Origin: a bacterium
GTDB taxonomy: Bacteria > JADJOY01
Reading direction: 5' to 3'
NCBI GenBank assembly: GCA_046331705.1
Contig: JAXLQJ010000005.1
Location: 62,001-126,000 of the forward strand
Length of the DNA: 64,000 nt
This document shows, in pieces, positions 1 through 64,000 of this stretch. Position 1 is the stretch's first letter. Every line of letters starts with the position of its first letter. A model generated the notes under the pieces. It saw only the letters and a program-made list of their open reading frames with translations. It was not told where the DNA came from and searched no databases. Position numbers and translations under genes: made by a program.

Positions 1-135
1 GCTCGCGGTTGCGCTCGCATGAGCCGACGCAGCAAGAGAACGCGCGCAGGGCGCAGGGCCGCCGCCGAGGCCGCTCTTGCCGCGCCGACGGAGACACGGC
101 AAATGGATCTCACGCCAGTCGCCGTCCGGCAGCCC

Positions 136-636
136 ATGGCCAACCTCGAGATTCGCTCCGCCAACCCCGCCGACGTCGAGCAGATCCTCGATTTCGTGCG
201 GCGGCTGGCGGAATACGAGAAGCTCGGCCACGAGGTGGTCGCGACCCCCGAGCGCATCCGGCGGGCGCTCTTCGGCGGGCAGCGCTACGCCGAGTGCATC
301 CTTGCCGAGGCGGACGGCCAACCCGCCGGCTTCGCGCTGTTCTTCCACACGTTCTCCACCTTCCTGGCCTTGCCCGGGATCTATCTCGAGGACCTGTTCG
401 TGCTGCCCGAGCGGCGCGGCCAGGGCGTGGGCAAAGCGCTGCTCAAACGGGTGGCCGCGATCGCCGCCGAGCGCGGCTGCGGCCGCCTCGAATGGGCGGT
501 GCTCGACTGGAACGAGCCGGCGATCGCGTTCTACCGCTCGCTCGGCTCGCAACCGATGGGCGAGTGGACCGTGCACCGGGTCACGGGTGAAGCGCTGCGC
601 GCGCTCGCGACCTCGGCCGAGACGGCCACGAAGTGA
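136..636 (+). CDS. GNAT family N-acetyltransferase (diamine/spermidine acetyltransferase-like)
   Basis: LAEYEKL, YLEDLFV, RGQGVG acetyl-CoA motif, EWAVLDWNEPAIAFY; ATG at 136 preferred over upstream starts. Confidence 0.9.
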   Translation: MANLEIRSANPADVEQILDFVRRLAEYEKLGHEVVATPERIRRALFGGQRYAECILAEADGQPAGFALFFHTFSTFLALPGIYLEDLFVLPERRGQGVGKALLKRVAAIAAERGCGRLEWAVLDWNEPAIAFYRSLGSQPMGEWTVHRVTGEALRALATSAETATK

Positions 637-2090
637 GCGCGCCGGCGGCGCCCGGGCGGACCGACGCCTCGCCCAGCGCCGGCGAAGCCAAAGCCTCGGT
701 GCTGGCCCGCGTCGCCGTGCGCTTCACGGCGTTCGCGGAGCGCTGGCTCCCCGACGCGTTCGTGTTCGCGCTGGGCGCGACGGTGCTGGTGTTCGTGGCC
801 GGCGTCGCCATCGGCGAGCCGCCCGTGAAGCTCGTCGAGGCGTGGGGGACGGGCTTTCCCGAGCTGCTCGCGTTCACGATGCAGATGGCGCTGGTGATCG
901 TGACCGGCTACGTGGTGGCGTCCTCGCGGCCGATCTATCGCGCCATCGGCTGGATCGCCGATCGTGCTCCCCACTCGCCGCGCGGCGCCGTGGCCACCGT
1001 CGCGCTCTTCGCGATGGTGTCGTCCTGGTTCAACTGGGGATTCAGCCTGATCTTCTCGGCGGTGCTGGCGAAGGAGCTCGCTCGCCGGACACGCGGCGTC
1101 GACTACCGGGCGCTCGCCGCGGCGTCTTTCCTGGGGCTCGGCAGCGTGTGGGCGCAAGGGCTCTCGGGCTCCGCCGCGCTGCAGATGGCGACGGCGTCGG
1201 CGCTGCCCAAGGCCGTGCGCGACATCGTCGCCCACGACGGCGCGATCCCCGACGGCATCGTGCGCTTCGATCACACGATCTTTCTCTGGCAGAGCCTTGC
1301 CGCCGTCGCCATCGAGATCGTCGTCGTCACGGTGGTGATGGCGCTGGCGGCGCCGCGCGGAGCCGCCGCCCGAGACGCGGCCGCCCTCGGCATCGATCTC
1401 GGCCCGCCCCTCGATCGAGCGGACGAGCTGCCGCCGCCTCGCACGCCCGGCGAGCGGATCGAGCACTCCCCTGCGCTCATGCTCGCGATCGCGGCGCTCG
1501 GCGCCACCTACCTCGCGCTCTCACTGCGCAAGACCGGGATCACCGGCCTCACGGTCAACACCATCAACCTGGCGATGCTGCTGGTGGGCTTCGTGCTCCA
1601 CGGCACGCCGGCGCGGCTCATGAAGGCGGTGCGCGAGGCCACGCCCGCGACCTGGGGCGTGCTGCTCCAGTTCCCGTTCTACGGTGCGATCTCGGGCATG
1701 ATCGCGAGCACCGCGCTCAACGCGAAGATCGCCCATCTCTTCGTGGGGGTCTCGACCAAGCTCACGTTCCCGGCGTTGGTCGCCGCGTACTCGGCAGTGC
1801 TCGGGGTGTTCGTGCCGTCGGGCGGCGGCAAATGGATCATCGAGGCGCCGTACGTGATTCGCGCGGCGCACGAGATGGGTGCGCACATCGGCTGGACCGT
1901 GAGCTGCTACGACCTGGGAGAAGCCATCGCCAATCTGGTGCAGCCGTTCTGGATGCTGCCGGTGCTGGCGCTCTTGGGGCTGCGCGCTCGCGACGTGATG
2001 GGGTTCACGTTCCTGGTCGCGCTGGTGCTCTTCCCGGTGGTGCTGACGCTGGTCACCGTTCTCGGGGCGAGCCTGCCCTACCCGCTGTGA
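633..2090 (+). CDS. atoE: Short-chain fatty acid transporter, AtoE family
   Basis: ERWLPDAFVFA, LLAFTMQM, QFPFYGAI, VPSGGG, NLVQPFW; many TM helices. Confidence 0.88.
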   Translation: MSAPAAPGRTDASPSAGEAKASVLARVAVRFTAFAERWLPDAFVFALGATVLVFVAGVAIGEPPVKLVEAWGTGFPELLAFTMQMALVIVTGYVVASSRPIYRAIGWIADRAPHSPRGAVATVALFAMVSSWFNWGFSLIFSAVLAKELARRTRGVDYRALAAASFLGLGSVWAQGLSGSAALQMATASALPKAVRDIVAHDGAIPDGIVRFDHTIFLWQSLAAVAIEIVVVTVVMALAAPRGAAARDAAALGIDLGPPLDRADELPPPRTPGERIEHSPALMLAIAALGATYLALSLRKTGITGLTVNTINLAMLLVGFVLHGTPARLMKAVREATPATWGVLLQFPFYGAISGMIASTALNAKIAHLFVGVSTKLTFPALVAAYSAVLGVFVPSGGGKWIIEAPYVIRAAHEMGAHIGWTVSCYDLGEAIANLVQPFWMLPVLALLGLRARDVMGFTFLVALVLFPVVLTLVTVLGASLPYPL

Positions 2091-2138
2091 GGCGTCGTCG
2101 TTCGCGCGCGCTCGGCTCGGCGCCGAAGCGCGAACGCG

Positions 2139-2900
2139 TCACATCATCGTCAGGCCACCCGAGACGCTGAGCGTCTGGCCGGTGATGTAGGCCGCGTCGT
2201 CGGAGGCGAGGAACGCGACCGCGCGGGCGATGTCGAGGGGCTCGGCAAGCCGTCCCAGCGGGATGGCGCGCTTGAGCGCATCACCGAGCTTGGGTTGATC
2301 GGCGGCGAGGCCGGCGAACAGCGGCGTGTCGGTCGGCCCGGGAGCGACGCTGTTCACGGTGATCCCGTGACGAGCGACCTCGCGGGCGATGCCTTTGGTG
2401 AAGGCGATGACGCCGCCCTTGGTGGCCGAGTACACGACCTCGCCGCTCGAGCCCACGCGGCCGGCGTCCGAGGCGATGTTCACGATCCGTCCGCGGCGCG
2501 CCTCGATCATGACGGGCAGCACGGCGTGCGTGAGGTGGATGGGGCCGAGCAGATTGACGCGCACCAGGCGCTCCCACGTCTCGGGCTGGCTCTCCAGGAA
2601 CGGCTCGGCCTTGTCCCAGCCCGCGTTGTTCACGAGCACGTCGATCGCGCCGAAGCGCGCGCGCACGGCCACGATCCCGTCGCGCGCGTCGGCGTGACTC
2701 GAGACATCGAGGCGCCACGCCTGCGCGTCGCCGCGCTGCTCGCGGATCGCCGCAGCGACTCGCTCGGCGGCGGCAGCGTCGAGATCGGTGACGGCCACGC
2801 GTGCGCCGCGCTCGGCGAGCAAGCGCGCGATCGCGGCACCGATGCCGCTTCCCGCACCCGTGACGATCGCGACTCGGCCGTCGAGATTCACGCGGGTCAC
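2139..2900 (-). CDS. SDR family oxidoreductase (2-hydroxycyclohexanecarboxyl-CoA dehydrogenase BadH-like)
   Basis: TGAGSGIG, NNAGWD, ASDAGRVGSSGE, YSATK; GTG start overlaps upstream TGA. Confidence 0.88.
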   Translation of the reverse strand: MTRVNLDGRVAIVTGAGSGIGAAIARLLAERGARVAVTDLDAAAAERVAAAIREQRGDAQAWRLDVSSHADARDGIVAVRARFGAIDVLVNNAGWDKAEPFLESQPETWERLVRVNLLGPIHLTHAVLPVMIEARRGRIVNIASDAGRVGSSGEVVYSATKGGVIAFTKGIAREVARHGITVNSVAPGPTDTPLFAGLAADQPKLGDALKRAIPLGRLAEPLDIARAVAFLASDDAAYITGQTLSVSGGLTMM

Positions 2901-3946
2901 CCTCCGGGCGGTGCCGGTGGCACGGGATCGTCTCCCAGCGCCAGGTTGTAGTCCGCCGTGAACGGCGCGACCGTGTCGATCCGATCGGTCTCGACCATGC
3001 GCAACCGCGTCGAGTCGTAGCTCGCCTGATAGACGTAGCGCGCCGCCGCCAACGCCTCCTCGGGAGGCGCGCCCTGCATGGTGGCGGTGCGTTGCGCGAG
3101 CGTCGCGAGCGTGTCGGTGCTGCCGAGGACCTCCACGAAGAGCTTGCGGCCGCTCGCCAGCACGTCCTCGCGAACCGCGTCGAAGCCCGGATCCCCGGGG
3201 TTCATCTTCACGATGCGAGTGCCCGCTGCACCCAGCTCGTTCTTCATCTGCGTCCACGCGCCTGCGTCGTAGGGCCGAACCGCGACCACGGCGCTCGGCT
3301 CCTCGGCGAGAACGGCGCGTGCCTCCGCCGCCGAATCCGCCACGAACACCGTCTCGTCGAGCTTCGCGAGGGCCCGCACCTGGCGCACCACCTGCGCCAC
3401 GCCGGCCGCCACGTCCACCTCCAGGTTCACCACCATCGCCGCGCGACCGCGCAATCCGCGCGCGGCGTCGTCCAGCGTGGGAATCGGCTGCGGCGTGCGC
3501 ACCAGCACCTTGAGGCCCGTGGTGGCGAGGAAGATCACCTCGTCGCTGCCGAGCTCGCCGCGCTGATCCGGGGGCAGCACCTCGATGCCGCGAAGCGCGT
3601 CGAAGGAGAGGTCCGCGATCGCGCCGGTGCCGGTGCAGGTGCGATCCACCGTCGGGTCGTGCATGAGCACCACGAATCCGTCCGCGGAGCGACGCACGTC
3701 GAAGGAGATGGCCTCGGCGCCGAATGCGACGCCCAGATCGTTCGCCGCGACGGTCTCCTCGGGCGCGAAGAAGCGGCTACCGCGGCTCGACACCGCGACC
3801 ACGCGATTGCACGCCGAGTCGACCAGGCACGCCACCGCGTCCGCAGCGCGCGGCGAGCCGCCGCCGCTGCCGCCACAGGCCGTGCACAGCGCTGCGACCA
3901 TCGACGCGAGCGCCGGCACGCGCCGGGCGAGACGGGCTTGCGTCAC
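2897..3946 (-). CDS. Glycerophosphodiester phosphodiesterase-family lipoprotein, degenerate active site
   Basis: [28 protein letters not shown], terminal ETDR; lipobox-like LCTAC followed by Gly/Ser linker. Confidence 0.75.
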
Positions 3947-4665
3947 GGGTCGCTCCGCACGTAGACGGTGGGGTCGGCGACGCCGGCTTCGAGGAAGCCC
4001 TTGCGGCGCAGCAGGCAGCTGTCGCAGCGGCCGCAGGCGCGGCCTTCGGCGTCCGGCTGGTAGCACGAATGCGTGAGCGCGAGATCCACGCCCAGCTCGT
4101 GCGCCTTGCGGATGATCTCCGCCTTGCTCATCGACACGAGCGGTGCCTGGACGTCCACGGCGAACTCGCCGGTGACACCGATCCTCGTGGCGACGCGCGC
4201 CAGCGCCCGAAACGCCTCGATGAACTCCGGACGACAGTCGGGATAGCCGCTGTAATCGAGGGCGTTGACGCCGATGAAGAGATCGGCGCCGCCGAGCGCC
4301 TCCGCCCACGCGAGCGCCAGCGACAGAAAGACCGTGTTTCGCGCCGGGACGTAGGTGGACGGGATCCCTCCGCCGCCGATCTCGGCCTCGTTCCGATCGA
4401 GCGGGATCTCGCCGTCGCCCACCAGCGCCGAGCCGCCGAAGGACTTGAGGTCGAGATCGATGACCCGATGCGCGACCACGCCCAGGCTCCGCGCGACTCG
4501 CGCCGCCGCTTCGATCTCGTGCGCGTGCCGCTGGCCGTAGCGCACCGTGAGCGCGTGGCAGGCGTAGCCCCGCGCTTTCGCGATGGCCAGGACCGTCGCG
4601 GAGTCGAGGCCGCCCGAGAGCAGCACGACCGCGCTCCGCGGCCGCTGCGGGCTGGCCGCGGTCAC
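3943..4665 (-). CDS. queC: 7-cyano-7-deazaguanine synthase
   Basis: [39 protein letters not shown] zinc site. Confidence 0.97.
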
Positions 4666-5942
4666 GGTGCGCCTCGCTGCTTCGCCGCGAATCGCTCGGC
4701 GAGGATGCGCGTCACCGCCCGCGCCACGTCCATCTTGGAGGCCGGCCCGAGCGCCACGGGCTCGTCGCTCCCGCGCGACACCACCGTGAGCTCGTTGGAA
4801 TCACCGGCGAAACCGACGCCCGGCTTCGACACGTCGTTGGCCGCGATGAGATCGAGCCGCTTGCGCTCGAGCTTGTCGCGGGCGTAGCCGAGGAGATCGC
4901 GGGTCTCGACCGCGAAACCCATGACGACGGCGCGCTCGCGCCGTCCGAGCGCTTCGAGGCGCTCGACCAGGGCGGCGATCACGTCCGGCGTGCGCCGGAA
5001 CTCGACCAGCTGGTTGCCCTCGGTCTTCTTCACCTTGTCGGCGGCGACGACCACCGGGGTGTAGTCGGCGATGGCCGCGGCGCCGACGTAGACGTCCGTC
5101 TCGCCGGCGCGCGACAGCACCGCGTCGCACATGTCCTCGGCGCTCACCACGGGCACGACGTGCGCCACGCGAGGCGGGGCGATCGAGACCGGCCCGTGGA
5201 TCAGCGTCACCTCGGCACCAGCCTCCACGAGCGCGTGCGCCACGGCGAAGCCCATCTTGCCGCTCGATGGATTGCTGACGAATCGCACCGGATCGAGGAA
5301 CTCGCGGGTGGGACCGGCGGTCACGACCGCCCGCACTCCAGCGAGCGCACCCGCGACCGAAGGCGTCGGCGGCTCGACGGCGCTCGCCGAGGCACGCTTC
5401 ACGAGCGCGAGCGCCCGCGCCACGATCGGCTCGGGCTCGCTCATCCGTCCTTCACCGGAGCGGCCGCTGGCGAGCAACCCGTCCTCGGGGCCGATGGTCG
5501 AGAATCGTCCCAGCGCCACCAGCCGCTCGATGTGCCCCTGGACGAGCGGGTTCCGCCACATGCCGGTCTCCATCGCCGGCGCGACGAGCACGGGCGCCGG
5601 CGAGGCGAGGATGGTCGCGGTCACCACGTCGTCCGCCATCCCCAGCGCCAGCCGCGCGATGGTGTGCGCGGTCGCCGGCGCCACCACGAAGAGCTCGGTG
5701 GCGTGCGCCTGCTCGACGTGCGCGATCGAATCGCCGCGATCCCACAGATCGCTCTGCACCGCGCGCTGGGTCAAGCCCTCGAAGGTGAGCGGGCTCACGA
5801 ACTTGGTGGCCGACGGCGTCATCAGCACGTCCACCCGGAGGCCGGCGCGCATCAAGCCCCGCACCACCAGGCACGCCTTGTACGCCGCGATGCCACCCGT
5901 GACGCAGACGGTCACGCTGGGAGCTCGATCGGATGGGGTCAT
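4662..5942 (-). CDS. coaBC: Bifunctional phosphopantothenoylcysteine decarboxylase/phosphopantothenate-cysteine ligase
   Basis: [55 protein letters not shown]. Confidence 0.96.
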
Positions 5943-6028
5943 CGGTGACGCGGCTCCGCGGCGCGCAGCGGGGGGAAGAATACGTCAAGAGCCGAGGGAA
6001 ACGAGCGTTGTCCGTCCCCGCGCCCGCG

Positions 6029-6931
6029 TCAATGCCAGAGCGACAAGACGACGACGCCGCCGGCCATCAGCGCGATGCCGATCGCCTTCTGCACCAGCGA
6101 TTCGCGATCGACGCGCTCTTCGACCCATCCCGGCGCCACGCGCTTCGCCGCGATCGCCAGCGCCAGCACCACCACCGCCGTGATGCCGCTCATCGCGGTG
6201 GCGATCGCCGCCGGGCCGAGCTTGAGGGCGCGGTTGTAGAGGAAGAACCCGATCGACCCGAGCAGGAGCGTCACGCCGGTGAGCGCGATCGAGGGGAAGT
6301 CGGTGTCGAGCGCCTGGGCCAGGGCCCGGCGGCGCACCGCCGGCACGAACATCAAGAGCACGGTCAGACCGGCGCAACACCAGCGAATGAGCAGCGCCGC
6401 GGCGAAGGGGTCGTAGGTTCGCACCAGCGCGCGCGTCAGCAGCGCGTGCGCCGCCGCCGCGGCCACCGCGGGAAGCATCCAGAGCGCGCGCGGGCGGATC
6501 CGGGTGAAGTCGCGCAGGTCGTCCACCGAGAGCACCGCGCTGCCGACCAGCAGCATCGGGAACGCGAGCTTCGCGGCGCCGGGCAATCCTTCGTCCCAGA
6601 GGAGCTTGGTCGCGATCAGGATGAAGATCGGCTCCAGGTGCCAGAGCGGCACCACGCGCGAGGCTTCCTCGGTCTCGAGCGCCGTGTAGTACGGCCACAG
6701 CACGACCAGGAACACCGCGCCGGCGGTGAGCGCGAGACCGAGCTCCCGCAAGCTCGGCCGCGCCATCTCGACCCACGGCAGGAACGCGAGCAGCGCGGGA
6801 GCGCACCACGCGCCCAGGATCACGTACGCTCCCGCCGACACTCCACGCGTCGACACGACCACGCGGTCCAGGAAGTTCGAGACCCCCCAGATCACGTAGG
6901 CCGCGAGCGCCAGGCCTACGTAGTCATCCAT
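6029..6931 (-). CDS. EamA/DMT family transporter
   Basis: About 10 TM helices in two repeats; ALETEEASRVVPL and ALKLGPAAIA. Confidence 0.8.
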   Translation of the reverse strand: MDDYVGLALAAYVIWGVSNFLDRVVVSTRGVSAGAYVILGAWCAPALLAFLPWVEMARPSLRELGLALTAGAVFLVVLWPYYTALETEEASRVVPLWHLEPIFILIATKLLWDEGLPGAAKLAFPMLLVGSAVLSVDDLRDFTRIRPRALWMLPAVAAAAAHALLTRALVRTYDPFAAALLIRWCCAGLTVLLMFVPAVRRRALAQALDTDFPSIALTGVTLLLGSIGFFLYNRALKLGPAAIATAMSGITAVVVLALAIAAKRVAPGWVEERVDRESLVQKAIGIALMAGGVVVLSLWH

Positions 6932-6982
6932 CGAGGAGCGCGCGGAGCGCCGCGCCGGCGGGCGGCGCCCCGTGGGCGGCGT

Positions 6983-8143
<1,161 letters not shown>

Positions 8144-8247
8144 CGTGGCGGACCCTTCGCGCGTTGCGCGCGGCGTCGAGGCGAAGCGGGACGAGGCGAG
8201 AACGGGAAGTATGGCGTCGCGCGGAGAGCGACGTCCAGGCGTGTCCG

Positions 8248-8454
8248 TCAGGCCGCGTGCGAATCGCAGGGGCACCTGAGCGCGCCGGGCGCGCGCGGCG
8301 CAACCGCACCTTCGACGACCGCGGAGGACGCTGTGGACGGGCCGGCGAGCAGCGCGTCGCGGCACTCGCGACAGATGCCGTGGGTGGCCTCCGTTCGAGC
8401 GATCGGCGCCTTCACACCCAAGGTCCGCGCGCACCATGCGCACACGACGATCAC
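8248..8454 (-). CDS. Small putative zinc-binding protein (CAWC...HGICREC), 68 aa
   Basis: GTG at 8454 preceded by GGAGG; VIVVCAWCARTLG...THGICREC, a paired Cys/His motif known from small Zn-ribbon domains. Confidence 0.6.
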   Translation of the reverse strand: MIVVCAWCARTLGVKAPIARTEATHGICRECRDALLAGPSTASSAVVEGAVAPRAPGALRCPCDSHAA

Positions 8455-8529
8455 GGCCGCTGCCCTCCGACCCGCGGGTCTCGCACGATGGTCGCATCCC
8501 GGGCCGCCCCCGTTACGCCCGCGAGCGCG

Positions 8530-8558
8530 TTGACAGGCTGCGCGCACGGGGCCAGCTT
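8530..8558 (+). promoter_or_regulatory. Putative sigma-70 promoter TTGACA-N17-CAGCTT, possibly giving a leaderless transcript
   Basis: Perfect -35 box at 8530; weak -10 box; expected start falls near the ATG at 8566, which has no RBS. Confidence 0.4.
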
Positions 8559-8565
8559 CGATCGC

Positions 8566-9387
8566 ATGACCTGGGATCGCTCCCGGCGCATCGCCATCGC
8601 GCTCGTCGCGGCGTGGGTCGTCGGCGTCGGCGCGAGCGCCGCGGAACGAGTGACGACGCGCCCGGGCGAGGCCGCGCTGCCGCTGATCCCGGACGCGAGC
8701 GATGTCACGCTCAGCGACGCCGAGCGCGCGCGGATCCAAGCAGGCGAGATCGTGGTGAAGACGGTGGCGCGCACCGCCGAGGACCGCCAGGCGCGCGCCA
8801 TCGGCTACCTCAAGCACAACCCCGTGGAGCTCTTCTCGGTGGCGGGCGACGGCAGCCTGCAGCGCGAGATGTACCGAGAGATCGTCCAGTTCGAGGAGCT
8901 CGAGCGCTGGGAGAACGGCAAGCGCTTCCGCGCCACCGCCGACGTCTCGATGCTGTTGCCGGACTTCCACTACACGATGACGGGCTGCTGGAACCCGTCG
9001 CGGACGGCGCTCTGCTGGTCGCAGATCGAGGGTGATTTCGATCGCAACGAGGGCAGTCAGTCGTTCCTGTGGGACCCGGCTCGTCGCGAGACCCTCGCCG
9101 TGTTCACGTTCGATCTCGCGATGAAGGGGATCTTGAGCCTGGTGCCCGAGTCCTTCATCCTGTCGTTGGCCGGACGCAATCTCCCCAACGCGATGCGGTC
9201 CGTGGAATCCATGGTCGACACGGTCCGGGCTCGCGACGCCGCCCGCGCGGCGCGCTGGGACCAGGAATGGGCGAGCCTGGAACGCGAGCTCGGCGCGGGC
9301 ACCTGGCCGGCGCGGGTATGGCCCGCCAATCCCTCGTCCGTCGCGACCACGACCCTCTCGCCACCTCCGAAGGAGCCTTTGCCGTGA
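8566..9387 (+). CDS. Secreted SRPBCC/START-like protein, paralogue 1
   Basis: Signal peptide; GEIVV, GDFDRNEG and C-terminal LPNAMR helix typical of cyclase/START folds; clear similarity to next gene. Confidence 0.6.
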   Translation: MTWDRSRRIAIALVAAWVVGVGASAAERVTTRPGEAALPLIPDASDVTLSDAERARIQAGEIVVKTVARTAEDRQARAIGYLKHNPVELFSVAGDGSLQREMYREIVQFEELERWENGKRFRATADVSMLLPDFHYTMTGCWNPSRTALCWSQIEGDFDRNEGSQSFLWDPARRETLAVFTFDLAMKGILSLVPESFILSLAGRNLPNAMRSVESMVDTVRARDAARAARWDQEWASLERELGAGTWPARVWPANPSSVATTTLSPPPKEPLP

Positions 9388-10250
9388 CCCACCGTTCGCG
9401 ATCTCCCCGCGTTGCGCGCGCTCGCCAAGTTCTCCTCGCCTTCACGGCGTTCGCGCTGAGCACGAGCGCGGCCATCCCCACCCGCGCTGGCGAAACCATC
9501 CCCGAGGCGGACGTGCCGCCCGAGCTCAAGGTCTTCGACAATCCGAAGCCGCTGCTGCCGATCCCGGACGCCCAGGACATCCAGCTCAGCGAGTCGGAAT
9601 GGGCCGCCGTGCAGCGCGGCGAGATCGTCGTGCAGATCGTCGAGTACAGCAAGGAAGACCGCATGGCGCGCGGCATCGGCTACATGAAGAACCACCCGGT
9701 CTCGATCTTCGACGTGGCCACCGACTCGGTCATCGCGGTGCAGAACTTCCCGGAGATCACGGGGGTCTGCATCATGCGCGCCGAGCCCCGCGGGAAGATC
9801 TTCTACATGACCGTGAAGCCGGCGTTCCTGCTGCCGACCTACGAGTTCACCTCCATCGCGGAATACGCCGACCCACCCACCGGTCAGACGTTCCACCAGA
9901 TCAAAGGCGACTTCCAGCGCAACGAAGGCGTTCACGCGTACCTGTGGGATCCCGAGCGCAAGGAAACGCTGGGCGTGTTCCAGTTCGCCTTCGGGCTCAA
10001 AGGGATCTTGAGCATCCTCCCCGAGAGCCTCCTCCTGAACCTCGCCAAACGCTCGCTTCCCGACGCGATTCGCAAGATGGACGCGATCGCCACGCGCATC
10101 CAGCAAGAAGAGCCGGCGCGCGCGCAGAAGGTGAACGAGACGTGGGCTGCGCTCAAGCCGCGTCTCGAGTCCGGCGAGTTGCCGGGGCGGATCTGGCACG
10201 GCCCGCCGGCGGCCGCGGTGGCGAGCGCCGGCCACGACGCCGCGCCATGA
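9384..10250 (+). CDS. Secreted SRPBCC/START-like protein, paralogue 2
   Basis: AAGGAG RBS, GTG overlaps prior stop; signal peptide; GDFQRNEG; aligns over full length with 8566-9387. Confidence 0.62.
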   Translation: MTHRSRSPRVARARQVLLAFTAFALSTSAAIPTRAGETIPEADVPPELKVFDNPKPLLPIPDAQDIQLSESEWAAVQRGEIVVQIVEYSKEDRMARGIGYMKNHPVSIFDVATDSVIAVQNFPEITGVCIMRAEPRGKIFYMTVKPAFLLPTYEFTSIAEYADPPTGQTFHQIKGDFQRNEGVHAYLWDPERKETLGVFQFAFGLKGILSILPESLLLNLAKRSLPDAIRKMDAIATRIQQEEPARAQKVNETWAALKPRLESGELPGRIWHGPPAAAVASAGHDAAP

Positions 10251-10272
10251 GCCGCGGCGCGGCGAGCCCGCC

Positions 10273-13074
10273 GTGTCGCCGTGGCCCGTCGCGAACGGCG
10301 CTCGTCGCGCCCCCGTGACCGACTCGCCGCTCCTGGTCGCGGGTCCGGCGCGCGCACGGCTGCCGTCGCCGGCCGAGCTCCGTGCATGGGGCGAGCTCAC
10401 GGCGCTGGCGTTGCTGGTGAGCTTGGCGCTCTGGCTCGGATTCGGGCGCTGGATCGGCACGCCGGCCACGCCGATGCCCTCGGTGGTGTTCGTGACGGCG
10501 AGCGCGCGGCTGCTCCCCGGGCTGGTGACGGCGAACCTGGTCGTGCTCGGCTGGCTCGCGCGACGCGCTCGCGACGTCCCCGCGCAGTCGGCCGCCGCAC
10601 CGATCCTCGCGCTGCGCGGCTCGCTCCGCCCGCTCTGGCTCGTGGCGACGACGCTGGTGCCGTACGCGCGCTTGCTCGTCGAGCACGCGCCGGTCCTGGG
10701 ACCGCTCTGCCACTTCACGTACGACCTCCGGCTCTGGATCGGCGCGACGGCGATCGGGTGGTGCCTCGCACGCGGGTGGCACATCACGGGTCCGAGCGAT
10801 CTCGCGGACCGGATCGATCGCGCATTCGAGCGCATCCCGTCGTGGATCCCCAGACCACGCCTGGCCTGGATCGTCTTCGCGGTGACGCTGCTCGGGATCG
10901 CGGCGGGATCGCAGCTCACTCGCTTCCAGGGGCTCGTCGCCGGCGACGAGCCCAAGTACATCCGCTTCTGCGAGGTGCTGCTGCAGACGCAAGGCTTCGA
11001 CGTCGAGAAGGTTCGCCTCTACGGTCGGATGGGCTTCGGCGACGTGAGCTGGCTCGGCTTTCCCCGAGCGCTCGCGTCCACGATCGGCGACGAAGTGCCG
11101 GCGATGCTCCGCGATCTGGGCGCGATCCTGCGCGGAGCGGCGCCGCCGACGTTCAACCGCGCGACCCACCACGACGGCTGGTTCATCCGCGGCAAGGACG
11201 GCGGGACCTATCAAGTCCACCTGCCGGGGTTCTCGTTCTTGTTGCTCGTCCCCTACGCGATCGACCGCTTGTGGCTTTCCGAGTTCGGTGGAATCGAGCT
11301 GGGCGTTCCCAACTCGCTCTACGTGACCAGCACCGCCGTCGCGCTGCTGTTCGCCTGCTGGGTGACGGCGCTCTACCGGTTGCTACGCGACACCACCCGC
11401 ATGCCGCGCCTCTCGGCGGCCGTGGCACTCGCCACGGGGCTCACGATCCCGCTCTTTCCGTTCCACGGTCAGTACTACCCGGAGGTCGCGGCCGGGCTGG
11501 TGCTGATGGTGCTGGTTCGCCGCCTGGAGCTCGGAACACCCGCCACGCTCGGCAGCGCCGCGTGGCTGGGACTGCTCGCCGGCTACCTGCCGTGGCTGCA
11601 CAATCGATTTGCGCTGCCGAGCCTGTTCCTGGTCGGCTGGTTCGTCGTGCGCCACCCGCGCGGCGTTGGCGTGCTGATGGCGTTTCTGGGCACCTACGCC
11701 ACGTCGTTGGCGCTGCAAGCGCTCTACTACTACCGCATCACCGGCAGCATCCTGCCCACCTCGATGTGGGCCGTGATCCCGGGTCACGAGCCGCTCGAAC
11801 CGGCCGGCATTCCGAAGGCGGTCATCGGGCTGCTCTTCGATCGCACCTTCGGGATCCTCGCCTATTCCCCGATCTACGCGTTGCTTCCCACAGCAGCCGT
11901 GCTCGCATGGCGCGCCAACCGCGGCCGGGTGCTGCGCATCGCGGCGCTCGCGACGCTCCTGATCGTGCAGGCGACGGCCCACTTCGACTGGTGGGGAGGC
12001 GGCTCGACGCCGGCGCGGCTGATCGTCACGGCGGTGCCCTTCGCCGCGCTGGGATTCTTCGAGCTGGCGCGCGCAGCGCGCGCGCACCGAGCTGTCGCCT
12101 GGCTCGTCGGCGTGCTGCTGGTCGTGTCGCTCGACGATGCGCTCGCCTACTCGCGGAGCTATTCGCGCCTCGAGCACGGGATGCACGCGCAGAGCGCGTT
12201 CGGGTATCGGCCGGTTCTCTCGTTTCCGCGCTTGGTGCTGCCGCCCGCCGACGCGGGCGTGCGCACGGCGCCGCTCGTCGGCTACTGGCTCGGCCTGATC
12301 GTCGCGGTCAACGCATTCGCGCTCGTCGCCCTGTCGCGCCCGGCGGCGGGAGCGCACGGATCACCCGCGAGTCCAGCGGCGGGCGCGCGCCGCTCTTCGG
12401 CGTTCGGCGTCGCCGCGCCGCTGGTCGCGCTGGTGGGCGTGAGCGCGGTCTACACGCTCCCCGCCGGGCTGGGTGGCGAAACCTGGTCGGCGGGCTTGCT
12501 CCCGGACGCGACACACATGCGCGTCGCGCTTCTCGACGCCATCGTGCGCCATCCCTTCGGCTGGGTGGTGGGCGCCGGTCACGGCGCGATCGATCCGGTT
12601 CCGCTGCGAAGCGAAGCGCTGACGGTGACCTACGGATTGACCGGCGAGCCGTCGATCGAGCCGTTGAAGGGCCTCGTCGTCGACGACGATGCGCCAGGCG
12701 CCGGCAGCCGCGAGCGCGCCGAGCCGCGTCCGGCCTTGCGCGTCCCCGCCGAGGTTCCGGCCAACACCCGAATCGCCCGCCTCGACCTCGGCCCCACGGT
12801 CGGCGGGCCGCATTCGCTGGAGATCCACCTACGCCTCGCGGGCGGGCTTCGCGAGCACGGCGACGACGACATCCTCGAGGTACGCGTGCTCGACGACCGC
12901 GCCCACACGGAGATCGCGCGACGCGTGGTGAAGACCAGCGAGCTCGGCAAGCGGCGCTATCGTGCCGTCCGCCTCGACTTCGACCTGCCCCACGAGACCG
13001 CGGCGGTGGTGCGCCTGACCAAGCTCGGCACCAGCGAGATCTGGCTCGAGAAGCTCACGCTGCGGCACGGATGA
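10273..13074 (+). CDS. Large polytopic membrane protein, GT-C (lipid-linked sugar) glycosyltransferase-like, with C-terminal soluble beta-rich domain
   Basis: GDEPKY in first loop, YYPE, LPWLHNRF, GLLFDRTFGILAYSP, WWGGGSTPAR. Confidence 0.62.
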   Translation: MSPWPVANGARRAPVTDSPLLVAGPARARLPSPAELRAWGELTALALLVSLALWLGFGRWIGTPATPMPSVVFVTASARLLPGLVTANLVVLGWLARRARDVPAQSAAAPILALRGSLRPLWLVATTLVPYARLLVEHAPVLGPLCHFTYDLRLWIGATAIGWCLARGWHITGPSDLADRIDRAFERIPSWIPRPRLAWIVFAVTLLGIAAGSQLTRFQGLVAGDEPKYIRFCEVLLQTQGFDVEKVRLYGRMGFGDVSWLGFPRALASTIGDEVPAMLRDLGAILRGAAPPTFNRATHHDGWFIRGKDGGTYQVHLPGFSFLLLVPYAIDRLWLSEFGGIELGVPNSLYVTSTAVALLFACWVTALYRLLRDTTRMPRLSAAVALATGLTIPLFPFHGQYYPEVAAGLVLMVLVRRLELGTPATLGSAAWLGLLAGYLPWLHNRFALPSLFLVGWFVVRHPRGVGVLMAFLGTYATSLALQALYYYRITGSILPTSMWAVIPGHEPLEPAGIPKAVIGLLFDRTFGILAYSPIYALLPTAAVLAWRANRGRVLRIAALATLLIVQATAHFDWWGGGSTPARLIVTAVPFAALGFFELARAARAHRAVAWLVGVLLVVSLDDALAYSRSYSRLEHGMHAQSAFGYRPVLSFPRLVLPPADAGVRTAPLVGYWLGLIVAVNAFALVALSRPAAGAHGSPASPAAGARRSSAFGVAAPLVALVGVSAVYTLPAGLGGETWSAGLLPDATHMRVALLDAIVRHPFGWVVGAGHGAIDPVPLRSEALTVTYGLTGEPSIEPLKGLVVDDDAPGAGSRERAEPRPALRVPAEVPANTRIARLDLGPTVGGPHSLEIHLRLAGGLREHGDDDILEVRVLDDRAHTEIARRVVKTSELGKRRYRAVRLDFDLPHETAAVVRLTKLGTSEIWLEKLTLRHG

Positions 13075-13153
13075 GCGCCGTTCGCGAACCGAGCGGACGC
13101 GCCCGCGGCGTGGCCCACGTCGGTCGCGGCAGACGACGGAGGCGGTTTCAGGC

Positions 13154-16012
13154 TCAGCTCGCGCCGTCCGTCGCTTCGCCGCGCGCGAGCCGCTCCGTGC
13201 GTTCCAACGCGGCCACCACCCAACCGTCCCCCGGACGCCGGCGCAAGACCTCCCGGTAGGCGGCGGCAGCCTGACGGTACTCGCGACGCTTCTCGCGCAC
13301 CTCCGCGACGCGCGCCCACACCGCCGGCGTGCCGCTGCCGAGATCGATGGCGCGTTCGAAGGCCGTGAGCGCCTCGCCGTAGCGCTGCTGGGAGCGCAAC
13401 GCCTCGGCCAGCGCGAGCTGCGCGTCCGCGCTCGACGGCGCCCATTCGGCAGCGGTCCGAAACGCCTCGCTCGCTGCGTGCACGTCGCCGCGCAAGCTGG
13501 CGATGCGTCCGCGGGCGAGGGCGATTCGCGCATCGCGTCCTGCTCGATCCGCCGCGCGCGCCAGCCTGCGCTCGGCTCGCTCGAAGTCTCCGAGCGGCGC
13601 GTCGACCTCGCAAGCGAGCTCGATCTGAGTGGCGACGTCGGCGGCACCTGCCCGCTCCAGCAAGCGTCGCTCCTCCGCGTCCGCTCGCCCGAGCTCCCCG
13701 CTGCGCCGGAAGGCGCGCACCGCCGCCAGCGACCAGCGGCGCGGCGCACCGTCCCGCGCCGCCAGCATCGCCAACACCTCGCCCTCGCGCGCGTGCTCGC
13801 CGCGGCTCTCGAGCAAGCGCGCCAGCGCGTCGCCAGCGAGCTCTGGATCGCCTCCTTCGGACATCGCTCGCGAGAGCCCCGACTCGACGGCGTCCACGAG
13901 ACGCGAGCCCAGCCCACGAGCTCCGTTCGCCGCGAGGTAAGCGTGAGCCTCGAGGCTCGGGCTCGAGCGCAGCGCGCGCGTCACGTGACCGAGCGCCGCG
14001 TCCTCGTTGCCGCGCGCGAGCTCGAGCATCGCGAGCTGATCCTGGTAGAGCGACGACCACGGCGCGAATGCCGCCGCTCGCTCGAGCGCACGGGCCGCCT
14101 CTTCGGGATCCGACGACGTGATGGCCAAGCCGTGATGCGCAGCCGCCCGCAACGGGCTGAGCCGGATGGCGCGGCGAAACCGCTCCGCCGCCTCCTCGCG
14201 ATCGTGCGCACCGAGCTGGCCCGCGCCGCCCACCGCCGCCAGCAACGCGCGCCCCTCGCCGAGCTCGCGCTCCGCGGATCGCGGGGCCACGCGCCAGCGC
14301 GCGAGCCTTGGCTCGAAGTCGGCGACGGAGACGCACAGGCTCCACGCCACCGCCAGCGCGCCCGCTCCGCCCGCCACGCTCTCGAGACGCGCCGTCCAGC
14401 GGCGATCGGGTGTCGCGACGAGGTCCGCGGAGTCGGCAGCCGACTCCCTCGCTCGCTCGTCGCACCGGCGCCGCGCTCCCGCGCCGACGAGCACGCCGAG
14501 CGCAAGCGCGGTGGCTGGCGCCCTGAGCGGTGAGTCCACGCACGCGTGAACGGCGAACCCCGCGAGACCGGTGAGCAGCACCGTGCGAGCGCGAACCGAA
14601 AGCTCGTGTGGCGCCGCCTCTCGCGCGGGCACCACGATGGCGCGCACCACGGTCGCCACACCGCCGATCAGCAAGACCGCCCCCGGGATCCCCGCCTCCG
14701 CGATCGCCTCCAGCGCATCGCTGTGCGCGTGATGCCACACCAGCGCGTGGACCGGCGGCGCGACGAAGAGCGGATGGAGCACGGCCCAGGCGCCGAGCCC
14801 CACTCCGAGGGGCAAGGCGTCGATCATCGCGATCGACTGTCGCCACACGGCGACGCGCGCGGCCCACGAGCCGCGCTGCGCGCCCGGCGTGAGCACCGCC
14901 AGCCAGCGAACGACGACCGCCCGCACGTTCTCCGACAGGAGGCTCACACCCAGCGCCGCGACCACGAGGACGACCAGCACCAGCGGTGCGACGGACTCGC
15001 GACGCCCACGGCCCGCGCCGCCGGGCTTCTCGCCGCGCGCGCTCAGCCAACTGCGCATCCGCGTCGCGGTCACCACGCCGAAGAGCGCCATCAACGCGAA
15101 CGCGGTTCGCGAGCCGCTCGCGATCACGCCGAGCGTGGTGACCATCGTGCCAGCGACACCGAGCGCTCCCAGGCCGTCGCGAGCGCGCGGCGACAGCACG
15201 TGGCTCGAGAACCACGCCTGGGCGATCAGCGTGACGGCGGCCACACCGGCGAGAAACGCGAACGAGGCGAATTGATCCGGATTCACGAACGGTCCGCTGG
15301 CACGGCTGCCGTCGGGGATCGCCATTCCCCATTCCACGGGTCGCACCAGCCACAGGATCCGGCCGTTCCAGGTCGCTTGCTGCAACAGCGCGAGGAGCGA
15401 GACGAGAGTGCCGACGAGCGCGACACAGGCGAGCGCCCGCGTCGCCGGTCGCACGCCGCGCGCGCCGATCCCGCGCTCGCCGAGGGTGCCCGTGGCCGCG
15501 ACGAGCTGCACCACCGCGAGCACGGCGATCAACCAGACGAGGGCATCCGCCGTGTCGCCTGGCGAGAGGCTGAGCGGGTGCGCGAGGTGTGCGGCGCTCA
15601 CGGCCGCCGACGCGTCCCCGAGCGCTTGGCTCAGGATGCGCGCCTTTCCGGGCGACACGCGGGCGAGCGCCGTGAGCGGAAGCGGTACCAGCGTCGCCGC
15701 GACCCACGCCACCCACGCCAGCGACACCACCAGCAGCGCGCGATGCCACGCAACGCCAGGCTCGCCTGCGCGACTCCCTCGGCGCGAGCGCGCCCGCGCC
15801 GTGCCGGCCCCGAGCGCGACGAGCGCCGCGAGCAGCACGGCGATGCCCAACGCCAGCCTCGCGCGCGTCGGCACGCCCCCGAGCAAGAACGGCGCGATCG
15901 CGAGCGTCACGCCGAGGATCCACCCCGACGCCCTCCCCGCCGTCTCGAGGGACGCGCCGAGCTGCGAGCCGCGGCGGCGTGCGCCCCCGCGACTCGACGG
16001 CACCGGGCTCAC
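13154..16012 (-). CDS. O-antigen ligase/oligosaccharyltransferase (Wzy_C) with C-terminal TPR repeats
   Basis: GPFVNPDQFA, SGSR, GVGLG, HAHSDALEAIAEAGIPG, then Ala/Arg-rich TPR helices. Confidence 0.82.
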   Translation of the reverse strand: MSPVPSSRGGARRRGSQLGASLETAGRASGWILGVTLAIAPFLLGGVPTRARLALGIAVLLAALVALGAGTARARSRRGSRAGEPGVAWHRALLVVSLAWVAWVAATLVPLPLTALARVSPGKARILSQALGDASAAVSAAHLAHPLSLSPGDTADALVWLIAVLAVVQLVAATGTLGERGIGARGVRPATRALACVALVGTLVSLLALLQQATWNGRILWLVRPVEWGMAIPDGSRASGPFVNPDQFASFAFLAGVAAVTLIAQAWFSSHVLSPRARDGLGALGVAGTMVTTLGVIASGSRTAFALMALFGVVTATRMRSWLSARGEKPGGAGRGRRESVAPLVLVVLVVAALGVSLLSENVRAVVVRWLAVLTPGAQRGSWAARVAVWRQSIAMIDALPLGVGLGAWAVLHPLFVAPPVHALVWHHAHSDALEAIAEAGIPGAVLLIGGVATVVRAIVVPAREAAPHELSVRARTVLLTGLAGFAVHACVDSPLRAPATALALGVLVGAGARRRCDERARESAADSADLVATPDRRWTARLESVAGGAGALAVAWSLCVSVADFEPRLARWRVAPRSAERELGEGRALLAAVGGAGQLGAHDREEAAERFRRAIRLSPLRAAAHHGLAITSSDPEEAARALERAAAFAPWSSLYQDQLAMLELARGNEDAALGHVTRALRSSPSLEAHAYLAANGARGLGSRLVDAVESGLSRAMSEGGDPELAGDALARLLESRGEHAREGEVLAMLAARDGAPRRWSLAAVRAFRRSGELGRADAEERRLLERAGAADVATQIELACEVDAPLGDFERAERRLARAADRAGRDARIALARGRIASLRGDVHAASEAFRTAAEWAPSSADAQLALAEALRSQQRYGEALTAFERAIDLGSGTPAVWARVAEVREKRREYRQAAAAYREVLRRRPGDGWVVAALERTERLARGEATDGAS

Positions 16013-18000
16013 GCGTGCTGCGTCCACGCCGGCTCCTGCGCCGCGGGAGGCTGTGTCGCGGGACGTGGCGCGCGCGACGGGCGGCGCAGCTCCGTGCAAC
16101 CGGCGATCTCCGGCAGCAGCTCGGAGACCAAGCAGCTCTCGGGCAGCCGATCGAGCGCCGCCGTGGACAAGCGCGCTTCCAGGAGCGCGTAGATCTCCTC
16201 GACCGCGAGCGGCAACCGCGCGTCGCTCTCCACGATCATCAGCCCGTCGCCGATCCGCCGCAGCCGGTCGCCGTCCGGGCAATGCAGGCGCTCGTGCATC
16301 TTCTCGCCGCCCCGCAGCCCCAGCTGGCGAATCGGGATCTCGCGATGGGGCTCGAAGCCGGACATGCGGATGAGCTTCTCGGCGAGCGTGCCGATCCGCA
16401 CGGGCTCGCCCATGTCGAGGAGGAAGATCTCCCCGCCCTTGCCGCGCGCCGCCGCCTGCAGCACCAGATGCGCCGCCTCGGCGATCGTGATGAAGTAGCG
16501 CGTCGCCTCGGGATCCGTGACGGTCACCGGCTCATGCCGCTCGATCTGCGCTCGGAAGATCGGCACCACGCTGCCCTGCGAGTCCATCACGTTGCCGAAG
16601 CGCACGCTCACGAACCGGGTGCGAGGCGCGATCCTGTCGAGCTCCTTGAGCGCCAGCTCCGCGAGGCGCTTGGTCAGCCCCATCACCGTGCTCGGGCACA
16701 CCGCCTTGTCGGTCGAGACGTTCACCATGCACTCGACGTCGAGGCTCGCGGCCAGCTTCGCGAGCCGGTAGCTGCCCAGCAGATTCGTGCGCAGCGCCGC
16801 GCGCACGTTGGTCTGCATCAGCGGCACGTGCTTGTAGGCGGCGCAGTGGAAGACGAGCTCCGGACGCACGGCGCCGAGCTCGACCTCCAGCCATTCGGGG
16901 TCCACGATCGAACCCGTGAGCACCTTGAGCGCGAGCGCGGGGAACCGCCCGCGCAGCTCTCGCTCGAGGTAGAAGAGCGGCGTCTCGGCGTGATCGAGCA
17001 ACACCAAGAGCGCCGGCTCGAGCTCCGCGAGCTGGCGCACGATCTCGGAGCCGATCGAGCCCGCCGCTCCCGTCACCACCACGCGTCGACCCTCGACGAG
17101 CTTGCGCGGCAACGCCAAGTCGCGGCGCGCCACCGGCCGACCGATGATGTCGGTGTCCTTCACCTGCCGTGCCTGCTCGAAGAGCACCTGACCGCGCGCC
17201 AGGTCCTTGAGCGTCGGCAGCGTCCGATAACGGGCGTTCGCCTCTTCGCACCGGGCCTGGATGCGCTGTACGTCTGGTGCAGCGGCGCTCGGCACCGCGA
17301 GCACGATCTCTTGGACGGCGAGCTCCTGCACCAGCCGCGGGATCTCGCTGCTGTCGCCGAGCACGCGCAGCCCACGCACCACCGAGTCGCGCTTGGCCGG
17401 ATCGTCGTCGACGAAGCCGACCACCCGGTAGCCGCTGGCCCCATCTCGGCTCAGCTCGTCGACCAGCGCGACACCGTGCCGCCCCGCGCCGACGACGAGA
17501 ATCCGCCGCTGGGCGTGGGAGCCGCGGGCTCGCCACGCGTCCAGGACCTCGAAGAGCTTGCGCGTGATCACGCGAGCGCCGGCGAGTCCCGAGGCGCTGA
17601 GCACCAGATCGAGGAGCGGCACGGTGCGCGGATACCCGTCGAGTCGGAACACGTAGAAGACCACCCACACCGTGCCCACCGACGCGACCAGGCTCGCCTT
17701 CACGATGTCGAAGAGGTCCGACACGCCGGTGAAGCGCCACCACCCCCGATCGACGGCGAACCACCGGAACACCACGAGCTTCCACGCGATCACGAGCGGC
17801 AGCGTGCGCAACGCCGTGCTCAGCTCGCGGCTGGGGATCGAATAGTCGAAGCGCAGCCAGAACGCCGCGAGATACGACGCCGCCACCACCAGCGCGTTCG
17901 CCGTCAGGATCAGCGCGCGGCGGTGACGCCGCAACAGGTCGAGCGACAGCGTCGCTCCGCTCGCGGCGCGGGCGCGCCAGTCAAGCAACCGGGATCTCAT
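16009..18000 (-). CDS. Membrane-bound UDP-GlcNAc 4,6-dehydratase (CapD/PglF/WbpM family)
   Basis: N-terminal TMs, GAAGSIGSE, AAYKHVP, STDKAV..MGLTKR, VRFGNV. Confidence 0.94.
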   Translation of the reverse strand: MRSRLLDWRARAASGATLSLDLLRRHRRALILTANALVVAASYLAAFWLRFDYSIPSRELSTALRTLPLVIAWKLVVFRWFAVDRGWWRFTGVSDLFDIVKASLVASVGTVWVVFYVFRLDGYPRTVPLLDLVLSASGLAGARVITRKLFEVLDAWRARGSHAQRRILVVGAGRHGVALVDELSRDGASGYRVVGFVDDDPAKRDSVVRGLRVLGDSSEIPRLVQELAVQEIVLAVPSAAAPDVQRIQARCEEANARYRTLPTLKDLARGQVLFEQARQVKDTDIIGRPVARRDLALPRKLVEGRRVVVTGAAGSIGSEIVRQLAELEPALLVLLDHAETPLFYLERELRGRFPALALKVLTGSIVDPEWLEVELGAVRPELVFHCAAYKHVPLMQTNVRAALRTNLLGSYRLAKLAASLDVECMVNVSTDKAVCPSTVMGLTKRLAELALKELDRIAPRTRFVSVRFGNVMDSQGSVVPIFRAQIERHEPVTVTDPEATRYFITIAEAAHLVLQAAARGKGGEIFLLDMGEPVRIGTLAEKLIRMSGFEPHREIPIRQLGLRGGEKMHERLHCPDGDRLRRIGDGLMIVESDARLPLAVEEIYALLEARLSTAALDRLPESCLVSELLPEIAGCTELRRPSRAPRPATQPPAAQEPAWTQHA

Positions 18001-18703
18001 GACTCGAACCTCCGTGGCCGGGGTCGGCCACCGCCGGCCACGCAGCGGGCGTCGCGAGCCGCGGCACCAGCACGGCGGCGGCCGTGCGGGCCAACACCTC
18101 GAGATCGCGAGCGGCGGTGCGCCGCGACTGGTACGCGAGGTAGCCCGCGAGCTTTCGCGGCAGCCAGACCTCTCGATAGAAGCGCTCTCGATCGCCGCCC
18201 ACGCGCTCGAGGATCCGCTCCTCGTCGCGCAGCGCGATCGTCACCGGATCGGTCAAGCCGGGGCGCACGCTCAGCACCCGCCGCCAGCGCGCGTCGCTCG
18301 GCACGACGAAGTCGGGGACCTCGGGACGCGGTCCCACCAGGCTCAGATCGCCCTTCACGACGTTCCACAAGCTCGGCAGCTCGTCGACCTTGAGGCGCCG
18401 CAGCACCCGACCCACCGCGGTGATGCGCGCATCGTCCGCGGCGGTGACGGCGAGCCCCGCGCGCGGACGCATGGTGCGCAGCTTGAAGAACACGAAGCTC
18501 CGACCGTGCTGACCCACGCGGATCTGACGGAAGAGCACGGGAAAGCCCGAGTCGATCGCGACGGCGAGCGCGGCGACGCCGAGCACGGGCAGCACCGCGA
18601 GGAGGCCCGCCAGCGCGAGCGGCACCTCCACGAGGCGCGGCAGTCCCGCCCGTGCCGGCGCACCCGCGTTCGCGGGCTCGGCGAGACTCGCCTCAGCGCG
18701 CAT
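17981..18703 (-). CDS. Undecaprenyl-phosphate sugar phosphotransferase (PglC-like)
   Basis: FKLRTM, DELP, GDLSLVGPRPE, RPGLT. Confidence 0.92.
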   Translation of the reverse strand: MRAEASLAEPANAGAPARAGLPRLVEVPLALAGLLAVLPVLGVAALAVAIDSGFPVLFRQIRVGQHGRSFVFFKLRTMRPRAGLAVTAADDARITAVGRVLRRLKVDELPSLWNVVKGDLSLVGPRPEVPDFVVPSDARWRRVLSVRPGLTDPVTIALRDEERILERVGGDRERFYREVWLPRKLAGYLAYQSRRTAARDLEVLARTAAAVLVPRLATPAAWPAVADPGHGGSSHEIPVA

Positions 18704-19967
18704 GACGGCGGCACACCCTCGCGACGGTCTCGACGACGTGCTCGACCTCCTCGTCGCTCATCGCCGAGAAGATCGGCACGCTCACCAGCCGCCGCCACAC
18801 GGCGCTCGCCACCGGGAAGTCCTCGGGGCGGCAGCCGTAGGTCTCGCGGTAGTAGGCGTGCAGATGAAGCGGCTTCCAGTGCACCGAGCAGCCCACTCCG
18901 TGGGCCTTGAGCTCGGCGATGACCTCGTCGCGCGCGACGTCGAGCAGGTCGAGCCGCAGCCGGACCGGAAAGAGGTGCCAGGAAGGGAGTCGGTCGGCGA
19001 GCACCGGCGGCAGCTCGACCTCGTCGAGATCCGCCCACGCGTCGAGATAGCGCGCCGCGATCGCCGCGCGTCGTGCGCGCATCGCCTCGGCGCGTGCGAC
19101 CTGATGGATCCCCAGGGCCGCGGCGACGTCGGTCAGGTTGTACTTGAAGCCAGGCGCCGTGATCTCGTAGTCGGGACGACCGCTGGTGGCGTAACGGTTC
19201 ACCGCGTCCAGCGTGAGCCCGTGAAGCGACATGAGACGCATGCGCTCGGCGAGGCGCTCGTCGTCGGTCACCGCCATCCCGCCCTCGCCGGTGGTGATGG
19301 TCTTGTTGGCGTAGAACGAGAAGCAGGTCACCGCCGCGGTGCCCTCGCCGCAGCGCTGCCAACGCGCCCGCGGCCCACGCCGCCACGCAGCGGGGAACGC
19401 GTGCGCCGCGTCCTCCACCACCCACGCACCGTGACGCTCGGCGAGCGCCGCCACCGGATCGAGATCGAGCATCGAGCCGCCGACGTGTACCGGGATCACA
19501 CCCGCCACCCGCTCCGGCACGACGCGTCCGGCGCGATCGCGGCCACCGAGCCACGTGGCGCACTGGGCCTCCGCGTGGGACACGTCGAGGTTGAGGGTGT
19601 GCTCCTCGCAATCGACCAGCAACGGATAGGCGCCCGGATACCGCACCACCTCGGCGGTCGCGGCGAAGGTCAGCGTGGGCACGAGCACGCTACGGTCCGC
19701 GCCGAGCCCCAAGGCTTCCAGCGCCAGGTGCAGCGCCGCGGTGCACGAGTTCACGGCCACCGCGTGACGCGCACCGACGGCGTCGCGAAAGACCTCCTCG
19801 AAGCGGCGCGCGCGCGGGCCCGTGGTGAGCCAGCCGCCGCGTAACGTCGCCACGACCTCGTCGATCTCGTCCTCGCCCAGATCGGGGCGATAGAACGGCA
19901 CCGATGCGACGGGTGCCGCGTTGACGACGGCGGCGGCTTCGAAGCTCTCCGTGACGTTGGCGGCCAT
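18693..19967 (-). CDS. DegT/DnrJ/EryC1/StrS sugar aminotransferase
   Basis: GWLTTGP, NSCTAALH, EDAAHA, FSFYANKTITTGEGG, GFKYN. Confidence 0.94.
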   Translation of the reverse strand: MAANVTESFEAAAVVNAAPVASVPFYRPDLGEDEIDEVVATLRGGWLTTGPRARRFEEVFRDAVGARHAVAVNSCTAALHLALEALGLGADRSVLVPTLTFAATAEVVRYPGAYPLLVDCEEHTLNLDVSHAEAQCATWLGGRDRAGRVVPERVAGVIPVHVGGSMLDLDPVAALAERHGAWVVEDAAHAFPAAWRRGPRARWQRCGEGTAAVTCFSFYANKTITTGEGGMAVTDDERLAERMRLMSLHGLTLDAVNRYATSGRPDYEITAPGFKYNLTDVAAALGIHQVARAEAMRARRAAIAARYLDAWADLDEVELPPVLADRLPSWHLFPVRLRLDLLDVARDEVIAELKAHGVGCSVHWKPLHLHAYYRETYGCRPEDFPVASAVWRRLVSVPIFSAMSDEEVEHVVETVARVCRRHAR

Positions 19968-19970
19968 GGA

Positions 19971-20705
19971 TCACGACTCCCGAGTCAGGACGGCGAGCCA
20001 ATGGGTACGAAGCCACGGGCAGGCTTCGAGGACGAGCGCCGCCGTCTCGCTCCACGGCACGATCCGGCGCGCGAGCGGCGCCGCCAGGGTCGCGCGCCGC
20101 ACGATGGCGGCGAACCCGGGAAAGAGCCCGAGCAGCTCGGCACGCGACACTGGCTGGACCCCGGGATTCGTCGGATTGGAGATCGCGAGGTCGTACCAGA
20201 GCACCGCACCGTCGGGCCGCAGCACGCGTGCCATCTCGTGAGCGATCGCGCGACGCATCGCGAGCGAGTGCACCGAGCTCAGCACGGTCGACGCGATCAC
20301 CAGCGCGAACCGTCCGCTCGCCCACGGCAGCGCCGCCGCGTCGCCGAGCACCAGATCCGCGCCGGGCAACGCCCGCCGCGCGCGGGCGAGCCGCCGTGGC
20401 TCGAGATCGATCCCTGCCAAGTCGGACTCGCCGAGGCCCCACGAGATCAGCTCCCCCAGCCAGCCGACGCTGCCGCAGCCAACCTCGAGACAGCGATCTC
20501 CCGCGCGCGGGAAGACCGCGCGCTCGTGAAGGAGCCGGGCGGCGAGCGCCCGCCGGCGGCCCACCAGGAAGCTCGCCGCCGGCTGCCACGGCGCCCACAG
20601 ATCCGCCGGGACCTCGAGCTCGCGACGCGCGTACTCGGCGCGAATGCGCGCGCGCTCCGTCGCGAGGTCCGCCTCGAGCGCGGCGCCCAGGACGTGCGCC
20701 GTCAT
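19971..20705 (-). CDS. Class I SAM-dependent methyltransferase
   Basis: LEVGCG, GIDL, GDAAALPW, RVLRPDG. Confidence 0.85.
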   Translation of the reverse strand: MTAHVLGAALEADLATERARIRAEYARRELEVPADLWAPWQPAASFLVGRRRALAARLLHERAVFPRAGDRCLEVGCGSVGWLGELISWGLGESDLAGIDLEPRRLARARRALPGADLVLGDAAALPWASGRFALVIASTVLSSVHSLAMRRAIAHEMARVLRPDGAVLWYDLAISNPTNPGVQPVSRAELLGLFPGFAAIVRRATLAAPLARRIVPWSETAALVLEACPWLRTHWLAVLTRES

Positions 20706-21838
20706 GGCGCACCCGCCGCTTCCGGCGATCCCGAGGCTCGCGGTGCGGCACCGGATCGTCGTGACCATCGATCGCGAAAGCGCCACAGCCCGATCAGGAA
20801 GCCCATTCCGTAGGCGACGTGCATCGAGGCGAACGCGAGGACGACGCTCGGCCAGGCGCCAGCGCCCTCGCGGCGGACGGCCCACGCCGCAGCGGCACCC
20901 GCCAGCAGCACGTAGGCAACCGTCGCCATCGCCAGGCCCTCGCGGGCCAAGGCGCTCACCGGCGCGAGCGCGATCAGCGCGAGCGCCACCGCGCACGCGA
21001 GCGGCGGCGCGAACTGGCGCGAGCGCATCTGACGCGGATGCTTCTGGAGCACCCGCACCTTCCAGTAGCCGTAGCCGGCGTACTGACGCACGAGCCCCCG
21101 GAACGTCGAGCGGGCGTGATAGCGGCTGGCGAGCTCCGGGCTCAGCACCAGCTTCCAGCCGAGCTTCCGCAGCCGGTAGTTGTATTCGTCGTCCTGGTTT
21201 CGGACGAGCTCTTCGTCGTACGGGCCAGCGGTGTCGATCACCCGGCGCCGGTAGGCCGGAAACGGCACGGTGTCGGCGTCGCGCTCGCCTGCATGCGCGG
21301 TCCGGAACGAACCGCCTCCCACACCGAAGGCGCTGCTCATGGCGAGCGAAATGGCCCGTGCGGTCGCGGACGATCCGACCGTCTCGACGGGACCACCGAC
21401 GCCGGCGACCCCGTCACGCTCGAGCAGCTCGACCGCGCGAGCCACGTAGCCCGGCGGCACCTCGCAGTGGCCGTCCACTCGCACCACGACCTCGCCGCGG
21501 GCCAGCGCCATCGCGCGGTTCATGCCCGTGGGGACGATGCGTTCGGGATTCTCGACGATGCGCACGCGGCCCGCGCCGCTCGCCGTGCGCCGCGCGTCGG
21601 CCCGCGCCAGCGCGGCGACGATGGCGCGGGTATCGTCGGTGGACATCCCGTCGGCGACCAGGATCTCCAGTCGTTCCGCGGGGTAACTCTGGGCCAGGAC
21701 CGCGCCCAGGCTGCGCGCGATGAAGTCGGACTCGTTGCGGATCGGCATGATGAGCGACACCAGCGGCCAGCGATCGCTCGTATCCGCTGCGGTCGAGCCG
21801 ACCGTCTCGGTGGTGGCGCTCGAGGAATCGGCGTGCAT
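20702..21838 (-). CDS. Glycosyltransferase family 2 (ExoA-like)
   Basis: IMPIRNE, DGMSTD, RVDGH, RNQDDEYNYR, C-terminal TMs. Confidence 0.92.
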   Translation of the reverse strand: MHADSSSATTETVGSTAADTSDRWPLVSLIMPIRNESDFIARSLGAVLAQSYPAERLEILVADGMSTDDTRAIVAALARADARRTASGAGRVRIVENPERIVPTGMNRAMALARGEVVVRVDGHCEVPPGYVARAVELLERDGVAGVGGPVETVGSSATARAISLAMSSAFGVGGGSFRTAHAGERDADTVPFPAYRRRVIDTAGPYDEELVRNQDDEYNYRLRKLGWKLVLSPELASRYHARSTFRGLVRQYAGYGYWKVRVLQKHPRQMRSRQFAPPLACAVALALIALAPVSALAREGLAMATVAYVLLAGAAAAWAVRREGAGAWPSVVLAFASMHVAYGMGFLIGLWRFRDRWSRRSGAAPRASGSPEAAGAP

Positions 21839-21978
21839 CGAGGTCCTCGCTCACGGATCGCGTCGAACGTGCCGATCCTCGTCGGGGAGATCTGCTGTCA
21901 CGGGCGTCGCGGACGGCCCGCGCAACCGGCGCGCCCCGAAGCGGGACGCGAGCGCGATCGGGCATCTCGCCCTGTCTT

Positions 21979-21994
21979 TGCGAAGGCGATGCCA
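21979..21994 (-). promoter_or_regulatory. Putative sigma-54 promoter TGGCATCGCCTTCGCA
   Basis: GG-N10-GC spacing, upstream of the GT2 gene in an intergenic gap. Confidence 0.6.
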
Positions 21995-22248
21995 GCGGTC
22001 CTGAGGCCCGCGAAGCCCGTCGCGCGATCCCGTGACGATCGCAGCTGGACCCGGGCACGAACGCGCGAGGCGCGCTGTGAGCAGCGCCACACACCGTGTT
22101 TCTGGTCACACGCGGCGCGGCGTCACGCACCGCGGCCACTCGGCATGCGCGCGGATCGAGAGGCAAGAGCGATCCACGGCCGATCGCGCACGGCACGCAA
22201 CCGACCGTCTCGAGGGAAGAATTTGCCGGGGGGCTTGCGTTTTCCGCG

Positions 22249-23481
22249 TCACGCGCCGCGCTGGCGGAGCGCACCGGAGAGCGCCGTCGCGCGCGGCGGC
22301 GATTGGACCGGTGCGCGCTGGGCGACGCTGGGCGCGCCGCCCCACTCGACCCACTCGGGAGTGCCGAGCGTGAGGCGCCGTTCCATCGCGGCGAGCACCG
22401 GCTCGACGGGGATCGCCCCGAGGCACGCGTGCTCGTGCGTGCAGCGTGCGGGATCGAACCGCTCGCCGAAGTGAGGAAAGCACGGCTGCCGATCGCATCC
22501 ACCGCGTTTCACCACCGACCACGCACTGCCGAGCGGATGCGTCAGCCCCGGATCGGTCGGCCCGAAGATCACCACCGACGGCAGCGCGACCGCTCCCGCC
22601 AGATGCGCGAGCCCGGAATCGTTGGCGAGGAGAAGACGCGCGCGTGCCAGCGCCGCCGTCACCGTCGAGAGCCGCACGTCGGTGCTGACCGCGACACGAT
22701 CGTCGCCGATCGTCCGCCAGGCGTGCGCATGATCGGTCTCTCCCGGACCGACGGGAATCCAGACCCGCCAGTCGGGATGCGCGTGCAGGAAGCGCCGCAC
22801 GACCTCCAGGAAGCGGTCGAGCGGCCAACGCTTGTAGGGATTCGCCGGCTCGCAGCCGGTGGCGACCACCAACACCGGCCTCCCGGCGAAACCGTGCGAG
22901 TCCCACAGCGACGCGGCCAGATGATGGTCTTCCCCGCGCAGCGCCGCGAACGGGGAGCCCGCGTCGACGCGCGGCAACGCGCGCCGCAACGCCTCCACCA
23001 GCAGCGTGGCCGCGTGCTCGCCGCGGCTCGCCACCACGCCGTGACTGAACCACGGCCGCCGCAGGTGCCGCGGCCACACTCCCGCGCACGCTCGGGGCGC
23101 CACCACGCGCATCGCCCAGCGGTGCTTCCAGAGCGTGAGCCCTCCCGGCAGCACGGCGAGGTCGTAGCGATGACGCAGGCGCGCGAGCGCCCGCCAGAAC
23201 GCGACCCCACGCTCGTCGAGGACGTGCGTGAGATCCACGTCCGGGTGCCCGGCGAGCACCGCGCGCGAGGCGTCGCGAAAGAACGCGAGCTCGATGCGGG
23301 CGTCGGGATGGGCGCGCCTGAGTCCCGAGATCGCCGGCGAAGCGAGGATCGCGTCGCCGATGCCGTGCGGCAGCCAGAAGAGCACCCGGGGACTCGCGAG
23401 GTCGAGCGCGTCGCCGAAGCCGCGGCGCGGAAGCGCGCCGGTGCCGAGCACGGGCCGCGAGGGATCGCCGCACGCGCGCAC
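22249..23481 (-). CDS. Glycosyltransferase family 9 (heptosyltransferase-like)
   Basis: GIGDAIL, KRWP, ANDSGLAHLA, IFGPT. Confidence 0.88.
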   Translation of the reverse strand: MRACGDPSRPVLGTGALPRRGFGDALDLASPRVLFWLPHGIGDAILASPAISGLRRAHPDARIELAFFRDASRAVLAGHPDVDLTHVLDERGVAFWRALARLRHRYDLAVLPGGLTLWKHRWAMRVVAPRACAGVWPRHLRRPWFSHGVVASRGEHAATLLVEALRRALPRVDAGSPFAALRGEDHHLAASLWDSHGFAGRPVLVVATGCEPANPYKRWPLDRFLEVVRRFLHAHPDWRVWIPVGPGETDHAHAWRTIGDDRVAVSTDVRLSTVTAALARARLLLANDSGLAHLAGAVALPSVVIFGPTDPGLTHPLGSAWSVVKRGGCDRQPCFPHFGERFDPARCTHEHACLGAIPVEPVLAAMERRLTLGTPEWVEWGGAPSVAQRAPVQSPPRATALSGALRQRGA

Positions 23482-23482
23482 G

Positions 23483-24508
23483 TCACGAGACCTCGGCGAG
23501 CGCGGTCACGCACTCGGCCATGCGCGCCTGCCAGGTGTAGCCGGCCACGCGGCGGTGGCCCTGCGCGGCGATGGAGGCGCGGGCGGCGTCGTGCAGCAGA
23601 TAGAAGCGGACCTTGTCGAGCAGCTCCTCGTCGCTGCCGAAGAACACCGCCTCGTGATCCTCGCTGAAGAGCTCGCGGTGCGCGTCGGTGCGCTCCGCGA
23701 GGAGCAGCGTGCCGCACGCGGGGATCTCGAACGAGCGCGTGGTGTAGACGTCGCCCACGTCGTGATTGAGGAAGCCGAGACCGATGCGAGCGGCGCTGAG
23801 CGCGCGCGCGTAGTCGTCGCCGTAGACCCAGCCGCGCTGCAAGCGGCGAAGGACCGTGCCGGTGGCGCCGCGCTCCCAGCGGCGCCCGTAGATCGCCAGC
23901 GTGCACACCTCACTGCGCGCGAGCGTCGCCAGCGAGCGAGCGCGGGCGGCGTTGTGCTCTCCCACGAACGCCACGTCGGCGCCGAAGCGCGCGCGCGCCT
24001 CGGACGAGAGCGCGATCGGCCGATGGATGCCGGGATCGTATCCCTGCTGCGAGAAACGAACCTGCTTGGCGCCCAGGGCCAAGTAGCGCGACGGCTCGTT
24101 CGGCTTGGTGGTGATGCAGAGGTCGTAGGCGCCGACCGCCTCGCGAAAGCAGCGATTCGAGAAGCCAGGGCTTGCGAGCGAGTCCGGGGTGTAGTGCGCC
24201 ACCCGCGCTCGGCACCCGCTGCGGACCTCCTCGATCGCGGCGCGGCTCACCAGCAGCCCTTGGTCCACCCACACCCAGTCGGGCTCGAATCGCCGCGCCT
24301 CGCGCACCAGCTCGCCGCTGACCCGCGTCACGAGCGGTCCCCAACCGAGGCGATGCGCGAGCGAGTGCCAGGGGCGCCGGCCCCAGCCCACCTCGGGCAC
24401 GAAGCGTCGCGTGTCGACGGCGTAGACGTGGGCGACGCGCCGCAGCGCCTCGCAGCGTTGCAGGCTGGTGCCGCCCCAGCCGAGGGTTCCGAAATAGAGG
24501 ATCCTCAT
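23483..24508 (-). CDS. Glycosyltransferase, CgeB/Glyco_trans_1_2 family
   Basis: HYTPD, DVAFVG, TRSFEIPACG. Confidence 0.85.
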   Translation of the reverse strand: MRILYFGTLGWGGTSLQRCEALRRVAHVYAVDTRRFVPEVGWGRRPWHSLAHRLGWGPLVTRVSGELVREARRFEPDWVWVDQGLLVSRAAIEEVRSGCRARVAHYTPDSLASPGFSNRCFREAVGAYDLCITTKPNEPSRYLALGAKQVRFSQQGYDPGIHRPIALSSEARARFGADVAFVGEHNAARARSLATLARSEVCTLAIYGRRWERGATGTVLRRLQRGWVYGDDYARALSAARIGLGFLNHDVGDVYTTRSFEIPACGTLLLAERTDAHRELFSEDHEAVFFGSDEELLDKVRFYLLHDAARASIAAQGHRRVAGYTWQARMAECVTALAEVS

Positions 24509-25842
24509 GCGCTCACTCGGCGCAGCCACACGAAGGTCGAGGCCAGCGCGGACCACAGCGCGATGAGCCCGATCCCGAATACGGTCTGCATCACGTAGTT
24601 CGCGATCCCACCGTCGACCAGCCCCTTGAGCCCCGCCGCGGCGCACAGGTAGCAGAGCAGCGGGAAGCGATCGCCGCGACGCCGGCTCGCGCGGTGCGCG
24701 GAGCCGTAGAAGCCGCCCAGGGACGAGCCCACCACCAGGCTGCCGAGCAAGACCCCCGGCAGCCCTCCCTCGGCGAACAGGAACCCGAAGAGGTGCGGCG
24801 CGACGAACATCGGCACCGCTGGCGAGAAGTCGCGCGGCATGTAGAGCGGCCCGATCTCGAGGGCGCGGCTCAGCGGCTTGTCGGGCCACAGCGCCCGCGG
24901 CACGAGCTGGCTCAGCTCGTCGCGCAGCCACGTCCCGTGGGAGTGCTCCAGGCCGATGTCGCCGTCACCGGCGACGATCACCGCGAAGAGCTCGAACGAG
25001 TACTCGCGGTGCAGCAGCGCTTCGACGGCTCGGCTCGCGCTCACGCTCTCGCCCGGCGTCTGGGTGATGACGGCGACGGCGCGCGGCACCACCAGCAGCA
25101 CCGCGGACGCGACCACCGCGGCGATCCAGGGGCCGCCCGCGCCGCGAAAGATGCGCGCCTGCGAGTACGTGAGCACGGCGGTCGCGATGCGGATGATCCC
25201 GGCCTTCGACATCGACAGCAACGTGATCGGCGCCGCGACCAGCAACGCCACCACACCGTGACTGCGGCTGCTGACGAAGAGCACGGCGGGGATGAGGAAC
25301 GCACTGGTGAAGACGACGTGCATCCAGTAGTGGCCGTAGCCGGTGCCGAAGATGAACCCGCGGATGTCACGCAACGACTCGAGGACACCGCCGCCGTAAC
25401 GCTGCAGCTCGTAGAGCTTCACCGAGGTCGCGCCCGCCAGCAGCAGCACCCCGGTGACCAGCACCATCGCCGGCGACACGCCGCGGAAGACCGGCAGATT
25501 CGGATGGTCGAGGTCCCACAGGTCGGCGCGCGCAGCCACGATCGGGGTGCCCACGAGGCGCACACCGACGAGGAAGCAGGCGAACGCCAGCGCCTGGATC
25601 GCGAGGGCTCGCACCAGGAACCAGGGATCGCCCAGGAACGCTTGGCTGGTGATCTTCATCGTGTCGCCGCCGAGCGCGGTCACGACGGGCACGAGCGACT
25701 GATAGACGAGCAGCACCGGAAAGATCACGGCCGGGTGCATCAGACGAAGCGTGCGGCGCAACGCCGCGGTGAGCATCGGCGCCAAGAGCAGCATCGACGC
25801 GAGCAAGGTCGCGACGAAGATGAGTGCCCGAGACTCGATCAC
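24505..25842 (-). CDS. Putative Wzy polysaccharide polymerase
   Basis: About 10 TMs; LVPRALWPDKP loop and FAEGGLPG motif; locus context. Confidence 0.7.
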   Translation of the reverse strand: MIESRALIFVATLLASMLLLAPMLTAALRRTLRLMHPAVIFPVLLVYQSLVPVVTALGGDTMKITSQAFLGDPWFLVRALAIQALAFACFLVGVRLVGTPIVAARADLWDLDHPNLPVFRGVSPAMVLVTGVLLLAGATSVKLYELQRYGGGVLESLRDIRGFIFGTGYGHYWMHVVFTSAFLIPAVLFVSSRSHGVVALLVAAPITLLSMSKAGIIRIATAVLTYSQARIFRGAGGPWIAAVVASAVLLVVPRAVAVITQTPGESVSASRAVEALLHREYSFELFAVIVAGDGDIGLEHSHGTWLRDELSQLVPRALWPDKPLSRALEIGPLYMPRDFSPAVPMFVAPHLFGFLFAEGGLPGVLLGSLVVGSSLGGFYGSAHRASRRRGDRFPLLCYLCAAAGLKGLVDGGIANYVMQTVFGIGLIALWSALASTFVWLRRVSA

Positions 25843-25849
25843 GACGAGC

Positions 25850-27184
25850 TCACGCGTGCGCAGCCGCGACGGCGCTGGGCGGCGCAGCGGGCGCGACGAT
25901 TCGCGCCGCGATCCCGCGCGCCTCGACGGGAGTGACGTCGCGAAATCCGCCCGGCAGCAGATAGTGGTGCCGCAGAAACGAGAGCCAGCGCAGCACCTCG
26001 TGGGGTTCCGGTGGGCGCGGATCGCGGAGCCACGCGGACAGGTCCGTCGGATCGGCGATCGGTGTGGCGAGCCCCCGTTTCGCGTACCAGGCCGCGCCCA
26101 GCGTCGCGACGGGACGGCCGTGGAGCAGTCCCTCGAACCCGACCGTCGAGTTGAGCGTGACCACGCACTGGGCGTGGCGGACCAGCTCCATGGACGGTGC
26201 GTGTCGCACCAGCGTCGCGCGGCTACCGAGCGCCGCGAGCGCGCGCCGCACACCGCTCGAGCGGGACCTTCCCCGATCCATCGGGTGCGGCTTCACCACC
26301 AGACGAAGATCCGCGGGCAGCGCACGCGCGACCGCGCTCACGAGTGCCTCCATGTCGCGGATGCGATCGCTGTTGACCAGCACCTGGGTGTCGTCGTGGA
26401 CCTGCAGCGGCACGAACACGTAGCGGCCGAGCTCGCGCGGCTCCACGCGGTCGCCGGGCTCGAGGCGAGCCGCCAGCTTGGGCACCAGGAATTGCCGCGC
26501 GATCTGCCAGCTGGTGCGGCCGTTGATCGCCGCCATCTCCTGGCGCAGCATCGCCAGCGAGTCGACGTGGCTGGTCCAGGAATCGAGTGCCGAGGCCCAC
26601 GGGCGCGGACGCACCCGTCCCGCGAGGAGCGCGACGAGGTACGAGGCGGTATCGGGCGCGGGCTCGGGGAGGCTTTCGGTGGCGAGATCCATCAGCGCGC
26701 CGCGCCGGTTCACCCCGTGCGGATCGAGCACCAGCGTGTTGGGCAGGAACCCGGCCTCGGTGTGCCAGGCCAGCTCGACACCCCGAGCCCTCAGCTCGCG
26801 TTTCGCCGCGCCGCACAAGAAGCCAGAGCCGTTGTTGAGCACCACGCGCTGGTAACCGCGGCGAGACTGGAGCGTGCCGAAGAAAGCGCTCACGGCCGCG
26901 CAGGCGCGCGCCAGCCGCGGGCGGACCTCGGCGCGCGCGATGCGCAGCTCGAAATCCGCGAGCTCGGCGAGCTCCGCCGACGGCACCGCGTCGGCGCTCC
27001 GATAGAGGCTCCGGTACGGTCCCGCGAAATCGAGCGTCGGGATGCCGCGACGCGCGAGGAAGCTCTTCGTGCGCGGGAAGATTGGCAGCAGATCGGCCTC
27101 GTGACCGAGATCGCGAAGCGCGTGCGCGAGCGCGAGATAGAGCGGCGCCTGCGTGACGGCGACCGGCATCAACAGCACCTTCAT
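25850..27184 (-). CDS. Capsule synthesis protein, KpsS/KpsC-like glycosyltransferase
   Basis: EAGFLP, DPHGVN, FVPLQVHDDTQ, VKPHP, TLNSTVGFEGLL. Confidence 0.82.
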   Translation of the reverse strand: MKVLLMPVAVTQAPLYLALAHALRDLGHEADLLPIFPRTKSFLARRGIPTLDFAGPYRSLYRSADAVPSAELAELADFELRIARAEVRPRLARACAAVSAFFGTLQSRRGYQRVVLNNGSGFLCGAAKRELRARGVELAWHTEAGFLPNTLVLDPHGVNRRGALMDLATESLPEPAPDTASYLVALLAGRVRPRPWASALDSWTSHVDSLAMLRQEMAAINGRTSWQIARQFLVPKLAARLEPGDRVEPRELGRYVFVPLQVHDDTQVLVNSDRIRDMEALVSAVARALPADLRLVVKPHPMDRGRSRSSGVRRALAALGSRATLVRHAPSMELVRHAQCVVTLNSTVGFEGLLHGRPVATLGAAWYAKRGLATPIADPTDLSAWLRDPRPPEPHEVLRWLSFLRHHYLLPGGFRDVTPVEARGIAARIVAPAAPPSAVAAAHA

Positions 27185-29394
27185 GACTCGACTCCGTGCG
27201 GGGCCGGCCCCCGGCGTGGGTGGCGGCAGACCGCGACCATGACCAGCGGCTCCGCTCCCGCGGGCACGGGCTCGACGGCGAACTCGTCGCACGTCGCGAC
27301 GCCCGCCGCGCGAGACGTGCTCGAAGCACGCGATGCGACGGGGCCGACCACCGCCGGATCGCCACCGACGATGCGGCGATACGCGCGACGCAACGCGCGG
27401 TGCAACCCGGGATGGGCGATCGCCCGATGGATCGGCCGTGCGAACCGCGCGTCGAGCCAGCCGCGCGCGAGACACCGGACCTCGTGGGTGCGCGGCTCGT
27501 TCACGGGCACCTGACCGAGGCGCTCGACCTGCTCGAAATGCCGTTCGAGCAGCGCGTAGAAGTCGTCCGGGAACCACTCGGTGGCGTGAAACGGGTTGCG
27601 CGGCGGGCCGTGCGCTCGCCACGGGCTCGAGAAGCGACGGTTGGGCGTGCTCACGACGCACGCGCCCGCGTCCTTGAGGACCCGCGTCACCTCGTGCAGA
27701 AACGACTCCGGGCACTCGACGTGCTCGATGGTCTCGAAGCTCACCAACGCGTCCACCGATCGATCCGCGAGCGGCAGCGCGCCGACGTCGGCGGTGAGGT
27801 GGTGCTGCGTGTCCGCGTCGCCGGCGCGGCGGCGCGCGTGCTCGACGGCGATCCTCGACAGATCCACGCCGACCACGCGTCGAGCCGCTCCGGCGCGCGC
27901 GAGCACCCGGCCGCCATAGCCGGTGCCGCAAGCCGCATCGACGACCACGCCCGCGCCGAGCCGCCGCGCGGCGAACGCGTAGCGCGCGAGATGACGACGG
28001 TGATTGGGATCCGAAGCGTCCAGCTCGACGATTCGGCAATCGCCGAGCGCCGGCGCTGGCTCGGCCGCGACCGGGGAGCGCTCGACAGCGGCGCGAGCGG
28101 CGCGACGCCGTCGACTCGGTCGCGACCGCGCGAACGCGACCGCGCTGGCGCTCACGACGACGACCTGCGCCAGCACGAGCGCGCACGCGGCGCCGGCAGC
28201 ACCTCGAGCGGGGATCAGCACCAGCGACGCGACCAGGCTCGCGGCCGCGCCGCACAGGATCGGCACCACGAAGCTGCGCACCTCGCCGAGCGCGAGGAAC
28301 GCGTTCCCGAACACGCTCCCGCAGGCGACCACCGGGACCGCCAGCAACAGCAGGCGGAACGCCTCGAGGGCCGATGCGTACTCCGGCTTCGCCCACGTGA
28401 TGACGATGGGGCCAACCGCCCACGCGCCGAGCGCGACGAGGGTCGCCCCGAGCAGCATCGCTGCCGACACGTTCCAGGTGCGGCGCCACGCTTCGGCGCG
28501 TGACTCCCGCGCCAGCACCGCCAGCTCGGGGAGGATGAGCCGATAGGCGAGGCCGATGATGCCGAGCAGCGCGAAGACCAGCTGCGACGCGATCGCGTAG
28601 CGGCCGGTGGCGGCGCCGGTGTCGACCCAGCCCAGCACGAGGATGGGAAGCTGCTGGTAGAGCTGGACGGCGGCGCTCGCGATCGCGAGCGGCCACGAGA
28701 GCCGGAGCAGCCTCGCGATCAAGGCCCAATCGGCGCCACCCGCGGCAAGCCACCCGCGACGGACGGCGACCGACGCCTGGAACGCCCAGAACGCGGCGCC
28801 GGCAGCGACCATCAGCCATGCGACCGCGGCGGGCGACAGGTCGCCGAGCGCGGCGGCTGCCGTGAAGGTCACCAGCAGCAAGACGTTTCGCGCCGCGAAC
28901 CCGGCGACGTGGAGCCACGCGGCGCGGCCGCTGTCGAAGACGCTCATCAGGTCGAGCGCCTGGATCAGCTGGAACGCCGCCACCGGCCACGCGAGCCCGG
29001 CACCGGGCGAGGTGCGCTCGATCGCGGCACCGATGATCACCGCGGTGGGAACGGCCAGCATGAGGCGCTGTGCGAGCGCCGCGCGCGCCAAGCCTGCCCG
29101 CGCCAACCCGAACGGGCGCTGCGCCAGCTCGCGCACCAACAGGCGATCGCTGCCGAAGACTCCGACCAACGCGATGAACGAGCCCAAGGCCAGCGCGTGG
29201 GCGAGCGCGCCGTAGCCCGTCGCGCCGAGCGCGGACGCGGACCCGAGCTGGAAGAACAGGAACGCCGCGTATCCCACGAGCTGCAGGCTCGCGAGCCCGG
29301 TGGTTCGCCATCCGAGCGCCCAGCCGGCGAGACGGGCGCGCGCGGTCTCGCAGTCGACGTGACCGTCGAAGGGCGTCGCCGCGTCGGCCGTCAT
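27181..29394 (-). CDS. Wzx-like flippase fused to a C-terminal class I SAM methyltransferase
   Basis: About 12-14 TMs (ALGATGYG, ATGRYAIA), then HLARYAFA, DAACGTGYG, SFETIEHV, STPN, NPFH in one frame. Confidence 0.8.
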   Translation of the reverse strand: MTADAATPFDGHVDCETARARLAGWALGWRTTGLASLQLVGYAAFLFFQLGSASALGATGYGALAHALALGSFIALVGVFGSDRLLVRELAQRPFGLARAGLARAALAQRLMLAVPTAVIIGAAIERTSPGAGLAWPVAAFQLIQALDLMSVFDSGRAAWLHVAGFAARNVLLLVTFTAAAALGDLSPAAVAWLMVAAGAAFWAFQASVAVRRGWLAAGGADWALIARLLRLSWPLAIASAAVQLYQQLPILVLGWVDTGAATGRYAIASQLVFALLGIIGLAYRLILPELAVLARESRAEAWRRTWNVSAAMLLGATLVALGAWAVGPIVITWAKPEYASALEAFRLLLLAVPVVACGSVFGNAFLALGEVRSFVVPILCGAAASLVASLVLIPARGAAGAACALVLAQVVVVSASAVAFARSRPSRRRRAARAAVERSPVAAEPAPALGDCRIVELDASDPNHRRHLARYAFAARRLGAGVVVDAACGTGYGGRVLARAGAARRVVGVDLSRIAVEHARRRAGDADTQHHLTADVGALPLADRSVDALVSFETIEHVECPESFLHEVTRVLKDAGACVVSTPNRRFSSPWRAHGPPRNPFHATEWFPDDFYALLERHFEQVERLGQVPVNEPRTHEVRCLARGWLDARFARPIHRAIAHPGLHRALRRAYRRIVGGDPAVVGPVASRASSTSRAAGVATCDEFAVEPVPAGAEPLVMVAVCRHPRRGPAPHGVES

Positions 29395-29426
29395 GTCGCG
29401 CGCTCCGAGCGTCGTGCCGGATCCGA

Positions 29427-31856
29427 TCAGGCCGCGGTCGCGTTCGCGCCGGCGCCGTACGCCTGGTAGCCGCGATAGGCCTGCGAGCCATAGCCGTAGC
29501 CGTAGCGCGCGTCGACCTGATTGAGCACCACGCCCAGCATGCGCGCGCCGGCCTGGTCGAGGCGATCTCGTGCCGCCTGGACCAGCTCGCGCGCGGTGCG
29601 CGAGGAATCGACCACCAGCACCACTCCATCGACCAGCCGCGACAGCACCAGCGCGTCCGGCACCGGCAGCGTGGGACCGGAATCGACCACCACGTAATCG
29701 AAGCGCGACGCCAGCTCGGCGATGGCCTCGTGCATGCGATCGGTGCTCAAGAGCTCGGAGGGGTTCGCCGGGATGGGACCGGCAGGCATCACCCACAGAC
29801 TGCGGTGCAACGCCGTCGCGCCGACGCTCGCCAGGCTCACTCCCGACTGCAGATACGTGGTGAGGCCGATCTTGCTCGACATCCCGGCCACCCGATGGAT
29901 GCGCGGGCAGCGCAGATCCGCGTCCACCAGCGCCACGCGCTTGCCCGCTTGCGCGAGCGAGATGCAGGTGTTGATGGCCGTGGACGTCTTTCCCTCGCCG
30001 GCGATGCTGCTCGTGAAGAGGATCTTGCGCGGCGCCGGATCCATCCGCAGCAGCAGCAAGGCGGTGCGGAAGATCCGGTACGCCTCCGAGCCGGGAGTCG
30101 GGTCGGAGGCGAGCGTGACCAGCTCGACTCCGGTCGGCTGCTCCGGCCGCGGCCGCGCCGGCGACCCTCGGCGCGACGCCAGCAGCGTCGCGGCCCGCTG
30201 GCCGACGCGTCCCGAGGTCCATTCGCTGGCGCGCATGCTCGGCACCAGTGCCAAGGTCCGCAGCCCCAGCGCACGCGAGGCCGCCGCCGGAGTGCGAATC
30301 GAGTTGTCCAGCGCTGCGCGCGTGAGCGCCGCCGCGATCCCCAGCACCAGACCCAGCAGCATGCCCATCGCGAGCGATCGCAACCGCTGCGGCGCCGACG
30401 GCACGGTCGGCAGCTCCGCCGGATCGACGACGCGGATGTTGCCGGTCTTGAGACCGGCTGCGACGGTCATCTCCTTCATGCGCTGCAGCAGCGAGTCGTG
30501 GATCGATCGGTTGAGGTCGACCTCGCGCTTGAGCAACGAATACTCGACGCTGTCGGATTTCTGCGTCAGCGCTTCCTGCTCGCTGCGCTTCACCTGCTCG
30601 CGCAGCGCGCCTTCTCGTTGCTGCGCCGCGAGGAACTCGCGCTCGACGCCGCGCGCGATCCGACCCATCTCCTGCCCGAGGCTGGCGCGCGCCTCGTCGA
30701 CCTGCGATCGCAGCTGCTGCATCTGCGGGTAATCCGGCAGGTACTTCTTGGAGAGCCGCGCGTACTCGCGCTCGAGCTCGGCGCGACGCTGCTTGAGCTC
30801 GACGATGAGCGGGCTCGCGAGCACCGCCGGCAGCGAATCCTGTCCGCCTGCGCGGACCAGGTCGTACTGCGATTGCTTCTCGATCCGCTCCGCCACGGCC
30901 TCGGTGAGCAGCTGATTGAGGTGCTGCATCTCCTGGATGGTCGGATTCTCACCGGCCTCGAGCGAGACGAGCTGATGCTCCTGCCGATACGCGGCGAGCG
31001 ATCCCTCGGCGCTGCGCAGCCGCTCCTCGAGATCGTGCAGCTGCCGTTCGAGGAAATCGCGCCCCTCCACCGACAACGCGAGCTTGGTCTCGAGCGAGTA
31101 CGCCTTGTAGCCGTCGGCGATGCCATCGGCGACCCGCGCGCTGAGCGCGGGCACCGGCGTCGTGAACGCGATGCGAACCAGCCGCGTGTTGCGCACCGGC
31201 TTCACCTCGAGCGCCTCGAGGTAGCGGTCGATCAGGCGCGCATCCACTCCCAAGGTGCCGGGCTCCACCGCCGCCGACGCTGCTTCGTCGGGCATGCTGC
31301 TCGGCCCCCGCACGGCGCTCACCAGCCTGCCGAGCGCGGCGCGCAGCGAGAGTCGCGCACGTTCTCCCGTGAGCGAGGGCTCGTTCTCGAGCCCAAGCTT
31401 GCGGATCACGCGCGCGGCCAGCACCCGGCTCTTGAGGATCGAGAACTGCGTCTGGGAATACTCGTCGTAGGGACCGACGTAGCCCTTCTGACCCGGAACG
31501 ACGTCCTCGAACGTGAGGATGTTCGGATTGTCGCGATCGATCTGGACCGTCACACCCGCGGTGTAGAGCGGTGTGCGGGTCAGCACGTAGAGCGCGGTCG
31601 CCAGCGTCACCACGGCGAACACCGCCAGGATCAAGCGTCGCTGGCCGCGCAGCAGCGCGTAGAGCTCGCGCAGCCCGATGGCGGCGCCCGGATGCTCGAA
31701 CGGATGAGGCGCGTACACGCCGGCGGGATAGCCGCCGTAGCCGAGCGGCGCCGTCGTCGTCAGCACGCTCACCACCTGGCCATCGACGACCGTGCGCGTG
31801 AGCTGGTTGTCCGAGGAGCCGTCTTCGCGCCCATTCTCGGGCCGTACGTTGGACAT
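29427..31856 (-). CDS. wzc: Polysaccharide co-polymerase/tyrosine autokinase (Wzc/GumC)
   Basis: Two TMs with coiled coil between; EAYR..RT, Walker A GEGKTS, DADLR, C-terminal Tyr cluster YGYGYG. Confidence 0.92.
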   Translation of the reverse strand: MSNVRPENGREDGSSDNQLTRTVVDGQVVSVLTTTAPLGYGGYPAGVYAPHPFEHPGAAIGLRELYALLRGQRRLILAVFAVVTLATALYVLTRTPLYTAGVTVQIDRDNPNILTFEDVVPGQKGYVGPYDEYSQTQFSILKSRVLAARVIRKLGLENEPSLTGERARLSLRAALGRLVSAVRGPSSMPDEAASAAVEPGTLGVDARLIDRYLEALEVKPVRNTRLVRIAFTTPVPALSARVADGIADGYKAYSLETKLALSVEGRDFLERQLHDLEERLRSAEGSLAAYRQEHQLVSLEAGENPTIQEMQHLNQLLTEAVAERIEKQSQYDLVRAGGQDSLPAVLASPLIVELKQRRAELEREYARLSKKYLPDYPQMQQLRSQVDEARASLGQEMGRIARGVEREFLAAQQREGALREQVKRSEQEALTQKSDSVEYSLLKREVDLNRSIHDSLLQRMKEMTVAAGLKTGNIRVVDPAELPTVPSAPQRLRSLAMGMLLGLVLGIAAALTRAALDNSIRTPAAASRALGLRTLALVPSMRASEWTSGRVGQRAATLLASRRGSPARPRPEQPTGVELVTLASDPTPGSEAYRIFRTALLLLRMDPAPRKILFTSSIAGEGKTSTAINTCISLAQAGKRVALVDADLRCPRIHRVAGMSSKIGLTTYLQSGVSLASVGATALHRSLWVMPAGPIPANPSELLSTDRMHEAIAELASRFDYVVVDSGPTLPVPDALVLSRLVDGVVLVVDSSRTARELVQAARDRLDQAGARMLGVVLNQVDARYGYGYGSQAYRGYQAYGAGANATAA

Positions 31857-31931
31857 GATCGATTCCCTTCGATCGAGACGTCGAGAGGCGCGGGACGGCG
31901 GCCGGTATCGCCGCGACGCCCCGCGCGGGGC

Positions 31932-32546
31932 TCACTGCTGAGGGCTCGCGACCGCCTTGTCTTCCTCGCAGAGCACGTTGCCCGACAGACACAGCGATCC
32001 GAGCGTGATTCCCGCCGCGCCGCCCGTCGCGCCCGCTGCGAGGACCCACACCGGAACCTCGGCGACGAAGCCGGGCTGCGCGAGCGCCGTGGTCGCCTCG
32101 GGATGGTCCACCACGCCCGCGACCGATCGTGACGCCTGGGCGACGAGCGTGCGCGGTTCGGGCGGCCGAGTGCTCGCGGGATAGAGCGTCCAATCCACGC
32201 GCACGTCCCCGCCAGATCGGTCGGGGAGGGTCGCCACGAAGGCGGCCGACGTGAACGAGCCGCCGGCGGTGCCGATCGCGAGCCGATAACGGCCGGGCCG
32301 CACCGAGTCGAACCGGAACTCTCCCGACGAGCGGGTCTCGGTCTTGGCGCTCAGCGCACCGGTCGCCGAATCGATCAGGCCGACCGGTGAGCCGGCGACC
32401 GGCGCGCCTCCATCCGCGAGCACCAGACCGGCCAGGCCCGGCGACGTCGGGTTGGCGTGGGAGGTGGTCGGCCCGAGCGCGCTCTTCGAGAGCATCGCGG
32501 CAGCGATGAGCAAGGGAATGGCCTTACGGCGCCGTGGCGTCGTCAT
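31932..32546 (-). CDS. Secreted carboxypeptidase-regulatory-like domain protein with C-terminal hydrophobic/Gly segment
   Basis: GAGGAG RBS, signal peptide, TETRSSGEFRFDSVRPGRY, tail VWVLAAGATGGAAGITLG...ASPQQ. Confidence 0.65.
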   Translation of the reverse strand: MTTPRRRKAIPLLIAAAMLSKSALGPTTSHANPTSPGLAGLVLADGGAPVAGSPVGLIDSATGALSAKTETRSSGEFRFDSVRPGRYRLAIGTAGGSFTSAAFVATLPDRSGGDVRVDWTLYPASTRPPEPRTLVAQASRSVAGVVDHPEATTALAQPGFVAEVPVWVLAAGATGGAAGITLGSLCLSGNVLCEEDKAVASPQQ

Positions 32547-32601
32547 GTCGACTCCTCGTTGGGATTGAGAGCCAGGGACTGCGACTGCTGCAGACACGTT
32601 T

Positions 32602-32617
32602 TGCAACGGTCGTGCCT
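32602..32617 (-). promoter_or_regulatory. Sigma-54 promoter AGGCACGACCGTTGCA
   Basis: Near-perfect match to TGGCACG-N4-TTGCW, about 55 nt upstream of the ATG at 32546. Confidence 0.8.
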
Positions 32618-33063
32618 CTCGCGCTTGGTGCAGCGCCGCGCACGGATTCCGACACACGAGCGCGCGGCCTCGTCACGCGCAAATCGCGGCGCTTGTCGGG
32701 CAATTCGCCTCGCTCACGGGCCAGCGAGCGCGGCAACGATCCGCCCCGCCGACTCGAGCTCGCGCCGTTGCTGCCCATCGTGCGCGCTCACGGACCGTCC
32801 GCTGCTGGCCAATTCGACCCAGGCGATGGTCCGTTACGACCCAGTGCCGCGTTACGGCGCGAAACGGAAACGATCGCCGCTCACGTCACCGAGCACGCGC
32901 GTCGCCGATGGGAGCGCGAACGGATCGCGCACGGGAACCGAGGCGCGTCAGGAACGCGGACGGTCACGATCGCGATCACACGCCGAGACGCGGCGCGTTC
33001 GCAGCGCCGCCACGGCTCGGTCTCGCCGCCGCCGCGCGACGACCGCTCGAGCAGCGGACGAGC

Positions 33064-34227
33064 TCAGAGCGGTGCCGAGAGACCGACGCCGACGAACCGG
33101 CCCATCGTCTCGACGACCTTCGACAGTCCCGCGCGCAGCATGCTGCGCTGCACGATCACCTGGTCGCCCTCTTCGATGGACACATCCGGCTCGGCACCGG
33201 CGGTGATCGCGTCGAGGTCGAGCGACATCGTGATCTTCTCCGAGGGTCCGCGATGACGCACCACGAGCACCTCGTCACTGATCGGGAAATCGCCGAGACC
33301 GCCCGCTTCGGCGATCGCCGTGATCAACGTGGAGGTCTCGGAGAGACCGTACTTGCCCGGCCTGCGCACCTCACCGCCCACGAAGAAGTCGCCGTGATCG
33401 GGAATGAAGACGACATCGCCGTCGCGCAGCACGAGCGTCGAGATGGGGTCGGAGAGGTTCATCAGATCGAAGAGGTCGATGGGGATCGGTTGCCGGCCGC
33501 GCAGTGCCGCCAGCGATGGGTCCTTCACCTCCGCGCCGCTCGCGACCGCACCCGCGGCGGGCCGCTCCTCGACGGGATAGAGCTCGATGCGACGCGCCGC
33601 TTGCGCGGACAATCCCCCCGCCTGGCCGACGAGATCGACGATCCGGCTCGCCGAGCGCGACAACGGATAGATGCCGGGCTTCTCGACCCGCCCCATCACC
33701 GCCACACGCTGACTGGCGTAGGTCTCGACGCGAACGTCCACCTGGGGATCGACGACGAATCGGTGGCCGAGCAACGCGGCCAGCCGATCGTGGACGCCCT
33801 GGACCGTCAGTCCGGCGACAGCGACGCTGCCGACCAGCGGCAAGGTGATCTCGCCCGACTCGGCAACTCTTGCCGTGCGGTCCAGTTCGGGCACGTCGAA
33901 CACGGCGATCTTGAGCACGTCGCCGGGGCCGACCGAATAGTCGCTCGGGCTGACCTGCGCGCTTCGCGACGCGAGCAACGCCTGCACGCGCGCGCGGGTG
34001 TCCTCGGTGCCACGGGAGTCGGACCTGGTCAGCGCCGACTCGACCCCGCCGGCCACGGGCGAGCGCGTCTCAACCGGCTGCGGCGCTTGTGGTTTCTGGC
34101 CTGCGCACGCGCCGACCGAGAGGCTGGCCACGAGCACCAGCGCGACCCATGCAGGTGGGCGTGCGGCGCGTCGTCGCGGGCGCGACACGCAAGACAGTGA
34201 CGAATTCCGAGCTCGATCACGATCCAT
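33064..34227 (-). CDS. wza: Polysaccharide export outer-membrane lipoprotein (Wza/OPX, SLBB domains)
   Basis: Lipobox VGAC, DYSVGPGDVL, GEITLPLVG, GEVRRPG, AIAEAGG; exact start uncertain. Confidence 0.88.
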   Translation of the reverse strand: MDRDRARNSSLSCVSRPRRRAARPPAWVALVLVASLSVGACAGQKPQAPQPVETRSPVAGGVESALTRSDSRGTEDTRARVQALLASRSAQVSPSDYSVGPGDVLKIAVFDVPELDRTARVAESGEITLPLVGSVAVAGLTVQGVHDRLAALLGHRFVVDPQVDVRVETYASQRVAVMGRVEKPGIYPLSRSASRIVDLVGQAGGLSAQAARRIELYPVEERPAAGAVASGAEVKDPSLAALRGRQPIPIDLFDLMNLSDPISTLVLRDGDVVFIPDHGDFFVGGEVRRPGKYGLSETSTLITAIAEAGGLGDFPISDEVLVVRHRGPSEKITMSLDLDAITAGAEPDVSIEEGDQVIVQRSMLRAGLSKVVETMGRFVGVGLSAPL

Positions 34228-34290
34228 GTTGGAAGCTCGCTCGATGCAGGTGGAGTCGGCCGAGATCCGTCTCGACCGCGAGGACGGCAG

Positions 34291-34306
34291 AGCAAGCGTC
34301 GTACCG
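34291..34306 (-). promoter_or_regulatory. Putative sigma-54 promoter CGGTACGACGCTTGCT
   Basis: GG-N10-GC with TTGCT, upstream of wza and downstream of the fadA terminator. Confidence 0.65.
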
Positions 34307-34362
34307 CAGGCGTCGGATCGATCTGGATGGTCGGCGCCGGCGCGCGTTCGGCGCCAGACGCG

Positions 34363-34392
34363 AAGAAGCCCCCGGGACGGGATCCCGGGGGC
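34363..34392 (-). terminator. Intrinsic terminator after fadA
   Basis: 10-bp stem GCCCCCGGGA/TCCCGGGGGC followed by TTCTT on the minus strand. Confidence 0.7.
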
Positions 34393-34442
34393 CTCGGAAG
34401 CGGGCCGCGACGGCGGCGCGCAGGTGGTACGCGAGCGAACGA

Positions 34443-35624
34443 TCAGGCCGGGCGCTCGAACAGCCCCGCGGCACCCATGCCGCCGCCGATGCACATGCTC
34501 ACGATGCCGTAGCGCGCCTTGCGGCGGCCCATCTCGTGGAGCAGCGTGGCGGTCAGCTTGGCGCCCGTGCAGCCGAGCGGATGCCCGAGCGCGATGGCGC
34601 CGCCGTTCACGTTCACCTTGGCGGGGTCGATGCCGAGCTTGCGCACCACGTACACCGCCTGCGAGGCGAAGGCCTCGTTGATCTCGAAGAGGTCGATGTC
34701 CGCGAGCTTCACGCCCAGTTTGTCGAGCAGCCTGGGAATCGCCAGCGCCGGACCGATGCCCATGATGTCGGGATCGCAGCCCGCGACCGCGAAGCCGCGG
34801 TAGATGCCGAGCGGCGCGAGCTTGAGCTCCTTGGCGCGCTTCGCCGAGAGCAACACGCTCGCGGCCGCGCCGTCGCTCGTCTGCGACGAGTTGCCAGCCG
34901 TCACGCTGCCGGCCGGATGGAAGGCCGGCCGCAGCTTGGAGAGCCCCTCGAGGGTGGTGTCGGCACGCACGCCTTCGTCCACCTCGAAAACCTTGGTGGT
35001 GGCCATCGGCCGGCCGTCCTTGCCGACGCCGTAGACCTTGGCGTCCAGCGGCACGATCTCGTCCTTGAACTTGCCGCCGGCGATGGCGGCGGCCGCCTTC
35101 GCGTGGCTGCTCACGGCGAACTCGTCCTGCTCGCGGCGGCTCACCTCGAAGCGCTGCGCGACCGCCTCGGCGGTATGACCCATGCCGATGTAGACGTCGG
35201 GGTAGGTCTCGACGAGCTTGGGGTTGGGCACGATCTTGTTGCCGCCCATCGGCACCAGGCTCATCGACTCGAGCCCGCCTCCGATCGCCGCGGTCTCGGC
35301 GCCCAGCATGATGCGCTCGGCGGCCACGGCGATGGCCTGCAGGCCGGAGCTGCAGAAGCGGTTCACGGTGAAGGCCGAGACGCTGTTGGGCAGCCCGGCG
35401 ATGGTGGCGGCGACGCGAGCCACGTTCATGCCCTGCTCGCCTTCCGGCATGGCGCAGCCCATCACCACGTCGCCGATCTCCGCCGCGTCCACGCCCGGGG
35501 CGCGGTCGAGCGCCGCCTTGATGGCAACGCCGCCCATGTCGTCCGGGCGGGTGTAGCGCAAGGTTCCACGTGGCGCCTTTCCGGCCGCGGTGCGAACCGA
35601 CGACACGATCACTGCATCTTCCAT
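34443..35624 (-). CDS. fadA: Acetyl-CoA C-acyltransferase (thiolase)
   Basis: NRFCSSG, NEAF, GHPLG, SMCIGGG. Confidence 0.95.
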   Translation of the reverse strand: MEDAVIVSSVRTAAGKAPRGTLRYTRPDDMGGVAIKAALDRAPGVDAAEIGDVVMGCAMPEGEQGMNVARVAATIAGLPNSVSAFTVNRFCSSGLQAIAVAAERIMLGAETAAIGGGLESMSLVPMGGNKIVPNPKLVETYPDVYIGMGHTAEAVAQRFEVSRREQDEFAVSSHAKAAAAIAGGKFKDEIVPLDAKVYGVGKDGRPMATTKVFEVDEGVRADTTLEGLSKLRPAFHPAGSVTAGNSSQTSDGAAASVLLSAKRAKELKLAPLGIYRGFAVAGCDPDIMGIGPALAIPRLLDKLGVKLADIDLFEINEAFASQAVYVVRKLGIDPAKVNVNGGAIALGHPLGCTGAKLTATLLHEMGRRKARYGIVSMCIGGGMGAAGLFERPA

Positions 35625-35684
35625 GGCGTCCTCCTGGATCGTTCCGAGTGTTTGCCTCGAGCGTCGTTGGGTGTCGGCACCGGA

Positions 35685-38105
35685 TCAGTTCCGGAGCGGC
35701 TTGCCCTTCATGAGCATGTGCTGGATCCGCTCCTGCGACTTCACCTCGCCCACCAGGCTCAGGAACGCCTCGCGCTCGAGGTCGAGGAGGTACTGCTCGC
35801 TGACCTTGGTGCCGGCCGCCACCGGGCCGCCGGTGATCACGTACGCCACCTTGCTGGCGATCTTCACGTCGTGATCGCTGACCATGCCGCCGCGCTTCAT
35901 GCCCTGCACCGCGGCGACCAGCGCCGCGCACACCGGCTCGCCGCCCACGACCACGTCCGCGCGCGGCTGCAGCGGGCGATAGCCCATCTTCGCCATGTGC
36001 AGCACTTCGTCCTTGGCGTCCTGGATCAGGTGGTCACGGTTGAGCGTGATGCCGTCGCTCACCCGCAGGAAACCGAGGTTGCGAGCCTCGACGGCGCTGG
36101 TGGAAACCTTCGCCATCGCGATGGCCTCGAACGCGCGCGCGACGAACGGCGCCGGATCGACGGCCACCATGCCGCCCTGCGGCAGGCCCTGGGTGGCGCG
36201 CACCGCCATCTCCTTGCAGCCGCCGGCGCCAGGGATGAGGCCGACGCCCACCTCCACCAACCCGCAGTAGAGCTCGCCGTGGGCGCGCACCGCCGGGCCG
36301 TGAAGCACGATCTCGCAGCCGCCGCCGAGCGCGAGCCCCGCGGGCGCCACCACCACCGGCTTCGGTGAGGTCTTGAGCCGCATGTTGGCCTGCTGGAACT
36401 CGGCCGAGAGCTTCTCGATGTCGGCCCACATCTGCTGCTGAGCCGCCATGTAGATGAGCATCAGGTTGGCGCCGGCGCTGAAAGCCTGGGGATCGTGGTT
36501 GGCGATCACGAGGCCTTCGCCGTTCTTCGCGACCTCGTCGAGCGCGGCGCCCAGCAGCGAGATGAGGTCCGCGTCCACCGCGTTCATCTTCGAGTGGAAC
36601 TCGAGGCACGCAACACCGTCGCCGATGTCGACCAGCGAGGCGCTGGAGTTCTCCTGGATCGTCTTCTTGCGGTCCTTGAGGGACGGCAGGAGGATGACCT
36701 TGGGATGCACGGTCTCGGCGACGTAGTCCTTCTTCGCCGGGTCGTAGACGTGCCGCACGCCGTCCTTGCGGACGTAGAAGGTTTCCTTGCCCGAGGCGAG
36801 CATCTCGACGACCCACGCCGGGACCTTCACCTTCTCGGCCTTCATCTTGTCGACCGAGGCGGCAACGCCGATGGCGTCCCACGATTCGAACGGGCCGAGA
36901 TCCCAGTTGAAGCCCCAACGCATCGCGCGATCGAGCTCCGAGAGCGAATCCGCGATCTCGGGCACGCGATTCGCGGAGTAGACCAGCGTGTCGCGCATCA
37001 GCGGCCACGCGAACGCGCCGGCGCGATCCTCGGCGTAGACGGTGCTTTTCAGGCGATCCGCGGGATCGTCGAGGTTCTTCGCGACGCCCAGCGAGTCGAT
37101 CTTGATCTTCTCGGAGGGCTTGTACTCGCCGCTCGCGGGATCGAGCGTCAGGTTCTGGCGCTCGCCCGTGGGGCTCTTGCCCTTCTTGTAGAAGCCGCCG
37201 CCCGTCTTGTCGCCCAGGCGCTTGGCCGCGACCATCTGCCGGACGAACTCCGGCACCTTGAAGGTGTCGCGCATCTCGTCGTTGGGGACGCTCGCGAACA
37301 CGTTGTCACAGACGTGGACGAGGGTGTCGACGCCGGCCAGGTCGCCGGTGCGGAACGACGCCGAGCGTGGGTGCGCCATGGGCGGCCCGGTGATCGCGTC
37401 GACCTCGTCGATCGTGTACTTGAGCTCCTCCATCAGGTGCATGGTGCGGAGCATCCCGAAGACGCCGATGCGGTTGGCGACGAAGTTGGGCGTGTCCTTG
37501 CAGCGCACGATGCCCTTGCCGAGCACGCGCTCGCCGAACTCGCTCATGAACGCGAGCACCTCCGGCAGCGTGTCCGGTCCCGGGATGATCTCGAGCAGCT
37601 TCATGTAGCGAACGGGGTTGAAGAAGTGCGTGCCCAGGAAGTTCTGGCGGAACTCGCTTGGGCAGTGGGCGCTCATGGCGCCGATGGGGATGCCCGAGGT
37701 GTTCGAGCTCACGATCGAGCCGGGCTTGCGATGCTCGGCGATCCGCGACATCACCTGCTTCTTGATCTCGAGGTTCTCGACCACCACCTCGACGATCCAG
37801 TCGCACTCGCCGACGCGCGCGAAGTCGTCGTCGAAGTTGCCGATCTCGATGAGCGAGGTGAGCGCCGTGTCGAAGAACGGCGCCGGCTTGGCCTTGGTGG
37901 CGTTCTCGAGCGCCACGCGCGCGAAACGGTTCCGCACGGCCTTCGATTGCAGCGTGAGCCCGGCCTTCTCCTCGGCCGGATCCAGCGCTTTCGGGACGAT
38001 GTCGAGCAGGATCGACGGGATACCGGCGTTGGCCAGGTGTGCCGCGATGGCGCTGCCCATGACACCCGAGCCCAACACGGCGACCTTGCGGATCTCTCGC
38101 TTCAT
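35685..38105 (-). CDS. fadN: 3-hydroxyacyl-CoA dehydrogenase/enoyl-CoA hydratase (FadN type)
   Basis: GSGVMG, SNTSG, HFFNPVRYM, AGANL, GGGCE, GLVEVGVG, KPLRN end. Confidence 0.93.
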   Translation of the reverse strand: MKREIRKVAVLGSGVMGSAIAAHLANAGIPSILLDIVPKALDPAEEKAGLTLQSKAVRNRFARVALENATKAKPAPFFDTALTSLIEIGNFDDDFARVGECDWIVEVVVENLEIKKQVMSRIAEHRKPGSIVSSNTSGIPIGAMSAHCPSEFRQNFLGTHFFNPVRYMKLLEIIPGPDTLPEVLAFMSEFGERVLGKGIVRCKDTPNFVANRIGVFGMLRTMHLMEELKYTIDEVDAITGPPMAHPRSASFRTGDLAGVDTLVHVCDNVFASVPNDEMRDTFKVPEFVRQMVAAKRLGDKTGGGFYKKGKSPTGERQNLTLDPASGEYKPSEKIKIDSLGVAKNLDDPADRLKSTVYAEDRAGAFAWPLMRDTLVYSANRVPEIADSLSELDRAMRWGFNWDLGPFESWDAIGVAASVDKMKAEKVKVPAWVVEMLASGKETFYVRKDGVRHVYDPAKKDYVAETVHPKVILLPSLKDRKKTIQENSSASLVDIGDGVACLEFHSKMNAVDADLISLLGAALDEVAKNGEGLVIANHDPQAFSAGANLMLIYMAAQQQMWADIEKLSAEFQQANMRLKTSPKPVVVAPAGLALGGGCEIVLHGPAVRAHGELYCGLVEVGVGLIPGAGGCKEMAVRATQGLPQGGMVAVDPAPFVARAFEAIAMAKVSTSAVEARNLGFLRVSDGITLNRDHLIQDAKDEVLHMAKMGYRPLQPRADVVVGGEPVCAALVAAVQGMKRGGMVSDHDVKIASKVAYVITGGPVAAGTKVSEQYLLDLEREAFLSLVGEVKSQERIQHMLMKGKPLRN

Positions 38106-38276
38106 GATGGCTCCTCTCTCGCACGGGCCGCGACGGTGGCCGTGCGCGTGCACGGCGGACCCGGAACGATCGAGATGGGGTTACGGAAGGCGGGCCATCC
38201 CCGTGGGGACGAGGGATGGCGGTCGGTCAGAAGATATTGAGCCGCGCCGCAGTGCGTCAACGAACCTGCGTCGAAC

Positions 38277-38984
38277 CTATGTCGAACGTGGGTGGGCGGC
38301 GACCGCGCCGCGCAGCAAGCCCCGGTCCTTGGTGTAGTGATAGCGGATCTCGAGGTCGTCGTAGCGCTCGTCGGCGGCCAGCGGACAGGCCTCACGCACC
38401 GCCAGCCACGGCGAGACGTCGCACCCCCGCTGGCCTCGGGTGGCCGCGAACGCTCGTTCGAAGGCGCTGACACAGGGGCGATGGCAGCCGTCGCACGGAT
38501 GCGCGCCGGATCCCGCGGGAGTGTCGGCCGGATCCCACGGCAGATCGAACGCCACCGCCGCGCGGAGCCCGATCCAGAGGCCGAAGCGCGGGTGGATCGC
38601 GAGGCGACACGGGGCTTGCGATGCCAGGCCGGCGACGTACGCCGCGCGCTGGATCGCGACGAGCCGCGTCAGGCGCGCGTGCGCCCAGCGCACCTGATGC
38701 CGAACGCCGAGCGTCGTGAGCGCGCGGCGAATCGCTCCTTCGGCGTATCGATCGAGCGGATGGAGGGAGCGCAGCTCGCGGGGATCGCGCGCCAGCGACT
38801 CGAGGAAGGGCGACCAGATCCGCCGCGAGTTGCCGATCACCACGCCCAGGGTGCCGGCGCGCCCGAACTCGGGAAGCTGGTAGCGCGGCGCAACCTGCTC
38901 GTTGTAGCGCTGCACCGAGAACGCGGCCACCAGATCGAGACCTGCGCTCGCGAGACCCTCCATCACGCGCGGCACGATGGACAT
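38277..38984 (-). CDS. MMACHC/CblC-like cobalamin-processing protein
   Basis: AFSVQRYNE, GTLGVVIGNS, HPLD, IHPRFGLWIGLRAAV resemble human MMACHC segments (recalled from memory); extra CDGCHRPC and ACP cysteines. Confidence 0.62.
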   Translation of the reverse strand: MSIVPRVMEGLASAGLDLVAAFSVQRYNEQVAPRYQLPEFGRAGTLGVVIGNSRRIWSPFLESLARDPRELRSLHPLDRYAEGAIRRALTTLGVRHQVRWAHARLTRLVAIQRAAYVAGLASQAPCRLAIHPRFGLWIGLRAAVAFDLPWDPADTPAGSGAHPCDGCHRPCVSAFERAFAATRGQRGCDVSPWLAVREACPLAADERYDDLEIRYHYTKDRGLLRGAVAAHPRST

Positions 38985-39352
38985 GGCCGCGGGAATCTAT
39001 CCGCTCCCAGTGACGCCACCCTACCCCGCGTCCAGCGCGGCCGATCGCCGCGACGGAGGACGCCGCTCGCCGCCGTAGCGCGAGCCGGACTTGATCCAGC
39101 GCCTCGCATCACCGAGCCTAGCCCGCGTGCGCGGGGAACCGGTGACGTCCCGCCGATGCCGTGGGGCCACGGTTCCCTGGAGCGGTTCGTGCCGCGGCGC
39201 CTCGCGTCACCGGCGCCGAGGCGCACACCCGAGATTCGCCGCCGCCGCGCGCGCCCGGAGGTTGCCGCGCCTTCACCCGCCCCCCTCGAACCCCAGTGCG
39301 CGGGTCGCGTGTCGGCCACGTGACCCGCGCGCGAGCCCCTCGGAGCGATCGC

Positions 39353-40831
39353 ATGCGTTCCCAGCCGAAGATCTACGAGCTTCATGCCCCCGCATGGCTG
39401 CACCGACAGGCGCGCCGAATCGGCAGGCCGCTGACACTCGCCACCGTTCCCGACGAGGTGTGGAGCGAGCTCGCCGATCTCGGCTTCGGGCTGGTCTGGG
39501 TGATGGGCGTGTGGAAGCGCAGCCCCGCGTCGCGGGCGCTCGCGCTGACGTCACCCGCGCGCCAGCAGTGGCAGCAGATCGTTCCAGATCTCGGCGACGA
39601 CGACATCCTCGGCTCGCCGTATGCGATCCACGACTATTCGATCGCGCCGGGGCTGGGCGACGAGGGCGAGATCGCCAAGCTGCGCGCCCAGCTCAATCGC
39701 CTGGGCTTGCGGTTGGTGCTGGATTTCGTCCCCAATCACCTGGGGTGTGACCATCCGTGGGTGACGACCCACCCGTGGCGGTTGCTGCGCGGGAGCGATC
39801 GAGAGGTCGTGGAGCATCCCGATTGGTTCTTCGGCGGGCCAGGCGGAGCGCACTTCGCCCACGGCCGCGATCCGAACTTTCCGCCATGGCGAGACACCGT
39901 CCAGGTCGACTACACGAACGCCGACGCGCGCGCGGCGCTGGCGGGAGAGCTGGCGCGAATCGCGGAGCTCGCAGACGGCATCCGCATCGATCTGGCGATG
40001 CTCGGCCTCAATCGCGTGGTCGCCAGGACCTGGGGTGAGCTCTTGCCGGTCGGCGGACCCGCCCAGGCCGAGCTCTGGTCCGAGCTCGTCGCCCGAGCCC
40101 GGAAGCGCTGTCCGAGCACCCTGCTCATCGCGGAGGCGTATTGGGGGCTCGAGCCGGATCTGTTGGAGCTCGGTTTCGACTTCGCTTACGACAAGACGAT
40201 CTACGACCTGCTGCTCGCCGACCGTCTCGGCGCGCTGCGAGCGCACCTCGGCTCGGCGCGCTCGTGGTTGGCGCGCGGAGTTCATTTCGTGGAGAACCAC
40301 GACGAGGAGCGGGCGCAGGTTGCGTTCGGCAGGGAGCGGGCGCGCGCGGCGACGGTGGTGATGCTCACGTTGCCCGGAATGCCGATGATCCACGATGGCC
40401 AGCTGGAGGGCGCCGCGCTACGCGCCCCCATCCACCTCGCGCGAGCGGCCGCCGCGGACGAGCTGCCCGACGAGGGCCGGTTCCAGCGCGAGATGCTCGA
40501 GCTCACGCGCGCGGCGGCGTTCACGCGCGGCACCTGGTCGCTGCTGCATGCGGTCGAGGAGCCCCCGCGCGCCTCGAGCGAGTCCCCGATCCTCGCCTGG
40601 CGGTGGCGCGCCGACGAGGAGGTGGTCGCCGTCGCCGTCAACTGGTCCGCCGAGCCCGTCGCGGCGACGATCGAGCTCAGGCAAGACGACCTGCACGCGC
40701 CCGGCGAGCGCAACGTCATCGACCTCGCGACCCATGCACCCCGCGGCGCCATCGCCGAGATGGCCACCCTGCGCGTCGAGCTCGGCCCCTGGGAACACTG
40801 TATTCTGGCGCTTCCCACGTCCGGCGCGTGA
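39353..40831 (+). CDS. GH13 alpha-amylase family glycoside hydrolase
   Basis: GSPYA, LDFVPNH, RIDLAM, AEAYW, ENHDE. Confidence 0.9.
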   Translation: MRSQPKIYELHAPAWLHRQARRIGRPLTLATVPDEVWSELADLGFGLVWVMGVWKRSPASRALALTSPARQQWQQIVPDLGDDDILGSPYAIHDYSIAPGLGDEGEIAKLRAQLNRLGLRLVLDFVPNHLGCDHPWVTTHPWRLLRGSDREVVEHPDWFFGGPGGAHFAHGRDPNFPPWRDTVQVDYTNADARAALAGELARIAELADGIRIDLAMLGLNRVVARTWGELLPVGGPAQAELWSELVARARKRCPSTLLIAEAYWGLEPDLLELGFDFAYDKTIYDLLLADRLGALRAHLGSARSWLARGVHFVENHDEERAQVAFGRERARAATVVMLTLPGMPMIHDGQLEGAALRAPIHLARAAAADELPDEGRFQREMLELTRAAAFTRGTWSLLHAVEEPPRASSESPILAWRWRADEEVVAVAVNWSAEPVAATIELRQDDLHAPGERNVIDLATHAPRGAIAEMATLRVELGPWEHCILALPTSGA

Positions 40832-40890
40832 GGCGCCGCGCGCGCTCGCCGCACGACGCATCGGCCCTCGCGGTCGAGGAGAACGATCCC

Positions 40891-41505
40891 GTGATCACGC
40901 TCTACGACTACCTCTCGTCCGGAAACGGATACAAGGTCCGCTTGCTGCTGCACCAGCTCGGCATCCCGTTCACGCTGGTGCAGAAGGACATCGTCAAGGG
41001 GGAGACCCGGACTCCCGAGTTCCTCGCCATCAATCCCAACGGCCGTATCCCCGCCATCGATCTCGGCGACGGTCGCCGCCTCGCCGAGTCGAACGCGATC
41101 CTCTGGTACTTCGCCGACGGGACCGAGTTCCTTCCCTCGGACTCCTTCGAGCGCGCGCAGGTGCTGCAATGGATGTTCTTCGAGCAGTACAGCCACGAGC
41201 CGTACGTGGCGGTGGCGCGCGCTTGGCTCCACATCTTCGGGCTGGACGACAAGCGGCGGGCGCAGCTCCCCGAGAAGCTCGAGAAAGGTTACGCGGCGCT
41301 CGACGTCATGGAGCGCCATCTCGAGGGCAGGAGCTATTTCGTGGGGGAGCGCTACTCGATCGCGGACGTCGCGCTCTACGCGTACACGCACGTCGCCCAC
41401 GAGGGCAGCTTCGACCTCGCGCGCTACCCGCGCGTCCGCGGCTGGCTAGCGCGCGTCGCCGCCGTGCCGCGGCACGTCCCGATCACGAAAGCGGACTTCG
41501 GCTGA
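40891..41505 (+). CDS. Glutathione S-transferase family protein
   Basis: SGNGYKVR, NPNGRIP, ESNAIL, FEQYSHEP, SIAD; GAGGAG RBS. Confidence 0.93.
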   Translation: MITLYDYLSSGNGYKVRLLLHQLGIPFTLVQKDIVKGETRTPEFLAINPNGRIPAIDLGDGRRLAESNAILWYFADGTEFLPSDSFERAQVLQWMFFEQYSHEPYVAVARAWLHIFGLDDKRRAQLPEKLEKGYAALDVMERHLEGRSYFVGERYSIADVALYAYTHVAHEGSFDLARYPRVRGWLARVAAVPRHVPITKADFG

Positions 41506-41545
41506 CGGCGGCTCGATCAGCCGGCCGCCCTCACCAGAGCGGCCC

Positions 41546-41857
41546 TCACCACAGAGGCCAGGTGCGCCCCACGTAATCGGTGAAGATGAAGCCGAAGAGC
41601 ACCAGCAGAAACGCGATCGCCATCGGCACCAACGCCTTGACCAACGGCATCTCGTACTTCACGTGCATGAAGAAGAGCACCACGAGGGTCGCCTTGACGA
41701 TCGCGATGAGCATGGCGATCGGCAGACCGAGCGAACCGAAATCGTGGTAGGCGGCCCCGACGGTGATGGCGGTTCCGAGCAGCAACGCGCCGAAGATCGC
41801 AAAATAGGTACTGAGCGATCCGACGTGACCGCCAGCGTGTTCGTCGTCGTGCGACAT
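41546..41857 (-). CDS. ctaF: caa3-type cytochrome c oxidase subunit IV
   Basis: 3 TMs, IAIVKATLVVLFFMHVKY. Confidence 0.88.
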   Translation of the reverse strand: MSHDDEHAGGHVGSLSTYFAIFGALLLGTAITVGAAYHDFGSLGLPIAMLIAIVKATLVVLFFMHVKYEMPLVKALVPMAIAFLLVLFGFIFTDYVGRTWPLW

Positions 41858-41886
41858 GGCATGCGCCTCGGGCACGGCCCTGCTCG

Positions 41887-42552
41887 TCAGTGCCGGTGGA
41901 CGAGATAGAGCAAGGGGAAGAGGAAGATCCACACGATGTCCACGAAGTGCCAGTAGAGGCCCACGTTCTCGACGGGCGTGTTGTATTCCGCGTCGTAGGC
42001 ACCCTTCATCGCGTTCTTGAGCAGCCAGAAGAGCAGCCCGATCCCGATCACCATGTGGAACGCGTGCATCCCGGTCATCGCGAAGTAGATCGCGAAGAAG
42101 ATGCGTGCGTGCGGCGCCTCGGGGCCGTGGAACTGGAAGTGCGGGCCGGGGATCAGGTGCTCGACCCACTTGTGGTGGTACTCGAAGCCCTTGATCACGA
42201 GGAACATCGAGCCGAGCACGATCGTGCCCAGCAACGCCAGCACTTGCCCACGCCGATTGCTGGTCTGAGCACCGTGGACCGCCATCGCCATGGTCAACGA
42301 GCTCATGATCAGCACGGCCGTGTTGATCCCGCCGAGCAGGACGTTGAGCTCACGGCTCGCCTCCGCCCAAGCCTCCGGGAAGCGGAACCGATACACGGCG
42401 TAGGTCACGAACAACCCACCGAAGAACAGCACTTCCTGCACCAGGAAGAACCACATGCCGAGCGTCGCAGCCTCTCGCTGCTGACGCGCGTTCGCGAACT
42501 GGTGGGCGACTGGATGCCCGCCCGGCGCGTGAGTCGTCATCGCGTCAGCCAA
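41887..42552 (-). CDS. ctaE: Cytochrome c oxidase subunit III
   Basis: [28 protein letters not shown]. Confidence 0.95.
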
Positions 42553-44185
42553 CGGACACCTCCGGCTCGGGCGCGCTCGTGTAATCGTACGCTTCCCACG
42601 TGACGGTCGGGGTGACCGCGAAGTTCTCCGTCGGCGGCGGCGACGGGGTGCGCCACTCGAGCCCAGTCGCCCCGTACGGATTCTCCGGCGCGTCCTTGCC
42701 GTAGCGCATCGACCAGATCAGGTAGATCAGCGGCAGCAGGTAGCCGAGGCCGAGGATCGACGCGCCCGCCGTCGAGAGCACGTTGAGCACCTGGAACTCC
42801 GGCGGATAGGACCAATACCGCCGCGGCATGCCCATGTAGCCGAGGATGAACTGCGGGAAGAACGTGAGGTTGAAGCCCACGAACACCAGCGAGGCCGAGA
42901 TCTTGCCCCAGAATTCCGGGTAGAGCTTGCCGCTGATCTTCGGCCACCAGAAATGGAGGCCGCCCATGTACGCCATGATCGTGCCGCCCACCATGACGTA
43001 GTGGAAGTGCGCGACGACGAAGTAGGTGTCGTGGACGTGCACGTCGAGGCCCATGGTCCCGAGGAACACGCCGGTGAGCCCACCGATCACGAACAGCCCG
43101 ATGAATCCGAGCGCGTAGAGCATCGGCGTCTCGAACGAGACGGATCCCTTGTAGAGCGTCGCCGTCCAATTGAAGACCTTCACGGCCGAGGGCACCGCCA
43201 CGAGCATCGTCAGCGCCGAGAACACGAGCCCGGCGTAAACCGACTGGCCGGCCACGAACATGTGGTGACCCCAGACCAAGAAGCCGATCAAGGCGATCGC
43301 GAGGCTGGAGAAAGCGACGAACTCGTACCCGAACACGCGCTTCCGGGAGAACGTCGAGATGAGCTCGCTGATCACGCCCATCGCGGGGAGAATCATGATG
43401 TAGACGGCCGGGTGCGAGTAGAACCAGAAGAGGTGCTGGAAGAGCACCGGGTCACCGCCCAGCGAGGCGTCGAAGATCCCGAGGTGGAAGATGCGCTCCA
43501 GCGCGAGCAGCACCACGGTGATCGCCACCACCGGCGTGCCGAGCATGATGACCAGCGACGTCGCGTAATGAGCCCAGATGAAAAGCGGCAAACGGAACCA
43601 CGTCAGGCCGGGCGCTCGCATCCGGTGAATGGTCACCAGGAAGTTGAGGCCGGTCAGAATCGACGAGAATCCGATGACGAACACGCCCAAGCCAACCGGG
43701 ATGACGTTGGACGTCGACCACTGGGTGCTGTACGGAACGTAGAACGTCCACCCCGTGTCGATGCCGCCAGTCGCGATGCCATAGAGCGTGAGCGCGATGC
43801 CGATGTTGTAGACGTACCAGCTCGCGAGGTTGATCCGCGGAAACGCGAGGTCCTTGGCACCGATCATCAGCGGCACCAGGAAGTTCCCCAGCACCGCGGG
43901 AATGGCGGGAATGAGGAAGAAGAACACCATCATCACGCCGTGCATCGTGAAGACCTTGTTGTAGGTCTCCGCTTCCATCAGATCGCCGGCGGGCGTGAGA
44001 AGCTCGAGCCGCACCAGCCCGGCAAAGACCGCCCCCAAGAGGAAAGCTGCCGTCACCGAGCACAGATAGAGAACCGCGATGCGCTTGTGATCGATCGTCA
44101 GCAGCCACGACCGAATGCCGTAGCTGACGTTGATGTAGTCCTGCGGTTCGTCGTGCAGGTCCGTTTCCGATGCCACGGTGCTCAT
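42545..44185 (-). CDS. ctaD: Cytochrome c oxidase subunit I (A2 type)
   Basis: [19 protein letters not shown] (YS motif), WGHH, HFHY. Confidence 0.97.
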
Positions 44186-45186
44186 GGCGCAGCTCCTGCC
44201 GCCGTCGCCGGGGCGTCGACGCCAGCCTCCGGCGCCTTCAGCGACTTCACGTACTCGATCAGTGCCAAGAGCTGTTCCTCGTCCACTTGGCCCTTGAAGG
44301 TGGGCATGACCGGATTGAAACCATCGACGACGTCCGCGAGCGGCTCGAGGATCGAGCGGCGGACGTACGCCTCGTCGGCGATGACCGTGTCACCGCTCTT
44401 CAACTTCACCGGGTGCCCGAACACGCCCTGCAGATTCGGACCGAGCGCCGGCGGCTCGCCGGGGCCAGGCTTCCGGTGGCAGCTCACGCACGCGAACTTC
44501 GTGAACAGCGCTGCACCCGCGGCAACCGGTGAGACCTGTGCCTGGCCGGGCGCGGCACCACCGCCCGAGAGCCAGCGCTGGAAGTCCTCCGGCTGCATCA
44601 CCTCGATCCAACCGCCCATCTTCGAGTGCTCGGTTCCGCAATATTCCGCGCAGAACAGGTGATAGCGTCCCGGCTTGATCGCGCGGAACCAGAGCGTCGT
44701 GTAGCGCCCGGGCAGCACGTCCGTCTTCACGCGGAACGCGGGCACGTAGAAGCTGTGGATCACGTCTTCCGAGGTCATGCGGAGCTTCACGGCGCGCCCG
44801 AGCGGGACGTGCAGCTCGTTGATCTCGCGCTTGCCGTTCGAATGCTGCAGCTTCCACATCCAGCGCTTGCCCACGACGTCCACGTTCATGCTGTCGTTCG
44901 GCGGGCGATAGATGTGGAAGAAGACCACGGCGCCCCAGCCGAACAACACCAGCGCGATGATGAACGGCGCCACCGTCCAACCGATCTCGAGCGGCGTGGA
45001 ACCGTGCAACGGCTCCGGCGTGATATTGTCCGGGCGGCGCCGGTACTTGACCGCGAGCACCGGCACGAGCACGAAGATGAGCACGCCGAAGAAGAGCGCG
45101 ATCGCGAGCCAGAAATAGAAGAGCGCGTCGACTCGCAGCGCAACCGACGAGGCTGCTTCGGGAAACAACGGGACGTTAGACCCCAT
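44182..45186 (-). CDS. ctaC: Cytochrome c oxidase subunit II with fused cytochrome c (caa3)
   Basis: [17 protein letters not shown] CuA site, CVSCH heme c. Confidence 0.96.
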
Positions 45187-46030
45187 GGGTCACCTCCCGT
45201 GACGTCGAGTGGACCGTGCGACCGGCGCCGCCACGGTTGCCGAGCACCACGAACGCCACGAGGCCGATCACCGTGACCGCGCCGCCAGCGCGCACGAGGT
45301 TCAGCGCGGCGATCCCGTATTTCGCCTCGGCGGGGTCATAGTGGAAGCAGAACAACAAGACGCGATCGACTAGCGTGCCGATCTTTCCTTGCGACGACTC
45401 GACCAGTGCGAGCTTGAGATCGCGCGGCGCGAATTCCACCCCGAAGAAGTAGCGCGACGCGCGCCCGTCGGGGGTGAGCACCACGACCCCGGCCGCGTGC
45501 GCGAACTGCTGCGTGGCCTCGTCGTAGCGATAGTGGAAGCCGACACTCTCGGTGAGCGCGCGAATCGAGTCAGGGGTGCCGGTGAGGAAGCGCCAGCCTT
45601 CGGCGGCCTCCGGGCGTCCGTAGCTCTTCAGATACTCGGCCTTCTTCTGCGCCGCGAGCTCGGGGCCCTCTGCCGGATTGAAGCTAACCGTGACGATGTC
45701 GAAGTCGTTGCCGACCGCAAGGCCGAGGGGCTTGAGCGCGGAGACCAAGCCGTTGAGCTCCACGGTGCAGAGCATCGGGCACTCGAAGTAGTTGAGCGTG
45801 AGAATCACCGGCCGGCCGCGCAGGAAGTCCCGCAACGGACGAACCGTGCCGAGCTCATCGGCGAAGCGAGCGTCGAGCGGCAGCTGCGCGCCGAGCTGCT
45901 GCTCGAAGGTGACTCCCTCGAGCGTCTTGGGCAGATGGCTCGCGACCGGATCGCTGGCCGTGGCCGCGGACGCAGCGCTCGCCAGCGCCGCGACCAGCCA
46001 CGGCGCGATCCAGGAAAAACGCGTCCTCAT
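45176..46030 (-). CDS. SCO family protein
   Basis: YFECPMLC, FAHAAG, C-terminal FCFHYDP plus TM. Confidence 0.9.
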   Translation of the reverse strand: MRTRFSWIAPWLVAALASAASAATASDPVASHLPKTLEGVTFEQQLGAQLPLDARFADELGTVRPLRDFLRGRPVILTLNYFECPMLCTVELNGLVSALKPLGLAVGNDFDIVTVSFNPAEGPELAAQKKAEYLKSYGRPEAAEGWRFLTGTPDSIRALTESVGFHYRYDEATQQFAHAAGVVVLTPDGRASRYFFGVEFAPRDLKLALVESSQGKIGTLVDRVLLFCFHYDPAEAKYGIAALNLVRAGGAVTVIGLVAFVVLGNRGGAGRTVHSTSREVTHGV

Positions 46031-46521
46031 TCGTGTCCTGCCTTCGGCTCCGCCGGGGCCACCGTGGCGCGCGAATCGGACCCGCCCGCACCATCCGAGC
46101 CGCGGTTCGTGGCCGCGAAGCGCTGATAGGGCTGAGCACCCTGCCGCACGGGAAGACCCTCGGAGGCAACGACCTCGATCGCGCGATCGATCGGAATGCG
46201 CACCACGCCACCGGACTTGTCGATCCACTCGTACGTGCCGAGGCGCTCGCGCTCGTGCGCCCGAAGCTCGGCCAGCGTCTCGCCGATCTTCGGCTCCAGC
46301 CGCGGCGCGGGCACCACCTCGGGCACCTCGCTGCGCGTGACGGAAACCGGCTCCGGCTGTCGGGCCTGCTCCCGATCGTGGAAGTACACGAACAACAATC
46401 GAACGGGAATCATGACGACGAAACCCGCGACGAGAATCGCGCCGGTGATGATCACCACCGGGCGAACGGATACGTCGCGCTTCTCGTACGACGTGGCGCC
46501 CGCGTGCTCAGTGCCCGCCAT
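46027..46521 (-). CDS. actG: Alternative complex III subunit ActG-like
   Basis: One TM, PAPRL, YEWID...VRIPIDRA; lies between actF and SCO. Confidence 0.7.
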   Translation of the reverse strand: MAGTEHAGATSYEKRDVSVRPVVIITGAILVAGFVVMIPVRLLFVYFHDREQARQPEPVSVTRSEVPEVVPAPRLEPKIGETLAELRAHERERLGTYEWIDKSGGVVRIPIDRAIEVVASEGLPVRQGAQPYQRFAATNRGSDGAGGSDSRATVAPAEPKAGHE

Positions 46522-47704
46522 GCTGAAGCGCCTCCTCGAGGCCCGAAGCACCCACCATCAGCAGAGGGCGTGCTGCGAGCTGCCGCAGATACTCGGAAAG
46601 CCACCAGCCGCCGATCGCTACCGGCGCCACGAAGTCCATCCAGTGGATCGAGAGCTTCTGCGGGTGAAACGCCGGGGCCGTCATCCAGAACAGGTCGACC
46701 AGCCGCATGAACAGGATCAACCCGGCGACCTTGAGCACCAGCGCCGCGTTGAAGTTGAAGCTTCGAGGCAAGAGCAGCAGGAACGGCACCAGGAACTGAA
46801 AGACCACCAGCGCGATGCCGAACCATTGCCACCCGCCGTGCAAGCGCGCCACGTACCAGGTGATCTCTTCCGGGAGATTGCCGCTCCAGATGATCAGATA
46901 TTGCGAGAACGCGAAGTAGGCCCAGACCATGACGAACGCGAACAACAGCTTCGCCAAGTCGTGGAAGTGCGCCCGATTCACCAGCTCCGCCATCGGCCCG
47001 CTGCGCGTCAGGAAGAACAAGATCGCGATCACGAACGATTGCGTCGACAGCGCCTGGCTGGCCAACCACAGCAAACCGAAGATCGTCGAGAACCAGTGCG
47101 GCTCCAGCGACATCACCCAGTCGACGGCCGCGAAGGCGATCGAAAGGACGTACAGCGCGAGCCCCGGGCCCGCGAACATCTTGATCTTCTTCTCGATCGC
47201 GTAGTCACGCGTCCGGTCGAGCTCCGCCGACCAACGGTTCAGATTTGCCGCCAGGAAGAGCCAGAGCCCGAAGTAGAGGGCGGCTCTCACCAGGAAGAAC
47301 GTGACGTTCAGGTAGCCGGCCTTGGCGCGGAGAACCTCGTCGGCGGCAGCCTCCGGCCCGGCCCAGACGTAAAGAGCCTTGACGCCGACGAAGATCGGCA
47401 GGCCCAGGATGGCGAGCAGCCAGATCGTGCGAGTCCCGGCCTCGAGCAACCGGCGAATCATCATCCCCCACGCTCCGCCAGTCAGATACTGGAGCATGAG
47501 GATGGCGAGACACCCGATCCCGAGCCCGACCCAGAACACCCAGCCGAGCAGCCATGAGCGCAGGAACTGCTCGCGGTTCAGGAAGAATCCCACGGCCATC
47601 AACGCGGTCGCCACGGCACCGACGATGAGCGACAGCCGACGCTTGGCCGCCCACGCTTCCGGCGCGCGGATCTCGCCCAGACGTGCCAACTCGCTCGGGC
47701 TCAT
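46508..47704 (-). CDS. actF: Alternative complex III subunit F
   Basis: 10 TMs, DWVMSLEPHWFSTIFG, HDLAKLL, SQYLIIWSGNLPEE. Confidence 0.9.
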   Translation of the reverse strand: MSPSELARLGEIRAPEAWAAKRRLSLIVGAVATALMAVGFFLNREQFLRSWLLGWVFWVGLGIGCLAILMLQYLTGGAWGMMIRRLLEAGTRTIWLLAILGLPIFVGVKALYVWAGPEAAADEVLRAKAGYLNVTFFLVRAALYFGLWLFLAANLNRWSAELDRTRDYAIEKKIKMFAGPGLALYVLSIAFAAVDWVMSLEPHWFSTIFGLLWLASQALSTQSFVIAILFFLTRSGPMAELVNRAHFHDLAKLLFAFVMVWAYFAFSQYLIIWSGNLPEEITWYVARLHGGWQWFGIALVVFQFLVPFLLLLPRSFNFNAALVLKVAGLILFMRLVDLFWMTAPAFHPQKLSIHWMDFVAPVAIGGWWLSEYLRQLAARPLLMVGASGLEEALQHGGH

Positions 47705-48316
47705 GGGTGCTCCCCGTGCGTCGCCGCCCCACTCCCAGCAGCCGCGGCCTTGGGCGCCTCGAGCAGCGCGGTTCGCTCGGACGCCGGGACGTCATCGACC
47801 TTGGCATTCTGGCTGCGCTGAAGTGCCTTGAGATACGCCACGATCGCCCAGCGATCCTGAACCGGGATCTGCGGCCCGTAAGCCGGCATCCGACCGAAGC
47901 CGTGACTGATGACGTCGAACACGTAACCCGGGCGCGCTTCACGCAGCCGCGCGGTGTGAAAGGACGGCGGCTGCGCATAACCGCGCTGCACGACCACGCC
48001 CTTGCCCTCGCCGACGCGGTCGTGGCAGGGCGAGCAATAGATGTCGAACCGCTCGTGGCCGCGCGTGAGCATTTCGCGGGTGACTCCGATCGGGAACTCC
48101 TCCACGAGCTGGCCGCCGCTCTTGCCGGTGTAGAGCGCCTCGTCCTCGTTCAGGTCGCCGCGGGCGACGGCGCCCTCCACGAGCGAACGGCTCGACTGCC
48201 CGTCGGCGAAGAAGTTGCTCGGCGTCAATGGCCGCGGCGCAGGCTGGTCCGCCATCCGCTGCCGGCAGCCGACGACGAGGGCCAGCGTCACCAGCAGCGC
48301 GGCGCGCGCTCGGGGG

Positions 48317-48333
<17 letters not shown>
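47701..48333 (-). CDS. actE: Alternative complex III monoheme cytochrome c lipoprotein
   Basis: Lipobox VVGC, MADQP, CSPCH, MPAY, DRWAIVAY. Confidence 0.9.
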
Positions 48334-50270
<1,937 letters not shown>

Positions 50271-50300
50271 CTCGCGTGCTCACTCGGCGGCGTGCGCCCG

Positions 50301-53317
<3,017 letters not shown>

Positions 53318-53321
<4 letters not shown>

Positions 53322-53968
53322 CGGTGACACGTCGAGCAGTCGGTTCGGGTATGGACTTGGTTCTGCTTCATCAACTCTTGCCCGCGCGCCTCCGGATCCT
53401 CCGGCGGCTCGGCATCCATGCGGAAGACGGCGTCCGCTGGACTCAGATACTTGGCGGGGTCACGGTGGCAACCGAGACACCATTCCATGTAGAGCGAGTT
53501 GGACTTCCAGGTGAGCGCCATGCGGTCGACGCGCCCGTGACACGTCACACACGCGACGCCCTTGGCAACGTGGACGTTGTGCGGGAAGTAGACGAAGTCA
53601 GCGAGATCGTGGACCCGCACCCACTCGAGCGGCTGGCCGGTCTTCCAGCTCTGCCGCACAGGCTCCAGAACCGGCGCCTCGGTCCAGATCTGCGAGTGAC
53701 AATTCATGCAGGTCTGGGTGGGCGGGATTCCGGCGAAGGAGGACTCTTCGACAGAGGTGTGACAGTACCGGCAGTCCAAACCCACGCCTTGCACGTGGTG
53801 CTGATGGCTGAACGGAACGGTCTGGTGACGCGGGATGTTCACGCCGGTGACGTACGACGAGCGCTGAAACGCATAGCCGAGCGCGAAGATACCCACAGCA
53901 ACCAACCCCGCACCGAAGATCGATGCGCGGGCGAGAGTGTTGGTGCTCCGGTGAAAAATCTGGGCCAT
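53318..53968 (-). CDS. actA: Alternative complex III pentaheme cytochrome c
   Basis: One TM, five CxxCH motifs (CRYCH, CMNCH, CVTCH, CLGCH, CSTCH). Confidence 0.95.
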
Positions 53969-54048
53969 CGGTCCCTTGGGCACTCGTCGAACGCTTCAAG
54001 CGCCGACAACCACTTGAATTTACTGATGAATTAACAAGATGCGCGTGG

Positions 54049-54067
54049 AATGTATACAGTATACATT
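54049..54067. promoter_or_regulatory. Perfect palindromic operator AATGTATAC-A-GTATACATT over the -10 box
   Basis: 9-1-9 inverted repeat read directly from the sequence. Confidence 0.7.
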
Positions 54068-54086
54068 GCGTGCGACCTTGAATCAA
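54058..54086 (-). promoter_or_regulatory. Sigma-70 promoter of the act-cta operon, TTGATT-N17-TATACT
   Basis: Canonical spacing in the most AT-rich patch of the window. Confidence 0.7.
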
Positions 54087-54120
54087 CCCCGCGACTGTCT
54101 CGAATTTCGAGCGCCGACAC

Positions 54121-54136
54121 CGTGACGCAGATCACG
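54121..54136. promoter_or_regulatory. CRP/FNR-family-like site CGTGA-N6-TCACG
   Basis: GTGA-N6-TCAC palindrome upstream of the -35 box. Confidence 0.55.
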
Positions 54137-54262
54137 TTGTTTCCGCACCGTCACGGGCGTCTATCGCCAAGCAACGCAGTGTGTCAAGCGCACGTCGGGC
54201 ACGGCATCGCGGCGCACTGCCGCGCACGGATTTCCGAGGTTGTCACGTCGCGGACGCCGCCG

Positions 54263-55717
54263 TCACTCGCCGACCGCGGCGCGTTCGACCGCACCCGGCC
54301 CCCGCGACGCGACGGCGAGAGCGCGCTGCGCCGCATCCACACCGGACGCGATGCAATCGGGTATGCCGACCATTCCCAGACTACCGCCCGCCAGCCAGAG
54401 GCCTTCGACCGTCGCCGCCGCAGCTCGCGTGCGCGCGACCCAGTCCAGATGTCCTACATCGAATTGCGGCATCGCATCCGGGTATCGATGGACTCGTGAG
54501 GCGCTCGGAGCAGCACGGATCCCGACCGCGGGCGCGAGCGCCGCGTGGGCACGTTCGACCAGCTCCGCGTCGTCGCCTTGGATCACCTCGGGCGGCCTCG
54601 CGGCACCCCCCAAGAACGCACGCAGCACCACGCGATCCGGCGGGGCGCGCCCGTCGAACTTGGTGGTGACGAAGCTGCAAGCCAAGAGCGTGCTGCGCTC
54701 CGCGCGCGGCACGAAGAAGCCGGCGCTGCGCGGTACGCGGTCGAGCGCGGCCGTGGGGTAGATCAGGTTCACCGTGACGCACGGCGCGTAGCGAAGGCGC
54801 TCGAGCTCGCGGCCGAGGCCGGGCGCGAGAGACGCGACGAGCCGCGCGGCCGCATGCGCCGGGCATGCGAGAATCACGGTGTTCGCGAGCAATTCGCGCC
54901 CGTCCTGGAGGCGCAGCCGAACACCACCCGACGCACTGCGCGACACCGAGTCGACATGCGCCTGGGTCTCGACGCGGTCTGCCCCGAGCCGCTCCACCAG
55001 CGCGTCGACGAGGCGCCGCATCCCCCCACGCAGATAGGCGCCCTGCCCCAGCGGCGCGGCCTGGCGCGCCACGGCGCGCGACACGCTGCCGTGCGCCCGC
55101 TCCATCTCGAGGAATCGCGGCAGCGCGGCGCGCACGCTCAAGCGATCGGCGTCCGCGATCAGCAACCCGGCGACGATCGGCTCGACGATACGCTCGTGCA
55201 GCTCACGCCCGAACCGGCGCGTGACGAACGAGGTCAAGCTCTCGTCCTCTCCGTCGCCGCCGCGCGGTGGAACGAAACGCTCGGCGAGCATCCGTGCTAT
55301 TCCGGATATCGAAAAGAGCGGAGAGCGCAGCACTGGCGCCCACCTCGTGGGCGTCATGAGCGCGAATCCCTCCGGCAGCGGCGTGAGCCGACCGCGGTGC
55401 AGGATCTCGAGCGGGACACGAGGCGCCGCGAATGGCTGGAGCTCGCCACCGAGCCCGAGCCGCTCGCAGAGCTTCACTCCATGGGGCTTCGCCGCAAGCA
55501 GCGTGTCCGGGCCGGCCTCGAGCAGGCACTCGTGGAGCGTCTCCGTCTCGATCTGACCGCCCGGCCGATGGCTGGCCTCGAGCACCACGAAGCGCGGCGG
55601 CCGCGGCGCATCGGCGAGCTCGAGCGCCGCGGCGAGACCACTGATCCCGCCGCCGACGATGGCCACGTCCACGACGCGTGGACGATCCGCCCGTGGACGC
55701 CGACCCGCCTCTTCCAC
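54263..55717 (-). CDS. hemY: Proto-/coproporphyrinogen oxidase, HemY type
   Basis: GGGISGLAAA, EAGPD, MPQFDVGH, GIPDCIASG. Confidence 0.9.
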   Translation of the reverse strand: MEEAGRRPRADRPRVVDVAIVGGGISGLAAALELADAPRPPRFVVLEASHRPGGQIETETLHECLLEAGPDTLLAAKPHGVKLCERLGLGGELQPFAAPRVPLEILHRGRLTPLPEGFALMTPTRWAPVLRSPLFSISGIARMLAERFVPPRGGDGEDESLTSFVTRRFGRELHERIVEPIVAGLLIADADRLSVRAALPRFLEMERAHGSVSRAVARQAAPLGQGAYLRGGMRRLVDALVERLGADRVETQAHVDSVSRSASGGVRLRLQDGRELLANTVILACPAHAAARLVASLAPGLGRELERLRYAPCVTVNLIYPTAALDRVPRSAGFFVPRAERSTLLACSFVTTKFDGRAPPDRVVLRAFLGGAARPPEVIQGDDAELVERAHAALAPAVGIRAAPSASRVHRYPDAMPQFDVGHLDWVARTRAAAATVEGLWLAGGSLGMVGIPDCIASGVDAAQRALAVASRGPGAVERAAVGE

Positions 55718-55751
55718 GTCGCTCGCCTCGCCCCGCGGCCCGGTCGCCGAC

Positions 55752-56399
55752 TCAGGGGGAACGCTCCTCGAGCAGCTGCAGTGACCGCTCGAGGATCTCG
55801 TTCATTCCCCATTCCGAGGAGCGCTCGTAATAACCGCGAACTCGGCCCATTCGATCCACCAGCACGAACCTGCCGGTGTGCGCGATCTCGTAGGGGTCGA
55901 CGCTCGGCGACGGCGCGTCACCCACCGGGACCCGGAAGCCGTGCTCGGCGAGATCGACGATCTCGCGGCGCGCACCCGTGAGCAGGCGCCAGCGCGGCGC
56001 CAGCGCACCGACCTTCGCCGCGTAGTCGCGCAGCACCGCCGGCGTGTCGTGCTCCGGGTCGACCGAGATGCTCAGCAGCCGAACGCCCTCGACGTGCCGC
56101 TGCTCGAGGAGCTGCCCCAGCTCGGACATCGACTGCATCAGCCCCGGGCAGATCGACGGGCATTGCGTGAAGAAGAAGTTGGCGATGTAGACCTGGCCAG
56201 CGAGCTGGCTGGAGTCGAACGCCTGGCCTTCGACATCGACGAGACGGAAGGCCGGAACCGAGCCAAGCACCGGCGGGGGTTCGGGATCTCGCCGCAGCAG
56301 CGGCCGGATGGCCGTCAGCGAAACGGCGCCGATCACGAACGCTGTGACGAAGAATCGCCAGTCGAGAAACTCGCGTTCGCGCGCCTGTGAGTCGGTCAT
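55752..56399 (-). CDS. SCO1/SenC copper chaperone
   Basis: N-terminal TM, FFTQCPSICP, SVDPEHDTP, IAHTGRFVLVD. Confidence 0.92.
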   Translation of the reverse strand: MTDSQAREREFLDWRFFVTAFVIGAVSLTAIRPLLRRDPEPPPVLGSVPAFRLVDVEGQAFDSSQLAGQVYIANFFFTQCPSICPGLMQSMSELGQLLEQRHVEGVRLLSISVDPEHDTPAVLRDYAAKVGALAPRWRLLTGARREIVDLAEHGFRVPVGDAPSPSVDPYEIAHTGRFVLVDRMGRVRGYYERSSEWGMNEILERSLQLLEERSP

Positions 56400-56713
56400 C
56401 GAGCGTCGGAGCCGCCCAAGCTCGCCCCGAATGCCTTTTCGAGGACTTCGGCATAGCGGTACTGGCGCAGGTTCTGTCGCGCGTTGAGCAGCACCAAGAC
56501 GACGATGACCGCCCGCGCGCTCACCTCGAAGTGTGGATTGCGCACCCGCAGCACGGTGTAGAGCACCGCCAAGCCGAGCCCGGCGACGACGCCGATCACG
56601 CTGAGAGCCAAGAAGAGCTTCTTGCGACGGAGCGCGCGACGCACGAATTGCGCTTGGCTCGCAGCGAGCGGCGGCTCAGCGCCCCCGGGGCGCTCGACGG
56701 TGGCCATCTCCAC
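56396..56713 (-). CDS. Small two-TM hypothetical protein
   Basis: Two hydrophobic helices; stop overlaps the SCO start; GGAGAG RBS. Confidence 0.65.
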   Translation of the reverse strand: MEMATVERPGGAEPPLAASQAQFVRRALRRKKLFLALSVIGVVAGLGLAVLYTVLRVRNPHFEVSARAVIVVLVLLNARQNLRQYRYAEVLEKAFGASLGGSDAR

Positions 56714-56818
56714 GTTCTCTCCGTGTCGCTTGCGTGCCAGGCCGGCGCGCCGCTGCGCTCGTTACGAGTTGGTGTCCGCGAGGAATCGGGAACCCGTTAC
56801 GAAATGGTGAAGTTAGGG

Positions 56819-56847
56819 TTGACCGCGACTCCGAGCGGTTCTACACT
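56819..56847 (+). promoter_or_regulatory. Sigma-70 promoter of the second act operon, TTGACC-N17-TACACT
   Basis: Near-consensus boxes with 17-nt spacer. Confidence 0.7.
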
Positions 56848-56866
56848 CGCGGCCCGTTGCTCGTTG

Positions 56867-56882
56867 AGTGACATTCGTCACA
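56867..56882. promoter_or_regulatory. CRP/FNR-family-like site AGTGA-N6-TCACA
   Basis: GTGA-N6-TCAC just downstream of the predicted transcription start. Confidence 0.55.
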
Positions 56883-56998
56883 GACGACAAGTCGAAAAAT
56901 CCAGCTTCGCTCGCGAGTCTAGTAGGGCCCAGGAGGGGCCGGCAACGCACGGTCCCGCTGCACTGGATCCTCGTTGGTCGTAGGTGGAGGTCGAGCGC

Positions 56999-57646
56999 TT
57001 GGCGCAGGTCTTCCCGGAATCGAGCAATCGGGCCGCCGTCGCGTTGGCGGTTGGCGGGCTCGTGGCCGCGACTCTCGCGATTGGCGTCGTCTGGTACTAC
57101 TTCTCGCCTCGTTACACGGACGTCGGCTTCGCGCCAAAACAGCCGGTCCCCTATAGCCATCGCCTGCACGTCGGCACCCTCGGCCTCGACTGCAAGTACT
57201 GCCACGCCTCGGTCGAGCGCTCGGCGGTCGCGAACGTGCCGCCGACGCAGGTGTGCATGAACTGTCACTCGCTGGTGAAGCGCGACAGCGCGCTGCTCGC
57301 CCCGATTCGCGCGAGCTACGCCACGGGCCAGCCCATGCAATGGGTGCGCGTGCACAACCTGCCGGACTTCGCATTCTTCCACCACGCGGTCCACGTGCGC
57401 GCCGGCGTCGGCTGCGTCGAGTGCCATGGGCGCATCGACGAGATGGACGTCGTCACCCAAGCGGAGCCACTCAGCATGAGCTGGTGCCTCGACTGCCACC
57501 GCGATCCGGCCCCGCACCTGCGCCCCACCGAGCAGGTCACCAACATGCGCTGGCAAGCGCCCGCGGATCAGCGGCGCGCCGGCGAGCGGATCATCGCCGA
57601 GAAGCACCTCGCGCCACCGCTCGACTGCTCGGGGTGCCATCGATGA
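56999..57646 (+). CDS. actA: Second ActA-like pentaheme cytochrome c
   Basis: TTG start 8 nt after GGAGG (AQVF aligns with AQIF of the first ActA); CKYCH, CMNCH, CVECH, CLDCH, CSGCH. Confidence 0.93.
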   Translation: MAQVFPESSNRAAVALAVGGLVAATLAIGVVWYYFSPRYTDVGFAPKQPVPYSHRLHVGTLGLDCKYCHASVERSAVANVPPTQVCMNCHSLVKRDSALLAPIRASYATGQPMQWVRVHNLPDFAFFHHAVHVRAGVGCVECHGRIDEMDVVTQAEPLSMSWCLDCHRDPAPHLRPTEQVTNMRWQAPADQRRAGERIIAEKHLAPPLDCSGCHR

Positions 57647-60600
57647 CCTCGCCACAGCCCCCGCGGGACGACGTCAGGTACTGGCGCACCGTCGCGCAGA
57701 TCGAGGTCGGGCGCGACGCGAGCGACGCAACGACCCCTGAGTTTCCCGATGGTGCCGATCAGCCGCCCGATGCCGTGTCCCGGCGCCAGATGCTCGGGCT
57801 CTCCGGGGTGACCCTCTCCATCGCCGGGCTCGCCGCGTGTCGCCGCCCCCTCGAGAAGATCGTCCCCTACGTCAAGCCGCCCGAGGAGATCATTCCGGGC
57901 GTGGCGCGCTACTACGCCACCACGATGCCGTTCGGGCGCAGCGCGTACGGCGTCGTGGTCGAGAGCCACGAGGGGCGGCCCACCAAGCTCGAAGGGAACG
58001 AGCTGCATCCCGCGACGAGCGGCGCCTCGAGCGCCTGGATGCAGGCGGCGATCTACGATCTCTACGATCCCGACCGCGCCGGCCCGGTGCGCAAACGAGA
58101 CGCGCCGGCCGACTGGGCGGAGTTCGATGCCTTCTGGAAAGAGCACGCCGCGTCACTCGTCACGGCGCGCGGGGCCGGCCTCGCCGTCCTGAGCGAGCCG
58201 TTCACGTCGCCGACGCTGGCGCGCCTGCGAAGCAAGTTCCTCGAGACCTTCCCCGAGGCGCGCTGGGCCACCTACGAGCCGCTCGGCAACGAGAACGAGC
58301 GCGCAGGCGTCGCAGCACTCACCGGTCGAGCGCTCGAGGCGCTCGCCGACTACCAGCAGGCGAAAGTCGTGCTGGCAATCGACGCCGATCCGTTCGGCAC
58401 CGACCTGGAAGCGGTTCGTCATGCGCGCGGGTTCGCCGCCGGACGCGAGGTTGCTGCGCCCGCGGAGCACGGCGGCGAAGCCCCGCCAACGCTCAATCGC
58501 CTCTACGTCGTCGAAGGCGCTTTCACCGCGACTGGCGGCATGGCGGACCATCGCTTGCGTTTGCGACGCGGTCGGATGCCCGCCGTGATCGCGGCCCTCG
58601 CCGGCGAGCTCGGCCTCGCCGCTCCCGCGCCGCCCAGCGCGGACATCGACGCGCGCTGGGTTCGCGCGGCGGCGCAAGACCTCGCGGCGCACCGCGGTGC
58701 GAGCCTGGTGGTCGCCGGCGCCCATCTGCCGCCGGCGGTTCACGCCTGGGTGCTCGCGATCAACGCGCATCTCGGCAATCTCGGAGCCACGCTCAGCTAC
58801 CGCGAGCCGCGCGATGGCACCCGCTCCAGCGTCACCGAGCTGACCGAGCTGACCGCCGCCATGCGGGCGGGTGAGGTCTCGACACTCGTCGTGCTCGGCG
58901 GGAACCCCGTCTACGACGCTCCGAGCGATGTCGGGTTCGCCGCCGCGTTGGAAAAGGTGCCGACACGCATCCGCGTCGGCACGAAGGTCGACGAAACGTC
59001 GAAGCTCGCCCACTGGCATCTGCCCCTCGCTCACTTCCTGGAAAGCTGGGGCGATGCGCGCGACGCGGACGGCACGCTCAGCGTGGTGCAGCCGCTGATC
59101 CTGCCCCTGCACGGCGGCCGTTCGACCGCAGAGATCCTCGCGGCCCTGGCGGCGAATCCGGCGCAGAAGGAACCAACGACCGGCTATGAGCTGGTTCGCG
59201 AGACATGGCAGCGAATCCTCGGCGACGCGGATCTCGAGTCGCGCTGGGAGCGCGTGCTCCACGACGGCGTCCTCGCCGGAAGCGCCACCGCCAACGAGCT
59301 CACCGCGCTCTCCACGCCCACGCCCACCGAGGCGACGCTCGTGGATTCGACGCCCGCCCCGAGCGCGGCTGCGCTCGAGCTCTCCTTCGCGCCGTCGTTC
59401 AACGTCTACGACGGCCGATTCGCCAACATCGCCTGGCTACAAGAGCTGCCGGATCTCAGCACCAAGCTGACGTGGTCCAACGCCGCGCTGCTGAGCTACG
59501 CGACGGCGCGCGAGCTCGGCGTCGTGGACGAGGACCTGGTCACGCTCGTCGTGGGCGACGAGAAGATCGAGATCCCGGTCATCATCAATCCGGGACAGGC
59601 CGACCACACCGTGACGGTGGCGCTCGGCTACGGCCGCGAGACCGCGGGGCGCGTCGGCTCCAAGGTCGGCGCGAACGCCTACCACCTGCGCACGACGCGA
59701 ACGCTCGCCGGCACCTCCGGCGCGCGAATCGAGCGTCTCGGTCGCCAGGCGGAGCTCGCCCTGACCCAAGACCATTGGATCATCGACGATCTCGGCGCCA
59801 AGGAACGCGATCGACGGGTGCCCACGCTGATCCGCGAGGGCAGCCTCGCCGAGTTCCTGCACGAGCCCGAGTTCGCCAAGGAGATGGTGGAGCACCCGCC
59901 GCTCGAATCGCTGTGGCAAGAGCGCGCGTACGCCGAGAGCCCCCAATGGGGCATGACCATCGACCTCAACGCCTGCACCGGCTGCAACGCGTGCGTGACC
60001 GCCTGCCAGGCCGAGAACAACATCCCCGCGGTCGGGCCGGATCAGGTACGTCGCGGCCGCGAGATGCACTGGATCCGCGTCGACCGCTACTTCAAGGGTG
60101 ACCCGAACGATCCGGAAGCGATGGTCGTGCAGCCCATTCCCTGCATGCAATGCGAGAACGCGCCGTGCGAGCAGGTGTGCCCGGTCGCCGCCACCGTCCA
60201 CGACGACCACGGCCTCAACGCCATGGTCTACAACCGCTGCATCGGGACCCGTTACTGCTCCAACAACTGCCCCTACAAGGTGCGGCGCTTCAACTACTAC
60301 AACTTCACGAAAGACACGCCGGAAACGCTCAAGATGGCGATGAACCCGAACGTCACGGTTCGGGCCCGCGGCGTGATGGAAAAGTGCACCTATTGCTTGC
60401 AGCGGCTCAACGCCGCGCGGCAGCGCGCCAAGCTCGACGACCGCCCCCTCGCGGACGGCGACGTGCGCACCGCCTGCCAGCAAGCGTGCCCCGCGCGGGC
60501 GATCGAGTTCGGCGACATCCGCGATCCCGAAAGCCGCGTCTCTCGCGCCAAGGCGAGCCCGCGCAACTACGAGCTGCTCGCCGAGCTCAACACCAAGCCG

Positions 60601-60657
60601 CGGACCTCGTACCTGGCGCGGATCCGCAACCCGAACCCGGACCTGGCGAAAGCGTGA
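57643..60657 (+). CDS. actB: Second ActB-like subunit
   Basis: SRRQML..LAAC, EGRPTKLEGN, CTGCNAC, CMQCENAPC, CIGTRYCSNNCP, KCTYC. Confidence 0.94.
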   Translation: MTSPQPPRDDVRYWRTVAQIEVGRDASDATTPEFPDGADQPPDAVSRRQMLGLSGVTLSIAGLAACRRPLEKIVPYVKPPEEIIPGVARYYATTMPFGRSAYGVVVESHEGRPTKLEGNELHPATSGASSAWMQAAIYDLYDPDRAGPVRKRDAPADWAEFDAFWKEHAASLVTARGAGLAVLSEPFTSPTLARLRSKFLETFPEARWATYEPLGNENERAGVAALTGRALEALADYQQAKVVLAIDADPFGTDLEAVRHARGFAAGREVAAPAEHGGEAPPTLNRLYVVEGAFTATGGMADHRLRLRRGRMPAVIAALAGELGLAAPAPPSADIDARWVRAAAQDLAAHRGASLVVAGAHLPPAVHAWVLAINAHLGNLGATLSYREPRDGTRSSVTELTELTAAMRAGEVSTLVVLGGNPVYDAPSDVGFAAALEKVPTRIRVGTKVDETSKLAHWHLPLAHFLESWGDARDADGTLSVVQPLILPLHGGRSTAEILAALAANPAQKEPTTGYELVRETWQRILGDADLESRWERVLHDGVLAGSATANELTALSTPTPTEATLVDSTPAPSAAALELSFAPSFNVYDGRFANIAWLQELPDLSTKLTWSNAALLSYATARELGVVDEDLVTLVVGDEKIEIPVIINPGQADHTVTVALGYGRETAGRVGSKVGANAYHLRTTRTLAGTSGARIERLGRQAELALTQDHWIIDDLGAKERDRRVPTLIREGSLAEFLHEPEFAKEMVEHPPLESLWQERAYAESPQWGMTIDLNACTGCNACVTACQAENNIPAVGPDQVRRGREMHWIRVDRYFKGDPNDPEAMVVQPIPCMQCENAPCEQVCPVAATVHDDHGLNAMVYNRCIGTRYCSNNCPYKVRRFNYYNFTKDTPETLKMAMNPNVTVRARGVMEKCTYCLQRLNAARQRAKLDDRPLADGDVRTACQQACPARAIEFGDIRDPESRVSRAKASPRNYELLAELNTKPRTSYLARIRNPNPDLAKA

Positions 60658-61262
60658 AGCGCATGAGCCCCTCGCGATTGGCCGAGCGACGCGTCCGCGC
60701 GTGGATCGCGACCTGCATCGGCGCGGCGTCCTTCGGGCTCTTCGGCGGCGGCTGCGCCCGCGGCTGCACCTCGAGCCGCGAGCCAATCCACCTCAACCCC
60801 AGCATGGACTACCAGCCGCGCTACGATCCGCAGTCGGAAAGCGCCTTCTTCTACGACGGCTCCTCGATGCGCGCACCGGTGCCTGGAACCATCGCGCGGG
60901 GCGAGCTTCATCTCGATCGCGCGCTGCAAACCGGAAAAGACGCCGCCGACGCTTTCGTGAAGACCAATCCCGCCGGAACCGACGAAGCGCTGGTGGCCCG
61001 CGGCCGCGATCGATTCGCCATCTACTGCGCGCCCTGCCACGACAGCCGCGGTCGCGGCAAAGGCATCCTCTACGAGCGCGCCAACGTGCCGACGCCGAGC
61101 ATGCACTCCGAGAAGATCGTGAACATGCCGGACGGCCAGCTCTTCGACGTGATCACCAACGGCTCGGGGCTCATGCCGTCCTATCGATGGCCGATTCCCA
61201 CCCACGACCGGTGGGCGATCGTCGCGTTCGTGCGCGAGCTCGAGCGCCAGGAGAGCCCGTGA
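60654..61262 (+). CDS. actE: Second ActE-like monoheme cytochrome c lipoprotein
   Basis: GGGC lipobox, MDYQP, CAPCH, MPSY, DRWAIVAF; alternative start 60663. Confidence 0.88.
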   Translation: MKRMSPSRLAERRVRAWIATCIGAASFGLFGGGCARGCTSSREPIHLNPSMDYQPRYDPQSESAFFYDGSSMRAPVPGTIARGELHLDRALQTGKDAADAFVKTNPAGTDEALVARGRDRFAIYCAPCHDSRGRGKGILYERANVPTPSMHSEKIVNMPDGQLFDVITNGSGLMPSYRWPIPTHDRWAIVAFVRELERQESP

Positions 61263-63139
61263 AACTGCGCGTGCTGGTGCCGATGGCCGTGGTGGCAGTG
61301 GTGCTCGGCGCCGCCTCGCTCGTCGGGGTCTGGTCTCAGCTCGAGCACCGCGCGTACCACGCACCCATCCGGGGCGAGTCGGAGGCGAGCACGCCGCGCG
61401 CTCAGGCCCTCGAGGACATCGCGAAGAAGAGCGCGGCCGAGGCCAAGGCGACGCCTTACAAGGAAGTCGAGTATCGGAAGTTTCCGGTCGTCGGCAGCCG
61501 CGTGGCGGTGTGGGTAGCCGCTCAGCTCCACCTGCTCTTCGCCGCCTTCGTGCTCGCCGTGCCGATGTTCGCGATCATCATCGAGATCATCGGCTACGCG
61601 ACCAAGGACTCGCGCTACGACCGCCTCGCCTACGAGTTCACGAAGCTGCTCTCGGTGTCGTTCTCGATCACCGCGACCTTCGGCGCGATGCTGACCTTCC
61701 TGCTCATCGCGCTCTATCCCAAGTTCACGACCTACCTGATGAGCGTCTTCAGCCCGACCTTCGCGCCGTACGTCGGGCTCTTCTTCGCGGAGGCGTTCTT
61801 TCTCTACAGCTACTACTACGGCTGGGGAAAGTTTCACCCGCTCGTCCACATCGGTCTGGGGCTGGGGCTCAACCTCGTCGGCACGGCGATCATGTTCATC
61901 GCGAACTCCTGGGTCTCGTTCATGATGTCGCCCGCCGGTGTGTCGGAGAACGGCGCGGTCCTGAACGTGATGGAAGCCGCCATGAACTTCACGTGGATGC
62001 CCATCAACATCCACCGGATCATCGCCAACGTGGCGTTCGGCGGATCCGTGGCTGCTGCTTACGCGGCGTGGAAGTACCTGGGCGCCACCACGGACGAAGA
62101 GCGAGCCCACTACGACTGGATGGGCTACATCGGCAACTTCGTCGCGATCCTGGCGTTCCTGCCGCTGCCCTTCGCGGGCTACTACCTGGCGCGCGAGATC
62201 TACGGCTACAACCAGGCACTCGGCATCATGATGATGGGCGGAGCGTTCTCTTGGCTCTTCATCATTCAAGCGGTGCTGATCGGCAATCTCTTCCTGGCCG
62301 CCAACGCCTACCTGTGGCTCGGCATGGGCCGGATCGAGGGCGCCCAGCCGTTCCAGAAGTTCATCAAGTACCTGCTCCTCACGATCGCCTTGTGCTTCGC
62401 GGTGTGGGCCACGCCGCGCTCCATCATCTCCACGGTCTCCGAGATTCGCGCGATGGGCGGTTCGACTCACCCCGCGCTCGGCTTCCTGGGTGTGATGTCG
62501 GCCAAGAACACGGCGGTCAACATCCTGATCCTCACCACGTTCATGAGCTTCCTGCTCTACCGCCGCTCGGGAAAGCAATCCGTTCGCGAGTGGGCCACGA
62601 AGGCGAACCTGGTTCAGTTCGCGCTCTTCTTCGGCGCCGCGGCCTGGGTGATCTTCTTCGGCATCCGCGGCTACTTCGTCGAAGCCAAGGTGCGCATCGG
62701 CTACTCGGTCTACCAGGTGGTGGCGGTGCTGTTCGCGATGGTGGCGATCACCGCCATCGACGTCCCGCTCTATCGCGGCGCGCGCTCCACCGGTGAGACC
62801 CGCTGGGGGCGAATGCCGCCGCTCTCGCAATACATCCTGATCTTCATCGCGGTCACCTTCACGTGGCTCATGGGCCTCATGGGTTACGTGCGCTCCGGGC
62901 TGCGGATGCACTGGCACGTGTACGGCGTCGTCCGTGACAACTCGGTCGACGCCTTCACGCCCACGCTGGGCTTCGCGACCAAGGTGGTTTCGGTGACAGT
63001 CCTGATCTTCTTCGCGCTGATCGGCATGGTCTTCTGGCTCGCGGGCCTCTCCCACGCCCCCGATTGGACCGCCAAGGGCGCGGAGCCGGCCAGCCCGGGC
63101 GCGGGCGGGCACCACGCCGGCGAAGGAGCGGCGGCATGA
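61259..63139 (+). CDS. Atypical cytochrome bd-like oxidase subunit I (Nitrospira/anammox-type bd-like family)
   Basis: About 13-14 TMs; AQLHLLFAAFVL, FFAE, NSWVSFMMSP, NIHR, ERAHYDWMG, MGYVRSGLRMHWH. Confidence 0.8.
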   Translation: MKLRVLVPMAVVAVVLGAASLVGVWSQLEHRAYHAPIRGESEASTPRAQALEDIAKKSAAEAKATPYKEVEYRKFPVVGSRVAVWVAAQLHLLFAAFVLAVPMFAIIIEIIGYATKDSRYDRLAYEFTKLLSVSFSITATFGAMLTFLLIALYPKFTTYLMSVFSPTFAPYVGLFFAEAFFLYSYYYGWGKFHPLVHIGLGLGLNLVGTAIMFIANSWVSFMMSPAGVSENGAVLNVMEAAMNFTWMPINIHRIIANVAFGGSVAAAYAAWKYLGATTDEERAHYDWMGYIGNFVAILAFLPLPFAGYYLAREIYGYNQALGIMMMGGAFSWLFIIQAVLIGNLFLAANAYLWLGMGRIEGAQPFQKFIKYLLLTIALCFAVWATPRSIISTVSEIRAMGGSTHPALGFLGVMSAKNTAVNILILTTFMSFLLYRRSGKQSVREWATKANLVQFALFFGAAAWVIFFGIRGYFVEAKVRIGYSVYQVVAVLFAMVAITAIDVPLYRGARSTGETRWGRMPPLSQYILIFIAVTFTWLMGLMGYVRSGLRMHWHVYGVVRDNSVDAFTPTLGFATKVVSVTVLIFFALIGMVFWLAGLSHAPDWTAKGAEPASPGAGGHHAGEGAAA

Positions 63140-63627
63140 GGATTCCGCCCGCGCTCAACGTGGTGGTGCTCGTGATCGCGACCACTGCGTTCTACACCTA
63201 CGTCGGCCAGCTGGTGCCCCAGAAGGAGATCCAGCCGCCCGCGGAGGTGAAGATCTCGAAGGACATGACCACCGCGGACTTGATCAAGGTCGGTGACGAG
63301 ATCGCGCACGGCAAAGGCATGTGCAGCACCTGCCACACGATCGGCAAGACCGGTGCGCTTCGTTACCCCGACCTGCAAGGCGTGGGAGAGCGCGCCAAGA
63401 CTCGCAAGCCCGGCTACAGCGACGTCGACTACTTCGCCGAGTCGCTCTACGAGCCCGACGCGTTCGTCGTACCGGGGTTCAACAAGGGCATGCCCACCAT
63501 CAACAAGGCTCCCATCGGCCTGACCGACGAGGAGATCCTCGCCGTGATGGCTTGGCTCCAGAGCCAGGGCGGCACGCCGAACGTCACCCTCAAGACCACG
63601 CACAAGTACCGGCCAAAGGCCGACTGA
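63136..63627 (+). CDS. Membrane-anchored monoheme cytochrome c
   Basis: N-terminal TM, CSTCH, ESLYEP, GMP; ATG overlaps prior stop. Confidence 0.88.
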   Translation: MRIPPALNVVVLVIATTAFYTYVGQLVPQKEIQPPAEVKISKDMTTADLIKVGDEIAHGKGMCSTCHTIGKTGALRYPDLQGVGERAKTRKPGYSDVDYFAESLYEPDAFVVPGFNKGMPTINKAPIGLTDEEILAVMAWLQSQGGTPNVTLKTTHKYRPKAD

Positions 63628-63668
63628 GACACCTGCGAAACGCGCTCGCGGGCCCGAGAGAGATCACC

Positions 63669-64000
63669 GTGAACCTCATCGTCATCGCCGGGATCGTCGC
63701 GGTGCTGATCGTGCTGCGGTTCGTCAGGCCGCCGCTGCCGATCTGGCTATCGGCGTGCTGGCTCGCGGTGTTCGCGCTGGTTCGCTTGGGATTCACGACG
63801 CCGGTGCCCGCCTCGGCCGTCAAGATCTACCTCTCGATCACGACCCTCGCCCTGTTCGTCTACGCGTTCACTTCTGCCGAGCGCGCCGCTCAGATCACCG
63901 GCCCGCTCGGCAAGCTGCTCGCGGAGCCGCGCTACACCCCGTTGCTCGCGCTGGTGGCCGTGGCGATCCCGGCGCTCGTCGCTTTCGACGTCTACAAGAC
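63669..64000 (+). CDS. Partial multi-TM protein, probably the N-terminus of a membrane-bound cytochrome c of the same operon
   Basis: Open to window end: VNLIVIAGIV...GFTTPVPASAVKIYL...; not in the ORF track; no heme motif visible yet. Confidence 0.6.
   Translation, partial: MNLIVIAGIVAVLIVLRFVRPPLPIWLSACWLAVFALVRLGFTTPVPASAVKIYLSITTLALFVYAFTSAERAAQITGPLGKLLAEPRYTPLLALVAVAIPALVAFDVYK

Follow-up and report, generated by a model that had tools for sequence, protein, structure and literature searches.

A probable second alternative complex III divided between two operons

Two facing operons at and beyond the end of the window (the whole 64,000-nucleotide stretch that was analysed) probably encode one complete second alternative complex III (ACIII-2) in halves, together with two terminal oxidases. 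The plus-strand half would supply the periplasmic, cofactor-carrying subunits ActA2, ActB2 and ActE2, translationally coupled to a module built around a cytochrome bd-like protein (BDL). The minus-strand half would supply three membrane subunits that have no cofactor, ActC2 (bearing the quinol site), ActD2 and ActF2, from a transcript shared with the genes of a heme-copper oxidase. We read the two as one complex because the membrane half missing from the first operon sits in the facing one, and this reading draws on which genes are present and in how many copies, on their synteny and co-occurrence, and on homology to the solved chains of ACIII.

The plus-strand operon starts in the last 7 kb of the window, is ~15 kb long and continues past the window end, its tail carrying putative cofactor-maturation genes (Table 1). 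ActA2 contains five CxxCH motifs and one TM-like segment (residues 18-36) and matches 6F0K_A with an E-value of 9e-76, in addition to cytochrome c7/c3 Pfam families. The match of ActB2 to 6F0K_B (E 1e-271) is spread over two stretches; Fer4 families were detected in it together with weak Molydop_binding matches, the TAT-variant signal model TIGR04519 was matched, QrcB/QrcC matches fell below the cut-off, and the Cys residues of its Fe-S domain are invariant in 26/26 orthologues. ActE2 found no match among Pfam or NCBIfam profiles; it aligns with 6F0K_E (E 2e-45) and shares 44% identity with ActE1. As the earlier sequence-only reading had described, actA2, actB2, actE2, the 626-aa bd-like gene and a monoheme cytochrome c gene (CytC1) are joined by stop/start overlaps. 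All four junctions are 4-bp overlaps, ATGA at actA2/actB2 and BDL/CytC1 and GTGA on either side of actE2. That reading was also right that no NrfD gene directly follows actB2, unlike the minus-strand actA1-F1 operon, where one is present. In the 270-bp region 5' of actA2, we found one sigma-70-like match compared with 0.8 expected from shuffles, which is no excess.

Table 1. Features of the two ACIII gene sets and of the BDL module. Positions are those of the window unless a contig (C5) or locus (L003, L084) is given.
Feature	Position	Strand	Description
caa3-type oxidase coxB (fused cytochrome c), coxA, coxC	41887..45186	-	COX2 + cytochrome c, COX1 and COX3 Pfam matches
Canonical ACIII genes actA1-B1-C1-D1-E1-F1 (comparator)	46508..53983	-	NrfD (ActC1), PF11821 (ActD1), ORF order
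Divergent intergenic region	56714..56983		270 bp, 5' of actA2; bounded by minus-strand ORF 56396-56713
actA2	56984..57646	+	220 aa; pentaheme cytochrome c, N-terminal membrane anchor
actB2	57643..60657	+	1004 aa; TAT-exported molybdopterin-like domain fused to four-cluster Fe-S domain
actE2	60654..61262	+	202 aa; monoheme cytochrome c, probable lipoprotein; 1 CxxCH
BDL	61259..63139	+	626 aa; putative OR-N-type CydA homologue; no Q-loop match
CytC1	63136..63627	+	163 aa; membrane-anchored monoheme cytochrome c; PF00034
TMcytC	63669..64000, continuing to window-equivalent 64490 (L003:7170-7991)	+	PF13442
actA2/actB2/actE2 (set 2)	C5:118984-123259	+	periplasmic half
actC2/actD2/actF2 (set 2)	C5:138922-142151	-	membrane half
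actC2	L084:7237-8652	-	PF03916 match

The sequence-only reading had proposed a rewired ACIII in which the bd-like protein stands in for ActC, ActD and ActF, and had itself named a dedicated set of these genes just downstream as evidence that would speak against it. The joining of ActABE to a bd-like gene stood: ActA, ActB and ActE lie immediately 5' of it in 58 of the 61 related loci whose upstream DNA was long enough to tell, a gene order far from chance. The substitution did not, since reading the contig beyond 64 kb revealed exactly such a set ~16 kb on. There, actC2 (start ~16.2 kb past the window end) heads a convergent minus-strand operon, in which actC2-actD2-actF2 is followed by a gene for a secreted protein of 237 aa (possible blue-copper motif; possible cupredoxin) and then by coxA, coxC, coxD, a 136-aa ORF and coxB, the cox genes being those of an aa3-type heme-copper oxidase. 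Between the end of this operon and the stop codon of the final gene in the plus-strand BDL operon lie 54 bp. ActC2 matches ActC of R. marinus (6F0K_C) with an E-value of 2e-199 and keeps the position of the quinol-site Asp169, ActD2 matches PF11821 (E 4e-67) and ActF2 matches 6F0K_F (E 3e-91); no ActA, ActB or ActE was found within the operon. The two parts of set 2 lie 18 kb apart on opposite strands. By tblastn, every subunit from ActA to ActF has exactly two copies in the genome (95.7% complete), and the two sets share 44-57% identity for A-E and 35% for F.

We infer that both halves assemble into one complex. Menaquinol would then be oxidised at ActC2, and electrons would pass to the [3Fe-4S] cluster of ActB2, the hemes of ActA2 and ActE2, where the path would branch, one arm leading to the heme-copper oxidase and the other running via c-type cytochromes to BDL. 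Two points count against this split: it is unusual for one complex to be spread over two operons, and the translational coupling links ActABE to BDL, not to ActC.

BDL and its accessory cytochromes

PF01654 matches only residues 80-317 of BDL, equivalent to profile positions 2-240 of 418, and alignments to PDB chains stop near residue 316. A hydropathy scan placed 12-14 TM-like segments in BDL, some overlapping, including those at residues 323-386, where the Q-loop would come. In the alignment with the Geobacillus CydA chain (5DOQ_A), His91 falls on His21 and His252 on the His186-type ligand. Both the His19-type and His186-type heme ligands are kept in 26/28 aligned relatives and a Glu107-type residue in 21/28; the Glu99-type (proton-channel) residue is without an aligned counterpart in BDL. 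BDL is the sole CydA-like gene found in its genome, and a search for cydB, as the sequence-only reading had suggested, returned no PF02322 match genome-wide, while a control search recovered PF02322 in 9 of 14 known genomes. With neither a CydB partner nor a Q-loop match, BDL does not fit the canonical cytochrome bd quinol oxidase (CydAB).

Judged by its sequence, BDL is most likely an oxidase that receives electrons from cytochrome c and reduces O2, which fits the suggestion of a cytochrome c-fed terminal reductase made beforehand. We favour this role because the heme ligands are kept, no Q-loop was matched and three cytochrome genes follow. It also draws on the OR-N family, for which available passages propose electron supply from cytochrome c, and on a BDL relative at 38% identity that clusters with Nitrospira and Manganitrophaceae records, the sole pointer to an OR-N clade placement. 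According to published passages, no OR-N protein has ever had its O2 reduction demonstrated biochemically.

CytC1 lies 3' of BDL in all 63 evaluable loci, and three cytochrome genes lie 3' of BDL in 63/63. CytC1 has one CxxCH motif and one N-terminal TM-like segment. The further TM gene noticed earlier, TMcytC, most likely starts at GTG 63669 and encodes four TM-like segments and a monoheme cytochrome c domain with one CxxCH motif. Past the window, the third gene encodes a diheme cytochrome c fused to an EB_dh-gamma-like domain with a C-terminal anchor, in agreement with the prediction of an ethylbenzene-dehydrogenase-gamma-like gene downstream. This domain matches PF09459 (E 9e-18) and EbdC (2IVF_C, E 3e-12); the match to NxrC (7B04_C, E 2.5e-4) is weak. 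Its gene is co-encoded with ActB2-type operons in 63/63 loci. At the sites aligned to the heme-b ligands of EbdC, which we take to be Met and Lys, Phe is present in 58/61 and Arg in 61/61 sequences, and a Lys neighbouring the ligand position is kept in 40/61. Because Phe and Arg occupy these presumed ligand positions, heme b in the EB_dh-like domain is regarded as putative.

The two halves occur together across genomes

The sequence-only reading had called for a survey of actB neighbourhoods lacking NrfD. We surveyed 36 genomes (G000-G035), all chosen for carrying BDL and many of them kin, so that the counts are not independent. In 32/36, one ActC-less ActB, located in the BDL operon, was matched by one ActB-less ActC, a one-to-one co-occurrence that runs counter to the replacement of ActC by BDL. 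Two genomes (G005 and G032) had neither. The other two (G006 and G021) had the ActC-less ActB without an orphan ActC, and both assemblies are incomplete, one being 2.6 Mb and the other having a contig end 1.4 kb after BDL. All remaining ActBs in the 36 genomes have ActC directly 3'; in G015 and G025 the split set provides the only ActB and ActC found. Both halves lie on one contig in 27 genomes, 24 of them with a convergent and 3 with a divergent arrangement.

Eight of nine orphan-ActC loci read ActC-ActD-ActF, the 237-aa protein, CoxA and CoxB, one of the nine is without a detectable ActF, and none of the nine contains ActA, B or E. The two genomes without ActA2B2E2 are also without ActC2D2F2; in these (loci L071 and L087), BDL and/or the second oxidase adjoins an unsplit ACIII. 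In the tree, 19 orphan ActC proteins fall on one side of a branch and 12 paired ActC proteins on the other, with support of 98/98. The split ACIII-BDL system is conserved in at least three phyla besides that of the host, which is not a Nitrospirota nitrifier and whose phylum is represented by three species in the collection.

Weighing of other explanations

The most direct competitor holds that ActA2-B2-E2 and BDL form a self-contained complex, with BDL taking over from ActC as membrane anchor and quinone interface, and that actC2D2F2-cox is unrelated. The run of four consecutive overlaps from actA2 through the cytochrome c gene and the conserved ActABE-BDL order speak for this arrangement, as does the 841-aa relative P0112, which looks like a fusion of ActE and BDL and has a 199-residue stretch with 59% identity to ActE2. 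That fusion may be a frameshift artefact at the 4-bp gene overlap, and a real one would invert the expected topology. Moreover, both or neither of the partnerless subunits occur in 34/36 BDL genomes and an orphan ActC alone in 0/36, BDL and ActC have no profile similarity (hhalign probability 0.2-0.3%), and the quinol-binding Q-loop part of CydA is unmatched in BDL. ActC2D2F2 by itself would be functionless, because it has neither its own ActA/B/E nor, according to the available text, a redox cofactor. Taken together, these data make a self-contained ActABE-BDL complex very unlikely. A different possibility accepts the split ACIII and assigns the BDL module to the entry of electrons from a periplasmic donor, via the EB_dh-like/cytochrome c subunits, into ACIII or the heme-copper oxidase, a role proposed for lithotrophic Nitrospirota, or to the reduction of NO or another acceptor. 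For Ca. Manganitrophus and nitrite oxidisers, published passages discuss this module type as an acceptor of periplasmic electrons, and passages on OR-N enzymes contain no assay of one; the unaligned Glu99-type residue also speaks for this possibility. We nevertheless consider these roles unlikely: BDL keeps both heme ligands by which the O2-reducing four-helix core is defined, the other terminal-oxidase matches in the genome, searched with the window's own proteins as queries, are of heme-copper types only, and the 36 kb inspected around the island contained no recognisable donor enzyme of a lithotroph.

The EB_dh-like subunit raises the question of what ActB2 touches. In type II DMSO-reductase enzymes, a four-cluster beta subunit naturally pairs with a gamma-type EB_dh subunit, and because of this pairing ActB2 may contact the EB_dh-like subunit directly instead of ActC. 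In a dual-docking arrangement, ActA2B2E2 would sit on ActC2D2F2 for the oxidation of quinol, and the four-cluster domain of ActB2 would in addition be bound by the EB_dh-like subunit, so that the Fe-S wire gains a second outlet leading to BDL. The resemblance of its domain to EbdC and, weakly, to NxrC, both of which bind beta subunits, and its constant presence with ActB2-type operons favour such docking, and the available part of Sousa et al. leaves the function of FeS2-4 in ACIII open. Its chances appear slim, as the presumed heme-b ligands are unconserved and G032 and G005 carry the same module with an ordinary ACIII. In addition, a gamma subunit docks by homology at the [3Fe-4S] end, a site already taken by ActC in ACIII. 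A branched megacomplex, with the periplasmic Fe-S/heme module of the split ACIII wired to both the aa3 and OR-N oxidases, and to the latter through an EB_dh-type subunit docking on ActB2 as NxrC does on NxrB, is likewise improbable; if true, it would give a function to the unexplained Fe-S clusters 2-4 of ACIII. We retain the complete second ACIII in two halves, serving two oxidases, as the likely explanation.

Comparison with known systems

All six core subunits of the ACIII of Rhodothermus marinus, Flavobacterium johnsoniae and Roseiflexus castenholzii (ActABCDEF, in a supercomplex with caa3/aa3) are also present here. As in described ACIII loci, where oxidase clusters commonly lie 3' of the act genes (Sousa et al., in the part available), an oxidase cluster follows act genes. 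In contrast to the single cluster known for ACIII, A/B/E and C/D/F reside in convergent operons, each joined to a different oxidase. The first operon of the window, actA1-F1 followed 3' by the caa3 genes, has the layout of the Acidobacteria ACIII-A2 caa3 'superoperon', whereas the second ACIII is split; the available text on that superoperon makes no mention of a split ACIII or a bd-like partner (Trojan et al. 2021).

Like the type II DMSO-reductase enzymes EbdABC and NxrABC, the plus-strand operon encodes a beta-like domain with four clusters, within ActB2, alongside an EB_dh domain of gamma-like type. Unlike them, no molybdopterin-binding catalytic subunit was detected beyond the cofactor-less ActB type, and, unlike EbdABC, the presumed Met/Lys heme ligands are not conserved.

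BDL shares with the OR-N family, as described in the accessible part of a preprint (Murali, Gennis and Hemp 2021), the CydA-like N-terminal core, the His19-type ligand, the missing quinol-site match and the lack of CydB. The hydropathy scan gave BDL 12-14 TM-like segments, some of them overlapping, against ~14 TM helices in the OR-N1/N2 type. In the passages available, 'TO_1' of Ca. Manganitrophus and Nitrospira consists of one bd-like protein plus two c-type cytochromes and a cytochrome b in the periplasm; here, likewise, two cytochrome c genes and then an EB_dh-type gene lie 3' of BDL. Unlike the OR-N/'TO_1' modules, the EB_dh-like domain here is fused to a diheme cytochrome c, ActABE precedes the module and the host lies outside the Nitrospirota nitrifiers.

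The sequence-only reading placed ACIII modules next to bd-like proteins in Nitrospira/Nitrospina genomes, and the available portions of PMC12342949 and 10.1101/2021.11.15.468770 confirm this for Nitrospirota. According to published passages, Nitrospirales have OR-N5 CydAA' immediately 3' of their ACIII genes (actAB1B2CDE), and 'TO_3' of Ca. Manganitrophus combines ACIII with two clade V bd-like proteins, so that ACIII is genetically coupled to a bd-like oxidase in these systems as it is here. In both, actC and actD stay with actAB, there is no actF and two 10-TM CydA-like proteins are present, as far as those passages describe; here, actC/D/F are placed in another operon, actF is kept and a single protein, putatively of the 14-TM type, is encoded.

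The ActA2-ActB2-ActE2 operon and its continuation

The assembly of the organism itself is 8.17 Mb long and 95.7% complete, and the window corresponds to C5:62001-126000. From window position 56984 on, there are six plus-strand genes, the last of which is only begun inside the window, and the first four gene junctions are 4-bp overlaps of the form ATGA or GTGA. The sequence-only reading had described this run as actA, actB and actE joined to a gene for a cytochrome-bd-like protein (BDL) and to a monoheme cytochrome c gene (CytC1), a description that is borne out by the gene calls, by matches to the chains of the solved alternative complex III (ACIII) and by the overlaps. It was also right that no NrfD gene follows actB2, whereas one is present in the canonical minus-strand operon, which reads actA1-B1-C-D-E-F followed by SCO1 and caa3 oxidase genes. 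Between both ACIII systems, at 54263-56713 on the minus strand, are a HemY-like gene of the flavin amine-oxidase family, a gene for a SCO1/SenC copper chaperone and a 105-aa ORF without family match; heme and copper assembly functions are sited between the two respiratory operons.

Genes of the two operons encoding the second ACIII set. Positions without prefix are window positions; L003 and L084 are stretches of the same genome reaching past the window end (window position = L003 position + 56499; window-equivalent = L084 position + 71499).
Gene or product	Position	Strand	Features
actA2	56984-57646	+	5 CxxCH, one N-terminal TM-like segment; R. marinus ACIII chain A, E 9e-76
actB2	57643-60657	+	TAT-variant signal model, weak molybdopterin-like matches, four-cluster ferredoxin domain; R. 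marinus ACIII chain B, E 1e-271
actE2	60654-61262	+	one CxxCH, no family match; R. marinus ACIII chain E, E 2e-45
BDL	61259-63139	+	626 aa; PF01654 restricted to residues 80-317
CytC1	63136-63627	+	membrane-anchored monoheme cytochrome c
Four-TM cytochrome c (sixth gene)	starts in window; first in continuation beyond it	+	four TM-like segments, monoheme c domain
561-aa protein	L003:7988-9673		signal peptide, two heme c motifs, EB_dh-like domain (PF09459, E 9e-18), C-terminal anchor
690-aa protein	tail		two Usp and two PCP_red domains
GNAT acetyltransferase	tail
Mrp/NUBPL Fe-S carrier	tail
147-aa PCP_red protein	tail		zinc-ribbon-like
Radical SAM/SPASM protein	tail		PCP_red domain; best models AhbD and NirJ2, below cut-offs (291 and 279 bits vs 500)
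actC2	C5:140760-142094	minus	NrfD family; 6F0K_C, E 2e-199; Asp169 position kept
actD2		minus	PF11821, E 4e-67
actF2		minus	6F0K_F, E 3e-91
237-aa secreted protein	L084:4672-5385 (window-equivalent 76171-76884)	minus	between actF2 and coxA2

An ethylbenzene-dehydrogenase-gamma-like (EB_dh-like) gene had been predicted downstream, and it was indeed found there as a domain of the 561-aa protein. This domain also matches EbdC (E 3e-12) and, weakly, NxrC. However, at the positions aligned with what we take to be the heme ligands of EbdC, Phe occurs in 58 and Arg in all of the 61 orthologues; heme b in this domain would be a prediction from family membership. The diheme c part of the same fusion (residues 35-247) matches PDB 6H5L chain B (E 2e-51), an entry entitled 'conserved hypothetical cytochrome protein' that one preprint cites as a Kuenenia HAO structure; at the level of sequence, this match is a further tie of the BDL module to the electron carriers of anammox bacteria and nitrifiers. 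Behind the cytochrome genes follows a conserved tail of five genes (L003:9714-15415, window-equivalent 66213-71914). Three proteins with tetrapyrrole-associated domains adjoin a heme-decarboxylase-like enzyme. The bd-like oxidase may therefore have a maturation route of its own for heme or another cofactor.

An operon scan returned one promoter-like site (0.8 expected) and three terminator-like sites (7.1 expected), numbers not above chance. Four RNA libraries (three studies) contain contigs, 150-390 nt long and with 0-5 differences, that fall on cox, the tail genes, the EB_dh-like gene and on actA2, actB2 and BDL; DNA carry-over is possible and none of these contigs bridges a gene junction, and we do not count them as evidence of expression or co-transcription.

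A second operon carries actC2, actD2 and actF2

A whole-genome search with ActC1 located a second ActC gene on the minus strand, where the gene order is actC2, actD2, actF2, a gene for a 237-aa secreted protein, coxA, coxC, coxD, a 136-aa ORF and coxB. The stop codons of coxB and of the radical SAM gene are 54 bp apart, and the two operons are thus convergent. Because the gene beyond actC2 encodes an MlaE permease on the opposite strand, the actC2 operon does not include actA, actB or actE. Searches of the genome with all subunits (tblastn) detected exactly two copies each of ActA to ActF and no more, and the genome therefore encodes two full ACIII sets, the second of which is divided: the bd-like gene accompanies A2, B2 and E2, and a heme-copper oxidase accompanies C2, D2 and F2.

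The sole family match of the 237-aa protein is CarboxypepD_reg-like. An H...C-x2-H-x2-M pattern can be read in it, which could be a blue-copper (type-1 copper) site. The protein may serve as a carrier between the second ACIII and the aa3 oxidase, whose CoxB is without a cytochrome c domain.

It had been proposed from the window alone that the bd-like protein stands in place of ActC, ActD and ActF. The minus-strand actC2-actD2-actF2 set downstream, a finding that the sequence-only reading had itself named as refuting, contradicts this proposal. By homology, BDL is no apparent substitute for the quinol subunit either: the CydA profile match in BDL ends before the Q-loop, and hhalign of either half of BDL against the ActC profile gave a probability of 0.2-0.3%, no indication of an NrfD-like protein. 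In the solved ACIII, ActC, ActD and ActF are described as carrying no cofactor, and oxidase clusters as commonly located 3' of the act genes (PMC5928083). ActCDF alone would have no electron outlet and ActABE alone no quinol site; the two halves should accordingly belong together as one complete second ACIII.

The two halves co-occur across genomes

BDL relatives were found at E <= 0.001 in 7742 of 8000 scored candidates, the best 120 being 71-92% identical, and with one genome per species a BDL relative is encoded at 380 of 440 pattern-matching stretches. We kept the best 80 of these 380 loci, of which 79 were scored (L013 was dropped as a second copy of L012, and the organism's own L003 was excluded). 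The records are titled as Acidobacteriota classes, Binatia, Myxococcota or 'Deltaproteobacteria', together with a few labels resembling mis-binned contigs. Upstream sequence was long enough for scoring in 61 loci, and in all of these but L040, L071 and L082 (58 of 61) ActA, ActB and ActE lie directly 5' of BDL. Downstream sequence sufficed in 63 loci, and the three cytochrome genes lie 3' of BDL in every one. Where the tail could be evaluated (49 loci), Usp and GNAT are present in 47 and the complete set of five genes in 31. The full cluster, with a BDL 71-73% identical to that of the window, also occurs in five records (L045, L047, L049, L056 and L077) titled as Patescibacteria group, Acidimicrobiia, Verrucomicrobiia and Bifidobacteriaceae; they are probably mislabelled or mis-binned contigs rather than evidence of wide transfer. 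L012 and L013 are one 23.8-kb contig (CAYYWP010000053.1) returned in both orientations with identical gene order and a central radical SAM match on each strand, which looks like a palindromic assembly artefact.

The search for ActC and the ActB Fe-S domain covered 36 whole genomes: five genomes, 28 further ones chosen for long contigs, the two other members of the window's phylum and the organism's own genome. Exactly one ActB lacking ActC, located in the BDL operon, and exactly one orphan ActC (an ActC not preceded by ActB) were found together in 32 of them; the orphan of one genome (G034) is a fragment at a contig end. Neither was present in two genomes (G005 and G032), and two had only the ActC-less ActB, namely G006, a 2.6-Mb assembly, and G021, where the contig ends 1.4 kb past BDL. 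An orphan ActC without an ActC-less ActB occurred in none of the 36, and all remaining ActB genes have ActC within 600 bp downstream. No ActB or ActC other than the split pair was detected in two genomes (G015 and G025). Because BDL guided the choice of the 36 genomes, many of them related to one another, the counts describe a pattern and are no statistical test.

By our reading of the search tables, 27 genomes have both halves on a single contig, 24 in convergent and three (G001-G003) in divergent orientation. For 22 of the convergent pairs, the distance from the ActB Fe-S domain to ActC is 17-29 kb; for the remaining two it is 48 and 81 kb. Ten regions were fetched, one from G032 and nine with an orphan ActC: eight of the nine hold ActC-ActD-ActF, the 237-aa protein, CoxA and CoxB, and one is without a detectable ActF. 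The 237-aa protein is present in all nine and also in G032, and ActA, ActB or ActE was found in none of the nine orphan-ActC loci. A maximum-likelihood ActC tree of 31 sequences, from which three rows with stops inside the match were left out, separates 19 orphan from 12 paired sequences across one branch (support 98/98).

The two genomes with neither half are informative. In G032 (locus L087), the BDL operon is without ActABE and ActC2D2F2 is absent too, and an ordinary actA-F-caa3 cluster leads straight on to the 237-aa protein and the second oxidase, in convergent orientation to BDL. In G005 (locus L071), a single unsplit ACIII is followed by cox and then by the BDL module on one strand. 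These arrangements indicate that the halves are gained or lost together and that the oxidase modules also work beside an unsplit ACIII.

BDL resembles the OR-N family

In the alignment with the Geobacillus CydA chain, His91 and His252 of BDL fall on the His21- and His186-type heme ligands; they are kept in 26 of 28 diverse relatives. Glu178 corresponds to the Glu107-type residue (kept in 21 of 28), the Glu99-type position has no aligned counterpart, and His197, His404 and His553 are further conserved. A copper site was reportedly once proposed for a Nitrospira bd-like protein. A hydropathy scan gives 12-14 TM-like segments, and neither CydB nor a second CydA-like gene was found in the organism's genome. 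No internal repeat was signalled by hhalign within BDL, a single 95% match having arisen from two overlapping slices.

An exhaustive representative search with BDL yielded 1342 proteins with E <= 0.001, of which 237 reach E <= 1e-30. One representative is 38% identical over BDL residues 77-592, and the records of its cluster are named Nitrospira sp. and Candidatus Manganitrophaceae. An ESM Atlas search with residues 318-626, scoring below 0.9 and without structure, is a lead to Nitrospirota clusters only. The OR-N family is characterised in the preprint of Murali et al. by the lack of a quinol site, 14 helices in OR-N1 and OR-N2, a second CydA-like gene that is often absent and 'operons containing alternative electron donors', and the 'TO_1' cluster of Ca. 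Manganitrophus is described as comprising a bd-like protein, two cytochromes c and a periplasmic cytochrome b. The features of BDL are compatible with both.

Two relatives read as possible fusions. In P0112 (841 aa), BDL would be preceded by ActE (59% identity to ActE2 across 199 residues); it may reflect a frameshift at the 4-bp overlap and is counted as a hint only. P0122 (784 aa), a more distant BDL, ends in a C-terminal cytochrome c domain (E 0.019 to CytC1), a hint compatible with a cytochrome c as direct donor.

Discussion

The gene sets, their homologies and their linkage are established here. On this basis, we infer a branched electron path in which menaquinol would be oxidised at ActC2 and electrons would pass from FeS1 of ActB2 over the ActA2 hemes to ActE2. 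From there, one branch would lead to the aa3-type oxidase, perhaps with the candidate cupredoxin as intermediary, and the other through the three cytochrome proteins to BDL, where O2 would be reduced. One operon holds all proteins needing periplasmic cofactor insertion (heme c and the TAT-exported Fe-S protein) together with maturation-like genes, and the other holds the cofactor-less membrane subunits with the heme-copper oxidase. We speculate that this division reflects assembly or separate regulation.

In Nitrospira, Nitrospina and Mn-oxidising Nitrospirota, OR-N bd-like proteins are regarded as the principal terminal oxidases, and to our knowledge none has been characterised so far. Here an OR-N-type module would be fed by an ordinary quinol oxidoreductase. 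Relatives of BDL are encoded at 380 stretches of the species-representative collection, with record titles including Acidobacteriota, Binatia and Myxococcota, and the window's stretch was found in activated-sludge, wastewater and digester sequencing runs (13 studies). Taken together, these points make the electron donor of BDL predictable and the system testable outside slow-growing lithotrophs. The separate encoding of the periplasmic and the membrane half of an ACIII, each beside an oxidase of its own, also bears on the assembly and regulation of respiratory supercomplexes. Annotation pipelines would misread such an ACIII as incomplete or, as in the sequence-only reading, as lacking ActC.

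Several elements are already known from the sources consulted: ACIII and its oxidase supercomplexes, the OR-N family and, in Acidobacteria, the ACIII-caa3 superoperon. In Nitrospirales an ACIII is known next to OR-N5 genes, and 'TO_3' of Ca. Manganitrophus also includes one. In the literature searched, we found no description of ACIII as two separated halves, nor of an ActABE/OR-N/cytochrome/maturation operon outside the Nitrospirota; an ActAB-like module next to OR-N genes may already be shown in Figure 1 or the supplements of Murali et al., which give operon contexts for each OR-N subfamily.

In the species collection at a completeness of at least 90%, the window's phylum comprises three genomes of one family and two genera, each of 8.2-8.4 Mb, and BDL is present in all three. 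The host thus belongs to a little-known lineage and not to the Acidobacteriota, although the nearest named relatives of the island are Acidobacteriota.
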